DNA of 58,670 nucleotides from an uncultured Holophagales bacterium (GTDB taxonomy: Bacteria > Acidobacteriota > Thermoanaerobaculia > Multivoradales > UBA5704), in NCBI GenBank assembly GCA_963842525.1, contig CAWJGT010000033.1, forward strand, positions 1-58,670, written 5' to 3'. The notes beneath the pieces are model-generated. The model did not search any database. It was not told the origin of the DNA and was given only the letters and a program-made list of their open reading frames with translations. Positions 1-58,670 of this stretch are shown one piece after another. Made by a program: the position numbers and the translations under genes. The first letter of the stretch is position 1; every line of letters starts with the position of its first letter.

Positions 1-240
1 GCCTGTCGCCCTTCGGGGGTCGCGCGGAGGATCTCTACGCGACGCGGCTCAGGTGGCCGGCCCGGAAGAGCTCGCTCGTGATCATCGCGACGATGACCTG
101 CGACAGACTCGTCTTCAAATCGTCCGCTTGTACGACCAAGACAGGGCGGAGCTTTGCAGTTCGCAGGTTAGAATCGGGAAGAGCGCGCGAGCGACGTCAC
201 CCCGCTTGCAGCTTGGCCTTGGCGGTGTCGTAGTCGTCAT
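1..240 (-). CDS. PemK/MazF-family toxin, frameshifted and running off the window edge
   Basis: Manual translation across two indels: MTTTTPPRPSCKRGDV..LFP/SNLRTAKLRPVLVVQADDLKTSLSQVIVAMITSELFRAGHLSRV/EILRATPEGRQ. Shows the RGDV...K-x-RPVLVVQ signature and overlaps the 3' end of the upstream small gene. Not in the ORF track. Confidence 0.8.
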
Positions 241-458
241 AGGCGTCCATCTCCGCGTCATCCCAGTCGGCGGCGAAGGTCTTCAGGCGGGCCCGCAGGT
301 TGGCTGCCTGTATCTCGTCGATTCCCTGCGCCCTGAGGTCGATCCGGTGCGATGGAAGGAACGTCACGAGGACCGGCACCTCATCCCCTAACGCCTTCCG
401 GCCGCTCGGCAAGCTCGACCTTGCCTTCCCTGTAGATGCCTTCGATCGTCTTCAACAT
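197..458 (-). CDS. Putative cognate antitoxin (one frameshift in the C-run at about 385-388)
   Basis: ATG at 458 gives MLKTIEGIYREGKVELAERPEGVR, which joins the ORF-track frame DEVPVLVTFL...DWDDAEMDAYDDY after a 1-nt shift. Acidic C-terminus, directly upstream of the toxin. Confidence 0.7.
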
Positions 459-570
459 AGTTCCTTGATGGTATCAGGAAGGTCTTCCTTGGTCGTGCCC
501 TGCTTGCGCTCCATGAGGTCGCGGGGCCGGCGAGACGCCGGCGCTCCCAGGGGGACGGTGCTCCTGGCCT

Positions 571-790
571 GTTTAGGTCTTAACTCAGTCCTTTAAGCCT
601 TAACCCGCCCTGCTAAGGCTTAACTCGGCCGGTTAAGCCTTAAAATCTCCGGCTAAGCCTTAAACGGCGCGCATAAGCCTTAACTCGGCGAGTTAACGGC
701 TAAACCGGCCGGTTAGTGGCTCACTCGGGCCGCTAACGGTTAACGGCCGCGGTGAGCGGCTGACTCGGCCCGCCTTCCATCAACCCGGCC
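571..790. repeat. 20-bp-period palindromic tandem array, about 11 units (TAAGCCTTAA core plus 10-nt GC-rich segment)
   Basis: Core TAAGCCTTAA or a close variant starts at 574, 594, 614, 634, 654, 674, 694, 714, 734 and decays toward 790. Confidence 0.9.
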
Positions 791-892
791 CGCACAGCCA
801 GCCAGTCGGAAATCTCCGATCCTGTCGTCCGCTGGTTGGCGCCGCCGGTCTGGCCCGTTCAGGCCCGGCTGGCCGGCTTCCCTCATTGCCAG

Positions 893-1100
893 AGTCCGTC
901 ACCTACGTGGAACTGTCCGATACCTACGCTGAATTGTCCGAAATCTACGCAGACTTGTCCGTTTACTTCTAAGCTCTGTCTGATTTCTATGCATGCCTGT
1001 CCAGATCTGAGCGGATCTGTCCTGTACCTACGCGGATGTGTCTGGTACCTACGCAGGTCTGTCCGTCAATTACGCGGACCTGTCCGATACCGACTTACCC
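893..1100. repeat. Degenerate 21-bp tandem array, 10 units (consensus about TGTCCGATACCTACGCGGANC)
   Basis: GTC(C/T) recurs at 894, 915, 936, 957, 978, 999, 1019, 1040, 1061, 1082 (one 20-nt unit). Confidence 0.85.
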
Positions 1101-2404
1101 TACATCCCGTTCCCCGGCCGATACCTCCGTAGCACGTCGGCCAGCCGCGTGATGATGTCCACGGTGAGGCGCTCCTCCAGCGATGCCTTCTGGAAGAGAT
1201 AGAAGGCCCCGATCGCCTCCCGGTGGATCTCCTCCCCCTCGAAGATCGCCACCAACTCCCCTGTCAGTTGCTTCAACTCCGCGGTGCGGCGTTCCTGGTG
1301 GTAGAGCAGCGAGAGGTCGAGGCAGACCAGGGCGGCGTCGTACGCCATGCCGCGGGCGGCGAACTCCTGCCGAACCTGGTCGAATGTCTCCTCGGCCGCT
1401 CTGAGGTCCCCGAGACCCAAAGCGATGTTGGCCCGAGCCCAGCTCAGGCGGACGAGGTCGAGGGGTTGGCCCAACGCTCCGAAAAGTCCTTCGATCTCGG
1501 GTAGAAGCTGCTCCGCCTGAGGATGCCGTCCTGCCAACAGAAGGCAGCCGAGCAGGTTGTACCGGGCGTAGGCGAACAGGCGAGGCTCACGGGCGAAATC
1601 GACTTGGCCCGGAGCCGCTTGGAGCAGCGAGATTGCCTGATCGAGATCGCCTCGCTCCTCCAAGATTTTGGCCTTAGAGATGATCCCCTTGGCCTGGTCT
1701 ACGAAACTCCCCAGCTCTTGAAACAGGGCAAACGCCTGATCCGCAAGACCCAGGGCCTCGTCGAGTCTTCGTTGAGCGCGGCGCAGCGAACACTTCAGAT
1801 CGAGGATTTCCGCCCTGACGCCGAGATCTCCCGTTGAGCTCCGAGACAGGCATCGCTCTGCCTTACGCATCGCGTCGTCGGCGCTCCTCAGCTCCCCGAG
1901 GACTCGACGCGCGTTGCCGAGATAGGCAAAGGCGCGGGCGCGCAGGTCCCACACCCAGTTCGGGTCGTAGGCCTCGCCCAGATGGCTGGAGATCTTGACG
2001 GCCAGATTGGCGAGATTGACCGCGGCAGCCGGATCTCCGAAAACCGCCTCCCGGCTGCTCTTGAGAAGCAGTTGGCAGAGTCCCCAGGTGTGAAACTCCT
2101 CCTCCTCAACCCGCTTTACCTGTTCCTCGAATCGCAGGTCGGACAATTGACGCCAGAGCTCAGGGGCCTCAAGGCCTTCCAGGACAGCAACCTCCTCGTT
2201 CCAGTGGCCAACCTCCTCTTGCAGCCTGCGAATCTCGCGGCATCGCTCCCGGCATACAGGGCACCATGCCAGGAAGTGAGGCACGACCTGCGTCACGAGC
2301 ACATCCGATTCCAGACCTCCGGACAGCAGCTTTGCCAACGTCTCCAGCGAAAGGTGGGCGTCTTCCACGCTTTTTTCCTCCCAAGGCAACGGGGGCATCT
2401 CCAC
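1100..2404 (-). CDS. Zinc-finger (HxxxCxxC-like) plus TPR-repeat protein, paralog 1
   Basis: N-terminal HFLAWCPVC, then helical repeats (DLRARAFAYLGNARR, REPRL, GMAYDAALVCLDL). Aligns by eye with 10357..11691 and 21320..22652. Confidence 0.85.
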   Translation of the reverse strand: MEMPPLPWEEKSVEDAHLSLETLAKLLSGGLESDVLVTQVVPHFLAWCPVCRERCREIRRLQEEVGHWNEEVAVLEGLEAPELWRQLSDLRFEEQVKRVEEEEFHTWGLCQLLLKSSREAVFGDPAAAVNLANLAVKISSHLGEAYDPNWVWDLRARAFAYLGNARRVLGELRSADDAMRKAERCLSRSSTGDLGVRAEILDLKCSLRRAQRRLDEALGLADQAFALFQELGSFVDQAKGIISKAKILEERGDLDQAISLLQAAPGQVDFAREPRLFAYARYNLLGCLLLAGRHPQAEQLLPEIEGLFGALGQPLDLVRLSWARANIALGLGDLRAAEETFDQVRQEFAARGMAYDAALVCLDLSLLYHQERRTAELKQLTGELVAIFEGEEIHREAIGAFYLFQKASLEERLTVDIITRLADVLRRYRPGNGM

Positions 2405-2413
2405 TCGGAGCTG

Positions 2414-2438
2414 CCCCTCTAGAAGACTAAGTTGCCGG
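2414..2438 (-). promoter_or_regulatory. Candidate shared promoter motif upstream of TPR paralog 1
   Basis: Minus strand CCGGCAACTTAGTCTTCTAGAGGGG, similar to 22727..22751. Contains a -10-like TAGTCT. Confidence 0.4.
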
Positions 2439-2472
2439 AAGGCGTGATTTCGTGACAGCGGGTTTGGCGAGT

Positions 2473-2739
2473 TTAGCCGTTGGGATCGATCGTCATTCCC
2501 TCGTCGCCCGGGTCGGTCACACTGTCCGGGGCGGTCGCGCCGTTCGGATCGATCAACATCCCCTCCCCCTGCCAGACGCCGATGATGAGGGAGCGGAACA
2601 TCTCCCAGAGGCTGCCGGCGGACCAGTCGGAGATGGGCTCATTCGTCAACGGAAAGGCCTGGACGGGAACGGCCGCGAGGACGAGCAGAACGGCGAGGAC
2701 GAGGGCGTTGACACGGTGGTGCAGGTTGCGGGAAGTCAT
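2473..2739 (-). CDS. Small secreted propeptide with two DPNG-ending repeats (copy 1)
   Basis: AGGAG RBS. Signal peptide ending VQA-FPL, then EGMLIDPNG ... DEGMTIDPNG-stop. Homolog at 22835..23116. Confidence 0.85.
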   Translation of the reverse strand: MTSRNLHHRVNALVLAVLLVLAAVPVQAFPLTNEPISDWSAGSLWEMFRSLIIGVWQGEGMLIDPNGATAPDSVTDPGDEGMTIDPNG

Positions 2740-2915
2740 GACAGGACTCTCCTGAGGTTGGATCTCGAGGGCCGGGCGTCATTGCCGGCTCAGTCCATCC
2801 CCATAGGAAAAGTTTGCCCTGAGCGGCAAAGCGGGACCTTCTCGGCCGAAGTGGTGTCCCGAAGCCCTTGCCGGGTTGGGATAGAATCCCTGACTTGACA
2901 TGCCAGGAGGCGCCA

Positions 2916-4722
2916 ATGTCCGTCACCACATTGCCGGAGCTGTTCCTGAAGGCGGCGAGCTACAGCAAGCCTGACTGCCTTCTCCATAAGGTCGGGGGGA
3001 CCTACCAGCCGGTGTCGACCGCCGAGCTGGTCGACCGCGTCCGCCGGCTGGCCAAGGCGCTCGAAGGGCTCGGAGTCGAGCCCGGAGACCGCGTGGCCCT
3101 GATGGCCGAGAACGGGCCGCACTGGCCGACCGTGGACTTCGCGACGCTGTCGGTCGGCGCGGTGCTCGTCCCCATCTATCCGACCCTGCTGCCCGACCAG
3201 GCCTCCTATATCGCCAACGACTGCGGGGCCAAGGTGGTGGTGGCCCATACCCTCCAGCACCTGGACGGGTTCCTCTCGCATGCCGACGACCTGCCCCAGG
3301 TCCGCCAGCTCGTGCTGATCCAGGGCGAGTCGCACGATCCGCGGGTGATCACCCTGTCGGCCCTGCTGGAGCGGGGCGCCAATCCCGACCCGGTGGCGTT
3401 CGAGCAGAAGGCCCGCACCGCCAAGCCGGACGACCTGGCGACGTTCATCTATACGAGCGGCACCACCGGCCAGCCCAAGGGGGTCATGCTGACGCATCGC
3501 AACATCGTCTCGAACGTCGTCGCCGCCATGGAGGCGCTGCCGCTCGACGGCAAGTTCACGGCGCTGTCGTTCCTGCCGCTCTCGCACTCGTTCGAGCGCA
3601 CGGTCGACTACTGCTACTTCTATATGGGTTGCAGCATCGCGTATGCGGAGTCGGTGCAGACTGTGGCGCAGAACCTCCAGGAGGTCAAGCCGCAGGTCTT
3701 CGTGTCGGTGCCCCGGGTCTATGAGAAGGTGCTGTCGCGGGTGCAGGAGAACGTCGCGTCCAGCTCGCCCGGCAAGCAGAAGATTTTCGCCTGGGCGCAG
3801 CGGGTGGGCCGCGAGGCCTTGCCCTGGCGGATCAAGCACCAGAGGCCGCCGGGTTTCCTCGGCTTGAAGCTCACTTTGGCCGACAAGCTGGTCTTCGGCA
3901 AGATCCGGGAGCGCCTGGGCGGCCGTTTCAAGTTCGCCCTCTCCGGCGGCGCCCCCCTGGCCCGCGAGGTCGCCGAGTTCTTCTGGGGCGCCGGCATCGA
4001 GATCTACGAGGGGTACGGCCTGTCCGAGACCGCGCCCGTGCTTTCCGTCAACACGCCGTCGGCGGTGAAGATGGGCACGGTCGGCCGGCCCATCCCGGGG
4101 GTGGATATCCGGATCGCCGAGGACGGCGAGATCCTGGCCAAGGGCCCCAACATCATGAAGGGCTACTGGAACCTGCCGGAGGCCACGGCAGAGGTGATCG
4201 ACGAGGAGGGCTGGTTCCACACGGGCGACATCGGCGAGCTCGACGCCGAAGGGTTCCTGCGCATCACGGACCGCAAGAAGGAGCTGATCATCAACGCCTA
4301 CGGCAAGAACGTGGCTCCGGCGCCGATCGAGAACGCGCTCAAGTCCAGCCGCTTCATCGGCCAGGCGGTAGTGCTCGGCGACCGCCGCAAGTTCCTGTCC
4401 GCGCTGCTGGTGCCCGATTTCGAGGTGCTCAAGCCGTGGGCCGAGCGGCAGGGGATCGGCGCGGCGGACAACCAGGCGCTGCTGCGCGACCCCCGGGTGC
4501 GCGAGCTGTTCGCCGCCGAGGTGAAGGAGCTGCAATACGAAGCTGGCGAGCTTCGAGAAGATCGTGGCCTGGGACTTGCTGCCCGATGAGTTCACGCTGG
4601 AGACCGGCGAGCTGACGCCGACCCAGAAGGTCAAGCGCCGGGTGGTCAACCAGAAGTACGGCGACGTCATCGAGCGCCTCTATAAAGAGGCCGACGAGCG
4701 CGCCGCGGTGGTACCGGGGTGA
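2916..4722 (+). CDS. fadD: Long-chain fatty acid-CoA ligase (frameshift near 4533)
   Basis: AGGAGG RBS. AMP-binding motifs YTSGTTGQPKG, EGYGLSET, GWFHTGDIG. C-terminus (GELTPTQKVKR) continues in a shifted frame to TGA 4722, overlapping the next GTG. Confidence 0.9.
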
Positions 4723-6854
4723 ATTCCAACTTCCATCTCGAGGTCGGCACGGACCGGCTGGCGACGCTCACGTTCGATGCGCCGGGCCGGAAGGTCAACG
4801 TCTTCTCCCGGGCCGCTCTGGAGGAGCTGGAGCAGGTGATCTCCGCGGCCGCCGCGCGCAAGGACATCGGCTGTCTGATCCTGCTCTCCGGCAAGAAAGG
4901 GTCCTTCATCGCCGGCGCCGACGTCGAGGAGATCGCGCGGGTCACCGACCCGATCGAGGCGGAGGCCGGCGTGCGGGTGGGGCACCGGCTGTTCGCGGCC
5001 TGGGAGGCGCTCCCCTTCCCCACGGTGGCCGCGATCCACGGCACCTGCCTGGGCGGCGGCACGGAGATCTCGCTCGCGTCGACGTACCGCGTGGCGAGCG
5101 ACGGCACCGCGACCCGTATCGGCCTGCCCGAGGTGAAGCTCGGCATCATTCCGGCCTGGGGCGGCTCGACCCGCCTTCCCCGGCTCATCGGAATCGCCGA
5201 GTCGCTCGACCTGATCCTGACCGGCCGCACGGTCGCCGGCCGCAAGGCCCTGCGGCTCGGGCTGGTCGACGCCCTGCTCCCGGAGGCCCGTTTCCTCGAC
5301 GTCCTGCGCGATTTTGCCCTGGAGCGCATCGACCGCAAGGAGCGCCCGTCCTCCTCGGGCGTTGACTTCAAGGAGCTGCTGCTGGAGAAGAACCCACTGG
5401 GACGCAAGGTGATCTTTGACCAGGCGCGCAAGAAGACCCTGGAAGAGACGCACGGGCACTATCCGGCGCCGCTGCGCGCCATCGAGGTCATCCGGATGGG
5501 GATCGAGGACGGGATGCGTGCCGGCTTCGACGCCGAGGCCCGCGCCGCGGCCGACCTCGCCACCTCGCGGATTTCTAAGAACCTGATGCATGTCTTCCGG
5601 CTGTCCGAGGACGCCAAGCGCACGGCCGGCCTGCCCGGAGGCGAGCCGCGGGAGGTCCACCGCACGGCCGTCCTCGGCGCCGGGGTCATGGGAGGCGGCA
5701 TCGCCCAGCTTGTCGCCCACGAGGCGGATCTGCCGGTACGGATGAAGGACGTCAACACCGAGGCACTGGCGAGCGGCATGGCCCACGCCTCCGCGCTGTT
5801 CGACCGGCTGGTCAAGCGGCACCGGCTGGAGGCCCCGGCGGCGCGGCGCAAGATGACGCTCCTCACCTCGACCCTGGACTATTCGGGTTTCCGCAACGTG
5901 GACCTCATCATCGAGGCGATCGTCGAGAAGCTGGAGGTCAAGCAGGCCGTTTTTGCGGAGCTGGCCCGGCAGGTGTCCGACGACGCGGTGCTGGCTTCGA
6001 ATACCTCGTCGTTGTCGATCGGCAGGATCGGAGAGCGGACGCCGCATCCGGAGCGGGTGGTGGGCATGCACTTCTTCAACCCGGTCCACAAGATGCCGCT
6101 GGTCGAGGTGATCGCTGCCGAGGGGGCCGACCCGTCGGCTGTCAACACGGTCTTCGCCTTCACCCGGCGGCTGGGCAAGACGCCGGTCCTGGTCAAGGAC
6201 TCCCCCGGCTTCCTGGTCAACCGGCTGTTGATGTTCTATTCGGCGGAGGCCTTCTGGCTGCTCGACGAGGGCTACCGCATCGAGGATCTGGACCGCGCCA
6301 TGTCCGATTGGGGCATGCCCGTGGGTCCGATGGCGCTCGCCGACGAGGTGGGGATCGACGTGGCCAACAAGGTGGCGCACATCCTTGCCGAAGCGTTCAG
6401 CGACCGGCTCCATTTCCCCGCCTGGCTGGACCGGCTGACCGCGGACGGACGGCTGGGCAAGAAGAACGGCAAGGGCCTCTACCGCTACGAGGGACGGGAG
6501 AGGAAGGAGCCCGATCCCTCCGTCTACACCTTGCTGGGGCTCCACCCGAAGGCGAGCGACCCCGACCCGGGCCGCATCGCCGACCGCACGGTGCTGCCCA
6601 TGGTCAACGAGGCGGCGCGCTGCCTGGAGGAGGAGGTCGTGCGGAGCGCGGCCGAGCTCGACCTCGCGATGATCTTCGGCTCCGGTTTCCCGCCGTTCCG
6701 CGGCGGCCTCTGCCGCTGGGCCGACCAGGAAGGCCTCGGCCAGATCGTCTCCACCCTCGAGCGCCTGGCCGGCACGGTCAGCGACCGCTTCCTCGCCTCC
6801 GACGCCCTCCGCCGCACCGCCGAAGCCGGCGGCTTCTACACCCGGTTCGGGTAG
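4719..6854 (+). CDS. fadJ: Fatty acid oxidation complex alpha subunit (enoyl-CoA hydratase / 3-hydroxyacyl-CoA dehydrogenase)
   Basis: FIAGAD, CLGGGTE, GLPEVKLG, GAGVMG, ASNTSS, GMHFFNPV, PGFLVNR. Confidence 0.9.
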   Translation: MNSNFHLEVGTDRLATLTFDAPGRKVNVFSRAALEELEQVISAAAARKDIGCLILLSGKKGSFIAGADVEEIARVTDPIEAEAGVRVGHRLFAAWEALPFPTVAAIHGTCLGGGTEISLASTYRVASDGTATRIGLPEVKLGIIPAWGGSTRLPRLIGIAESLDLILTGRTVAGRKALRLGLVDALLPEARFLDVLRDFALERIDRKERPSSSGVDFKELLLEKNPLGRKVIFDQARKKTLEETHGHYPAPLRAIEVIRMGIEDGMRAGFDAEARAAADLATSRISKNLMHVFRLSEDAKRTAGLPGGEPREVHRTAVLGAGVMGGGIAQLVAHEADLPVRMKDVNTEALASGMAHASALFDRLVKRHRLEAPAARRKMTLLTSTLDYSGFRNVDLIIEAIVEKLEVKQAVFAELARQVSDDAVLASNTSSLSIGRIGERTPHPERVVGMHFFNPVHKMPLVEVIAAEGADPSAVNTVFAFTRRLGKTPVLVKDSPGFLVNRLLMFYSAEAFWLLDEGYRIEDLDRAMSDWGMPVGPMALADEVGIDVANKVAHILAEAFSDRLHFPAWLDRLTADGRLGKKNGKGLYRYEGRERKEPDPSVYTLLGLHPKASDPDPGRIADRTVLPMVNEAARCLEEEVVRSAAELDLAMIFGSGFPPFRGGLCRWADQEGLGQIVSTLERLAGTVSDRFLASDALRRTAEAGGFYTRFG

Positions 6855-6911
6855 ACCTCACCCCCTGTCCCCCTCTCCCATCGCCCCCCCACCGACCGGG
6901 AGAGGGGGGAC
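6855..6911. repeat. REP-like hairpin element (CCTCACCCC...CCCCTCTCCC...GGGAGAGGG family)
   Basis: CCTCACCCCCTGTCCCCCTCTCCC...CCGGGAGAGGGGGAC. Related copies at 12933-13080, 46000-46173, 47571-47628. Confidence 0.8.
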
Positions 6912-7032
6912 GCAGGCGGAGCGTTCGAGGCAAGGTCGCCCGTAGTCGGGTATCCTTTCCCGTGCATCAAGGTCTCTTGGAGCAGAACTCGGATCTGTTT
7001 ACAATGTGTCCTTCGGTGCACACGGAAAGATC

Positions 7033-10000
7033 ATGTTCCCGGTATTACTGCATCCCGACCTGTACACGCGGCTGCGGCGGAGCGAGCGCGGCGAGCGGAC
7101 CCGTGTCTGGAAAGCGTTGCTCCGGCTGCGCGAGGGGCACTGGGGAGGCGGCACGCGGGTCAAGCGCCTGCGCGGGATCGGCCGTCCGGTCTATGAGGCG
7201 CGCACCGACTCGGGCGACCGCCTGCTCTTCACGGTGGCGCGATCGGCCGACCCGGAGCGGCCCGACCGCCTGACCTCCCATCTCCAGGTCTGGGACCTCG
7301 TCGAGCACGACGACGCCGAGCGCACGGCCCGCCGCAACCGGGCTCCGGAAGCCGAGTTCCTGGAGCTGGAAGCGCTGGAGGAGCTCGAAATCTTCGAGCC
7401 GCCGCCGCATCCGGAGGCGCTGTTCTCGGAGATCCCGGTGGACGATCCGGCGGATGCGGGCGAGCCGCTGCTGCGTTTTCTGCTCCCGCCGGAAGGCTTC
7501 TCCCCGGAGGGTGAGGAGGCCGTGGCCGGCGGCGTCCGCTGGTTCCTCCTGGGGCCGTCCGTGCAGGACGAGGAGGCGCTCCAGAAGCTCCTGGACGCCG
7601 GGGGCGACGAGCTGGAGCTCAAGCTCAGCCGGGAGCAGTACGAGATCCTCGGCGCGCCGGGACCGGTGCTGCTCGCCGGCAGCGCCGGCAGCGGCAAGAC
7701 GACCGTCGCGGTCCACCGGCTGGTCGCCGCGGCCTGCTCTCCCGAGGCGCCCAGCGCCCTCTATCTCTCCTACAGCACCCCGCTGGTCGAGCACGCGCGC
7801 GGTCTTTACCGTGATCTGGCGGTCGCCCGCGGCGTGGATCCTGACCGCCGGCCCCCCGATTTCTTCACGTTCGGCGACCTGTACCGGTCGCTCGTGCCGC
7901 GGGACTTCCGCGAGCACCAGGCGCGACCGATGACCGAGGCGCTCTTCCGCGAGTGGTTCCGCAAGGCGGGCCGGTCCATGGACCCGGCGCTCGTCTGGGA
8001 GGAGCTGCGCAGCATCCTCAAGGGAGCCTGCCTGGCGCCCGACCAGCCGATGCTGGACGAGGAGACCTACTTCGAGCTGGGCCGCAAGCGCGCTCCCCTG
8101 TTCGTCGACGAGCGGCCGGAGATCTACCGCATCGCCCAGCGCTATCAGGAGTGGCTGGCCGAGGAGGGCCGCTCGGATCGCATCGACCTCTGCCGCCGGG
8201 CCCTGGCCGAGGCGCGCCGGCGGCGGCTCAAGGGGTACGACGTCGTGGTCTGCGACGAGGTCCAGGACCTCACCGAGCTGGAGGTCTCCTTCGTCCTTTC
8301 GCTGTCGCGGCGGACGGACCTGGCAGGCGTCCTGCTGACCGGCGACACGCAGCAGATCGTCAATCCCAGCGGCTTCCGTTGGGCCGAGGTGCGGCGGCTG
8401 GCGGGCAAGGCCGCCCACTTGAAGACCGCCCCCCCGGTGCAGCGGCTGCGGCGCAACCTGCGTAGCGTCCGCCCGCTGGTGGAGCTGGCCAATGCCCTGC
8501 TGCTGCTGCGCCGCGAGGTCTTCGGCCGCAGCGAGGAGGACGAGCCGGAGGAGGCGGTGATCGAGGGGCCGGTGCCGATCGAGATCTCCGCTCCAGAGGA
8601 AGAGGCCCTCGCGGCTATCCGCGGCTTCGGCCCGCGCTGCGCCGTGCTGACCTTCGACGACGACGAGGCGGAGCGGCTCCGCCGCGAGCTCGACACCGAA
8701 CGCGTCTTCCACGTGCGCGAGGCCAAGGGGCTGGAGTTCGAATCGGTCGTCCTGTGGAAGCTGCTGGAGCCCGACCGCGACCTGGTGGACCGCTTCGTGC
8801 GCTCCACCCGCGAGGCGGCCCCCCGCCTGGAGCGGGAAGCCCGTTTCAAGCGGCTCCTCCAGCACCTGTACGTGGGGGTCACCCGTGCCCGCCGGCACCT
8901 CGCCGTCTACGAGGGCGCCGGCCCGCATCCCTTCTGGGGGGACGAACGGTTCCGCGGCCGGATCGAGCAGGAGACGGTCGAGAGCCTGGCGCACCTCTTC
9001 CGGTCGACCGCCTCGCCCGACGACTGGGACCGCGAGGGCGACTACTTCCGGGAGCGCGGCCACTTCCGCCAGGCCGCCGAGTGCTACCGGCGGGCCGCCC
9101 GTGCCGAGAAGGAGACCGAAGCGCTCGCCAACGCCGAGGAGGAGATGGAGCACTGGAGCGAGGCGCTGGAGCGCTGGAGCCGCCTGGGGATCATCGCCCG
9201 GCAGGCTCCGCTCCTCGAGAAGCTGGGGCGCCTCGCCGAGGCCCTGCCGCTCTACCGGCAGGCAGGCCTCGAGCGCGAGGCGCGGCTCTGCGAGCTGCGC
9301 CTCCTGGAACGGAGCCAGGATTGGCCCGCGGCAGCCCTCGGCTGGGAAGCGGAGGGACGGCATGCCGATGCGGCCCGCTGCTGGGCCCGGGCCGGCGAGG
9401 AGCGGCGCGCTCTCGCCGCCGCGGCGCGCGCCGCAGAGGAAGAGGAGAATTGGGGCCGCGCCGGGGAGATCTGGCTCGACCTCGATCTGCCCGAGGACGC
9501 GGTGCGCTGCTTCCGTGCCGCCGGCGATCGAGCGCGCGTCGCCCTCGCCCTCGCCCGGCAGCTCGAGGCCGAAGGCCGCTGGGGCCGCGCCGCCGCGGCC
9601 TGGCGCCTGGCCGGCCGGACCGACGCCTCTCGCCGCTGCCGTGCCCTGGCCCACGAGGCTGCCGGCAGGGCCGAGCGGGCCGCGCGCCTCTGGGAGGGCC
9701 TCGGCGAGACGGAGCACGCGGTCGACCTCTACGCCCGGGCCGACTGTTGGTTCGAGGTCGCCCGGCTGGAGCGTCCGCAGCGGGAGGAGACGCTGCGGCT
9801 GCTCCACCAGGTCCGGAAGCTGGTCGAGGCCGAGGACTGGGCGGAGGCCGCCCGGCTGGCGGATGCGCGGATCGAGGTCCTCCTCCCGCACCTCCCCGAG
9901 GTCCGCTGGTTCGCCTCCAGCCAGGAGGAGCGCCTTGCCGAACAAGAGCTTCATGTCATAAAATGTTTGAAGAAACGCTGCGAGGCAATCCAGGCAGAAG

Positions 10001-10347
10001 AATCAGGGGCCTGGAGCCGAGCTGTCCGCTGCTGGGTCGAAGCCGGGGATCCGGAGCGGGCCACGGCCGCTCTGCGGCAACGGATCGAGGGGGTGCGGGA
10101 TCCGGTCCGGAGGGCCCGCGCCTGGGTCACGGCGGGTGAGGTCGAGCGCGCTCGCGAGGCGCTCCGGACGGCGAGCAGCCAGGCCCCGGAGGCGCTCGTC
10201 GCCCTGGAAGCCTTGAATGCCGAGCAGGAGGGCCAGTTCCGCGAAGCGGCGAAGCTGTGGGGCTCTCTCGGCCGTGCACGCGATGAATGGAGATGCCTCG
10301 CCCATGCGGGCCAGGATGCCGGCGAGCCGCGTTTCTTCGGAGGATGA
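7033..10347 (+). CDS. RelE/ParE-like N-terminal domain plus UvrD-like SF1 helicase plus C-terminal TPR-like repeats
   Basis: Walker A GSAGSGKT, DEVQD, GDTQQ, KGLEF, LYVGVTRAR. N-terminal VKRLRG..VYEARTDSGDRLLF resembles RelE-type folds. C-terminus is AAxCW/Y helical repeats. Confidence 0.8.
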   Translation: MFPVLLHPDLYTRLRRSERGERTRVWKALLRLREGHWGGGTRVKRLRGIGRPVYEARTDSGDRLLFTVARSADPERPDRLTSHLQVWDLVEHDDAERTARRNRAPEAEFLELEALEELEIFEPPPHPEALFSEIPVDDPADAGEPLLRFLLPPEGFSPEGEEAVAGGVRWFLLGPSVQDEEALQKLLDAGGDELELKLSREQYEILGAPGPVLLAGSAGSGKTTVAVHRLVAAACSPEAPSALYLSYSTPLVEHARGLYRDLAVARGVDPDRRPPDFFTFGDLYRSLVPRDFREHQARPMTEALFREWFRKAGRSMDPALVWEELRSILKGACLAPDQPMLDEETYFELGRKRAPLFVDERPEIYRIAQRYQEWLAEEGRSDRIDLCRRALAEARRRRLKGYDVVVCDEVQDLTELEVSFVLSLSRRTDLAGVLLTGDTQQIVNPSGFRWAEVRRLAGKAAHLKTAPPVQRLRRNLRSVRPLVELANALLLLRREVFGRSEEDEPEEAVIEGPVPIEISAPEEEALAAIRGFGPRCAVLTFDDDEAERLRRELDTERVFHVREAKGLEFESVVLWKLLEPDRDLVDRFVRSTREAAPRLEREARFKRLLQHLYVGVTRARRHLAVYEGAGPHPFWGDERFRGRIEQETVESLAHLFRSTASPDDWDREGDYFRERGHFRQAAECYRRAARAEKETEALANAEEEMEHWSEALERWSRLGIIARQAPLLEKLGRLAEALPLYRQAGLEREARLCELRLLERSQDWPAAALGWEAEGRHADAARCWARAGEERRALAAAARAAEEEENWGRAGEIWLDLDLPEDAVRCFRAAGDRARVALALARQLEAEGRWGRAAAAWRLAGRTDASRRCRALAHEAAGRAERAARLWEGLGETEHAVDLYARADCWFEVARLERPQREETLRLLHQVRKLVEAEDWAEAARLADARIEVLLPHLPEVRWFASSQEERLAEQELHVIKCLKKRCEAIQAEESGAWSRAVRCWVEAGDPERATAALRQRIEGVRDPVRRARAWVTAGEVERAREALRTASSQAPEALVALEALNAEQEGQFREAAKLWGSLGRARDEWRCLAHAGQDAGEPRFFGG

Positions 10348-10356
10348 GGGGGAATC

Positions 10357-11691
10357 ATGCGGGCCGACGATACCGAGCACCCCGAATCCGCAGCATTCAG
10401 CCGCCTGGCCCTGGGCACGGCTTCACCCGAAGAGACCCGGCGGATCGTCCGCCATCTGTTGCGAGGCTGCACGTCCTGCAGCCGGAGGGCTGAAGCGGCC
10501 CGCACCCCGGCCACCCCTCCGCCGAGCAGCTACGACGAGGTCTTCGAGCGCCTCGAGCGCCGGATCACCGCAGGCCTGGACCGGCTGGAGAACGAGCGCC
10601 AGGAGCGCGGGACGGCGCACCAGCTCTATGCCGAGCTGCTCGCCCACGAAGCTGTCCAGGGGCTGGCGCAGCTCCACAGCACCCGCCGGTACGCCAGCCT
10701 GGCCCTCTGCGAGCTCCTGTTGCAGACCGCCCGCGACATCGGGATCGACGACCCCGCGCGCGCCCGCCGGGCGACCGAGCTGGCCGTCCGGGTGGCCGAG
10801 CAGCTCGACCTCGACCTCTATGGCGCTCCCGTGGTGCAGGACCTGCGGGCGATCGCCTGGGCGTACCTTGCCGACACCGGCCGGGTGCAGGCCGACCTGC
10901 GTCTGGCCGAGAGCTCCCTGGCCACCGCCGAGCTCCTGCTGGAAAAGGGGACCGGCGACCCGCTGGCCCGCGCCGAGCTGATGACCGTCAAGGCCTCGTT
11001 GCGCGCCTACAGCGGCCGTTTCGACCGGGCGATCCAGCTCCTCAATCGGACGGCCACCATCTACCGCCGGGCCGGCGACCGCCACCTCCTGGGCCGCACC
11101 CTGCTCAAGAAAGGCACCTTCTACGGCAACGCCGGCGAGCCGGAGCTCGCCGTGCGGCTGATCCACCGCGCGATCGACCTGATCGATGTGTCGCGCGAGC
11201 CGCGGCTGATGATCTGCGCCACCCACAACCTCATCTGGTTCCTCCAGGAGGGCGGGCGCACCGGGCAGAGCGCCATCTGGCTGGAGGGCGCCCGCCGGCT
11301 GTACCAGCGGGCCGGCGACCGCCGGGACCTCGGCCGGCTGCGCTGGCTGGAGGGGAAGATCGCCCGAAAACCCCGCGAGGCCGAGGCGGCGCTGCTCGCG
11401 GCCCGGGAAACCCTGGCCCGCGAAGGGCTCGCCTACGAAGCGGCCTTGGCCGCCATGGACCTGGCGGTGCTCTACGCCAGCGAAAGCCGCAGAACCGAAA
11501 TGAACCGCCAGACCGAACAGATGCTCCCGCTCTTCCGCTCGGACGACATGTACCGGGAGACGCTGATGGCGCTCAGCTCCTTCGACCCCTCGGCACGCCG
11601 GGAGCCGGTCGCCCTGCTGGCGGAGCTCGGGAGCTATCTCGACAGCGCCTGGCAGCGGAGCAATCCGCGTTCCCTGGCTCCACCCGTATAA
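10357..11691 (+). CDS. Zinc-finger plus TPR-repeat protein, paralog 2 (no adjacent peptide gene)
   Basis: HLLRGCTSC, DLRAIAWAYLAD, GTGDP, REPRL, GLAYEAALAAMDL. Starts 9 nt after the helicase stop. Confidence 0.85.
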   Translation: MRADDTEHPESAAFSRLALGTASPEETRRIVRHLLRGCTSCSRRAEAARTPATPPPSSYDEVFERLERRITAGLDRLENERQERGTAHQLYAELLAHEAVQGLAQLHSTRRYASLALCELLLQTARDIGIDDPARARRATELAVRVAEQLDLDLYGAPVVQDLRAIAWAYLADTGRVQADLRLAESSLATAELLLEKGTGDPLARAELMTVKASLRAYSGRFDRAIQLLNRTATIYRRAGDRHLLGRTLLKKGTFYGNAGEPELAVRLIHRAIDLIDVSREPRLMICATHNLIWFLQEGGRTGQSAIWLEGARRLYQRAGDRRDLGRLRWLEGKIARKPREAEAALLAARETLAREGLAYEAALAAMDLAVLYASESRRTEMNRQTEQMLPLFRSDDMYRETLMALSSFDPSARREPVALLAELGSYLDSAWQRSNPRSLAPPV

Positions 11692-11740
11692 TCGCGGGCA
11701 CCCGGACCGCCGTCCCCACCTTGGGGCTGCGGTCGTTCTC

Positions 11741-12925
11741 ATGCCCGGACCCTCGCACCAACTCTCCGACCCGGAGCTCCTCGCCCGCCTGGTCGCCTTC
11801 GATTCGACGAGCCGCAACAGCAACCTGCCGATCGCCGGTTTCCTCTGCGACTATCTCGACCGGCCCGGCATCCGGATCGACCGCAACCCATCGCCCGACG
11901 GCGGCAAGGAGAACGTGGTCGCCTGGGTGGGCCCGGAGCCGCGGGACGACCGCGCCGGCCTGGTCCTCTCCGGCCACATGGACGTCGTCCCGGCCGACGA
12001 GGACGGCTGGCGGAGCGATCCGTTCACCCTGGCCGACGAGGGGGACCGCTGGGTCGCCCGCGGCGCCTGCGACATGAAGGGGTTCCTGGCCCTGGCGGCC
12101 AACCTCGCGGTCGAAGCTGCCGCAAGCGGGCGCCTGCGCGCGCCCCTGGCCCTGGTCTTCACCTATGACGAGGAGGTCGGCACCCTGGGAGCGCGGCGCC
12201 TCCTGGAGAGCTATCCCGAGGGTCGCGCCCTGCCGCGCAGCGCCATCATCGGCGAGCCGACCTCCCTTCGGGTGGCGCGCGCCCACAAGGGGCATCTCAA
12301 GCTGCGGATCACGCTCCGCGGCCGCAGCGCGCACAGCGGCTATCCGCACCTGGGCGTCAACGCCATCGAGCCGGCCGGCCGGGTGGTCAACGCCCTCGTC
12401 CATCTCCGCGAAGAGCTGGAGCGGGAGACCGCGCTGAATCAGGACCTCTTTCCGGAGGTGCCGTACGTGCCGCTCAACATCGGCACCGTCCACGGCGGCT
12501 CGGCGATCAATATCGTGCCGGACCGCTGCATCGTCGAGGTAGGCATCCGTCCTCTCCCAGGGGCCTCCTCCGAAGAGCTCACCGAGCGGGTGCGCCGGGC
12601 CGCCGTCGCGGCTGCGGCTCCCCTGGAACCGAGTTTTGAACCGAACATCGAGGTGCTTTCCGACAGCCCGCCGATGCTCCTCGACGAGAGCGCGCCGATC
12701 CACCGCCACCTCTGCGGCCTCGTAGGGCAGGAGCACGGCGCCACGGTCTCCTTCGCCACCGACGCCGGCTGGCTCCAGCAGCTCGGCATCGACTGCGCCA
12801 TCTTCGGGCCCGGGACGATCGAAGTGGCCCACAAGCCGAACGAGCACCTGCCCAAGGAGGAGCTCGCCGCGGCCCGCGGCCTGCTGGAGCGCACCGTCCG
12901 CCGGTTCTGTGAGGAGACGGCATGA
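11741..12925 (+). CDS. argE: Acetylornithine deacetylase (M20 family)
   Basis: LSGHMDVVP, RGACDMKG, YDEEVG, IIGEPT, AHKPNE. Confidence 0.9.
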   Translation: MPGPSHQLSDPELLARLVAFDSTSRNSNLPIAGFLCDYLDRPGIRIDRNPSPDGGKENVVAWVGPEPRDDRAGLVLSGHMDVVPADEDGWRSDPFTLADEGDRWVARGACDMKGFLALAANLAVEAAASGRLRAPLALVFTYDEEVGTLGARRLLESYPEGRALPRSAIIGEPTSLRVARAHKGHLKLRITLRGRSAHSGYPHLGVNAIEPAGRVVNALVHLREELERETALNQDLFPEVPYVPLNIGTVHGGSAINIVPDRCIVEVGIRPLPGASSEELTERVRRAAVAAAAPLEPSFEPNIEVLSDSPPMLLDESAPIHRHLCGLVGQEHGATVSFATDAGWLQQLGIDCAIFGPGTIEVAHKPNEHLPKEELAAARGLLERTVRRFCEETA

Positions 12926-12996
12926 GCTACACGGCCCCTCACCCCCGGCCCCTCTCCCATCCGCACTCCCCAACCACCGGGAGAGGGGAGCCATGA
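12922..12996 (+). CDS. 24-aa mini-ORF encoded by a REP-like copy, overlapping argE and hutF via ATGA
   Basis: MSYTAPHPRPLSHPHSPTTGRGEP*. The ATG overlaps the argE TGA, and the TGA overlaps the hutF ATG. Confidence 0.45.
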   Translation: MSYTAPHPRPLSHPHSPTTGRGEP

Positions 12997-13080
12997 GCTC
13001 CGAAACCAGAGAGTCTCTTCCCCCCTCTCCCGGGGGACCTGGAGTGCGGATGGGAGAGGGGGGCCAGGGGGGTGAGGGCC
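12933..13080. repeat. Inverted pair of REP-like elements
   Basis: GGCCCCTCACCCCCGGCCCCTCTCCCATCCGCACTCC... and its near reverse complement ...GGAGTGCGGATGGGAGAGGGGGGCCAGGGGGGTGAGGGCC. Confidence 0.85.
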
Positions 13081-14375
13081 CCCAGATCGTCGAGGCGGAC
13101 TGGACCTGGACAGGCGAGGCGTTCGAGCCCGGCATCCAGATCGAAATCAACGAGCACGGTCGGATCGCGGCGGCCGGCCGGCTCGGCCTCTCTCCCACCC
13201 TGCGGCTCGCCGGCCGGGCTCTCCTCCCGGGGATGGTCAGCGCCCACTCGCACGCGTTCCAGCGGGGGCTGCGCGGGAAGGGCGAGACCTTTCCAGCCGG
13301 CTCCGGGACCTTCTGGACCTGGCGCGAGGCCATGTACGGCCTGGTCGCCCTCCTCGACGGTGAGTCCTTCCAGAGACTCTGCGTCCAGACGTTCCGCGAG
13401 ATGCGCGCGGCCGGCATCACCACCGTGGGCGAGCTCCACTACTTCCACCACAGCGCCGAAGAGGGTTCCGAGGCCATGGATTGGGCCTTCGACGAGCGGG
13501 TGCTCCATGCCGCCGCCGAAGCCGGAATCCGCATCGCATTGCTGGAGGTCTACTACCGCACGGGCGCCATCGGTCAGCCGCTCGAAGGGGCGCAGCGGCG
13601 CTTCGGCTCCGGCTCGGCCGCGGCATATTGGGAGCAGATGGACCGTCTCGCGGCGAGTCTCGCACCCCGCCTGCAGAGCCTGGGAGCGTCGGTCCACAGC
13701 CTGCGCGCCGCGAGCCTGGACGACCTGCGCGAGGTCTACGACGAGGCCCGGCGGCGCGACCTGGTCTTCCATATCCACGTCGAGGAGCAGCGGCGGGAGA
13801 TCGAGGACTCGATCGCCTACTACGGCCGCCGGCCGATGGAGCTCCTCCTGGAGACCCTGGGCACGGCGACCGACGTCACCGCCGTGCACTGCACCCACAC
13901 CGACGCGGAGGACATGGAGCGCTTCCTGGCAGGCGGAGGCACCGTCTGCCTCTGCCCGCTGACCGAGGCGAATCTGGGCGACGGCATCCCCGGGCTCTCC
14001 AACATCCATCGGCTCGGAGGCCCGATCTGCCTGGGCAGCGACTCCAACGCCCGCATCTCGATGCTGGAGGAGATGCGCTGGCTGGAGTACGCACAGCGCC
14101 TTGCCACGGAGACCCGCGGTGCATTGCGCGATGCCGCCGGGACCGTGTCGCGCGGGCTGCTCCGGGCCGCCACGATCGGCGGCGCCGAGGCCCTCGGACT
14201 GGAGGCGGGACGCATCGCTCCCGGCGCCTGGGCCGACTTCGCCGCCGTCGACCTGACCGCTCCCACCCTCGCCGGCTGGGAGCCCGACACTCTCCTCGAT
14301 GCCCTCGTCTTCGGAGCTGGAAACCAGGCCATCGCCGCCACCTGCGTGGGTGGGGAGTGGGCAGAACACCGGTAG
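12993..14375 (+). CDS. hutF: Formimidoylglutamate deiminase-like amidohydrolase
   Basis: AHSHAFQR, ELHYFHH, HSLRA, HIHVEEQ, VHCTH, CPLTEANLGDG, GSDSN. Confidence 0.85.
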   Translation: MSSETRESLPPSPGGPGVRMGEGGQGGEGPQIVEADWTWTGEAFEPGIQIEINEHGRIAAAGRLGLSPTLRLAGRALLPGMVSAHSHAFQRGLRGKGETFPAGSGTFWTWREAMYGLVALLDGESFQRLCVQTFREMRAAGITTVGELHYFHHSAEEGSEAMDWAFDERVLHAAAEAGIRIALLEVYYRTGAIGQPLEGAQRRFGSGSAAAYWEQMDRLAASLAPRLQSLGASVHSLRAASLDDLREVYDEARRRDLVFHIHVEEQRREIEDSIAYYGRRPMELLLETLGTATDVTAVHCTHTDAEDMERFLAGGGTVCLCPLTEANLGDGIPGLSNIHRLGGPICLGSDSNARISMLEEMRWLEYAQRLATETRGALRDAAGTVSRGLLRAATIGGAEALGLEAGRIAPGAWADFAAVDLTAPTLAGWEPDTLLDALVFGAGNQAIAATCVGGEWAEHR

Positions 14376-14384
14376 GAGAACATC

Positions 14385-15086
14385 ATGTGCGGACGCTACA
14401 CCCTGACCTCCAAGGGCGACGAGCTCGCCCTGCTCTTCGACCTGCCGGAGGTGCCGATTCTGCCTCCGCGGTACAACCAGGCGCCGACCCAGGAGGCCGC
14501 CGTGGTGCGGGTGGCCACCTCCGGGGAGCCGCGCCACCTCGACCTGCTGCGCTGGGGACTCGTCCCCTACTGGGCCGAGGACCCGAGCATCGGCAACCGG
14601 ATGATCAATGCCCGCTCCGAGGGGGTCGCCGAAAAACCGGCCTTCAAGTGGAGCTTCCGCAGGCAGCGCTGCCTGATCCCCTCCGACGGCTTCTACGAGT
14701 GGAAGAAGGAGGGCAAGCTCAAGCAGCCCTACCACATCCGCCGCAAGGACCGGCAGCCCTTCGCCTTCGCCGGCCTCTGGGCGCGCTGGAAGCCGAAGCC
14801 CTCCCCTGGAGAAAGCAGCGCAGGGATCGACCCGCTCGACACCTTCACCATCCTCACGACCGACGCCAACGACCTGATCAAGCCGCTGCACAACCGCATG
14901 CCCGTGATCCTCGACCCCAAGGACTTCGACCTCTGGCTCGATCCCGGGATGCAGGACCCCGAGCGGCTCAAGACCCTGCTGGTGCCCGCTGTGGGCGACG
15001 CGTGGGAGACGGTCCCCGTGAGCCGGACGGTCAACAGCCCCGCCTATGACGGACCCGGCTGCATCGAGCCGCTGGTCGAGGGCTGA
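14385..15086 (+). CDS. SOS response-associated peptidase (SRAP/YedK/HMCES family)
   Basis: N-terminal MCGRY, INARSE, RCLIPSDGFYEW, HNRMPVIL. Confidence 0.95.
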   Translation: MCGRYTLTSKGDELALLFDLPEVPILPPRYNQAPTQEAAVVRVATSGEPRHLDLLRWGLVPYWAEDPSIGNRMINARSEGVAEKPAFKWSFRRQRCLIPSDGFYEWKKEGKLKQPYHIRRKDRQPFAFAGLWARWKPKPSPGESSAGIDPLDTFTILTTDANDLIKPLHNRMPVILDPKDFDLWLDPGMQDPERLKTLLVPAVGDAWETVPVSRTVNSPAYDGPGCIEPLVEG

Positions 15087-15566
15087 TCAGAGCAGGTACG
15101 CGGTGACGAAGACCGCGACCATGATGAAGATCAGGGCCAGCTTGCCGGCGGTACCGATCAGCAGCCCGACCCAGGTGCCGAAGCCGACCTTGATCGCCTG
15201 ATCCCGGTTGCGCCGCGCCAGGTACTCGCCGGCTACGGCTCCGACGAAGGGGCCGAGAAGCAGGCCGGGAAGGCTGAAGAAGAAACCGACCACGGTGCCG
15301 ACCGCCGCGCCGGCCACGGCGAGCCAGCTCGCTCCGACCCGCTTCGCCCCCATCCCCGTGGCCAGGATGTCCACGACAACGGAGAGGATCGTCAGGAGGC
15401 CGAGGAGCACCAGCGGAAACCAGCCCACCTTCTCGAAGCCGTCGATCCACGCTCCGAGCAGGAGCCCCGCGAAAACGAGCGGCGGGCCCGGTAGGGCGGG
15501 CAGGATCGTCCCCGCGATCCCGACGAGGACGAGCGCAATGGCGAGGACCCAGAGGAGAGGCTCCAT
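15087..15566 (-). CDS. DUF456-like membrane protein
   Basis: GTILPALPGPPL, GPFVGAVAGE. Several transmembrane segments. Confidence 0.8.
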   Translation of the reverse strand: MEPLLWVLAIALVLVGIAGTILPALPGPPLVFAGLLLGAWIDGFEKVGWFPLVLLGLLTILSVVVDILATGMGAKRVGASWLAVAGAAVGTVVGFFFSLPGLLLGPFVGAVAGEYLARRNRDQAIKVGFGTWVGLLIGTAGKLALIFIMVAVFVTAYLL

Positions 15567-15576
15567 CCTCCTGACT

Positions 15577-16479
15577 CTACCCCACTCCCGGAGTCGGTCC
15601 GGGCGGCTTCCGGCGCTTCCGGAGACGCAGCAGCAGCCAGATCGGTATGCCGACCAACACCACCAGGGGGACGACGACGATCACCAGGAAGATCACGACG
15701 TTGGCCAGGCCTTTGAGGACCTCCACCAGGACCCGGGCGCTGCCGCGGATCATGGCCAGAGGCCGCCACTCGTCGCGCACCACCGGCGCCGTGGCCAGGT
15801 CCGACCGCAGGGTGACGCGGAGGGTCGAGAGCGCGACGAGGCGGTCGAACGCGTTGAGCTGACCCTGGATCTGCTCGATCTGTGACCGGATCTCCGTCAA
15901 CTCCCGGTAGATGGACATGATGTCCTCGACCTTGCGCTGCCGCTCCCGGGACTCGGCGAGGAGCTCGCGCAGCTCGTCCTCGGTGGCCTTGAGCGTACGC
16001 ATGCGGGCGTCCAGGTCGATGTAGCGGTCCGTCACGTCCTCGGTCGCCAGGCGCTCGCCTTCCACCCGGACGGCCAGCTTGCGGAGCGCGCCGAGAGCCT
16101 CGGTCAACCGTTCCGCCGGGACCCGCAGGGTCATCTGGTATTCCAGCAGGTTCTCGCTCCGCTGGGCGTTGACGTCCGAGACGAAGCCGCCGAGCGAGGA
16201 GGCGAGCGCCTCGACCTGCCGTGCCGCCGCTTCGGTGTCGCGGACCACCAGCGCGAGGTCGACCGTCCGGATCAGCTTGCGGGGAGAAGGCTGGGGCCGG
16301 GCCCCTTCCTTCGTGGCCGCCTGCCCGGGAGACGCTGGAGCCTGCTCCCCCCGCGTAGCGGACGCCACGGCGGAATCGGCAACCGGAGCTTCTTCTCCCC
16401 GGGAGCTCTCCATCCTCTGACAGCCAACCCAGGCCAGCAACGCCAGCAGGACAGCTCCTCCGCGCAGGGTGCCCTTCAT
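15577..16479 (-). CDS. DUF4349-like lipoprotein
   Basis: Lipobox-like WVGC, RKLIRT, EDVTDRYIDL, coiled coil, C-terminal transmembrane helix. Confidence 0.8.
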   Translation of the reverse strand: MKGTLRGGAVLLALLAWVGCQRMESSRGEEAPVADSAVASATRGEQAPASPGQAATKEGARPQPSPRKLIRTVDLALVVRDTEAAARQVEALASSLGGFVSDVNAQRSENLLEYQMTLRVPAERLTEALGALRKLAVRVEGERLATEDVTDRYIDLDARMRTLKATEDELRELLAESRERQRKVEDIMSIYRELTEIRSQIEQIQGQLNAFDRLVALSTLRVTLRSDLATAPVVRDEWRPLAMIRGSARVLVEVLKGLANVVIFLVIVVVPLVVLVGIPIWLLLRLRKRRKPPGPTPGVG

Positions 16480-16606
16480 GGCTCTCTCTCCTTTCGGCGA
16501 ACGCACGCGGCCTGGGCCGCAGCTCCAGGTCCGATGAAGAGAATATACACTTGGCCTCCCTGCGTGTGCCTTGCCAGCGTCGAGGTCACCCGGCGAGGCC
16601 ACATAC

Positions 16607-17701
16607 CTACTCGGGGCTACACGCCGTGCTGAACCTGACCTCCGTTGCGCCAAAGACTTCCACATACTTCAAGAGTGGAATGAGGCCGAGCTCTTTGCGG
16701 AGCTCCTCGACGCGGTTCTGATCCTCGACCGGCAAAACAACTACTTCGCCAGATTCGTGTGTAACTTGCGACCCGTAGCGTTGTCTGCAGCCAAGGGCCA
16801 AATGGAGCCTGTCGTAAAGAAGAGCGTAGTCCTCAGCCTCGAGGCGACCTGCGTCAACGTCCTCCTGGATTCGCGGGAGTACGCTCAGCATGAGCGGAAT
16901 ATCCCAGCTATGCTGCACGATGAGAAACGCCGCCTTTGAGGCACCATAACCGAATCTGGAGACGTCGATCCATCCAACCTCCGAGAGGAGCCCCCGGATA
17001 TACTCGGTGTTCTCGCTGGTCCGGTCTGCCCAAAGGACCAGCTCTCGCTCACTCGGGACGGGCTCAGAGGTGCTTTGTTGAAGCCATGGAGGAGAAGAGC
17101 CTCCCGGCCGCCTTCTGGTCTTCAGCAGCGCCTGGTCTGCCTCTTGCCGACGGTACACCTCACCTTGGATCGCGAGCACTTGATCTTCGCTCAGCGGCAT
17201 CGGATCGGGCAGCGGAAACGCGAGCGAAAGCTCATCAGGCCTCGAGTCGATCTTGTGCAGCGTGCGAACCTTTCCTCGGATTGAGTCCTCGATCGTGATT
17301 TCGTCCTTGTGTGGCCCGATCCCGAAATAGGCATCATGCCCTGTGTTGCAGATGTGGAGCCGGTTCTTTTTGACTCTAAGAACGCGAGCTGCTTCTCTCA
17401 CTCTGCCGCTATAGGCAATCAGGATCTGAGAACCTTCAATCCCCACAAAGAAGCTTGGGTCTTGATGATCCTGCCAAACCCCCGATAAGTCATTATGTTC
17501 GGTCGAAGACAGACGGACCCGGACCCTTCCCGTCTCAGTCTGGTTGTGGAGAGCACAGCTTCCAAGGGGAAAAACTGCGGTCAACAGAAGCAAGAGCGCA
17601 CAGGCAGGGCCTGCACTCCCAGCTAGCCAGAGTCCGACACCTTCATTACCGTTACGCAGAAAAATTACCATCTTATAAACTACCGACAATTCTGTTGACA
17701 C
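16607..17701 (-). CDS. Exported protein with a DUF6624-like C-terminal domain (start uncertain)
   Basis: Hydrophobic segment ending LGSC. DQ...GW....G...AFLIVQHS...YALLYDR....QRYGSQ pattern. Confidence 0.7.
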   Translation of the reverse strand: MSTELSVVYKMVIFLRNGNEGVGLWLAGSAGPACALLLLLTAVFPLGSCALHNQTETGRVRVRLSSTEHNDLSGVWQDHQDPSFFVGIEGSQILIAYSGRVREAARVLRVKKNRLHICNTGHDAYFGIGPHKDEITIEDSIRGKVRTLHKIDSRPDELSLAFPLPDPMPLSEDQVLAIQGEVYRRQEADQALLKTRRRPGGSSPPWLQQSTSEPVPSERELVLWADRTSENTEYIRGLLSEVGWIDVSRFGYGASKAAFLIVQHSWDIPLMLSVLPRIQEDVDAGRLEAEDYALLYDRLHLALGCRQRYGSQVTHESGEVVVLPVEDQNRVEELRKELGLIPLLKYVEVFGATEVRFSTACSPE

Positions 17702-17723
17702 CGTAGACTTCTCCGATTATACT
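17695..17723 (+). promoter_or_regulatory. Near-consensus sigma70 promoter for the RiPP precursor
   Basis: TTGACA (17695-17700), 17-bp spacer, TATACT (17718-17723). GAGGAGG RBS at 17745-17751. Confidence 0.8.
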
Positions 17724-17756
17724 CACACGGCTATTCTGTCACGAGAGGAGGAACCC

Positions 17757-17951
17757 GTGAAGACCCAGGATTTCAGGAACAGGAAGAGGGTGCTCGCGCG
17801 CCGGCTTGCCAGAGAGCTGACTTCGGAAGAGTTGGGGCAGGTTGGTGGCCACGGAACCAGCTATGGCGGCACTGGGAGTTGCATCAATGGTAAAGCCGAC
17901 GACATCGAAGGTCGCGACTGTGTCGACGGGCAAGACACCTTCGAGTGCTGA
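17757..17951 (+). CDS. Putative graspetide-type RiPP precursor peptide
   Basis: Leader RVLARRLARELTSEELGQVGG ends in double Gly. Core HGTSYGGTGSCINGKADDIEGRDCVDGQDTFEC is rich in T/S/K and D/E. Directly upstream of the ATP-grasp ligase. Confidence 0.8.
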   Translation: MKTQDFRNRKRVLARRLARELTSEELGQVGGHGTSYGGTGSCINGKADDIEGRDCVDGQDTFEC

Positions 17952-17959
17952 GGCAGGGC

Positions 17960-17985
17960 ACCGAGCAGGAGTGACCCTGCTCGGT
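17960..17985 (+). other. Intergenic 10-bp stem-loop between precursor and ATP-grasp gene
   Basis: ACCGAGCAGG-AGTGAC-CCTGCTCGGT, with no U-tract. Confidence 0.7.
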
Positions 17986-17993
17986 AAGCCTCC

Positions 17994-19127
17994 ATGTCCA
18001 CCGTGATTCAGAAAAGCTCTCCTTCCGTTCTAACGCTGACAAATCCCGCAGACTTTCATTCCTTTGTCATCGCCGAAGCGCTCCGCCGGAAGGGAGTGCC
18101 CGTGGCGCTCTGGCATGGAACCGACTTTCCAAGCCGGCAGACGGCTTCTGTCTCGCTGGATCCCGACCTTGATCACTGGGAGATCCTCGGCCCAGAATTG
18201 GAGCTGGGTAACCACAAGTTCTCCACCGTGTGGATGAGGCGACCTGGCCGACCACTAGTTCCTCTGGAGATAGATCCGGCGGACCAGCAGTTCGCGCTTC
18301 GCGAGTGCAGATACTTCCTTGCGGGTCTATACCGCGCAGCAGGAGCAGATGCGTTCTGGGTAAACCCTATGGGGTCCGCAAGCCGTGCGGACATCAAACT
18401 CGAACAGCTCAGAAGCGCGGTCAGGGCAGGTTTCAAAATTCCTCGAACACTGCTGAGCAATGATCCGGCAAGAATCCGGGCGTTCCTACGAGCCAACCCG
18501 GCTTGCATCTATAAATCGTTTTACCCCGTCTCTTGGTATACGCCCGACTATTCCGCGGTTCTTTTCAGCTCAATATGTAAGGAGGTCGATCTCCCGGATG
18601 ACCCCTTACTGAAACTGACTCCCGGCATCTTTCAGACTCTTGTGCCAAAGTCTTACGAGCTGAGAGTCACAGCAATGGGAAATACACTTTTCACCGCGAA
18701 ACTCGAATCGCAGGGGCTTTCCAGTGCGCAGATAGACTGGAGAGCAGCCACCGAGCCTTTTCCGCTCGAACCTGCCGAACTGCCGGGGGCCGTGGCCGAG
18801 GCTTGTCGTCATGTCATGAAGGATCTGGGAATCGTCTACGGGTGTTTTGACCTCATCGTAACGCCAGAAGGTGATTACGTTTTTCTCGAGGTCAATGAGA
18901 TGGGAGCTTTCCTCTGGATCGAGGAGCAGAACCCGGACTTCAGATTGGTGGATGCATTCTGTCAATTTCTTGTCGAGGCGACTCCTGACTTTCGGTGGCA
19001 ACGCGCGGCGACGCCCGTCCCCTTGGCAGATGTTCATGCGCGGGCCCTTCAGGCAATGGAGATAGAAGCTGCAGCGGCTCATGTACCAAAGGAATCAGAG
19101 ACCCTGCGCGACAACTTCGAGGCATGA
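17994..19127 (+). CDS. ATP-grasp peptide maturase (MvdC/MvdD-like)
   Basis: VWMRRP, FWVNP, KLEQL..A...GFKIPRTLLSND, FQTLVPKSYELRVT, IDWR, YGCFDLIVTPEGDYVFLEVNEMG. Confidence 0.9.
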   Translation: MSTVIQKSSPSVLTLTNPADFHSFVIAEALRRKGVPVALWHGTDFPSRQTASVSLDPDLDHWEILGPELELGNHKFSTVWMRRPGRPLVPLEIDPADQQFALRECRYFLAGLYRAAGADAFWVNPMGSASRADIKLEQLRSAVRAGFKIPRTLLSNDPARIRAFLRANPACIYKSFYPVSWYTPDYSAVLFSSICKEVDLPDDPLLKLTPGIFQTLVPKSYELRVTAMGNTLFTAKLESQGLSSAQIDWRAATEPFPLEPAELPGAVAEACRHVMKDLGIVYGCFDLIVTPEGDYVFLEVNEMGAFLWIEEQNPDFRLVDAFCQFLVEATPDFRWQRAATPVPLADVHARALQAMEIEAAAAHVPKESETLRDNFEA

Positions 19128-21275
19128 TCGTACTGTCGAAGGCGATGAGGCTGCTTGCAGCGGAAGCCTCAGCTTCCGGTCAAAGAAATCCACCGTGGCC
19201 CGATAGGCCGCGATCCAATTGGACCAGGCCAGGAATGAGTGCACGTCGTCGGGAAAGACGAGTTGCTCCACCTCGACCTTGCGCTCGCGGAGAGCCTCGA
19301 CCAGCTTCACCGTCTCGTTGAACGGGACGTTCCTGTCGTCGTCGCCGTGGATCACCAGGACCGGGGAGCGCCAGGTGTCCAGCCAGGCCAGGGGCGAGGA
19401 CTCGAAGGCGAGCCGCGCCTGCTCGGGGTGCTCCAGCGGGTTATAGGCGGGGATGAAGTTGCGGATTACCGTGTTCCAGTCGTGCACCCCGTGGAAGTCG
19501 ACCCCGGCCGCGAAGAGATGGGAAGCCTTGGCGAGGCCGAGCGCCGTCAGGAAGCCGCCGTAGGAGCCGCCCCAGAGGCCGATACGCTGCGGATCGACGT
19601 CGGGCCGGCTGCGCAGGTAGAGCCCCGCACCCAGCACATCGCTGAATTCGCTGGCTCCCCCAGCCCCCTGGCTCAGGGCCTCCCGGAACTCCATGCCATA
19701 GCCGGTCCCGGCCCGGAAGTTCACCGCCAGCACCAGATAGCCACGGCTCGCCAGGTACTGGTTCATGCCATAGGCGTTGTTGTAATACGGGCTGTAGTGC
19801 CAGCCCAGGAGCATCTGCCGGTGGGAGCCGCCATGGAGGAACAGGAGCGCCGGCCGCCGCTCGCCCGCGGAGATGCCCCGCGGCACGAAGAGCTGACCGT
19901 GGATCGGCATGCCGTCGGCCGAGCTGAACACGATCGGCTCGGGCTCGACCAGCGCGCTCTCGGGATAGTCGGCCGGGAGGGGTGCGAGGGAGCGGTGCTC
20001 GCCACCTCCGAGAGCGCCGGGCGTGACCACGGCCTCGGCAGGCCGGCGCGCGCCGGCGCGGAACCAGGCGAGCGTCGAGCCGTCGTGGGTCACCGCCGGC
20101 ATCCACTCGATCCCCTTCCCGCGGGTGATCGCGACGGGCGGGCCGCCGGCCACGTCCACCCGCCAGAGGTGGCGCCGCTCGATGTCGTCCTGGTTCGAAT
20201 TGAAGATCGCCTGGCGCCGGTCGGGAGTGAGGATCACGTTCTCGATTTCGAAGTCGCCCGGTGTGAGGAGCGTCGCCTCCCCGCCTTGCGCCGGCACCGA
20301 GTAGAGATGCAGCCAGCCGTCCCGCTCCCAGGGAAAAACGAGCCGGTCTCCGGCCCCCCAGAGGAGCTGGTTCGCGGCCACCATTTCGTGGAAGACGCTC
20401 CCCTTCCCCTCCTTGGCCTGCCAGACGGTCTTCGCCTGGCCGGTGGCCACGTCGGCCACCAGGATGGACCAGGGCTGGGACTCGCGGTTCGCATAGAACA
20501 GGGTGATCTTCGTGGAGGCGGGAATCCGCAGGAAGGCGAGGCGCTTGCCGTCCGGCGACCAGACCGGCTCGCTGTCCTGGTCCACGCTCGGAGCGATCCA
20601 GCGCAGAGTTTTCGCCTCCGCATCGTAGACTCCGACGAAGCTGTGGTCGCCGCGCCCGCTGACGAAGGCGAGCTTCAAGCCGTCCGGAGACCAGCGCAGC
20701 GATCCCGCACCGCCGCGGGCCTGGACCCACTGCCGCACCTCGCCATTTTTGCCGTCGAGAGGGGCCCAGAAGATCTTGCCGCCGCGGACGAACGCCACGC
20801 CGCCGCCCCGGGGCGACACCACCGCACCGCTCCCGAGCGAGACCTTCACCGGCTCGCCACCGCCGTCGGCCGCCACGCGCCAGACTGCCTGCTCGGCACC
20901 TGCCGGATCGCTCGTGGGGTTGGGGATCTCGCCCTTGCTGTTGCCGCCACCCCCTCGCACGTAGACGACAGTCTTCGCATCGGCCGTCCACTGGAGGCCG
21001 GTGATCGTCTGTCCGTCGTCCTTGGTGTAGCGGGTGACCGGCCGGCCGCGGTAGTCAGGGGGCTCGGCGACCCAGAGGTTGCGCACGCCCCGGTCGTTCT
21101 GCACCCAGGCGAGCTTGCCCCCGGCCGGCGACGCGAGCATCTCCGAGGGAAACGGAGCGCTCAGGATCTGCTCCAGCGTCGGCCTTCCCGGCTGCGCCGC
21201 CAGAGGGGCGGCGAAGGCCAGGAGGACGAGGAAGAAACCGCACAGACGAGCAGCAGCGGATGGCTTCAAAGGCAT
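19095..21275 (-). CDS. Secreted S9-family (prolyl oligopeptidase/DPP-like) peptidase
   Basis: Signal peptide, WSPDG propeller repeats, GGSYGG nucleophile, HGDDDRNV, DDVH. Confidence 0.9.
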   Translation of the reverse strand: MPLKPSAAARLCGFFLVLLAFAAPLAAQPGRPTLEQILSAPFPSEMLASPAGGKLAWVQNDRGVRNLWVAEPPDYRGRPVTRYTKDDGQTITGLQWTADAKTVVYVRGGGGNSKGEIPNPTSDPAGAEQAVWRVAADGGGEPVKVSLGSGAVVSPRGGGVAFVRGGKIFWAPLDGKNGEVRQWVQARGGAGSLRWSPDGLKLAFVSGRGDHSFVGVYDAEAKTLRWIAPSVDQDSEPVWSPDGKRLAFLRIPASTKITLFYANRESQPWSILVADVATGQAKTVWQAKEGKGSVFHEMVAANQLLWGAGDRLVFPWERDGWLHLYSVPAQGGEATLLTPGDFEIENVILTPDRRQAIFNSNQDDIERRHLWRVDVAGGPPVAITRGKGIEWMPAVTHDGSTLAWFRAGARRPAEAVVTPGALGGGEHRSLAPLPADYPESALVEPEPIVFSSADGMPIHGQLFVPRGISAGERRPALLFLHGGSHRQMLLGWHYSPYYNNAYGMNQYLASRGYLVLAVNFRAGTGYGMEFREALSQGAGGASEFSDVLGAGLYLRSRPDVDPQRIGLWGGSYGGFLTALGLAKASHLFAAGVDFHGVHDWNTVIRNFIPAYNPLEHPEQARLAFESSPLAWLDTWRSPVLVIHGDDDRNVPFNETVKLVEALRERKVEVEQLVFPDDVHSFLAWSNWIAAYRATVDFFDRKLRLPLQAASSPSTVRSCLEVVAQGL

Positions 21276-21319
21276 GGGACCTCCCCCGAAATCGGGGGAG
21301 ATCATCTCACGCCGTGCCT

Positions 21320-22652
21320 TCAGATCTCCGGTGCATCGAACCGCAGGTTCGGATTGTACTGAGCGCGGCGGAGATAGACAGCGACCTGATTGACCACCTG
21401 CAGGCTGGCCTTCTCAGCTTGGGCGGCGCGCTGGAGGAAGGTGAGCGCAGCCAGGGCTTCGCGGTGGATCTTGAGCGAGGAGAAGATGGGGAACATTTCC
21501 TCGGCCAGCCTCTTCAGGTCCGCCGTCCGCTCCTGCTCAGCGTACAGGGTCGCGAGCTCCAGGGAGACCAAGGCCGTGTCGTAGGGAATGCCCTCGGACA
21601 CGAAACCCTCGCGGGCGGCGAGGAAAAGCGATTCGGCCTGCTGAAGCTGACCGAGCCCATGCACGATCTTTCCCTTCACCCACTTCCGCCGATTCTGGGT
21701 CCATGCGTCGGTGAAGTCCCTGTAAAGAGACCGGCTCTGGCGATAGAGGATCTGTGCCTCGCCGAATCGCCCCGCCTCGGCCAGATCGTCGATCAGGTTG
21801 TTCCGGGCGCACAGCAGGAGACGCGGTTCCCGCTCGGAGTCGATGAGCTCGATGGATTGATAGAGGAGAGGAATGGCTGCCTCTGGATTGCCCATATGGT
21901 GGTGAACGTTCTCCATGTTCAGGAGGGACCTGCCGGCCCGGTGTCGGTGACCGTACTGGAGGAAGATCGAAACCGCCCGCCGTAGCAACCGAAGAGCGTC
22001 ATCGAAACGGCGCTGATCTCTTGCTAGAGAAGCCTTCAAATCCAACAGAATGGCCCGTTCCACAGTGTCTCCAGTCCCCTTCGAGAGATGGGCTTCGGCC
22101 CGTTCGAAGGCCTCTTCCGCCCCATGGAGGTCAGACCGCACCCGCCGCGAGTTGCCCAGGTAGCCCCAGGCCCTCGCTCGGAGGTCCTCGACCAAGCCGG
22201 GTTTGTAGGAGCTGTAGTCCAAGTGATCCGAGACCCGAAGGGCCAGTCCGGCCAATGCCTCCGATTCAGTCGGGTTCCGGATACAGGTCTCCAGACTCCG
22301 CTCGATCAGTAGCTCGAAAAGGCCCCACGTCTGGAGCCGGGGGGAGTCGCGGATCAGGAGGCTCCCGCTGCTCCGGCGGATGCCCCAGCAGTTCCACGAA
22401 CAATCCGGGTGCCTCGAAACGCTCCTTCTCCATGGCCTGGAACTGGCCCGCCAGCGCCTGCTGCCCTCGGTCGATCACCTCGTCATAGCTGGCCATGGCC
22501 ACCTCGGGGGGCTCGCGGCGCCGGTTCTTCAGGTATTGGAGCCGATGTCGGCAATACGAACACCGGGAGAGGTGCTCCAGCACCGTCCGGTGCTCGCTGT
22601 CCAGACACAGGTAGAGCTCCTCCAGGATGAAGTCGTTCGGATGGATCTTCAA
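21320..22652 (-). CDS. Zinc-finger plus TPR-repeat protein, paralog 3 (1-nt frameshift near 22360)
   Basis: GAGGAGG RBS, TTG start, HLSRCSYC. After a shift it reads LLIRDSPRLQTWGLFELLIERS.., joining ORF 21320..22255 (DLRARAWGYLGN, GTGD, REPRL, GIPYDTALVSLEL). Confidence 0.85.
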
Positions 22653-22693
22653 AAGCCCCTCCTCTCGTGTCCTGTTTCGATGAACAGCCTGGA

Positions 22694-22710
22694 TTTGACG
22701 TGGCGTCAAA
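22694..22710. promoter_or_regulatory. Perfect palindrome, operator-like, upstream of TPR paralog 3
   Basis: TTTGACG-TGG-CGTCAAA. Confidence 0.45.
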
Positions 22711-22726
22711 CGACGTCTCTGAAATA

Positions 22727-22751
22727 CCCTTTCAAGAATACTAGTTGCCGG
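22727..22751 (-). promoter_or_regulatory. Candidate shared promoter motif upstream of TPR paralog 3
   Basis: Minus strand CCGGCAACTAGTATTCTTGAAAGGG, similar to 2414..2438. Confidence 0.4.
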
Positions 22752-22779
22752 CCAGAAACAAAACGGGACAACGGAAAGC

Positions 22780-22819
22780 AAAAAGAGAGGCGCCAGGCGA
22801 AGAGGCCCGGCGCCTTTTG
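22780..22819 (-). terminator. Intrinsic terminator after DPNG peptide gene 2
   Basis: Minus strand AGGCGCCGGGC-CTCTTC-GCCTGGCGCCT followed by CTCTTTT. Confidence 0.65.
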
Positions 22820-22834
22820 ACGAAACGACAAACT

Positions 22835-23116
22835 CTAGCCGTTAGGGTCCATGTGGCTCCCCGCGTCTCCGCCGTTCGGATTGCCACCCCCGCCATCTCC
22901 TGTCGTTCCGTTAGGGTCCATCTGGCATCCCTCCTGCTGCCAGATCGCCGTCAAGCCCGAAAGACGGGAGGCGACCCACTCCCACACGGCGGCGAAGCCC
23001 ACCGGCTGCCGGGGATCGAGGGACTGCGAGCTCGACAGCGGCAGGGCGTGCGCGGTCACGGTCAGCAGGCAGGTCAGGACGAAGGCGACGACGATGCGGT
23101 AGGTGTTCCGAGACAT
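22835..23116 (-). CDS. Small secreted propeptide with two DPNG-ending repeats (copy 2)
   Basis: GAGGAG RBS. Signal peptide ending AHA-LPL, then WQQEGCQMDPNG ... DAGSHMDPNG-stop. Confidence 0.85.
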   Translation of the reverse strand: MSRNTYRIVVAFVLTCLLTVTAHALPLSSSQSLDPRQPVGFAAVWEWVASRLSGLTAIWQQEGCQMDPNGTTGDGGGGNPNGGDAGSHMDPNG

Positions 23117-23269
23117 GGTGTCTCCTCTTCAGCGGTCCTCCAGGGACGGCCTCCATGGCCGGGCGGGGACCTTCTGTCTGAAGAGTGCTACTTATTCCCT
23201 GAAACCGTGTCAGAAAGAGGACACACCGGGGCCATGGCGGCCCTCACGTTTCGGGAAGGAGGAACTCAG

Positions 23270-23788
23270 CTACTGGGGAGGCGTTTGCTGCGGCGGCTGG
23301 ATGGTGAAGCCGAGCTGGCGGAACATCTCGATCTGGTCGTTGACGATCCAGGCTTCGCGGATCTTCCCGTCCGCGACGCGGAAGATGGTGATGCCGGCGA
23401 TCTCGGCCTTACGGGATGGGGCGCTCTCGGTCTCCTGGGTGGCCGCCCGGACGGTGTAGCGGGCCACCACCTTGTCTCCCTCGGCGATCAGGTCGTCGAC
23501 CGTGTACGAGACCTGGGGGAAGATCTCGCGCGCCCGCCTCTGGGCGCTGCGGATCACCTCGGGACCCTGCTGGTCCGCGGGCGCTCCGAGGCTGCGGTCG
23601 ACGAAGTCCGCCGCGAGGAGCTCGTCCAGGAGCTCGAAACGGCCGGCGTTCAGCACCTCGTCGATGTAGCGGCGGACGAGCGCCTTCGAGGCTTCTTTGG
23701 GATCGCCCGGCTGCGGCTCGGCGGCACGGACGGCGGCGGGGAGGACGGCGAGGAGGACGAGGAGCGGAAGGACGTGTCGACGCAGCAA
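23270..23788 (-). CDS. Secreted SnoaL-like/NTF2 ester cyclase family protein
   Basis: Signal peptide, KALVRRYIDEV, DLIAEGDKVVAR, GITIFRVADGKIREAW. Confidence 0.85.
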   Translation of the reverse strand: MLRRHVLPLLVLLAVLPAAVRAAEPQPGDPKEASKALVRRYIDEVLNAGRFELLDELLAADFVDRSLGAPADQQGPEVIRSAQRRAREIFPQVSYTVDDLIAEGDKVVARYTVRAATQETESAPSRKAEIAGITIFRVADGKIREAWIVNDQIEMFRQLGFTIQPPQQTPPQ

Positions 23789-23816
23789 GGAGACCTCCTG
23801 GGAAGCAGTGAGCATG

Positions 23817-24050
23817 TTACAAAGGCTCGAAGCAGTGCCGGCCCGAGCAGCAGCTCGCCTGGTCGGCGATCCGGCTGTCCGGCCCCAGGCAGGTCATGGT
23901 CAGGCTGCACCAGAAGAAGCCGTCGCGGGTGTTGGGGATGCGGGGGTCGGGCTCGGCGTCGATGAACATCCCCTTCCAGCGAAGGTTGCAGCAGCAGACT
24001 GGGCCTTTCGCGTGCGGCCGGACGGAACCGGTGGCGGGCGTCGTGCTCAT
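23817..24050 (-). CDS. 77-aa Cys-rich small protein at the end of the molybdo-hydroxylase operon
   Basis: 8 Cys (CCCNLRWKGMF, FWCSLTMTCLGPD, CCSGRHCF). ATG sits 1 nt after the FAD-subunit stop. Confidence 0.7.
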   Translation of the reverse strand: MSTTPATGSVRPHAKGPVCCCNLRWKGMFIDAEPDPRIPNTRDGFFWCSLTMTCLGPDSRIADQASCCSGRHCFEPL

Positions 24051-24051
24051 G

Positions 24052-25046
24052 TCAGACCTCGTGTCCAGCCGCGGCGAGCAGGGCCCGGCGGACCGTCACG
24101 CGCGCCAACTGGATCTTGTAGCGGTTCCGGGAGAGCGCCTTGGCCCCCTGGACCGCGGCTTCGCCAGCCTTGGCCGCAACGTCCTCGTCGATCCCCTTGC
24201 CCTGCAGGTACTGCTCGGCCTCCTTGGCGGTCCAGGGGATCGGCGCCACCTGCCCCAGCACGACCCGCGCCCGTTTCACCTGGCCGCCATCCATCTCCAG
24301 GGCCACCGAGGCCGTGGCCAGCGACCAGTCGAGCGTCTCGCGCTGCCGGACCTCGTAGCTCGCGATCAGCCGTCCGGCGGGAGCGCCCAGTGTCACCTCG
24401 GTGACGATCTCGCCGGGCGCGAGGTCGTGCTCGCGCTCGCCTTCGTTGGCCGGAATGCGGTAGAGGCTCTCGAGCTCGATCCGCCGCTCGCCACCCGGGC
24501 CGTGGAGCGCCACCTGGGCGTCCAGCGCGATCAGCACCGGCGCCAGCGTCGACGGGCTCACGAAGCAGGCCGGCCCACCCCCATCGTTGCCGAGGATCGC
24601 GTGATAGCGGTTGTCGCCTTCGAGGACCATCGACTTGCCATCCCGCTGGGCCAGAAGCCCGAAGCCGTTGCGGAAATACCAACAGCGCGGGCGCTGGCAG
24701 AGATTGCCCCCGACCGTGGCGACATTGCGGATCTGCGGGCCCGCGAGCCGGCCGGCCGCGTCGGCCACAACCGGATAATCCAGACGCACGGCCGTGTCGG
24801 ACGACAGCTCGTCGAGGGTCGTCAGCGCGCCGATCCGGAAGCCGGTCTCCGGGCTGTAGCGGATTCCCCGCAGCTCGCCGATCGACTTGAGGTTGACCAG
24901 CCGCGCAGGGGCCTCGACGCCGTCCTTCATCAGGGCGAGGAGGTCGCTGCCGCCCGCCAGGACGCGGCACGCCCGTCCGGAGCGCCGGTCAGGAGCTTGA
25001 CAGCCTGCTCTTTGGTCGCCGGGTTGGCGTATTCGAAAGCATGCAT
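24052..25046 (-). CDS. Xanthine dehydrogenase-family FAD-binding subunit (frameshift near 24970)
   Basis: MHAFEYANP from ATG 25046. LAGGSDLL, QIRNVATVGGNLCQRPRC, NRYK. Confidence 0.85.
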
Positions 25047-27193
25047 CAGCCGCCCCTCTTCCCTGGGCTTCCAGGGCGTCGAGCACCCGCTGCGGCGTGA
25101 GCGGCAGGTAGGGGACGCGCACTCCGAGGGCGTTGGCGACCGCGTTGGCGATGGCGGCTCCGGGCGAGATGACCGGCGGCTCGCCGAGGCCGATGACGCC
25201 GCGCTCGTCGTAGCCCGGCCCGGTCATCATGTGGACGACCAGCTCTCCGACGTCGCCGATGCCGGCCAGCTTGTAGGACTCGAAGTCGACGTTGAGCATG
25301 GTGCCGGTGACCGGATCGATGACCTTCTCTTCCGACAGGGCGTAGGAGATGCCCATGATCAGGGCGCCGTAGACCTGGCTCTCCGCGGTCTTGAGGTCGA
25401 TGATCAGCCCGCAGTCCTGGACCGCCACCATCTTCTCGACCTTGACGATCCCGGTCTCGGCGTCCACCGAGACCTCGGCCATCTGGACGCCGCCGGCGCC
25501 GCTGCCGGTAAGCTCACCCGGCCCGGGGTTGGCTCCGGTGGCGGTGACCGGCGCGCGGCCGAACAGGGCCGCCGCCTGCCGCCAGGTGAGATGCCTGTCG
25601 GGAGCACCCTGGACGCGGATCGTGCCGTCGGCCGCCTCCAGCTTGTCGGATGTGGCCCCGAGCTGCGGCGCCGCCTTGGCGAAGACCATGGCGAGAGCGT
25701 TCTGCGCCGCCCGCCGGGTGGCCGCGCTAATCGCCGCCCACGGTGGTGCTGCCGCCCGAGCCGCCCGAGGCCGGATAGCGGCTGTCGCCGATGTTGACCC
25801 GGACCGCCTCCAGCGGCAGCCCGAGGGTCTCGGCAAGGACGATGGCCACCACGGTGCGGCTGCCGGTGCCCAGATCCTGCGTCGCGATCTTGGCCTCGAC
25901 GCCACCGTCGGGCTGGAGGGTCACCTCGCAGTTGCTGCGGTGGCCGCGCCCGCCCCAGGTGTGAAGCGACAGACCGAGGCCTCGGCGCTTGATCCGGAAC
26001 CTGTCTTCGTCCGGCTCGAGCCGCGCGGGTGCCAGCGCTCGCGCCAGCCCATGAGCTTCGCGGCAACCTCCAGCTCCTCGGCGTAGACCTTCTCCATCGG
26101 GCCTGCGATCGGGAGGTTCTTGCGGAAGAAGTCGAGCGGGTCCATCCCCAGCTTCGCGGCCAGGTCGTCCAGGGCGGACATGGAGAGATAGCAGCCCTGG
26201 GGATGGTTCGGCGCCCGCCAGGCACGCGAGCTGGCCGTATGGGTGGGGATCGACGAATGCCGGTGCCGGCGGTTCGGGATCTGGAAGACATAGGGGAGCG
26301 GCGGGTTGCCCGAGCCGCCGAGGCCGCCCGAGCCCCAGGACCGCGAGACCCAGGAGGTAAGAATTCCGTCCGGCGAAGCGCCCACCTCGATCTCGGCATA
26401 GGCCGACGGGCGGTCGCCCGCCACCGTCAGCTCCGCGTCGCGCTCCAGCATCAGCTTGACCGGCGCGCCCGCCTCGCGCGCAAGCTCGGCGCACTCGATG
26501 CCCCAGCGGTCGGGGCTGAACTTGCTGCCGAAGCCGCCACCCATGTACTGGGTGACCACGCGGACGTTCGACGGCGGGATGCCAATCTGCTCCGCGAACT
26601 GCGGAGCCAGAGCCGGACACCGCCTGCGTCGAGCACCAGGCCGTCATCTCGTCCTTGGCCGTCCACTCGCAGACCTGGCCGTGGGGCTCCAGACAGTTGT
26701 GGGCGACCAGCGGCATGCCGTAGTACCCTTTATGACGGACCGCGGCGGAGCCCAGGGCGCCGTCGGGATCGCCCACCGTCTCCTCCTCGCCAGGCTTGAC
26801 CCCGGGCGCCTGGTCGACGTGCTCGTCGTCCACCCAGTGCGGCAGCACCTCGTATTCGACGGTCATGGCGCGGACGGCGTCCTCCGCGATCTCCTCGCTC
26901 GTGGCGGCCACCACGGCCACCTCGTCGAGGGCCCACTGCATCTCCGTGCCCACCCCCTGGATGACGCGCACGGCCTTGACGCCGGGCAGGGCCTGCGCAA
27001 CCGTGACGTCGAGCTTCGTGACCCTGGCGTGCGCGTGGGGGCAGCGCAGCACCTTGGCGAAGAGCATGCCGGGACGGTTGACGTCGTAGCTGTACTTGGC
27101 GGTGCCGGTCACCTTGGCCGGACCGTCGAGGCGCGACACCCGCGTGCCGATCAACCGCCGCGCTTCGGCCTTGGGCCAGTCATGCTCGGCCAT
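25045..27193 (-). CDS. Xanthine dehydrogenase-family molybdopterin-binding subunit (several frameshifts)
   Basis: RLDGPAKVTGTAKY, HNCLEPH, GGGFGSK, WRAP, QDLGTGS, GGSTT, GLGEPP, spread over ORFs 25727..27193, 25921..26559 and 24052..25905. Confidence 0.85.
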
Positions 27194-27932
27194 GGGGCGG
27201 CCTCCTCTTCTTCTTGCGCCGCTTCTTCCTCGGCTTCACCTCAGGATCTGCCGCCTTGACCGCCTCCTCCTCGGCCGGGACGAGAGCCGCGTTGGCGGCG
27301 CTCACCACGGCCCGGCGCATGCCGGCGTAAGTGCCGCAGCGGCAGAAGTTGCCGGACAGGGCGTAATGGACCTCGCCGAGCGAGGGCCGGGGATTGTGGT
27401 CGAGGAGCGCCTTGGCCGCCATGACGAAGCCGGGAGTGCAGAACCCGCACTGCTGGGCGTCGTTCTCGACGAAGGCCGTCTGGAGAGGATGGAGCTTGTC
27501 CACCGTGCCGAGCCCCTCGACCGTCTGGACGTCGCGCCCCTGGGCCTCGATTGCCAGGATGCTGCACGCGTAGACCGTCCTGCCGTCGAGGAGCACCGTG
27601 CAGGAGCCGCAGGTGCCGCGGTCGCAGACCCGCTTGGCGCCGGTCAGGTCGAATTGGTTGCGCATGGCATCGAGCAGCGTCACCCGCGGCTCCAGCCGGG
27701 CCGCATAGGGCTGCCCATTGATCCGGAAGCTCATCGCGACCGCGCCCGGCCCCACGATCTCGACCCCCGCCTCGCTCTTCGGCCGGGCCGCCCGCGCCGC
27801 CCCTTCGCCCTCGCCGACCTCGCGCAGCAGCGCCGTCCCCAGAGCGCCGGCCGCCGCAGAGCCGCGCAGGAAGACCCGCCGGGTGAAACCCCGGGGGGAC
27901 GGGGGATCGCCGCGCTCGCCATCTCCAGCCAT
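27180..27932 (-). CDS. [2Fe-2S] subunit with Tat signal
   Basis: TRRVFL, CDRGTCGSC, QCGFCTPG, CRC. Confidence 0.9.
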   Translation of the reverse strand: MAGDGERGDPPSPRGFTRRVFLRGSAAAGALGTALLREVGEGEGAARAARPKSEAGVEIVGPGAVAMSFRINGQPYAARLEPRVTLLDAMRNQFDLTGAKRVCDRGTCGSCTVLLDGRTVYACSILAIEAQGRDVQTVEGLGTVDKLHPLQTAFVENDAQQCGFCTPGFVMAAKALLDHNPRPSLGEVHYALSGNFCRCGTYAGMRRAVVSAANAALVPAEEEAVKAADPEVKPRKKRRKKKRRPPHGRA

Positions 27933-28093
27933 CGCCACCTCCTGGAAGCGGCATCAAAATACACCAACTCCGGCCGGAGGAAGCCGCTCCGGCCCGTGGC
28001 CGTCCCGCTCCGGCTCGGGGCTCAACCGGAAGCGTTATGGGGCGAAGCTCGCCAAGCTCTGGCCTGATTTTCCTGAAAAATGAACGAGCTGCA

Positions 28094-28141
28094 CCGCGGA
28101 GCAGGCCGTCCCGACCGCGGAGCGGCCAGCCTGCTCCGCGG
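28094..28141. other. 13-bp inverted repeat between the AraC gene end and molybdo-operon 1
   Basis: CCGCGGAGCAGGC ... GCCTGCTCCGCGG. Confidence 0.55.
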
Positions 28142-28196
28142 AACAGGCCAGCCAGCCGAGGACTGGGCGGACCGCTCGGCGGCGGGCTTTGGCATC

Positions 28197-29134
28197 CTAT
28201 CTCCTCGCTGCCTCGCGCAGCCGCTCCAGGTCCCGCATGGGGGGCTGTCCGAACAGCCTCTTGTACTCCCGGCTGAACTGCGAGGCGTCGTCATAGCCAA
28301 CCCTGTAGCCAGCACTGGCGGCATCCAGGTTCTCGCCGAGCAGGATGCGCCGGGCCTCCTGGAGCCGGAGCTGCTTCTGGAATTGTAGGGGGCTCATCGC
28401 CGTGACCGCCTTGAAGTGGTGATGAAAGCCCGAGACGCTCATCCCGAGCTCCCGCGCCAGGCTGTCGATCCGCAGCGGTTGGTTGAACTCCCGGCGGAGC
28501 CGCTCGACGGCTTCCGCGATGCGGTCGGTGTGGCCGCCCAGGAGCGCCAAGTGACGGAGCCGGTTTCCCTGTTCTCCTACCAGCAGCCGGTAGATGATCT
28601 CCCGCGTGATCAGCGGCCGCAGAACCCGCACTTCGGCAGGCGAGTCCAGGAGCCGCACCAGGCGGACCACGGTATCCAGAAGGTTCGCGTCGAGCGGGCT
28701 CACGTCGATCGCCCGCACGTCGCTCCGGTTCTGTGATGAGAGATGACCCGCCTCCACCATCACCGAGCCGACGAGAGCCGGGTCGAGGTCCAGGCGGAGG
28801 CTCAGATACGGCCGTTCCGCCGACGCCTCGAGGACCTGGCCCACGACGGGCAGCTCCACGGTGGCGAGCAGGTAATGGGCCGGGTCATAGCGATAGAGGC
28901 TGTCACCCAGCAGCACCTCCTTGCTCCCCTGCGCGATCACGCAGAAGGAAGGCTTGGAGACTCCGTGGAGCGGCTCCGTCGGAGTCGAAGAGCGGAAGAG
29001 GTGGAGCCCCTTCAGCGGCTCAACCGCGCCGTCCTCCGGGATGGCCCGCGAGATGCGCTCCGCGAGCTCCTCCCCCGGTCGGTGCAATCCCGGTGCGTTC
29101 CACGCTCTGATCCCTGGTGGCCTGTCGAGTCCAT
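28197..29134 (-). CDS. AraC-family regulator, YqhC-like (start uncertain, probable frameshift in the G-run near 29073)
   Basis: AQGSKEV, EIIYRLL, MSPLQFQKQLRL, VGYDDASQFSREYKRLFG. Confidence 0.9.
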
Positions 29135-29189
29135 ATCCCCATCCTAGCCCCCTTCGGCGGACTCTGGATACTTTTCCGAAGAGCTTTGC

Positions 29190-29218
29190 AGGATCGTCCA
29201 ATGAATTGCGAGGATCGT
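29190..29218 (+). promoter_or_regulatory. Putative AraC-type binding site (direct repeat, 21-bp spacing)
   Basis: AGGATCGT at 29190 and 29211, between the divergent AraC and SDR genes. Confidence 0.55.
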
Positions 29219-29398
29219 TATACCGCCCCGCGGCCCGGAGCCCCTACCATGGCTCACGGGGACGGGCACATACGAAGGCTTGTTCCGGCGTGAACTTTGC
29301 ATATTCGTTCGGAGCCCACGTGGTGGTCTTCAACATCCTCCGACAAGAAGGAAGACGCGCTCCGCCTCGTTGTCTCCCGCCTCTGAAAAGGAGATGTC

Positions 29399-30259
29399 AT
29401 GAGTAACAGGAAGATCTGGCTCATCACCGGAGCTGGCCGTGGCATGGGCGTCGAGTTCGCCAAAGCCGCACTGGCGGCGGGCCACGCGGTTGTGGCCTCG
29501 GGCCGGGACCGCGACGGCGTGGCCAAGGCCTTGGGTCAGTCGGACGACCTGCTGGCCGTCAAGCTGGACGTGACCAGGCGCGGCGATGCCGAGGCGGCGG
29601 TGCAGGCCGCTGTCGACCGGTTCGGCCGCATCGACGTGCTGGTCAACAATGCTGCCAGCTTTTATGCCGGCTACTTCGAGGAGCTGACGCCAGAGCAGAT
29701 GGAGCGGCAGTTGACGACGAGCCTCATTGGCCCGATGAACGTCACCCGCGCTGTCCTGCCGGTGATGCGCAAGCAGCGCTCGGGGCACATCATCTCCATC
29801 TCGTCGAGCGCGGGCCTCGTCGGCTTCGAGTTCTGCAGCGCCTACGCCGCCTCGAAGTTCGGCCTGGAGGGATGGATGGAGTCGCTGCACGCCGAGATCG
29901 CGCCGTTCGGCATTACCACCACCATCGTCAATCCGGGGTTCTTCCGCACGGAGCTTCTCACCGAGAGATCGACGAACTACGCCGCGCCGTCCATCGAGGA
30001 CTACGACGAGCGCAGAACGAAGCAGCTCGAGTTTTGGAAAGCCCAGAATGGCCTGCAAACCGGCGATCCGGCCAAGCTCGCGCGAGCGCTCATCACGATC
30101 GCCAGCCAGGAGCCGCCGCCGCGCCGCTTTATCGCCGGCGCCGATGCCGTTACCACCGTGGAGCAGAAGGTCGCCGACCTGAAGGCGCAGACCGACGCGC
30201 ACCGGGACCTCTCGACGTCCCTTGATCTCGACCGAGAGCCCGCCGCACTGGCGGTGTAG
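29399..30259 (+). CDS. Short-chain dehydrogenase/reductase
   Basis: TGAGRGMG, NNA, YAASK. Confidence 0.95.
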   Translation: MSNRKIWLITGAGRGMGVEFAKAALAAGHAVVASGRDRDGVAKALGQSDDLLAVKLDVTRRGDAEAAVQAAVDRFGRIDVLVNNAASFYAGYFEELTPEQMERQLTTSLIGPMNVTRAVLPVMRKQRSGHIISISSSAGLVGFEFCSAYAASKFGLEGWMESLHAEIAPFGITTTIVNPGFFRTELLTERSTNYAAPSIEDYDERRTKQLEFWKAQNGLQTGDPAKLARALITIASQEPPPRRFIAGADAVTTVEQKVADLKAQTDAHRDLSTSLDLDREPAALAV

Positions 30260-30382
30260 ATGCGATGCGCACACGGGCACAGGCGTCACATGAAATTGCT
30301 CGCCGCGACCGTCCTCTCCTTTTCTCTGGTCTTCCAGAACAACAACTGACGCGCGACCGAAGGCGCACAGGGGGATCCTCAA

Positions 30383-31207
30383 ATGAACGACGACTTCGAC
30401 GAGACCTCGGAACCTGAGCTGACGGACGACGAGGACGCGCTGCTGGAGGAGATGCCGGCGTTGACCGGCGTTGGGCAGACGCGACGCACGTTCCTGGGAC
30501 AGACGATCGCAGGCGGTCTCGGATTCTTCGCCCTCGACCTGCTGTCGCTCGAAGAAGTTTTCGCGGCACTGAGTCCTTCGCCCGACGCGGTGCTCGCCGC
30601 GGATGCCGCGGTGGAAAATCTCGTGAAGGTCGCTTTCAAGGTCAACGGCGCGACGAAAACCCTGGCAATCGATTCACGCGTCGTGCTGCTCGACGCGCTG
30701 CGCGAAAGGCTCGAGCTGACCGGCACGAAGAAAGGCTGCGACCAGGGCCAGTGCGGGGCCTGCACGGTGCTCGTCGACGGGCGGCGCGTCCTGTCGTGCC
30801 TGACGCTCACCGCGACCGTCGAGGGCCGGGAGGTCACGACGATCGAGGGGCTGGCGAAGGGGGATGAGCTCCACCCGATGCAGGCGGCCTTCATCAAGTA
30901 TGACGGCTTCCAGTGCGGGTACTGCACGCCGGGGCAGATCTGCTCCGCCGTCGGACTGCTCGAAGAGGCGCGCCGCGGCGACGTGAGCCACGTCACGGAA
31001 GACGTGACGGTGACGACGACCCGGCTCACGGACGACCAGATCGGCGAACGGATGAGCGGCAACATCTGCCGCTGCGGGGCTTACCCGGGGATCGTCGCCG
31101 CGATCCAGGAGGTTCATTCGGGCAGACAGACCGAGCACACGTGGCGCTTTGTCGACGAAGAGCAGTTGGCCCGCGTGAGGAAGGAGGACGCCGATGAGAC
31201 CGTTTAA
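30383..31207 (+). CDS. paoA: PaoA/YagT-like [2Fe-2S] subunit with Tat signal
   Basis: TRRTFL, GTKKGCDQGQCGAC, QCGYCTPGQIC, MSGNICRC. Confidence 0.85.
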   Translation: MNDDFDETSEPELTDDEDALLEEMPALTGVGQTRRTFLGQTIAGGLGFFALDLLSLEEVFAALSPSPDAVLAADAAVENLVKVAFKVNGATKTLAIDSRVVLLDALRERLELTGTKKGCDQGQCGACTVLVDGRRVLSCLTLTATVEGREVTTIEGLAKGDELHPMQAAFIKYDGFQCGYCTPGQICSAVGLLEEARRGDVSHVTEDVTVTTTRLTDDQIGERMSGNICRCGAYPGIVAAIQEVHSGRQTEHTWRFVDEEQLARVRKEDADETV

Positions 31208-32204
31208 CTACGTGCGCGCAAGCGACCCGAATGCGGCCGCCCGCGTCGTCGCGGCGAACCCGCAGGCGAAGTTCCTGGCGGGCGGCACGAACCTCCTCGA
31301 TCTGATGAAAGAGGACGTCGAGCGTCCCAACGAGCTGGTAGACCTCACGCGCCTGAAGCTGAGCGAGATCAAGTTAATGCGCGGTGACCGCGGCGGCGTC
31401 TCCATCGGCGGTGTCTCCATCGGAGCCTTGGCGACGAACACGGAAACAGCCAACCATCCCCTCATCCGCCAGAGCTACCCGCTCCTGACGCAGGCCATTG
31501 TCGCGGGCGCCTCCGCGCAGCTCCGCAACATGGCGACCAACGGCGGGAACCTCTTGCAGCGCACGCGCTGCCAGTACTTCTACGACACGGCCATGCCGTG
31601 CAACAAACGGGAGCCCGGCACCGGCTGCGGCGCTCGCGAAGGGCTCAACCGGATTCACGCCATCCTCGGCTGGAGCGAGAAGTGCGTCGCCACCTACCCG
31701 GGCGACATGGCGAATGCGCTCTACGCGCTCGACGCCGTCGTGAGGGTCAGGGGCGCGGGCGGGCATGAGCGCACGATCCCGATCGGCGATTTCCACCGCC
31801 TGCCGGGCGACACGCCGGAGAAAGACAACAACCTCCAGCACGGCGAGCTCATCGTGGCCATCGAGCTGCCGGAGTCCAACTTTGCGAAGAATTCCTATTA
31901 TTTGAAGGTCCGCGACCGCGCCTCGTACGCCTTCGCACTTGTCGCGGTTGCCGCCGCCCTCGAGCTCGACGGCGGCACGATCCAACAGGCGCGCGTCGTG
32001 CTCGGCGGCGTGGCTCACAAACCGTGGCGGAGCCGTGAGGCGGAAGCTGCGCTCGCGGGAAACCGCGCTTCGGAGGAGAGCTTCCGGCAGGCTGCCGAGG
32101 CGGCGCTCCAAGACGCGAAGCCCCTCGCGCATAACACCTACAAAGTCGAGCTGGGGAAGCGGGCGATCGTTCGCGCGCTGATGCGTGCGAGCAAGCTGGC
32201 GTGA
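31194..32204 (+). CDS. paoB: PaoB/YagS-like FAD subunit with four-Cys [4Fe-4S] insert
   Basis: AGGTNLLDLMK, RCQYFYD..CNKR..GC...C, KVRDRASYAF. Confidence 0.85.
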   Translation: MRPFNYVRASDPNAAARVVAANPQAKFLAGGTNLLDLMKEDVERPNELVDLTRLKLSEIKLMRGDRGGVSIGGVSIGALATNTETANHPLIRQSYPLLTQAIVAGASAQLRNMATNGGNLLQRTRCQYFYDTAMPCNKREPGTGCGAREGLNRIHAILGWSEKCVATYPGDMANALYALDAVVRVRGAGGHERTIPIGDFHRLPGDTPEKDNNLQHGELIVAIELPESNFAKNSYYLKVRDRASYAFALVAVAAALELDGGTIQQARVVLGGVAHKPWRSREAEAALAGNRASEESFRQAAEAALQDAKPLAHNTYKVELGKRAIVRALMRASKLA

Positions 32205-32217
32205 CTGGAGGAATCCG

Positions 32218-34398
32218 ATGCCGCGATACATAGGAAAAGAGATGAGCCGCGTGGATGGCGTGGCGAAGGTAACGGGCAAAGCCAAGTACACGGCGGAATT
32301 CCAGGTGCCGAACCTCGCGTACGGCTTCCTCGTGCTGGGGACCGCGGCCAGGGGCACGATCAAGGCGATCGACACGCGGGAAGCCGAAGGCGCCGCGGGA
32401 GTGATCCGCGTCTTCACGCACCTGAACGCACCGAAGCTCCAGGCCCAGGAAGAAGGGGACACGTCGTTCCAGGCGCTCCAGTCCGATAAAATCTTTTTCA
32501 ACGGCCAGCCCGTGGCCCTCGTCGTCGCCGAGACGTATGAACAGGCGCGGTACGCGGCGCGCCTCGTCAAAGCCTCCTACAACGCGGAACAGCACGTGAC
32601 CGACACGGAGGCGGTGCGCGGGCGCGCGCGAGTGCCCTCGCAGGGGCGGCCCCCGAAGCCTCGTGGCAACCCTGAGGAGGCGATGCGGAGCGCACCGGTG
32701 AAGATCGAGGCCGAGTACCGCATCCCCATCGAGCACCACAACCCCATGGAGCCGCACGCGGCCATCGCCGTCTGGCAGGGCGACCAGCTCACGATCTTCG
32801 ACAAGACGCAGGAAGTCTATAGCGTGCGCGAGCATCTCGCTTCGAGCTTCGGCATCCCCGAGGAAAACGTGAACGTCGTCTCGCCTTTCGTCGGCGGGGC
32901 CTTCGGATCGTCGCTGCGGCCGAACTATTACCCCGCGCTGACGGCGATGGCGGCCCGCGAGCTCAAGCGTCCGGTCAAGGTCGTCTACACGCGCACGCAG
33001 ATGTTCACCGGCCATGGCTACCGCCCGTATACAATTCAGAAAATCGCGCTCGGCGCGGAGCGTTCGGGGAAGCTCTCCGCGATGATCCACGAGGCCGTGC
33101 ACAACACTTCCAGCTTCGAAGAGTTCTCGGACGCCACCACGAATTTCACGCGCCAGGTCTATGCATGCCCGAACCTTTACGCGCCGGTAAAGATTACCGG
33201 CACGGACCTCAACACCCCGACCTGGATGCGCGCGCCGGGGGCCGTCAGCGGTATGTTTGCGCTCGAAAGCGCGATGGACGAGCTTGCGTACGCGCTGAAG
33301 ATCGATCCGCTGGAGCTGCGTCTCATCAACTACGCTGAGAAAGACCCGGAGAGCGGCAAGCCGTTTTCGAGCAAGGCGCTGCGCGAGTGCTACCGGCTCG
33401 GCGCGGAGAAATTCGGCTGGAAGGACCGCAAGTTCGAGCCGCGCTCGATGCGCGACGGGCGTCTCCTCGTCGGTTGGGGGATGGCGACCGGCATCTGGGG
33501 CGCGTTTCAGATGCCCGCCACGGCCCGCATCACGCTCAAGGCGGACGGGACGGCGCACGTCGCCAGCGCGACGAGCGACATCGGCCCCGGGACCTACACG
33601 GTCATCACCATGATCGCTGCCGAGTACCTGGGGCTGAGGCCGGAGCAGGTCAACTTCGAGCTCGGCGACACGAAGTTCCCGCGGGCGCCGTCGCAGGGGG
33701 GCTCCTGGACGACGGCGAGCGTCGGCTCGGCCGTCCACGGCGCAGCCCTGGCCGTCGGCGCGAAGCTGTTGTCGCTCGCGAACCGGGAAGAGGGCTCACC
33801 GCTGAAGGCGGCCGACGACGACGTAGAGATGCTCGACGGCCGCCTGCAACTCAAAAGCGATCCGTCGCGGTCCGTCAGCGTCTCCGAAGTCATGAAGCGC
33901 AACGGCCTCGCCGAGATCACCGAGACGTTCGAGGCGCGCCCCTCGAAGGAGCGTGAGAAGTACGCGACGCTGGCGCACGGCGCGCAGTTCGTCGAGGTCA
34001 AGGTGGACCCCGACCTGGGGACCATCCGCGTGACGCGTGCCATCGAGGTCACGGCCTGTGGCAAGATCATCAACCCCAAGGCGTCACACAGCCAGGAGAT
34101 CGGCGGCGTGGTCTGGGGCATCGGGATGGCGCTGCAGGAGGCTACGGAAATCGACCACCGGTACGGACGGATCATGAACCCGAACCTCCAGCACTATCAC
34201 GTCCCCGTCAACGCAGACGTCCACGAGATCGAGACGATGTTCGTCGAGGAGGACGACACGATCGTCAACCCGCTTGGCGTCAAGGGCATGGGTGAGCTCG
34301 GGATGGTCGGCATTCCGGCAGCCATCGCCAACGCCGTGTTCCACGCCACGGGCAGACGCATCCGGGATCTGCCGATTACGCCGGACAAGTTGCTGTAA
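32218..34398 (+). CDS. paoC: PaoC/YagR-like molybdopterin subunit
   Basis: RVDGVAKVTG, HNPMEPH, GGAFGS, MRAPG, KGMGELG, TPDKLL. Confidence 0.85.
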   Translation: MPRYIGKEMSRVDGVAKVTGKAKYTAEFQVPNLAYGFLVLGTAARGTIKAIDTREAEGAAGVIRVFTHLNAPKLQAQEEGDTSFQALQSDKIFFNGQPVALVVAETYEQARYAARLVKASYNAEQHVTDTEAVRGRARVPSQGRPPKPRGNPEEAMRSAPVKIEAEYRIPIEHHNPMEPHAAIAVWQGDQLTIFDKTQEVYSVREHLASSFGIPEENVNVVSPFVGGAFGSSLRPNYYPALTAMAARELKRPVKVVYTRTQMFTGHGYRPYTIQKIALGAERSGKLSAMIHEAVHNTSSFEEFSDATTNFTRQVYACPNLYAPVKITGTDLNTPTWMRAPGAVSGMFALESAMDELAYALKIDPLELRLINYAEKDPESGKPFSSKALRECYRLGAEKFGWKDRKFEPRSMRDGRLLVGWGMATGIWGAFQMPATARITLKADGTAHVASATSDIGPGTYTVITMIAAEYLGLRPEQVNFELGDTKFPRAPSQGGSWTTASVGSAVHGAALAVGAKLLSLANREEGSPLKAADDDVEMLDGRLQLKSDPSRSVSVSEVMKRNGLAEITETFEARPSKEREKYATLAHGAQFVEVKVDPDLGTIRVTRAIEVTACGKIINPKASHSQEIGGVVWGIGMALQEATEIDHRYGRIMNPNLQHYHVPVNADVHEIETMFVEEDDTIVNPLGVKGMGELGMVGIPAAIANAVFHATGRRIRDLPITPDKLL

Positions 34399-34408
34399 AC
34401 GAGCGACA

Positions 34409-34912
34409 ATGAGCTTGCCGGCCGTTTCCATCCGTCCCGCGGCGCCCGCAGACCTCGAGGCCATTGGCCGGCTCGGCGCACTCCTCGTCCGTACGCACCA
34501 CGACTTCGACCCGGACCGCTTCATCCCTGCGACGCCGCAGACCGAGCACGCCTACGGCTCGTTTCTCGGGACGCAGCTCGATAAGCCGAACATCATCATC
34601 CTTGTCGCCGAGCGCGACGGCGAGATGGTTGGCTATACGTACGCGGGAGTCGAGGGGAATGATTACATATCGCTGCGCGGGCCGGCGGGCGTGCTGTATG
34701 ACATCGTGGTCGATACCGCCCATCGCGGGCACGGCGTCGGTCGGGTGTTGCTCGACGCGACACTGGAGGCACTCAAGGCGAAAGGCGCGCCCCGGGTTGT
34801 GCTCTCGACGGCAGAGCGGAACGAGTCCGCGCAGCGGCTTTTTGCTCGCGCGGGATTCCGGCGAACGATGATCGAGATGACTCGAGAGCTCAGCGTGCCG
34901 GGAGAGGACTGA
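34409..34912 (+). CDS. GNAT family acetyltransferase
   Basis: IRPA...D, HRGHGVGR, NESAQRLFARAGF. Confidence 0.85.
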   Translation: MSLPAVSIRPAAPADLEAIGRLGALLVRTHHDFDPDRFIPATPQTEHAYGSFLGTQLDKPNIIILVAERDGEMVGYTYAGVEGNDYISLRGPAGVLYDIVVDTAHRGHGVGRVLLDATLEALKAKGAPRVVLSTAERNESAQRLFARAGFRRTMIEMTRELSVPGED

Positions 34913-34919
34913 AGCGGCG

Positions 34920-35452
34920 GTGCTCCCGACGCTGCTCGTGGTCACGATGGGCAGCGTCATTCTCGCGCTGGTGCTCGCACGGCTTACCCTCGCCATGAGC
35001 GCGCGCATCAACAATGTCGCGACCGCGGTAGTGTTCCAGTTCTGCGGGACGTTCGCCGTCTGGCTGCTTGCGGAGCGGCTGCACCTCTCGGGCATCATCA
35101 CGCTGGTGGTTTTCGCCATGGCGGCGGCGCGCCGCGTGCCCGAGATCGTGCTGGCGCGCATCCGCATTCCATCGTGGGAGGTGTGGGGGTCACGGTGTTC
35201 GTGCTGAACGTGCTCGCGTTCATCCTCGTGGGCTTCCAGCTCAAGTCCATCGCCGAGCGCGCGCCCGGGGCGATCGGGACGCGCTACGCGGCCGTGGCGG
35301 CAGCCGTGTGCGTCGCGGTCATCCTCGCGCGCATCGCATGGGTGACCGGCGCGGCGGCGTTCAGCCGGTGGCGCTGGCGCCCGCGCCCGGACGGGACGCC
35401 CGGACCCATCAGAAGTGCCAGCCGCATCCGCTCTCCATCCGCTCTCCGTTGA
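34920..35452 (+). pseudogene. Internal fragment of a CPA1/YjcE-like Na+/H+ antiporter
   Basis: AERLHLSGIITLVV, then a shift to VFVLNVLAFILVGFQL...ARIAWV. Both termini are missing. Confidence 0.65.
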
Positions 35453-35548
35453 CACCTGGGCAGTAATCCGGGTCCAATCCGGATCCGCGTCAAGAAGTTT
35501 TCCTCGTTATGCAAGATTGGCGACCCGTTTTTCGTCTTTTTAAGGGGC

Positions 35549-36138
35549 ATGAGCCGAAAACTCCGTTTCATGCCATCCGAGGGGAGCGGTCTCGTCGAGG
35601 TCACCACCCGGACCGTCCACGGCCGCTTCCTGCTCGCTCCCTCTGAGGAGCTCAACGACCTCATCATCGGCGCCCTTGGACGTGCCCAGGAGCTCTACCC
35701 AGTCCGCCTTGTCGCCTTCGCCTTTGCCTCCGGGCACTATCACCTCCTCCTCCAGGTCGACGACACCCGCCAGCTCTCATCATTCATGAACCACTTCAAC
35801 TCCAACCTCGCCCGCGAAGGCGGGCGCCTGACCGATTGGCGTGAGAAGTTCTGGTCCCGCCGCTTCCAGGCAATCCCGATCAGCGATGAGCCCCAGGCCC
35901 AGATCGAGCGTCTCGCGTACATTCTGAGCCACGGGGTCAAGGAGGGACTTGTTGAGCGCATCCGGGACTGGCCGGGCGTCAGCGTCGTTCCCGCCCTGCT
36001 GGACGGCACTCCCCTCGTCGGCCACTGGTTCAGTCGCTCGCGCGAGTACGCAGCGCGCCAGAGGGGCGAGTCCTTCCACCGCCTCGACTTCGCCACCGAA
36101 TACACGCTTCATCTTGAGCAGCTACCCTGCTGGGCCGG
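35549..36138 (+). mobile_element. RAYT/Y1 (HUH) transposase-like gene, apparently C-terminally truncated
   Basis: VTTRT, HYH (HUH), NSNLAR, FWSRRF, YILSH, DWPG. Codon style changes after LPCWAG (about 36138). Confidence 0.7.
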
Positions 36139-36462
36139 AATGCGAGATTTCCGACAGGGAGCTTTCCGCCTCATCTGCCATTCGTCAGCGATCAAGCGTC
36201 CCGTGGTCTCATTCCCGTGCCTGGGTAGCCGGAACGGCCGCCACCACTTCCTGCGCGCGGGATCGGGAGAGGTTTACCCTTCAACCCCCAAAGAGGTCGT
36301 ACAAGCCGCCCAAAACGACCACAAAGAGTGAGCGACAGCCTCGCGGCGTGCAGGTGCTACTCACCAACCCAGTTTCCACGCCAAAACGAGGCGGGAAAGT
36401 GCGATTGACACTTCCAGAAGGTTAACATTCGGCTGGCACGTAGTTGGGGGGGCGAGCCCGAC

Positions 36463-36492
36463 TTGACAGGCGACCAGAGATAGACCTAAATT
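36463..36492 (+). promoter_or_regulatory. Possible sigma70 promoter for the protease-lectin gene
   Basis: TTGACA-N18-TAAATT. GAGGAGG RBS precedes ATG 36556. Confidence 0.4.
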
Positions 36493-36555
36493 TTTCATGC
36501 CACTGTTTGGGAAAGAGCTTTATCACTATGCCTACATCTCCCGAGGAGGTCGAAA

Positions 36556-38509
36556 ATGGCTGACGAACCAAGAGAGCTATTGGCGGTCAAGGAACGTTAC
36601 GAAAAATCGCTACTCGCCAAACCGAACGTCACTGGAGTTGATGTCGGTTTCAAGTACGTCGGCGGGAAGCGAACGGACGAGATCGCGATCCGGGTATTCG
36701 TAAAAAAAAAGGGGGACGTTGCGCTGGCCGATGCCGTCCCTGTATCGCTCGAGGGCGTCAAGACGGATGTGATTGAGGAGCCCGATGTGGAGCTGCAGGT
36801 TCTGCGAGTTCCCGTTGGACAGCCTGTGATTCAGGCAGCCGCGACGGCCAACCCTCTGGTCGGCGGCATCAGCATCGGACCGTGCAGGGCAATCGACGGC
36901 ATCTTTAAGGTCGGCACTCTGGGAGCCATCGTTCAGGACGCCGCGAGAATCAAGTACGCGTTGAGCGCCTTTCACGTGCTCTGTGTCGATGACGGCTGGA
37001 AAAAGGGGGATGACATCACCCAGCCCGGCAGGCCTGACGGGGGCAGTTGTCCCAGCGGCACGATCGGTTCCATCTCCGCAGCGTGTCTGGCGACGAAATA
37101 CAACTGCAACAACCGCCCGGTCGATGCTGCTTTGTCGACCACCGCGGCCCGAGGCATCAGCCCAACCATTCGGAATATCGGTAGGGTTGCGGGAAGCACT
37201 CCCCCGGTGCTCGGCACTGCTGTCCAGAAGCAAGGGCGCACTACCGGGCACACTTTCGGCACGATCGACGGTCTCGACCGAACGATCACCCTCGACTAAG
37301 GTGACGGAATCGGCTCGGTGACGCTGACGAATCAGATCTCCATCGTGCCGGACACAGCACGGAACCCGAGGTTCTGCGACGATGGAGATTCCGGCTCCGT
37401 TGTCGTCGACAACAGAGTTCAGGTAGTGGGTTTGCTGGTCGCGGCTGCGACCGACGGCAGCCGAGCATTTGCCAATGAATTCTCAGACGTGGAGTTGGCG
37501 CTGGGAATCCAGCTCTTCGCCGGCGTCTCCATCGCCATGCCCGTGGGCGCGACCACGGTGGACGGCGGACGTCCCTATGCCTTCGTCGAGGAGACCGATG
37601 GCCACTTGTGGGTGAATTGGTGGGACGGTTCGCGATGGCACTGGTCGGATCAGGGGATCCCAAGCGGCGTCGCGATCGCAAGCGCGATGGGTGTCATCAC
37701 CGTCGACGGCGGACGCCCCTACGCCTTTGTTCTGGGCAGTGATGGCAACCTGTGGATGAACTGGTGGGATGGGTCTAGCTCGAAATGGTCAAACCAGGGT
37801 AGGCCCGGAGTCGCGATTGCGCAGGCCGTTGGCGCGATCACGGAGGACGGCGGATTCACGTACGTCTTCATCGTGGGCGGCGATGGAAAGCTCTGGATAA
37901 ACGTGTGGAATAGGTCCAACTGGACCTGGTACCGGGCTAAGCCCGGAGTCGCGATTGCGCAGGCCGTTGGCGCGATCACGGTGGACGGCAGACGCCCGTA
38001 CGCCTTCATCGTGGGCCTCGATGGAAACCTCTGGAAGTACTGGCGGGGTGAGTCTGACTGGTACTGGTCAAACCAGGGTACGCCCGGAGTCGCGATTGCG
38101 AAGGCCGTTGGCGCGATCACGGTGGACGGCGGACGCCCGTACGCCTTCATCGTGGGCGGCGATGGAAACCTCTGGATAAACTGGTGGAATGGGTCTCACT
38201 GGCACTGGTCAAACCAGGGTACGCCCGGTGTCGCGATTGCGAAGGCCGTTGGCGCGATCACGGTGGACGGCGGACGCCCGTACGCTTTCATCGTGGGCAG
38301 CGATGGAAACCTCTGGATAAACTGGTGGGATGGGTCTCACTGGCACTGGTTCGAACCAGAACGTGCCGAGTGGGGTTACCATCGCCGGAACGGTCGGTGC
38401 GATCACTGTAGACGGCGGACGTCCGTACGTCTTCATTCAGGGCTCCGACGGCCACCTCTGGATAAACTGGTGGGACGGCTCCAACTGGCACTGGAGCGAT
38501 CAGTTCTGA
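36556..38509 (+). pseudogene. Trypsin-like (Nal1-type) serine protease fused to a 7-blade Trp-rich beta-propeller. In-frame TAA at 37297 and frameshift near 38350
   Basis: Propeptide NVTGVDVG, GTLG, AFHVL (His), VDAAL (Asp), GRTTG, GDSGS (Ser). ORFs 36556 and 37318 share a frame. Seven repeats of GAITVDGGRPYAFIVGxDGNLWINWWDG. Confidence 0.8.
37540..38500 (+). repeat. About 138-bp intragenic tandem repeats (propeller blades)
   Basis: GCCGTTGGCGCGATCACGGTGGACGGC recurs. Blades 4-6 are highly similar in DNA. Confidence 0.9.
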
Positions 38510-38842
38510 GCGAGCTTCCCGCGAGGCGGCGCCGCAGCCGTCGCTCGAAAGGACGAGCAGAAGGCGGGTACGGTTGGCCATCGATGTCTCCTCTCTTGTG
38601 CATCTACTAATAATAACGCGATCGATTGACCGTGGGAAGGTCTCTCATGGACCGGAAGTCGGAGACCCGGCCTGGCCACGCCCTGCTCGACCACGCCGAC
38701 ATCCGTCAGGAGCCCGCGTGTCCCGTCAGCGGCTCGACAAGGGCTCGAAGCGTTCACGCGAACCCGATCCCGTTCACGGCGGAGCCGCCGAGAATCCTCT
38801 GGCAGCTCAAAGGGCCTCAAAGGGCGGGACTGTGTCTTGATG

Positions 38843-39265
38843 CCAAAGGCCGTGGCATTGGCTCTCCACCACCTGCCTGTGCCGCTCCGTCACGTACGCA
38901 GCGCCAGAGACTTGAGCCGCAGCTTCACTGCCATAGATCTTTGGGCCAAAGACCGTGGCGGAGAGTCGAAGGCTTTAGCCACAGCTTCACTGCCACGTGT
39001 CTTTGGACCAAAGACCGTGACGCTGGCTCTCCGCCACCTGTCTTTGCCGCTCCGTCACGTACGCAGCGTCAGAGGCTTTAGCCGCAGCTTCACTGCCATA
39101 GATCTGTGGGCCAAAGACCATGGCGGAGAGCCAGAGGCTTTAGCCACAGCTTCACTGCCACGTGTCTTTGACCCAAAGACCGTGGCGCTGGCTCTCCGCC
39201 ACGGTCTTTGCGGCTCCGCCACGTACGCAGAGCCAGAGGCTTTAGCCGCAGCTTCACTGCCACAT
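38843..39265. repeat. 165-bp tandem repeat (about 2.5 units) built from inverted submodules
   Basis: CCAAAG(G/A)CCGTG starts at 38843, 39008, 39173. CAAAGACC(G/A)TGGCGGAGAG is also present as its reverse complement CTCTCCGCCACGGTCTTTG. Confidence 0.85.
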
Positions 39266-39285
39266 TTCTTTAGGTGTCATCCACT

Positions 39286-40485
39286 TCAGAGAGTGGAAGA
39301 CATCCACTCTTTGATCTTTTCGTAGGCGTCAGGCTGACCGAGCAGGTCGAAATGATGGATGCCGTGGAGGACCCAGCGCCGGGACTCTGGCAAAGACAAG
39401 GTCAGGCCGGGCTCTTCATGGCGGCCTAGAGCGCTGTCGGGAGGTACGAACCCATCGCTGGGCCATGGGTCGCCGAGGCCCTCTCTCGCCATGGCGGCCA
39501 TCGCGTAGCACTCCACGCCCTCGGGCAGGGGAACCGGCTGCCGCGGATCTCCCGAACGCTCGAACCGGTCACGGTCTGCCCAGTCCTCGTCCAGCAGGTT
39601 ACCGTGGCGCAGGTCGGTGATGCCGGCGCTGCGGATCTTCCCGAGACGAGCCAGCGGCGCCGTGTAGGGGCTGATCCCCAGAACGATGTCCACCCAGTTG
39701 CCGCCGCGCTCCAGGGGCGAGCCGTGGTGCGGTGTGCCGAGGAAGACGAGACGCTTCAGAACCCGCGGCCAATCGTGCCCCGCGACTCTCGCGTAATGGC
39801 AAGCGCTGCGGGCCACCAATCCGCCCATGCTGTGTCCGAGGATCGCGAGCTCCTCGACCGGCACCGGCCAATGGCGCACCAGGCTCTCGAGCAGGGCGGC
39901 AAGCTCGCGTCCATTCGTGGAGACGTGGAGCCCGCTGTTGTAGTGCAGATAGACGGGTGTGTAGCCGAGGTCGCGGGCGAGCGCGGCGCCGTGGTCGTGC
40001 CCCTTTCGATTCCATTGCAGATCGTTCATGCACAGGCCGTGCGCCAATACGATCAGCTTGCCGCTGGGCCGCGGGATGGACGCGGCCAGGGCCGGCCCGG
40101 GTTCCAGGGGGTGTCCGTCCCGGCGCAGCCGCATGGGGATGGCCAGCGGGTTCCCGGAGGCGACGAGATGGTCGCCCAGCACACCGTTCAGAGCGGCCAG
40201 CAGGGCTTCGCGTCCGGGCGGCGAGCTCCCCTCGCCGAGCCTCGCAACGGCCGGCGCGAGGATGGCGTCCAGCCCGCCGCCCACGAGCCGGGTCACCCCC
40301 CGGATGCTCCGGTAGACGAGCCCGGTGATGCCGCGCGTGGCACGTTGTGCCGGGAGGCCCGGAATCCGGGCGATGTTGTGGTGCATGGCCTCCACGAGGT
40401 CGGTCATACCCGCGGTGGCCTCGACGGCGAGGAGGCTGATCCCACGGAGGTCCGAGGGACGGAAACGGAATTTCCGCCTGTTCAT
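39286..40485 (-). CDS. Alpha/beta hydrolase (PGAP1/lipase-like)
   Basis: HGLCMND, YNSGLH, GHSMGG, LGTPHHGSPLE, DGFVP, HFDLL. Confidence 0.85.
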   Translation of the reverse strand: MNRRKFRFRPSDLRGISLLAVEATAGMTDLVEAMHHNIARIPGLPAQRATRGITGLVYRSIRGVTRLVGGGLDAILAPAVARLGEGSSPPGREALLAALNGVLGDHLVASGNPLAIPMRLRRDGHPLEPGPALAASIPRPSGKLIVLAHGLCMNDLQWNRKGHDHGAALARDLGYTPVYLHYNSGLHVSTNGRELAALLESLVRHWPVPVEELAILGHSMGGLVARSACHYARVAGHDWPRVLKRLVFLGTPHHGSPLERGGNWVDIVLGISPYTAPLARLGKIRSAGITDLRHGNLLDEDWADRDRFERSGDPRQPVPLPEGVECYAMAAMAREGLGDPWPSDGFVPPDSALGRHEEPGLTLSLPESRRWVLHGIHHFDLLGQPDAYEKIKEWMSSTL

Positions 40486-40931
40486 GGAGCGCAGTATAGG
40501 CGCGTGCGCACGGGGGCCCCCGCATGACTGACAGGGGCGGCTGAAGTCGTACCGCCCAGCCCCAACGCCGTCGGATGCGTGGGCTGGTAGAGACCGAGCC
40601 CGCCGCCGCTCGGCAGCTTGAAGGTCGTACTGGTCCCCCAGGGCGCTTCCACCAGGGGCGTGCAGCTCACATTTTTCTCTTGCAGCGACTGGACGAGCGC
40701 GGGCAGATCGTCGCACATCAGGTAGAGGACGGCTCCGAGGAGGTCCTGCCCGGCATGGCTCTGCACGAAGTTATCGCTCGCGGGGTGCACTGCCATCTCC
40801 GCGGGCGGCAGCGCGAAGATCAGCCAGCCCTCGCCGAGCTCAACGAAGCGAAAATCCAGCACGTCGCGAAGGAACGCTCGATCCGCTTCCGGATCTTTGC
40901 TGTACAGAAGGAAGTGAGCTCCAAAGATCAT
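40482..40931 (-). CDS. VOC/glyoxalase family protein
   Basis: GAHFLLYS.DPEADRAF, GWLIFALPPAE, YLMCDD, LYQP. 3' end uncertain. Confidence 0.8.
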   Translation of the reverse strand: MIFGAHFLLYSKDPEADRAFLRDVLDFRFVELGEGWLIFALPPAEMAVHPASDNFVQSHAGQDLLGAVLYLMCDDLPALVQSLQEKNVSCTPLVEAPWGTSTTFKLPSGGGLGLYQPTHPTALGLGGTTSAAPVSHAGAPVRTRLYCAP

Positions 40932-40946
40932 GGCGGTGCCCTCGTG

Positions 40947-40973
40947 AAAAGGGCCGGCGTTCGGCCGGCCCTT
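40947..40973 (-). terminator. Intrinsic terminator after the M2 peptidase
   Basis: Minus strand AAGGGCCGGC-CGAAC-GCCGGCCCTT followed by TT. Confidence 0.6.
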
Positions 40974-40999
40974 GGGTCATTCGGGGTGATGCGGGCGGC

Positions 41000-42816
41000 T
41001 CACCAGCCGCACTTCTGGCCCTTGTTCTGCTGGTCGAGCCACTTCTTCAGAGGGCGCGAAGTAGTCGACCATGGCCGTGGCGTCCATCCGCTCCTCGCCG
41101 GTGACGGCTTTCATGGCCTCGGGCCAGGGACGGCTCGCGCCCATCTCCAGCATGGCGTTCAAGCGCTTGCCGGCGTCCTTGTTGCCGTAGATCGAGCAGC
41201 GGTGGAGCGGACCCTTCTGCCCGGCGGCCTGGCAGAGCCCGCGGTGGAGCTGGTACTGCAGGATGTCGGCGAGGAAGTAGCGCGTGTAGGGCACGTTGGC
41301 CGGCACGTGGTACTTCGCGCCCGGATCGAAATCCTTTTCGGTGCGCGGCACCGGCGGCACCACGCCCTGGTATTTCCGCCGCAGCTCCCACCAGGCGGAG
41401 TTGTACTCGGCCGGCTTGATCTCGCCCGAAAAGACCTTCCAGCGCCACTGGTCGATCAGCAGGCCGAACGGCAGGAAGGCCACCTTTTCGAGCGCCGCCT
41501 TCATCAGCAGGCCGAGGTCCTTGGAGGAGTCCGGGACCTGCTGCGAGCAGGTCGATCTGCTTCAGGTACTCGGGCGTGATCGACAGGGCGATCGTGTCGC
41601 CCGTCGCCTCGTGGAAGCCGTCGTGGGCGCTGTCCTGGTAGAGGAACGGCAGCTTGTTGTAGGCGCGCTGGTAGAAGTTGTGCCCCAGCTCGTGGTGGAT
41701 GGTGCGGAAGTCCTCGTCGTTGACCTGGATGCACATCTTGATCCGCAGGTCTTCCTTGTAGTCCATGTCCCACGCGCTGGCGTGGCAGACGACCTCGCGG
41801 TCCTGCGGCTTGGTGAAGAGCGAGCGCTCCCAGAAGGTCTCGGGCAGCGGCGCGAAGCCGAGCGAGGTGAAGAAGCGCTCGCCGTAGCGCACCATCTCCT
41901 TGGCGTCGACCTTCTTGGCCTGGAGGAGCGGGGTCAGGTTGGTGCCGGTGTCCATGCCGGGCGCCGCCAGCACGTCATAGAGGCTGTCCCACTGCTGCGA
42001 CCACATGTTGCCCAGCACGTGCGCCGGGATCGGCCCGTTGGGCGGCACGACCTGGTCGCCGTATTTCTTGTTCAGCCCGGCCCGCACGTAGCAGTGCAGC
42101 GAGTCGTAGAGCGGCTTGACCTGGTTCCAGAGGCGGTCGACCTCGGCGGCGAAGGCGTCGGGCGGCATGTCGTACTTGGAGCGCCAGAGGGCGCCCGTGT
42201 CCTTGTACCCGAGCTCGCGCGCGCCCTCGTTGGCGAGCTCGACCAGGCGCTGGTAGTCGTCGCGCATGGGCGGCGCGATCGAGTGCCAGCCGGTCCAGGC
42301 CTCCAGCAGCTCCTTGGGGTCGCGGCTCTGCTCGATGATGTCGGAGAGCTGCTCCAGGTCGAGGCAGTTGCCGTCCTTCCGGCAGTACTTGCCGGAACCG
42401 TACATGCCTTCGAGGCCCGCGGCCAGGCGGGTCAGCTCGGCCGTCTTCTTGGGATCGCTGGGCGCCGGCAGGGTGAGGCTGCGCTTGAGGAGGTCCATCT
42501 GCCGCCGCAGGTCGGCTGGCAGCTCGACCTTGTCGAAGCGGGTGGCCTCCTTGGCCAGCTCGACGCCGGCCGCGGTGAGGACCTCGTTGCGCTTGGCGGC
42601 GAGGATCTCGGTGTCGTAGGTGATGAAGTTGGCCTGCACCCACTGGGCGCGGCCGGCCTCGATGGTCAGGTCGAGCAGGCGTTGGTTGGCCTCGGCGATG
42701 AACTTTTTCGCTTCTTCCACCGTGGGGGTCTGCGCCGCCACAGGGCCGGCCGCGAGACACGCGGCGCCGGCCACGAGGGCCGCGGACAGACGGAATCCTC
42801 GGGCAATACGCTTCAT
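41000..42816 (-). CDS. M2-family peptidyl-dipeptidase (ACE-like), frameshifts near 41545 and 41050
   Basis: Signal peptide, [45 protein letters not shown]. Confidence 0.9.
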
Positions 42817-42840
42817 TTCGTCGATACCTCCAAAGTTGAG

Positions 42841-44034
42841 CTAGCCAGCAGTCGCGACCCCGACTTTCGCCAGCACGGCCGACATCCGCTCCAGGCCTTC
42901 GGTCAGGGCGGCGCGCGAGCAGGCAAAGGAGATGCGGATGTGGTCGTCGGCTCCGAAGGCGGCCCCGGGGACCACGACGACTCCGGCCTCGTCCAGCAGG
43001 AATTCGGTGAATTCGACGGAGCCCTGCCGGCCCGGCCCATAGCAGGACGCCACGTGCGGGAAGGCATAGAACGCTCCGTCCGGCGGGCGGCAGAGGAAAC
43101 CGGGCAGCTCGTTGAGCCGCGGGATGAGCATCTCCCGCCGCGCCTGGTATTCGGCGATCATCACCTCCACCTCCGGCTCGGCGCAGCGCAGCGCTTCCAG
43201 CGCTCCGACCATGGCGAACGAGGTAGGGTTCGAGGTCGCATGGCTCTGGATGATCTCCACCGCCTGGACCACCGCCTGCGGACCGAGCAGGTAGCCGATG
43301 CGCCAGCCGGTCATCGCATAGGTCTTGGAGAACGAACCGACAAGGACGACCGTCTCCGGGAACTCGGTGGCCAGGGCGGCGGCGCTGGCGTGCGGCACCC
43401 CGTCGTAGACGAAGCGGGCGTATGTCTCGTCCGAAATCACCAGGAGCCCGCGCTCGGCGGCGAATTCCACGATCGTGCGCAGGTCCCCAGGGCTCACCAC
43501 GCCGCCGGTCGGATTGCACGGGGCATTCAAGAGGATCGCGCGCGTGCGGTCGGTCACCGCTGCCAGGATGGGTCCGGAGTGGATGCGGAAACCGTCCTCC
43601 ACCGAGGTCGGAATCTCGACGGGCCGAGCACCGGCGAAGCGGATCTGCTCGGGGAGGCTGACCCAGGCCGGGGAGGGGATCACGACCTCCTGCCCCTCCT
43701 CGAGGACGGCGAGCGCGAGCTCGAAGAGCGCCGCCTTCCCCCCCACGGTGATCACAGACTGCGCCGCCGTCCAGGGCGAGCCGTAGGTCCGGCGATAGTA
43801 TGCGGCCACCTCGGCGCGCAGCTCGGGGATACCGCTGCCGGGCGTATAGCGGGTGAAGCCTTCAGCCAGGGCACGGCAGGCGGCGTCGACCGCCACGCCG
43901 GGGGACCGGAAATCGGGCTCGCCGGCGCCGAAGTCGACGACGGAGACCCCCTGGGCCCGCAGCTCGGCCACCCGGCGCGTGATGCGGAGGGTGGCGGACT
44001 CGGCGATGCGGGACATCCGGGAGGCGAGCTTCAC
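42841..44034 (-). CDS. Class I/II PLP aminotransferase (aspartate aminotransferase-like)
   Basis: GEPDF, NPTG, SDETY, SFSKTYAMTGWRIG. Confidence 0.9.
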   Translation of the reverse strand: MKLASRMSRIAESATLRITRRVAELRAQGVSVVDFGAGEPDFRSPGVAVDAACRALAEGFTRYTPGSGIPELRAEVAAYYRRTYGSPWTAAQSVITVGGKAALFELALAVLEEGQEVVIPSPAWVSLPEQIRFAGARPVEIPTSVEDGFRIHSGPILAAVTDRTRAILLNAPCNPTGGVVSPGDLRTIVEFAAERGLLVISDETYARFVYDGVPHASAAALATEFPETVVLVGSFSKTYAMTGWRIGYLLGPQAVVQAVEIIQSHATSNPTSFAMVGALEALRCAEPEVEVMIAEYQARREMLIPRLNELPGFLCRPPDGAFYAFPHVASCYGPGRQGSVEFTEFLLDEAGVVVVPGAAFGADDHIRISFACSRAALTEGLERMSAVLAKVGVATAG

Positions 44035-44139
44035 GGGAGCGGATCGTATCAAACGGCGCCGGCCCGGTGCGAATAAACTGGAGGCGACGCCCTGTTGTGG
44101 GTGTCCGAGGAGCCACGACCTGACCGAGGTGCCCGTCTC

Positions 44140-46011
44140 ATGACCAGATCCTTCTTCTCCTGCCGGCAGGCGCTGGCCCTGCTCGGAGCCCTGACCCTCG
44201 CGGCGGGCGCCGTCCAGGCGCAGATGGAGCGCCCCGAAAAAGCCGGCCTCGCGCTGTCCGCCGACCGCACCGCCTATGAGGCAGGGACCACCGCGCGGAT
44301 TGCGGCGCAGATGACCATCGAGCCGGGCTGGCACGTCAACAGCGATAAGCCCACTTTTGAATACTTGATTCCTACGGTGCTCGACCTCGAGCTGCCGCCG
44401 GGATGGGCCGACGAGGCCGTCCACTATCCGCAGGCGGAGATGCAGACCTTCGCCTTCGCCGATCAGCCGCTGTCGGTCTATGACGGCGAGGTGTTCCTGC
44501 TGGCCGATGTGAAGGTCCCTGCCGGAGCCCCGGCGGGCAAGGTGCCGGTCACGGCGGCGCTGCGCTACCAGGCGTGCAACGACACCCAATGCCTGCCGCC
44601 GGTGACGACCCGCGAGGAGGTCATCCTGGCGGTCGGGCCCGGAGGCCAGGCGGTCGAGAGTGCCGCCTTCACCGCACCGGCCGCCGGTGGCACGGAACCC
44701 GCCGGCGGCGCGCCTGGCGGGGACCAGAACGGCAACCGGAATGCCGGAGCTCCCGCCGGTCCGGCAGGCGTGAGCCTCGCCTGGATGCTGGGGCTCGCCG
44801 TCCTGGGCGGGCTGATCCTCAATGCCATGCCCTGCGTGCTGCCGGTCCTTTCCCTCAAGGTCTTCGGACTGGTGCGCAGCGCCGGGCACGGCCGCTCCGA
44901 GGTGGTGCGGGGAGGGCTCGCCACGGCGGCCGGCATCCTGGTCTCGTTCTGGGCCCTCGCCCTGGCGGCGATCGCGGCGCGGTCGGCGGGCGCGGCGGTG
45001 GGCTGGGGCGTGCAGTTCCAGCGGCCGGGCTTCGTGGCGTTCCTCGCCGTGGTGGTCGTCCTCTTCTGCCTCAACCTCTGGGGCCTCTTCGAGATCAACC
45101 TGCCGCAGCGGCTGGCACAGGTCGGCGGCAGGGGCCCGCGCGAGGGCATGGCCGGCCACTTCGTCTCCGGCCTGTTCACCACCCTGATGGCGACCCCCTG
45201 CTCGGCGCCCTTCCTGGGCACCGCGATCGGCTTCGCCCTGGCGCAGGAGGCGGTGGTGATCCTGGCCATTTTCACCGCCGTCGGCCTCGGCATGTCGCTC
45301 CCCTACCTGCTGCTGGCCGTGGCGCCCGGCACGGCACGGTTCCTCCCGCGGCCCGGCGCCTGGATGGACACGGTGCGCGGCGTGATGGGCTTCCTGCTCG
45401 CCGCCGCCTCGGTGTGGCTGTTCTATGTGCTCTCGGCGCAGATGAGCCCGGAGCGGGTGGCGGCGATCCAGCTCGGGCTGCTGAGCCTCGCCCTTTTCAC
45501 CTGGCTGCGGCACCGCGGCGTCTCCGCTCCGGCCTTCAAGCGGGTCGCGGGCGTGGGCATGGCCGCCGCGGTCGCCGTCATTATCGGGCTCGCGGTCTGG
45601 AGCGGCGGCAAGGCGCCCGCCCAGGCGACCAGGACGGCCGGCCTGATCTCCTGGCAGACGTTCGACCGCGCCAAGGCCGAATCGCTCTCCTCCGGCGGCC
45701 AGCTCGTCTTCGTCGACGTGACCGCCGATTGGTGCTTCACCTGCAAGGTCAACGAGCGCCTGGTCCTGGAGACCCCCGAGATCGCTTCCGCTTTCACAGA
45801 GCACAGCGTCATCCCGATGAAGGCGGACTGGACGAACCGCAACGACGACATCGCCAAGTTCCTCGCCGAGCACGGCCGCTACGGCATCCCCTTCTATCTC
45901 CTCTACCGCCCCGGCAAGGAGCCGCACGTCTTCAGCGAGGTGCTGACCAAGAACGGGCTGGTGGCGAAGGTGAAGGAGGCGGCGCAGGTGGCACAGGTCC
46001 CCCTCCCCTGA
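44140..46011 (+). CDS. dsbD: DsbD-like thiol:disulfide interchange protein
   Basis: YQACNDTQCLPP, NAMPCVLPV, ATPCSAP, thioredoxin WCFTC. Confidence 0.85.
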   Translation: MTRSFFSCRQALALLGALTLAAGAVQAQMERPEKAGLALSADRTAYEAGTTARIAAQMTIEPGWHVNSDKPTFEYLIPTVLDLELPPGWADEAVHYPQAEMQTFAFADQPLSVYDGEVFLLADVKVPAGAPAGKVPVTAALRYQACNDTQCLPPVTTREEVILAVGPGGQAVESAAFTAPAAGGTEPAGGAPGGDQNGNRNAGAPAGPAGVSLAWMLGLAVLGGLILNAMPCVLPVLSLKVFGLVRSAGHGRSEVVRGGLATAAGILVSFWALALAAIAARSAGAAVGWGVQFQRPGFVAFLAVVVVLFCLNLWGLFEINLPQRLAQVGGRGPREGMAGHFVSGLFTTLMATPCSAPFLGTAIGFALAQEAVVILAIFTAVGLGMSLPYLLLAVAPGTARFLPRPGAWMDTVRGVMGFLLAAASVWLFYVLSAQMSPERVAAIQLGLLSLALFTWLRHRGVSAPAFKRVAGVGMAAAVAVIIGLAVWSGGKAPAQATRTAGLISWQTFDRAKAESLSSGGQLVFVDVTADWCFTCKVNERLVLETPEIASAFTEHSVIPMKADWTNRNDDIAKFLAEHGRYGIPFYLLYRPGKEPHVFSEVLTKNGLVAKVKEAAQVAQVPLP

Positions 46012-46173
46012 CCCCTCCCCCGCGCGGCCCCCATCCCACCACCCCGAGCGGGAGAGGGGCACCACCTCTCTCTCCTCCGGTTTTCCCCTTGGCACGATCG
46101 GCAGGCGTTCCCCCTCTCCCGTTCGGGGAGGGTGTGCGGGGGCCGCACGGGAGAGGGGGTCAGGGGGAGAGGG
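46000..46173. repeat. Inverted REP-like pair overlapping both convergent stop codons
   Basis: CCCTCCCCTGACCCCTCCCC...GGGAGAGGGG and CCCCTCTCCC...GGGAGAGGGGGTCAGGGGGAGAGGG. Confidence 0.75.
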
Positions 46174-47542
46174 CTTTCTTCTTCACCTCCTCCCGCACAC
46201 CCCTATATCGCTCCAGCCTCTCCTTGAGCCTCGCCTCGAACCCCTCCCCCCGCGGCTCGTAGAACCGTGTCCCCTGGAGCGACTCGGGGAGGCAGTCGAG
46301 GCCTCCGACTCCCTCCTCGGTCTCGGGCGCGTAGACGTAGCCGGCGCCATAGCCGACCTGTTTCATGAGGCGGGTCGGGGCGTTGCGGATCGTCATCGGG
46401 ACGGGATCCGCGGGCCGCTCTTCCACGGTGCGCCGGGCCTCGCCCCAGCCCCGGTAGACGGCGATGCTCTTGGGCGCGAGGGCCAGGTAGACGCAGGCCT
46501 GGGCCAGGGCGAGCTCCCCTTCCGGAGAGCCGAGCCGGTGGTAGGCCTCCCAGGCGGCGAGGGATTGGGGCAGGGCCTGGGGATCGGCAAGCCCCACGTC
46601 CTCGCTGGCGAAGCGGACCATCCGCCGCGCCACATAGAGAGGGTCCTCTCCGGCCGCGAGCATCCGCGCCAGCCAGTAGAGGGCGGCGTCCGGATCGCTC
46701 TCGCGCAGCGACTTGTGCAGCGCCGAGATGATGTTGAAGTGTTCCTCGCCGGACTTGTCGTAGAGGAGGACCTTGCGCTGGGCGACCCGCTGGACCGTCT
46801 CGGCGTCCACGCGGCGGGAATCGTCCGCAGATACGTCGGAGACCGCCAGCTCGAGGAGGCTCAGGGCCTTGCGCGCGTCGCCCGACGCGAGCTGCGCGAG
46901 CGAGTCGAGGGCGGCTTCGTCGATCTCGACCCCGGACCGTCCCAGCCCCCGCTCCTCGTCCGCGAGCGCGCGCCGCATCAGCTCGGCGAGGTCCGCGGGC
47001 GCGAGCGGCTCGAGCACCACGACCCGGCAGCGCGACAGGAGCGCGGCGTTGAGCTCGAAGGACGGGTTCTCGGTGGTCGCCCCCACCAGCACGACGTCGC
47101 CGCGCTCGACATAGGGGAGGAAGGCGTCCTGCTGCGCCCGGTTGAAGCGGTGGATCTCGTCGACGAAGAGGAGCGTCCGCCGTCCCTGGGCCTGGCGCAG
47201 GCGGACCGCCTCGGCCATCACCTCCTTGACCTCCTTGATCCCGGAGGTAACGGCCGAGAACGGGACGAAATGAGAGGACGTCTCGGTCGCGATCAGCCGC
47301 GCGAGAGTCGTCTTGCCCGACCCCGGTGGGCCCCAGAAGATGAGCGACGGCACACGGTCCGCCGTGATCGCCCGGCGCAGGAAGCCGTCCGGGCCCAGGA
47401 GCTTCGTCTGCCCCACCAGCTCGTCGAGCGAGCGCGGGCGCATCCGCTCGGCCAGCGGCGACGGCGCTCCGGGAGCCGCTCCCGCCGTCCGGGCCGGTGT
47501 CGTCTCCACAGGTTCCTGGTCGTCGAAAAGGGTGCGCGGCAT
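46160..47542 (-). CDS. rarA: Replication-associated recombination protein A
   Basis: [41 protein letters not shown]. Confidence 0.95.
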
Positions 47543-47570
47543 GGAGAGATGTTATCGCACCGGCCGCCTT

Positions 47571-47628
47571 CCTCCCCTCTCCCGGGGGCAGGGAGTGCGG
47601 ATGGGAGAGGGGCCGGGGGTGAGGGGCC
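47571..47628. repeat. REP-like element
   Basis: CCCCTCTCCCGGGGGCAGGGAGTGCGGATGGGAGAGGGGCCGGGGGTGAGGGGCC, closely similar to 13020-13080. Confidence 0.85.
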
Positions 47629-47680
47629 ACCCCTTCCTGTGGTTGAATACGCGGGGTCGATTCGAGGAAAGGGACGAGGC

Positions 47681-48691
47681 ATGAGTCAGGAACGGCGCAA
47701 AAGGGTCCTCTCGGGCATCCAGCCCACGGGGAAGCTCCACATCGGCAACTACATCGGCGCCCTCAGCCAGTGGGCGCAGAACCAGGATGAGTTCGACAAC
47801 TTCTTCTGCGTCGTCGACCTCCACGCCCTCACCATCCCGGAGAGCGTCAATCCGAAGGCGCTGCGCCAGAAGACCCGCGAGGTGGCCGGCCTCTGCCTCG
47901 CCGCCGGGATCGATCCGCAGAAGTCCACTCTCTTCGTGCAATCGGAGGTCTCGGCCCATGCGGAGCTGATGTGGATCTTCGACTGCGTCACCCCCCTGGG
48001 CTGGCTCTACCGCATGACCCAGTTCAAGACCAAGTCCGAGCAACAAGAAAGCGTGGGCTCGGGCCTTCTGCAATACCCGGTGCTCCAGGCCGCGGACATC
48101 CTCCTCTACGAGCCCGACTTCGTGCCCGTCGGCGAGGACCAGCGGCAGCACGTCGAGCTGGCGCGCGACATCGCGTTGCGCTTCAACCACCTCTTCGGCG
48201 AGATGTTCGTCCTGCCCGAGCCGATGATCCGCAAGACCGGCGGCGCCAGGATCATGGGCCTCGACAACCCCGAGCAGAAGATGAGCAAAAGCGTGGGCGA
48301 GACCAAGAAAGGGCACTCGATCGGCATCCTCGACCCGCCGAAGGAAATCCGCCAGGCCATCATGCGAGCGGTGACCGACACCGGGCGCGAGATCAGCTTC
48401 GAGCGCGGCTCACCCGGGGTGAAAAACCTGCTGGCCCTCTACCAAAGCCTCTCCGGCGAGGAGCCCGAAGCTATCGAAGCCAAATTTCAGGACAAAGGGT
48501 ACGGCGACCTCAAGAAGGAAGTCGCCGAAGCGGTGGTCGCCCACCTGGAGCCGATCCGCACCCGCTACGACGAGATCATGGGCGAGCCCGGTTTCCTGGA
48601 CCGTGTCCTCGAAGAAGGCGCCGAAAAGGCGAGGATCGCGGCCAACCGGGTCCTGGATCGGGCGAAGGAGTTGGCCGGTCTGGGGCACTGA
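47681..48691 (+). CDS. trpS: Tryptophanyl-tRNA synthetase
   Basis: SGIQPTG.LHIGNY, YPVLQAADIL, VPVGEDQ, KMSKS. Confidence 0.97.
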   Translation: MSQERRKRVLSGIQPTGKLHIGNYIGALSQWAQNQDEFDNFFCVVDLHALTIPESVNPKALRQKTREVAGLCLAAGIDPQKSTLFVQSEVSAHAELMWIFDCVTPLGWLYRMTQFKTKSEQQESVGSGLLQYPVLQAADILLYEPDFVPVGEDQRQHVELARDIALRFNHLFGEMFVLPEPMIRKTGGARIMGLDNPEQKMSKSVGETKKGHSIGILDPPKEIRQAIMRAVTDTGREISFERGSPGVKNLLALYQSLSGEEPEAIEAKFQDKGYGDLKKEVAEAVVAHLEPIRTRYDEIMGEPGFLDRVLEEGAEKARIAANRVLDRAKELAGLGH

Positions 48692-48731
48692 GAGGCTGTC
48701 TCGCCCTCTGGACCCGGCCTCCGGCCGGCGC

Positions 48732-48959
48732 CTATCGGAGCGGATCGACTTGGAGTCCGGAGAGCACCCGGGTGCCGTCCAGGAGCTCGCGGCGGAATGC
48801 AATCATGTCGAGCGCTACTTCGACAGTTTCGAGTTCGGTGGCGGTACCCAGGATCTTCTGTGCACGGCGCAGGGTCTCAGGATCCAGCCAGAACTCTTTT
48901 CGGACCTTGCCTTCCCGGGTCGGGCGGGGTTCAGGGGCTTTTGGGGCCGGGCGTGTCAT
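48732..48959 (-). CDS. VapB-like (RHH) antitoxin, no adjacent downstream toxin
   Basis: RKEFWLDPETLRRAQKILGTATELETVEVAL pattern. Confidence 0.55.
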   Translation of the reverse strand: MTRPAPKAPEPRPTREGKVRKEFWLDPETLRRAQKILGTATELETVEVALDMIAFRRELLDGTRVLSGLQVDPLR

Positions 48960-48972
48960 GCGGATGAGCGTA

Positions 48973-49013
48973 CCAGTCCTGGCGGTTGGTCAGGTCCCAG
49001 AAGTCGATGGCGG
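48973..49013. repeat. 41-bp exact direct repeat, copy 1 (duplicate of internal Rieske gene sequence)
   Basis: CCAGTCCTGGCGGTTGGTCAGGTCCCAGAAGTCGATGGCGG, also at 53336-53376. Confidence 0.95.
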
Positions 49014-49520
49014 GGACTTCACCAAAGCCGAAAGATCCGTGACCGGGGAGTGGAAGCCTGACGCTATGATTCGTTCGAGCCATTGGTTGGCCTGATCCGG
49101 GTTCCAAAGACCTCGCTCGATCCCCAGGATCAAGCACCCGAGCGTGCCGGAGACTGGTACCTTTCGATTCTCCGCGTGCCGCCGTGCCGCTTTGTCGTCC
49201 GTCAGCAGAAGCCACCCGCGATGCTGAGCGATGGCGAGGCAAGAAGCTTCGCCGGCATGGAGCCGCCCAGGCATGTTCGAGAAGAGCTCAATTTCCTTGG
49301 CGTCACCGAGGCTGGTGAGCCGCAACCAGCCACTCTCGGAAACAGGATGAAGGATCTTTTCGACCCCGGAATAGAACAGGTAGCCTTCCTCCAAACCGCG
49401 CGCGATCTCCTGGTAGACCTCCGTGGAAAGATAAACCTCTCCATAGAGCTCGCGGAGCTTGCCGAGAGCGGCGATGGCGGCGAAGTTCGAAAGGACCGTT
49501 GTATTGGAAATGATGCTCAT
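48990..49520 (-). CDS. DUF3368-like PIN-domain protein (VapC-like)
   Basis: ISNTTVLSNF, EVYQE, LHAGEASCLA, LLTDDKAAR, GTLG. Confidence 0.85.
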   Translation of the reverse strand: MSIISNTTVLSNFAAIAALGKLRELYGEVYLSTEVYQEIARGLEEGYLFYSGVEKILHPVSESGWLRLTSLGDAKEIELFSNMPGRLHAGEASCLAIAQHRGWLLLTDDKAARRHAENRKVPVSGTLGCLILGIERGLWNPDQANQWLERIIASGFHSPVTDLSALVKSPPSTSGT

Positions 49521-49843
49521 CGGTGGGCCAAGAAATTTCGAAGGGCCTCAGCTTCCCTCTCCGCTTCTTCGACCGTCTCTGCCCCCAGCTTGGGTGACAC
49601 ACCTTTCTCGAGAAGGATCTCTCTCATCTGTGCCCAACTCACTCCGGCAAGGTCAGCGGCCTTGGCGAGGGAAATCTCCTCGGTTTGATAGCGGTAGACC
49701 GCCAGTTGGATCCTCGCTTCGGGGCGGGCCCGGAGCAGGTGGCGCAGCGCATCGCGGATCACCTCGTCTTCGTTGTCGTACAGGCGAGCCTCGACGAAGT
49801 CCCGGGCTTCGGTGGGCCTCATCGTGGTAGTCCTTTCAGCCAT
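49517..49843 (-). CDS. UPF0175-like antitoxin
   Basis: AGGAG RBS, YQTEEISLAKAADLAGVS. ATGA overlap with the PIN gene. Confidence 0.8.
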   Translation of the reverse strand: MAERTTTMRPTEARDFVEARLYDNEDEVIRDALRHLLRARPEARIQLAVYRYQTEEISLAKAADLAGVSWAQMREILLEKGVSPKLGAETVEEAEREAEALRNFLAHR

Positions 49844-49994
49844 GGTCGTCTCCTGGGTAAGATTGCGCTCTCCGCCATGGTCTGCATAGTACATGACGCC
49901 GGCCGCCTGGGCACCAGGGGAGGGCTGGCCGGGGGCGCCGGATGATCCTCGACCCGCATCTCGACTCCGGGCGGCCACTGATAAGCTCCGTTCC

Positions 49995-52900
49995 ATGGTC
50001 TCTAGACCCTTGCTCAACGCCCGAATCGAGGAGCTCGAACAGGAGTTCGCTCGCTGTGGGACTGACGTTGAATGCCTTCGCCGTCTTTTGCATGAGCTCT
50101 CCCACCGCAAAAGTCCAGGAGCTCGGGCACTGAAGGCTCGGGTCGAAAAGGCCCTCGAAGTCGCCGCATCCAGTCAGCGCAGCCCACCGACCAGCCCCTC
50201 GGTGCCGCCGGAACCGCCGCCCAGATCTTGCCTGCCTCCAAGCTCAGGGGCACCGAACGCTCCTGGCTCGATCCTCGACACCTGGACCGCGCTTGAGGTT
50301 CTTTCACCCCAGACTTTCCGGCGGCCCGAAGAGCTGGCAGGAGGGGACCGCCGCGCGGTCGCCTCGTGGGAGGAGAAGCTCCCTTGGGAGGGGGTCGGCG
50401 AAAGGGCACGCCCGAACACGCGGCTGTTCTATCAGGTGGTGCTGGGGACGGTGGACTTCGGCGCCGCCATCGAGCGGCTTCTCTCCCTCTATACAGATTC
50501 TCGTGCGGAGCGCCCGGCGGCGCGCGGTGAGGCCATCCTTGCCTCGGTCACGATCAACCAGGAAGGGCGGCTGGTGGAGCCGCCGGCCGCAGCGGTCTCC
50601 AGCTTCGCCTGGGGCATGCCCTGCGCTCTGCGGGGTGACCTGACATCCCTCGCCGCCTGGCGCGCCGAGGAAGGGGAAATCACCGGAGCGCTCGATGAGA
50701 TCCTCCGCAGCGCTGAAAACAGGGGGGACGACGAGGCCGAGCCCGCCCTGGACAGGAAGACGATCACGCGGGCCTACGAGTGGCTCCTGAAGCGCCTTGA
50801 CTTGCCGCGGGAGCTGACCACACCGCCGCGCTTCGCCATCCGTGTCTATTCACCCTTTGGAAGCTCCCCCGAGCCCCTCCTGATGAACAGTTTTTTCCTC
50901 GGCGATCTCGCCACCGCCAGGACCATGTTCTCGGAAGGGCGAGCCACGGCCAACCTGCGGCTCTATATTGGAGAGCGGACACCACCGCGGACAAGCGATC
51001 TGCTGCGGGACCGGGAGGCGCTCGACGCGGCGGTCGCGCCAGGGATCACACCGCCTGCACGCTGGCCCGGCAGAGGAAGGCATCCGCTGGCGCTGCTGCA
51101 ACAAGCGGCCGTCAATCTGGCATTCCAGGAGCTGCGGGAAGGGGGCATCCTGGGGATCAACGGCCCTCCGGGAACAGGCAAGACCACGCTGCTCCGCGAC
51201 CTGGTGGCCGCGGTCGTCACCGCACGCGCCGAGGTCATGGCCGCCTTCGACGATCCCGCCACGGCCCTGATCGACTCAGGACAGAAGATCAAGGTTGGGC
51301 AGGACAGGCTGCAACTATACCGGCTCGATCCCCGCCTCCGAGGGTTCGAGATGATCGTCGCTTCGTCCAACAACAAGGCTGTCGAAAACGTGAGCGCGGA
51401 GCTGCCGGCATTGAAGGCCATAGCGGAGGACGCTCCGGACCTCCGGTTTTCAAGACCCTCTCGGACACGCTCTTCGATCGCGAGACCTGGGGGCTCATCG
51501 CGGCAGTGCTCGGCAATGCCAAGAACCGTAGACTCTTCAAGAACATTTTCTGGTGGGACAAGGACATCGGCCTCTCGACCTATCTCGCTGAGGTCGCCGG
51601 TACGCCGCAAGTCGTCGAGGAGGTTGATCCCGAAACCGGAGCCAGGTCGACCCGGCCACCGCGCATCGTCACCGCGGAGAATCCCCCCAGGAGCCAGGGC
51701 GAGGCGTTGCGCCGCTGGCGCCAGGCGCGCTCCGCATTCCTGGCCGCCCTCGCCAAGAGCCGCACGATACTGGCGGCCGCTGAAAAAATTCGGGAGTTCG
51801 CTGCATCCTTGGCGCGCCTCGCCCGTGAGGAAGCCGAGGCGGAAGCTGCAGCAGCCCTGGCCGGCAGCGCCGTTGCGCGAAGCCAGGCGGCCGCCGAGAA
51901 AGCCCGGTCCCTGCACGCCGAAGCGCTGGCTCACCGGAACGGCGCCGAGGCGCTGTTGGCCGAGCACGACCGCCGTGCGCCCGGTCTTTTCGCCCGTCTT
52001 TTGTGGATACGGAGAGCCCGGGAATGGCGGTCGGCCAGAGCGCCGCTGGCGGCAACTGCCTTCCTCGATGCAGCGGCGAAGCCGTTGCGCCACAATCTGG
52101 GCGTCCTGATGAGCCTCTTCGGAGGGCGGGCCTTACCGACCGCCGAGAAGAGGGCGCTGATCCCGGACCTGTGGACCTCCCTGTTCCTCGCGATCCCCCT
52201 GATCTCGACAACCTTCGCTTCCGTGGAACGGATGCTCCGCGATCTTCCCCCGGAGAGCCTGGGGTGGCTCTTCGTCGATGAGGCCGGGCAGGCAGTGCCG
52301 CCGGCCGCGGTCGGCGCCATCTTCCGGTCGCGCCGCGCAGTCGTGGTCGGTGATCCGATGAAGATCGCGCCGGTCGTCACCCTCCCCGACCGGCTGACAC
52401 AGGTGGTCTGCCGGCAATTCGGAGCAGATCCCCATCGCTTCAACGCTCCGGATGCTTCCGTCCAGACGCTCGCCGACGCCGCGAGCCCGTTTCTGGCCGA
52501 GATTGAGAGCCGGCACGGAAGCCGGGGGATCGGTGTGCCACCTCTCGTCCACCACCGGTGCAGTGAGCCGATGTTCGGCATCTCAAACGCGATCGCTTAT
52601 GAATACCTGATGGTGAATGTGAAGCAGGAGGGGTCCTCCCCCATCGGCGAGCTCCTCGGTCCATCGCGATGGATCGACGTAGGGGGAAGCGCCGAGGAGA
52701 AATGGTGCCCGGAAGAGGGCCTGCAGGTGCTCGAGCTGCTGCGGAAGCTCGCCGCACCGGATCTCAGCCACTGGAAAACCGGCGCACCGGACCTCTACAT
52801 CGTCACACCGTTCGTCGTGGTGGCCGAACGCCTGCGCAAGCTGGTTGGAGAGAGCGCTCTCCTGGTCTGGGCCGACGACTCCAGACGTTGGACCTTCGAG

Positions 52901-53134
52901 CGCATCGGGACCGTCCATACGGTCCAAGGGCGGGAAGCGGAGGCGGTGATTTTCATCTTGGGAGCCCCCGCGCCTGGCCAGACAGGTGCACGCGCCTGGG
53001 CCGGTGGGAAGCCAAACCTGATCAACGTGGCAGTGACGCGGGCCAAGGAGCGGCTCTACATTGTGGGCAACCGCGGGCTTTGGCGGCAGGCCGGTCTTTT
53101 CAGCGAGCTCGACGCTCGGCTGCCTCCTTCATAA
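49995..53134 (+). CDS. SF1 DNA2/NAM7-like (AAA_11/AAA_12) helicase, frameshift near 51447
   Basis: NGPPGTGKTT, ASSNNKAVEN, DEAGQA, VGDP, TVHTVQGRE, NVAVTRAK, split over ORFs 49893 and 51506. Confidence 0.85.
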
Positions 53135-53182
53135 CGGACTTCTCCGCCCTGGGATCCTGCGGCAGACCGTCGAAACCCCTTC

Positions 53183-54313
53183 TTACGCCCGCCGGCGAGC
53201 GGCCGCCGGAGCATCCGGCGCCAGCGCCCGCAGGTACTGCCGATCGAAGGCGGCGAGCTGGCTTTCAAGCTCTGAATAGGGCCCCGGCTCCCAGGCGTTC
53301 GAGGAAACCCCTTTGTACGCGTTGGCGCACAGCTCCCAGTCCTGGCGGTTGGTCAGGTCCCAGAAGTCGATGGCGGATTGGGGATCGAAACCCGGCGCGG
53401 CGATCGCGTCCGGATGGAAGTACCAGTCACAGACGATGCGGGTGCGGTCGATGCCGAGCGACAGCAGCCGGTGGACCAGCACGTAGTCGGGGTGAAACGA
53501 CAGGAAGGCGCTTGGAAAGACAATGTAATAGTAGACGCGCCCACGCTCCTCTTGAGAGAGATCGGCGAAGGGGACCGCACAGCGCCCGCCGTGGCTCGTC
53601 ATGCTCCCCTCGGGGTTGCTCATCCACATCGGCCCGCCCAGGACCGGCCCTTCGTCGAGATCGTTCTCGGTGTTGCGGTAGGGCGTCAGCTTGTTGAGGT
53701 GCGGGTGGACCTTCGGGCAGTGATAGCACTCGCTGTAGTTATGGAAGAAAAGCTTCCAGTTGGCCTCGACCTCATAGACGCTCTGATGGACCGGCTGGAG
53801 CTCGGGGAGCCGCCACGGACCGAACTTGCCCTGGAGCCCCGGCAAGGCCGTTTCGAAGGGCACCGGGTCCGGCGCGAGGTTCAGGAACAGCAGGCCCTGC
53901 CAGTTGGCGAGAGCGACCGGCTTGAGCGGGTAGTCCTGAGCGTCGAAGCCGGCGACCTCGCTCATGTTGGGCGCGACGCGAAGGGCTCCGTCCAGGCCGT
54001 AGGTCCAGGCGTGATACGGACACTGGATGACATGGCCAAGCTCGCCGTGCGGGGTCAGGCAAATACGGCTGCCGCGATGCCGGCAGAGGTTGTGGAAGGC
54101 GCGGACCGTGCCGTCGCCGTCGCGCAACACCACGACGCTCTCCCGGTCGATTTCGAAGAGGAAGAAACTGCCGGGCGTTGCGAGCTGCGAAACGTGGCCG
54201 GCGAGGAGCCAGGAGCGGTGGAAGATCCGCTCGCGCTCGGCGCGGAAGATCTCCTCGGAGGTGTAGTACTCGCCGGAAAGGGTGTGCTGGCCGAAGGCGG
54301 TGCGCGGACTCAT
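53183..54313 (-). CDS. Rieske non-heme iron oxygenase alpha subunit (GbcA/Stc2-like N-demethylase group)
   Basis: CRHRGS...CPYHAW, NWK...NYSECYHC..VH, NRQDW. Confidence 0.9.
   Translation of the reverse strand: MSPRTAFGQHTLSGEYYTSEEIFRAERERIFHRSWLLAGHVSQLATPGSFFLFEIDRESVVVLRDGDGTVRAFHNLCRHRGSRICLTPHGELGHVIQCPYHAWTYGLDGALRVAPNMSEVAGFDAQDYPLKPVALANWQGLLFLNLAPDPVPFETALPGLQGKFGPWRLPELQPVHQSVYEVEANWKLFFHNYSECYHCPKVHPHLNKLTPYRNTENDLDEGPVLGGPMWMSNPEGSMTSHGGRCAVPFADLSQEERGRVYYYIVFPSAFLSFHPDYVLVHRLLSLGIDRTRIVCDWYFHPDAIAAPGFDPQSAIDFWDLTNRQDWELCANAYKGVSSNAWEPGPYSELESQLAAFDRQYLRALAPDAPAAARRRA
53336..53376. repeat. 41-bp exact direct repeat, copy 2
   Basis: Identical to 48973-49013. Confidence 0.95.
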
Positions 54314-54400
54314 GGCGGGTGGGATTCTACCTCACCCCCTGGCCCGGATTGTTGTACACTCCGCGCGCCCCGGACGGGGTTCATAGGCCCATTCGAACCG

Positions 54401-55604
54401 ATGCCGATCCCTTCGCCATTCCACGAGCGCACGCAACCGCTGTGCACCAGCTTCCGCTGGAAGGACTGGGCAGGCTACTGCGCCGTCTGCAGCTACGACA
54501 CCTCGCACGAGCGCGAATACTTCGCCTTCCGGGAATCGGCCGGCCTGCTCGACGTCACGCCGCTCTACAAGTACGAGGTCTCGCGGGCCGGACGCCCAGG
54601 CGCTCCTCGGCCGCATGATGGTGCGCGACGTCACCAAGCTCAAGGTCGGCCGGGTGGCCTATAGCTGCTGGTGCGACGACGACGGCAAGGTGATCGACGA
54701 CGGCACGGTCTCCCGGTTGGGCGAGAGCCATTTCCGCGTCACCGCGGCCGATCCGACCCTGCACTGGCTGCAGGCGTTGAGCCGCGGCCTCGACGTGCAG
54801 ATCGAGGACTCCAGCGAACGCCTGGCGGCGCTGGCGCTCCAGGGGCCCACGTCCCGCGCCATCCTGCGCGACGCGAACGACGCCGGTGTCGGAAGCATCG
54901 ACAAGCTCAAGTTCTTCGGCGTCACCCGGGCGACGATCTCGGGCATCCCGGTCTGGATCAGCCGCACCGGCTACACCGGCGACCTGGGCTACGAGGTCTG
55001 GGTCGAGCGCGAGCAGGCGCTCGCGGTCTGGGACGCCCTGATGGCCGCCGGACAGCGGCACGGCATCGAGCCCGCGGGGCTCGACGCGCTCGACATGACC
55101 CGCATCGAAGCCGGCTTCGTCCTGCTCGGCGTCGACTACTTCAGCTCGCACAAGGTCGTCCTCGAATCGCGCAAGTCCACGCCGCTCGAGCTCGGCTTCG
55201 GCTGGATGGTCGACCTCGAACGCGGCAATTTCATCGGCCGCGACGCCATCGCCGCCGAGATGAAGCGCGGCTCGGTCTGGCAGCTCGTCGGCCTGGAGGT
55301 GAGCTGGGAGGAGCTCGAAGCGCTGTACGCGAGCTTCAACCTGCCGCCGAGCCTGCCGCCGACGGCACGGCGCGACGCCCTGCCGGTCTATGACGAGGAG
55401 GGCCGCCAAGTGGGCCAGGCCACCAGCCACACCTGGTCGCCGCTCCTCAAGAAATACCTGGCGCTCGCCTCGGTCCGCCCCGGCTTCGAAGCCAAGGGGA
55501 CGAAGCTCCAGATCGAGCACACCGTCGAATACGAGCGGCGCAAGGTCACCGCGACCGTGGCGCCGACCCCCTTCTTCGACCCGGAGAGGAAGCGCAAACC
55601 GTGA
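54401..55604 (+). CDS. GcvT-family aminomethyltransferase (frameshift near 54585)
   Basis: SPFHERT, DVTPLYKY, GKVIDDGTV, ALQGP, SRTGYTGDLGYE, RIEAG, PFFDP. Confidence 0.9.
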
Positions 55605-57193
55605 CCAGCACGCGATACGACGCGATCGTGGTGGGCGCCGGGCACAACGGCCTGGTCTGCGCGGCCTATCTCGCGAAGGCCGGGCGCAAGGTCCTGATCC
55701 TCGAACGGCGGCATCAGGTCGGCGGCGCGACCACGACCGAGGAGATCTACCCCGGGTACAAGTTCACCTGCTGCTCCTACGTGGTCTCGCTCCTGCGGCC
55801 CTGGATCATCCGTGACCTGGACCTGCCGCGCCACGGCTACGAGGTCCTGCCGCTGGAAGCGACCGTCACCCCATTCCCGGACGGGCGGTACCTGGTGCGC
55901 GATTCCGATCCGGAGCGGACGCGCCGCTCCATCGCCCAGTTCTCGCCGCACGACGCGGAGGTCTACAAGCGCTTCGGGCAGGAGATGGCCGAGCTCGGCC
56001 GCCTGATCAAGCCGCTGATCGATCAGCCCGCCCCCGATCCGTTGTCGCGCGATCCGCGGGAGCTGCTGCGGATCGCGCGCCTCGGCAAGCAGATCCGCGG
56101 CCAGGGCGACGACTGGCTCTTCGCCAACGTCAAGATGATGACGATGAGCGCCGTGGATTTCCTTTCGGAACGGTTCGAGTGCGAGCAGCTCATCGCGCCG
56201 ATGGCGATCTCCGGCATCATCGGAACCTTTTTGGGTGTGCGCTCGCCCGGCACCGCCTACGTCCTCCTCCATCACTACATGGGCGAGATCGACGGCTCGT
56301 TCCGCGCCTGGGGGCTTCCCAAGGGCGGCACCGGCGCCATTGCGGACGCCATCGCCAGCTCGGCGCGCGAGCTGGGGGTCGAGATCCGGACCGAGGCGCC
56401 GGTCGCTCATCTGCTGATGCAGAAAGGAAAGGCCGCGGGCGTCGTGCTCGACAACGGCGACGAGATCCGCGCCAAGGCCGTGATTTCGGGGCTCGATCCG
56501 CACCGCACCTTTTTGCGACTGGTCGGCGAGGAGCACCTCGATCCCGAGATCACGCAGCAGGTCAAGCGGTTCAAGATGCGCGGCTCCTCGGGCAAGGTCA
56601 ACCTGGCGCTCGATGCGCTGCCCGAGCTCGCCTGTCTACCGGGCTATGGCCCGCACCTGCAGGGCGGCATCACGATCGCGCCCTCGATCGATTATCTGGA
56701 GCGCGCCTACGACGACGCCAAATACGGCGCCTTCTCCCGCCGGCCGTTCATGGACGTCCTCATCCCGTCGATGACCGACCCGACGCTGGCCCCGCCGGGC
56801 AAGCACGTGATGTCGATCTTCGTCCAATACGCGCCCTACCACCTCAAAGAGGGAGCCGCGGACTGGCCGAACCAGCGCGAGGCGTTCGGCGACACAGTGA
56901 TCGATACGCTCTCGGAATACATGCCGAACCTGAAAAACCTGATCCTGCACCGCCAGGTGCTCACGCCCTGGGACCTGGAGCAGATCTACGGTTTGACCGA
57001 AGGAAATATCTTCCATGGCGAGCTGTCGCTGGAACAGCTCGCCTTCCTGCGTCCGATGGCCGGCTGGAGCCGCTATCAGACGCCGGTGCGGAACCTCTGG
57101 ATGTGCGCGTCCGGCACCCACCCCGGCGGCGGCATCATGGGCGCGCCGGGCGCTCTCTGCGCTCAGACGATGCTCGCCAAGAGGGCGGTCTGA
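55601..57193 (+). CDS. Phytoene dehydrogenase-like (PYROXD2-type) FAD oxidoreductase
   Basis: GAGHNGL, KGGTG, GNIFHGE, GTHPGGGIMGAPG. Confidence 0.9.
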   Translation: MTSTRYDAIVVGAGHNGLVCAAYLAKAGRKVLILERRHQVGGATTTEEIYPGYKFTCCSYVVSLLRPWIIRDLDLPRHGYEVLPLEATVTPFPDGRYLVRDSDPERTRRSIAQFSPHDAEVYKRFGQEMAELGRLIKPLIDQPAPDPLSRDPRELLRIARLGKQIRGQGDDWLFANVKMMTMSAVDFLSERFECEQLIAPMAISGIIGTFLGVRSPGTAYVLLHHYMGEIDGSFRAWGLPKGGTGAIADAIASSARELGVEIRTEAPVAHLLMQKGKAAGVVLDNGDEIRAKAVISGLDPHRTFLRLVGEEHLDPEITQQVKRFKMRGSSGKVNLALDALPELACLPGYGPHLQGGITIAPSIDYLERAYDDAKYGAFSRRPFMDVLIPSMTDPTLAPPGKHVMSIFVQYAPYHLKEGAADWPNQREAFGDTVIDTLSEYMPNLKNLILHRQVLTPWDLEQIYGLTEGNIFHGELSLEQLAFLRPMAGWSRYQTPVRNLWMCASGTHPGGGIMGAPGALCAQTMLAKRAV

Positions 57194-58670
57194 TGGGCTT
57201 CGACGTCATCGTCATCGGTGCCGGACCGAACGGCCTCGCGGCGGCTGCCCGGCTTGCGGCGGCGGGACGTAAGGTCGTCGTCCTCGAGCGTGCGGAAGCG
57301 CCGGGAGGTCTGTCGGCGAAGCGTGAGTTTCACCCCGGCTACTCCGTGCCCGGCCTCCTGCACGACGAGGCCCTCGTGCCGCGCGCGATTACGGAGAAGC
57401 TCGGCCTGACCAAGCAGGGTCTCACGTTCCGCCGTCCGCCGGCCATGTACATCGCGGAAAAGAACGGGCCGGGGATCCTCCTTCCGGGCGATTCGACCGG
57501 GGCCGTCGATGCCATCGGCAAACGCTCGCAGCACGATGCGCAGAGCTATCAAACCCTGCGCGCCTTCCTCGATCGAATCACGCCGCTCTTCGGCGCGATG
57601 CTGGCCGAAGCGCCGCCGCCGCTCGCGCCCGGGTCGGCCGGCGATATCTGGCAGCTTGCGCGGCGCGGCCTGGCGCTATGGAAGATCAACCGCCACGATC
57701 TGCTGGAGCTGGCGCGCGTGGCGCCGATGTGCGTCGCCGATTTCCTGAACGAAAAATTCCAGACGCCTCTCCTCGTCGAAGCGTTCGCCGCGCCCGCGGT
57801 CGCTTCCACCTGGTCCGGCCCCTGGTCGGCCGGCACGATGACCAACTTCCTGCTCCGCGAATGCGCTGGCGGAGAGGCCATCGAGGGTGGACCGCCGGCT
57901 CTCGTCAAGGCGCTCCTCGCCGCAGTCCGCGCCGCCGGAGCCGAGCTGCGTACCGGCGCCGAGGTCCAACGAATCCGCCTCGACCGAGGCAAAGTGGCCG
58001 GCGTCACGCTCGCGTCCGGCGAACCGATCGACGCGCCAGTCGTCCTCTCTTCCGCCGATCCGAAGCGCACCATGCTCAAGCTCCTGGCGCCGGGGACCCT
58101 GCCGCTCAAGATCGAAGAGGAATTCCACCGTCTGCGCAGCCGGGGCAGCGCGGCGAAAGTCCACCTGGCCCTTTCGGGTCCGCTGGAGCTGGCAGGAAGC
58201 AACGGCCGGCTCGACGAAGCGATCCGCATCGGCGGCGGCCACGTCGACGACCTCGAACGCGCCTTCGACGCGATCAAATACCGGACGCTTCTCGGACCGC
58301 CCGCACCTGGAGATCCGCGTCCCGACTGTCGACTGATCCAAGCCTCGCGCCGGCCGGCCACCACGTCGTCTCGATCCTCGCCAGCTTCGCGCCCTATACC
58401 CTGGACGGCGGCTGGACCGAGGAAGCCCGCGAGCGCCTGGGAGACGCCGTGATCTCGGTCCTGGAGCAGCACGCTCCTGACATCCGCCAGCGGATCGTGG
58501 CCCACGAAGTCCTGACCCCAGCCGACCTCGAAACCCGCTTCGCCCTGACCGGCGGTCAGCTCCACCACGGCGAGCTGGCCCTCGACCAGCTCCTGATCAT
58601 GCGTCCATCGCCGTCCGCAGCGCGCTATCGCACCGCCGTCCCCGGCCTCTTCCTGGGAGGCAGCGGCAGC
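57193..58670 (+). CDS. Second phytoene dehydrogenase-like FAD oxidoreductase (frameshifts near 58290-58330, truncated by the window)
   Basis: TGATG coupling, GAGPNGL, LERAFDAIKY, later GGQLHHGE. Confidence 0.85.

Follow-up and report, generated by a model that had tools for sequence, protein, structure and literature searches.

Across the Thermoanaerobaculia, as judged by comparing sequences, a gene for a small peptide precursor with D-P-x-G cores and the adjoining gene for a cytoplasmic TPR protein constitute a two-gene module. Two such pairs lie in the window, by which we mean the entire 58,670-nucleotide stretch of DNA that was analysed, here from an uncultured Holophagales bacterium. Both the peptide family and the peptide/TPR pair are undescribed in curated families, in the literature that we searched and among language-model neighbours. 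Neither window peptide matched Pfam or NCBIfam at E ≤ 1, and searches of the curated families (Pfam, NCBIfam and PADLOC for the peptide, Rfam for the leader RNA and the intergenic regions) returned zero matches; PADLOC likewise gave no defence-system match for the TPR proteins. The ESM Atlas neighbours of the peptide are unnamed Acidobacteriota clusters, and nothing relevant was found in the literature on the core motif or on acidobacterial tandem-repeat peptide precursors.

Peptide gene 1 (2473..2739, minus strand) encodes 88 amino acids and is matched by the family HMM with an E-value of 1.1e-26, and peptide gene 2 (22835..23116, minus strand) encodes 93 amino acids and is matched with an E-value of 1.9e-23; the two peptides align with 33% identity (E 7e-7). 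The initial annotation had described a four-part design with a duplicated core, and both ORFs do read in this way, with a signal, a Trp segment and two cores. In peptide 1 the signal peptide comprises residues 1–28 (nt 2656-2739), ending in VQA with FPL directly following, and the Trp-containing amphipathic segment SLWEMFRSLIIGVWQ comprises residues 43–57 (nt 2569-2613). Core 1, EGMLIDPNG, spans residues 59–67 (nt 2539-2565) and is joined by a linker of 11 residues (nt 2506-2538) to core 2, DEGMTIDPNG, at residues 79–88 (nt 2476-2505), which abuts the stop codon (nt 2473-2475); all of these elements are on the minus strand. The product of peptide gene 2, also on the minus strand, has a signal peptide of residues 1–24 that ends in AHA and is followed by LPL, a Trp-bearing segment, AVWEWVASRLSGLTAIWQ, between the signal and core 1, then core 1, EGCQMDPNG (nt 22907-22933), a Gly-rich linker, and core 2, DAGSHMDPNG (nt 22838-22867), which again abuts the stop.

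Both peptide ORFs are taken to be real genes because their GC3 values are coding-like (0.88 and 0.85, resembling the accepted genes of this window of 67% GC), because a Shine-Dalgarno-like sequence (AGGAG/GAGGAG) is found 5' of the ATG in both, and because they have conserved homologues. The GC3 values and the conserved homologues also rule out a spurious opposite-strand ORF. A six-frame translation of the window was searched with the pattern G..[IML]DP[NDSH]G, a check of the kind the initial annotation had proposed, and gave 4 matches, every one of them in the two peptide ORFs; in first-order Markov simulations the mean number of matches was 0.09, and none of 200 simulations gave 4.

The core motif is conserved among homologues. 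A word-based search identified four close homologues with 61-75% identity, containing 2 or 3 cores and each ending on the last Gly, and a family profile built from six sequences and scored against 1.84 billion cluster representatives identified 540 representatives at E ≤ 0.001 and 22 at E ≤ 1e-10. For statistics, the 150 best matches and the first five sequences were combined and filtered to 148 members shorter than 160 aa, referred to below as short members; P0127, P0137, P0186, P0201, P0245 and P0254 were left out as overlong. The length of family members is mostly 75-150 aa. By heuristic assignment, a positively charged N-region followed by a hydrophobic run is present in 147 of the 148 short members, and a small-x-small motif followed by x-Pro in 121 of the 148; Sec-type export of the family peptides is likely. 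A Trp residue lies at most 30 residues ahead of the first core in 145 of the 148.

Short members contain two (29 members), three (69), four (40) or five (10) cores, separated by spacers of 3 to 19 residues. Single-core members exist as well in loci that were selected by their TPR gene, and in some of them, L051, L058 and L061 being examples, the sole core ends at the stop. The consensus of the 475 cores in the short members is [D/K/E][E/A/N]-G-x-x-[I/M/L]-D-P-x-G, in which Gly(-4) is conserved in 99%, Asp in 99%, and Pro and the last Gly in 100% of the cores, while the third position of D-P-x-G is occupied by Asn in 52%, Asp in 25%, Ser in 14% and His in 5%. The initial annotation had the last core ending exactly at the stop, which is correct for both window copies but describes only 69 of the 148 short members, the other 79 having tails of 1-10 residues. 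Among the 69 members that end on the last Gly, Asn occupies the third position in 74%, compared with 52% overall. The four variable core positions agree in 61% of comparisons within one precursor versus 28% between precursors. A Cys subtype, with cores of the form G-C-x-x-D-P-x-G, accounts for 45 of the 148 short members, and 38 of these have a closing Cys after the core; the turn would then lie in a loop closed by a disulfide between the two cysteines, and paired cysteines flanking each core fit an oxidising destination.

The D-P-x-G unit is an unannotated repeat that is not confined to small precursors, being present also in large secreted proteins with about 25-35 tandem units recurring roughly every 9 residues, which additionally bear an N-terminal and a C-terminal domain. 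One of the overlong matches, P0127, is a long, cadherin-like protein that matched the peptide profile only via its own repeats and was rejected as unrelated. Two known types of repeat bear some likeness to these sequences. The RTX β-roll nonapeptides share with the long relatives a period of about 9 residues, a turn rich in Gly and Asp and a hydrophobic position, whereas the unit found here is G-x-x-[ILM]-D-P-N-G-[KR] rather than GGxGxDxUx, and the spacers of the small proteins are irregular. The cyanobactin-type RiPPs and the fungal Kex2-processed repeat proteins are multi-core peptide precursors and, like the present family, combine a single leader with near-identical short cores and variable spacers; the present family differs in its predicted Sec-signal leader, in its TPR neighbour and in having no linked maturation enzyme.

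Loci containing the TPR gene were fetched by TPR alignment from species-representative genomes, and the best 80 of 210 were examined by scanning every ORF with an HMM of the 148 peptides. Every host is a MAG of the Thermoanaerobaculia or Acidobacteriota, with one carrying the label Holophagales, and the sample covers pairs other than those of the Cys subtype and of the type of locus 2 in the window (x-M-DPNG). In 77 of these 80 loci the TPR gene has a gene for a family peptide on its own strand at a distance of no more than 500 bp, upstream in 69 and downstream in 8. Of the three loci missed by the HMM, L073 carries a family member upstream of the TPR gene that is divergent and has a single core, and L065 and L077 are truncated by a contig end on the side in question, so that pairing is found in 78 of the 78 loci (from the best 80 of 210) in which it can be judged. 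Six extra peptide matches lie on the opposite strand, and in each case a second TPR paralogue of about 30% identity follows some 100-130 bp downstream. Of four other extra TPR paralogues three are truncated by a locus end and one, in L079, is without a peptide match of its own. Besides the two pairs in the window, at least two pairs are present in 13 of the 63 sampled assemblies, and the cores of paralogues from a single genome are often much alike, as in GM[ST]IDPNG versus GA[SG]IDPSG. No conserved modifying enzyme, protease, exporter, oligopeptide permease or sigma factor was found beside the pair in the best 80 of 210 loci.

TPR partner 1 (1100..2404, minus strand) lies directly downstream of peptide gene 1. 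Its longest ORF encodes 434 aa; translation probably begins at the GTG at 2368 and would give a protein of about 422 aa, the family norm being 423 aa. TPR partner 2 (21320..22781, minus strand), downstream of peptide gene 2, is split over two reading frames, with the N-terminal His/Cys part at 22266-22781 and the TPR part at 21320-22255, in a frame that continues without a stop as far upstream as about 22470; the switch between frames is located around 22330-22370. The two partners are 39% identical over 304 aa (E 3e-58). In Pfam, partner 2 matches TPR_12 above the cut-off (E 8.3e-22) and partner 1 matches TPR_MalT slightly below it (E 6.7e-11, 42.5 bits, cut-off 45); Pfam finds nothing but TPRs in either protein, an HTH being absent, and neither a signal peptide nor a membrane segment is seen. 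Of 8000 candidates scored, 885 proteins belong to the TPR partner family at E ≤ 1e-5, mostly 423 aa in length, originating from Thermoanaerobaculia and Acidobacteriota MAGs and annotated merely as 'TPR repeat protein', 'MalT-like region' or 'hypothetical'. The window contains one further TPR paralogue, its third and a more distant one (10357..11691, plus strand; 33% identity), which has the motif H-x4-C-x2-C and no peptide gene within 9-13 kb.

The AF2 model of the TPR protein (pLDDT 88.7) is all-α, with a helical N-terminal domain followed by a TPR superhelix. The best Foldseek match of this model is LGN/Pins (E 2.5e-7, TMq 0.53), and RapF, RapJ, RapI, RapH and MalT domain III are matched at E 1e-5 to 1e-4; RapF itself is matched at E 9.8e-6 with a TMq of 0.52, and LGN and designed TPRs score equally well or better. 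The predicted structure is thus placed with the peptide-binding TPR superhelices, by matches that are generic for that fold. A PDB profile search with the TPR protein gave weak generic TPRs, among which RapH (E 0.044) and RapF (E 0.75) are not significant. Complex prediction with alignments for the TPR protein and pro-region residues 29–88 gave a score of 0.21 (mark 0.32) and carries no weight either way.

Among 37 sequences of the TPR protein with identities down to 36%, the residues H15, P40, H41, C46, C49, H65, W66 and E74 in the N-terminal ~100 residues are invariant, and the N-terminal 104 residues are modelled as approximately six helices (pLDDT 80). The His/Cys set probably resembles a metal site, putatively for Zn. 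Zinc anti-sigma factors of the ZAS/ChrR type are soluble, Zn-binding proteins with a C-terminal sensor domain, and resemble the TPR protein in having an early His, then an H-x-C-x2-C-type motif at a helix junction and a separate sensor domain thereafter; on the other hand, the motif is H-x4-C-x2-C here and H-x3-C-x2-C there, and no conserved sigma gene is nearby in the best 80 of 210 loci. A ZAS identity of this domain was considered and is unsupported by Pfam, PDB profiles, Foldseek and a search for short relatives. Seven N-terminal fragments had no relevant match in Pfam at E ≤ 10, zf-HC2 included; the PDB profile search of the domain found no anti-sigma chain, the best match being a meaningless one to Cdc37 (E 0.12); a separate model of the domain had a best Foldseek E-value of 6.9, in what is a weak test given that small helical domains are hard cases; and the stand-alone short relatives amounted to 11 fragments of the same TPR family. 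Neither a Rap-type three-helix effector domain nor an HTH was found in the N-terminus by Pfam and Foldseek.

From their flanking sequences, the peptide and TPR genes look like separate, similarly controlled transcription units. Between the stop codon of peptide 1 and the start of the TPR gene lies a promoter-like element, TGTCACGAAA ... N ... CAACTT (2425..2459, minus strand). Its exact pattern has one match in the window, at 2429-2457, compared with 0.22 expected, which alone is not significant; what gives the element weight is that related loci have it at the corresponding position, with TGTCACGAAA ... N ... ACT in common ahead of the TPR gene. TPR partner 2 is preceded by the promoter-like element TGTCCCG ... 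CAACTA (22739..22772, minus strand), and a GC-rich, terminator-like hairpin with a T-run (22778..22814, minus strand) is located directly 3' of peptide gene 2. A GC-rich hairpin and T-run follow the peptide stop in 50 of the 69 intergenic regions compared, which came from 67 loci and the two window copies; window copy 1 is without one.

Each peptide gene also has a promoter-like element of its own upstream, at 2806..2838 (minus strand) for gene 1 and at 23181-23213 for gene 2, within a leader that is likewise conserved. The leaders of gene 1 (2756..2802, minus strand) and gene 2 (23130..23174, minus strand) each contain an imperfect hairpin just 5' of the Shine-Dalgarno sequence. A leader hairpin of 40-45 nt folds in all 53 of the leaders examined by single-sequence folding, with a median z of -1.8 relative to mononucleotide shuffles and values below -2 in 22 of the 53, and the stem sequences differ clearly among clades. 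RNAalifold on MAFFT alignments of the leaders recovered only 2-3 pairs and missed the hairpin, and for this reason compensatory changes in the stem are seen by eye only. With its own promoter-like element, leader hairpin and, in most loci, terminator, the signal gene would be expressible apart from the receptor gene.

We tentatively read the module as RRNPP-like, that is, as an exported pro-peptide with several cores and a neighbouring TPR protein that senses their turn motif, a reading that we regard as plausible but somewhat more probably wrong than right. The pre-pro-peptide would be exported and its signal removed, leaving a pro-region that would offer one to five units of 9-10 residues, [D/K/E][E/A/N]-G-x-x-[I/M/L]-D-P-[N/D/S/H]-G, in which the D-P-x-G end may form a tight turn and, in the Cys subtype, a disulfide would close the unit. 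Extracellular or periplasmic proteolysis would release or expose the units, and a unit would then reach and bind the TPR superhelix of its cognate neighbour, the three or four variable positions giving each precursor its own flavour. Binding would alter the action of the His/Cys, probably Zn-binding, N-terminal domain on some partner.

Excerpts of PMC10075063 give five criteria for RRNPP systems, namely a pro-peptide of 10-100 aa, Sec export, a receptor of 250-500 aa, TPRs, and adjacency. A small pro-peptide, a receptor in this size range, TPRs and adjacency are all found here, Sec export being seen by heuristic only, and excerpts of PMC11343458 describe for RRNPPA Sec-exported pro-peptides of 50-120 aa with 1-4 tandem pheromone copies that are mostly C-terminal. 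This agreement in form and the tandem pheromones known in RRNPPA together form the basis for the signal/receptor reading. As far as excerpts of PMC11343458, PMC10075063 and PMC9765709 describe them, Rap-Phr and the wider RRNPPA systems also resemble the present module in that the gene for a small pro-peptide, here with a putative Sec-type signal, adjoins the gene for a cytoplasmic TPR protein of 250-500 aa, in the C-terminal position of the conserved unit (1-5 copies here, 1-4 there) and in the presence of several paralogous pairs per genome. The likeness to Rap extends to a receptor without an HTH and with a helical N-terminal domain only, and according to excerpts of PMC11343458 Rap receptors act through that helical domain on proteins and not on DNA. 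The differences are that the receptor here lacks significant sequence similarity to those of RRNPPA and carries an N-terminal domain with an invariant His/Cys set and no known relative, that the host is a diderm acidobacterium, that the peptide gene is mostly upstream with its own terminator, and that the pro-region keeps a Trp helix while D-P-x-G is nearly invariant and not diversified.

The tight pairing, the several pairs per genome and the agreement of cores within one precursor were counted for the exported-signal reading, as were the likely export of the peptides and the placement of the TPR model with peptide-binding superhelices. Counted against it was the apparent lack of significant sequence homology to any RRNPP receptor, along with the generic nature of the Foldseek matches, a receptor that has no HTH and whose N-terminal domain is without a match in Pfam, PDB sequences or Foldseek, the lack of a linked oligopeptide permease in the best 80 of 210 loci and the third TPR paralogue of the window with no peptide gene. 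In a diderm host a 9-10-mer would need to cross the outer membrane twice. The Trp segment would be needless for a short pheromone, and its retention in 145 of the 148 short members suggests that the mature protein functions as a whole. Since D-P-x-G and Gly(-4) are near-invariant and paralogues differ little, orthogonal 'pherotypes' are not evident, and the ~25-35 tandem units of the large secreted proteins suggest a structural, extracellular role for the motif.

These observations lead to the main alternative, that the peptide acts whole as a secreted or periplasmic miniprotein, built from an amphipathic Trp helix and 1-5 β-turn units and perhaps binding a metal or a surface, with the TPR/His-Cys protein being its dedicated cytoplasmic regulator or simply a co-regulated gene and not a receptor. 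We consider this a serious possibility, if on balance a rather unlikely one. It would account for the Trp segment in 145 of 148 and for the near-invariance of G(-4), D, P and G over all paralogues, as well as for the ~25-35 tandem copies of ~9-residue period, which look like a structural repeat; similar promoter-like elements ahead of both genes and the orphan TPR paralogue without any peptide gene are also in its favour. It is less easily reconciled with a one-to-one adjacency that survives duplications and a change of order (69 upstream, 8 downstream) and is more typical of cognate partners, with spacers of 3-19 residues, which make a regular fold unlikely, or with a TPR protein that has no recognisable DNA-binding domain. 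The near-invariant core has also been read chemically. The initial annotation had suggested a multi-copy signal with a built-in decay timer, of which the multi-copy core design stands, with multi-copy cores being general and a TPR neighbour that fits a released signal, and the timer finds no support. Asp-Pro bonds are labile in acid, some proteins cleave themselves at such bonds, and Asp and Pro are conserved in 99% and 100% of the 475 cores, yet that Asp-Pro and Asn-Gly bonds act as a timer or self-cleavage site limiting the life of the signal is barely credible. Asn is present in only 52% of the cores and Asp (25%), Ser (14%) or His (5%), together 44%, take its place, so Asn-Gly deamidation cannot be the selected feature; furthermore, N, D, S and H at the third position match turn-forming preferences, D-P-[N/D/S]-G being the textbook preference of a type I β-turn.

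Both proteins of the pair are synthesised in one compartment, and the TPR protein could bind the unexported precursor there, either to chaperone or target it or to gauge how much export capacity there is. It might recognise the free C-terminal ...DPNG or the amphipathic helix, the precursor serving as a sentinel substrate. Recognition of free C-terminal peptides is known from the TPR domains of Hop and PEX5, and the last core forms the C-terminus in 69 of 148 short members, where Asn is enriched (74% vs 52%). Tails after the last core in the other 79, internal cores that would be left without a role, and the lack of any link between the TPR protein and the Sec machinery make this improbable. 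The initial annotation had offered as its alternative a repeated-core RiPP precursor that is modified in trans; such a peptide, with its modifying enzymes encoded at other sites, appears highly improbable. Although the layout of a leader and repeated cores suits a RiPP, and the TPR proteins have a weak NCBIfam match to the RiPP-associated HaaT (E 6.6e-4 and 1.2e-5, far below the cut-off), that match spans generic TPR repeats only, and the best 80 of 210 loci have neither a modifying enzyme nor a protease or an exporter conserved beside the pair. A Sec signal would also be unusual, as bacterial RiPP leaders go. A bacteriocin with its immunity protein was ruled out as well, since class II immunity proteins are unlike a 423-aa TPR protein.

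Acidobacteria are abundant soil bacteria that are rarely cultured, and to our knowledge almost nothing is known about cell-cell signalling among them. Excerpts of PMC10075063 treat quorum sensing by a peptide and a cytoplasmic receptor as characteristic of Firmicutes and of the mobile elements they carry, and the excerpted parts of RRNPP surveys deal with Firmicutes and mobile elements only, with Acidobacteria unmentioned. Should the exported-signal reading hold in full, the module would be the first genetically encoded, RRNPP-like family of peptide signals in a diderm phylum (Acidobacteriota), with D-P-x-G β-turn nonapeptides released from exported multi-core precursors and disulfide-closed in one subtype, a new class of cytoplasmic TPR receptors and a Zn-binding, anti-sigma-like N-terminal domain as output in place of an HTH; this complete picture we consider unlikely. 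A predicted multi-paralogue peptide/TPR module in Acidobacteria is nevertheless a concrete and testable candidate, with peptides that can be synthesised and a soluble TPR protein, and if the peptide is instead a miniprotein acting whole, what is left is a large family of secreted repeat proteins, so far unnamed, that has a regulator dedicated to it.

Clustering of the neighbouring genes in the best 80 of 210 loci revealed a divergent operon with a fadD-like gene in 26 loci and a fadB-like gene in 22, the remaining neighbours of the pair being scattered, unrelated genes. In the window the divergent fadD/fadB-like operon is located at 2868-6854. If the exported-signal reading holds in full, this fatty-acid degradation operon might be under the control of the module in the main group of orthologues. 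At the second window locus, a gene for a secreted S9 prolyl-oligopeptidase-like protein (19095..21305) lies 15 bp downstream of TPR partner 2.

Both peptide genes, which encode predicted exported proteins with repeated DPxG cores, are preceded on the reverse strand by a 5' leader (2756–2838 for peptide gene 1 and 23130–23213 for peptide gene 2) that features a promoter-like element and an imperfect hairpin of 40–45 nt by the ribosome-binding site. The leader is conserved and found at the equivalent position in 51 of the related loci, of which the best 80 of 210 were fetched with the TPR protein. The hairpin keeps its shape across clades, with stems that differ in sequence, and the leader matched no Rfam family. 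Between the peptide gene and the adjoining TPR gene lies a further conserved element, TGTCACGAAA ... ACT, located upstream of the TPR gene in both pairs (2425–2459 and 22739–22772, reverse strand) and present in the same intergenic position in related loci. Of the 69 intergenic regions, 50 have a terminator-like hairpin after the peptide gene.

Divergent from peptide gene 1 run two genes (2868–6854, forward strand), one for a fadD-like acyl-CoA synthetase and the other for a fadB-like multifunctional enzyme. The fadD-like gene is syntenic with the pair in 26 of the 80 loci (L001 and 25 others) and the fadB-like gene in 22, and in seven loci a FadL-like outer-membrane protein is encoded downstream of them. 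These genes could be targets of the peptide/TPR module, or the arrangement could merely be conserved synteny.

Beside the second pair, at 19095–21305 on the reverse strand, lies the gene for a secreted protein of the S9 prolyl-oligopeptidase/DPP-IV-like type that carries PD40 repeats; it starts 15 bp after TPR partner 2. For an enzyme that cleaves after proline, D-P|x-G could be a cut site. PD40/DPPIV_N proteins of a cluster present in three related loci (for example L049) likewise adjoin second pairs. Cores of the x-M-DPNG type seen in pair 2 occurred in none of the 80 fetched loci.

TPR partner 2 itself occupies two reading frames (21320–22781, reverse strand) split near 22330–22370. Since fragments of about 200 residues from the TPR/His-Cys family also occur in other long assemblies, an assembly indel and a pseudogene are equally likely. 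A xanthine-dehydrogenase/CO-dehydrogenase-like large subunit (24052–27193, reverse strand) is broken into at least three overlapping frames, the C-terminal piece continuing into the FAD subunit, which again suggests assembly indels or decayed genes, whereas the paralogous set at 30383–34398 is intact.

A third, more distant TPR/His-Cys paralogue of 444 residues (10357–11691, forward strand; 33% identity, E = 1e-31) contains the H-x4-C-x2-C motif and has no DPxG peptide gene within 9–13 kb. After it comes a gene for an M20 peptidase (11741–12925), an arrangement matched by a cluster in six related loci (for example L005).

Outside the window, three hits of the peptide-family profile search that were left out of the family statistics as too long (P0137, P0201 and P0245) are large secreted proteins of 639–783 residues that match no Pfam family. 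Each comprises a conserved N-terminal domain, approximately 25–35 tandem G-x-x-[ILM]-D-P-N-G-[KR] units with a period of about nine residues, and a C-terminal domain that contains DEWDxE[VI][VL]KR repeats.

The window also contains an IS200/Y1-transposase-like ORF (35549–36331, forward strand; Pfam Y1_Tnp, E = 1.5e-6).
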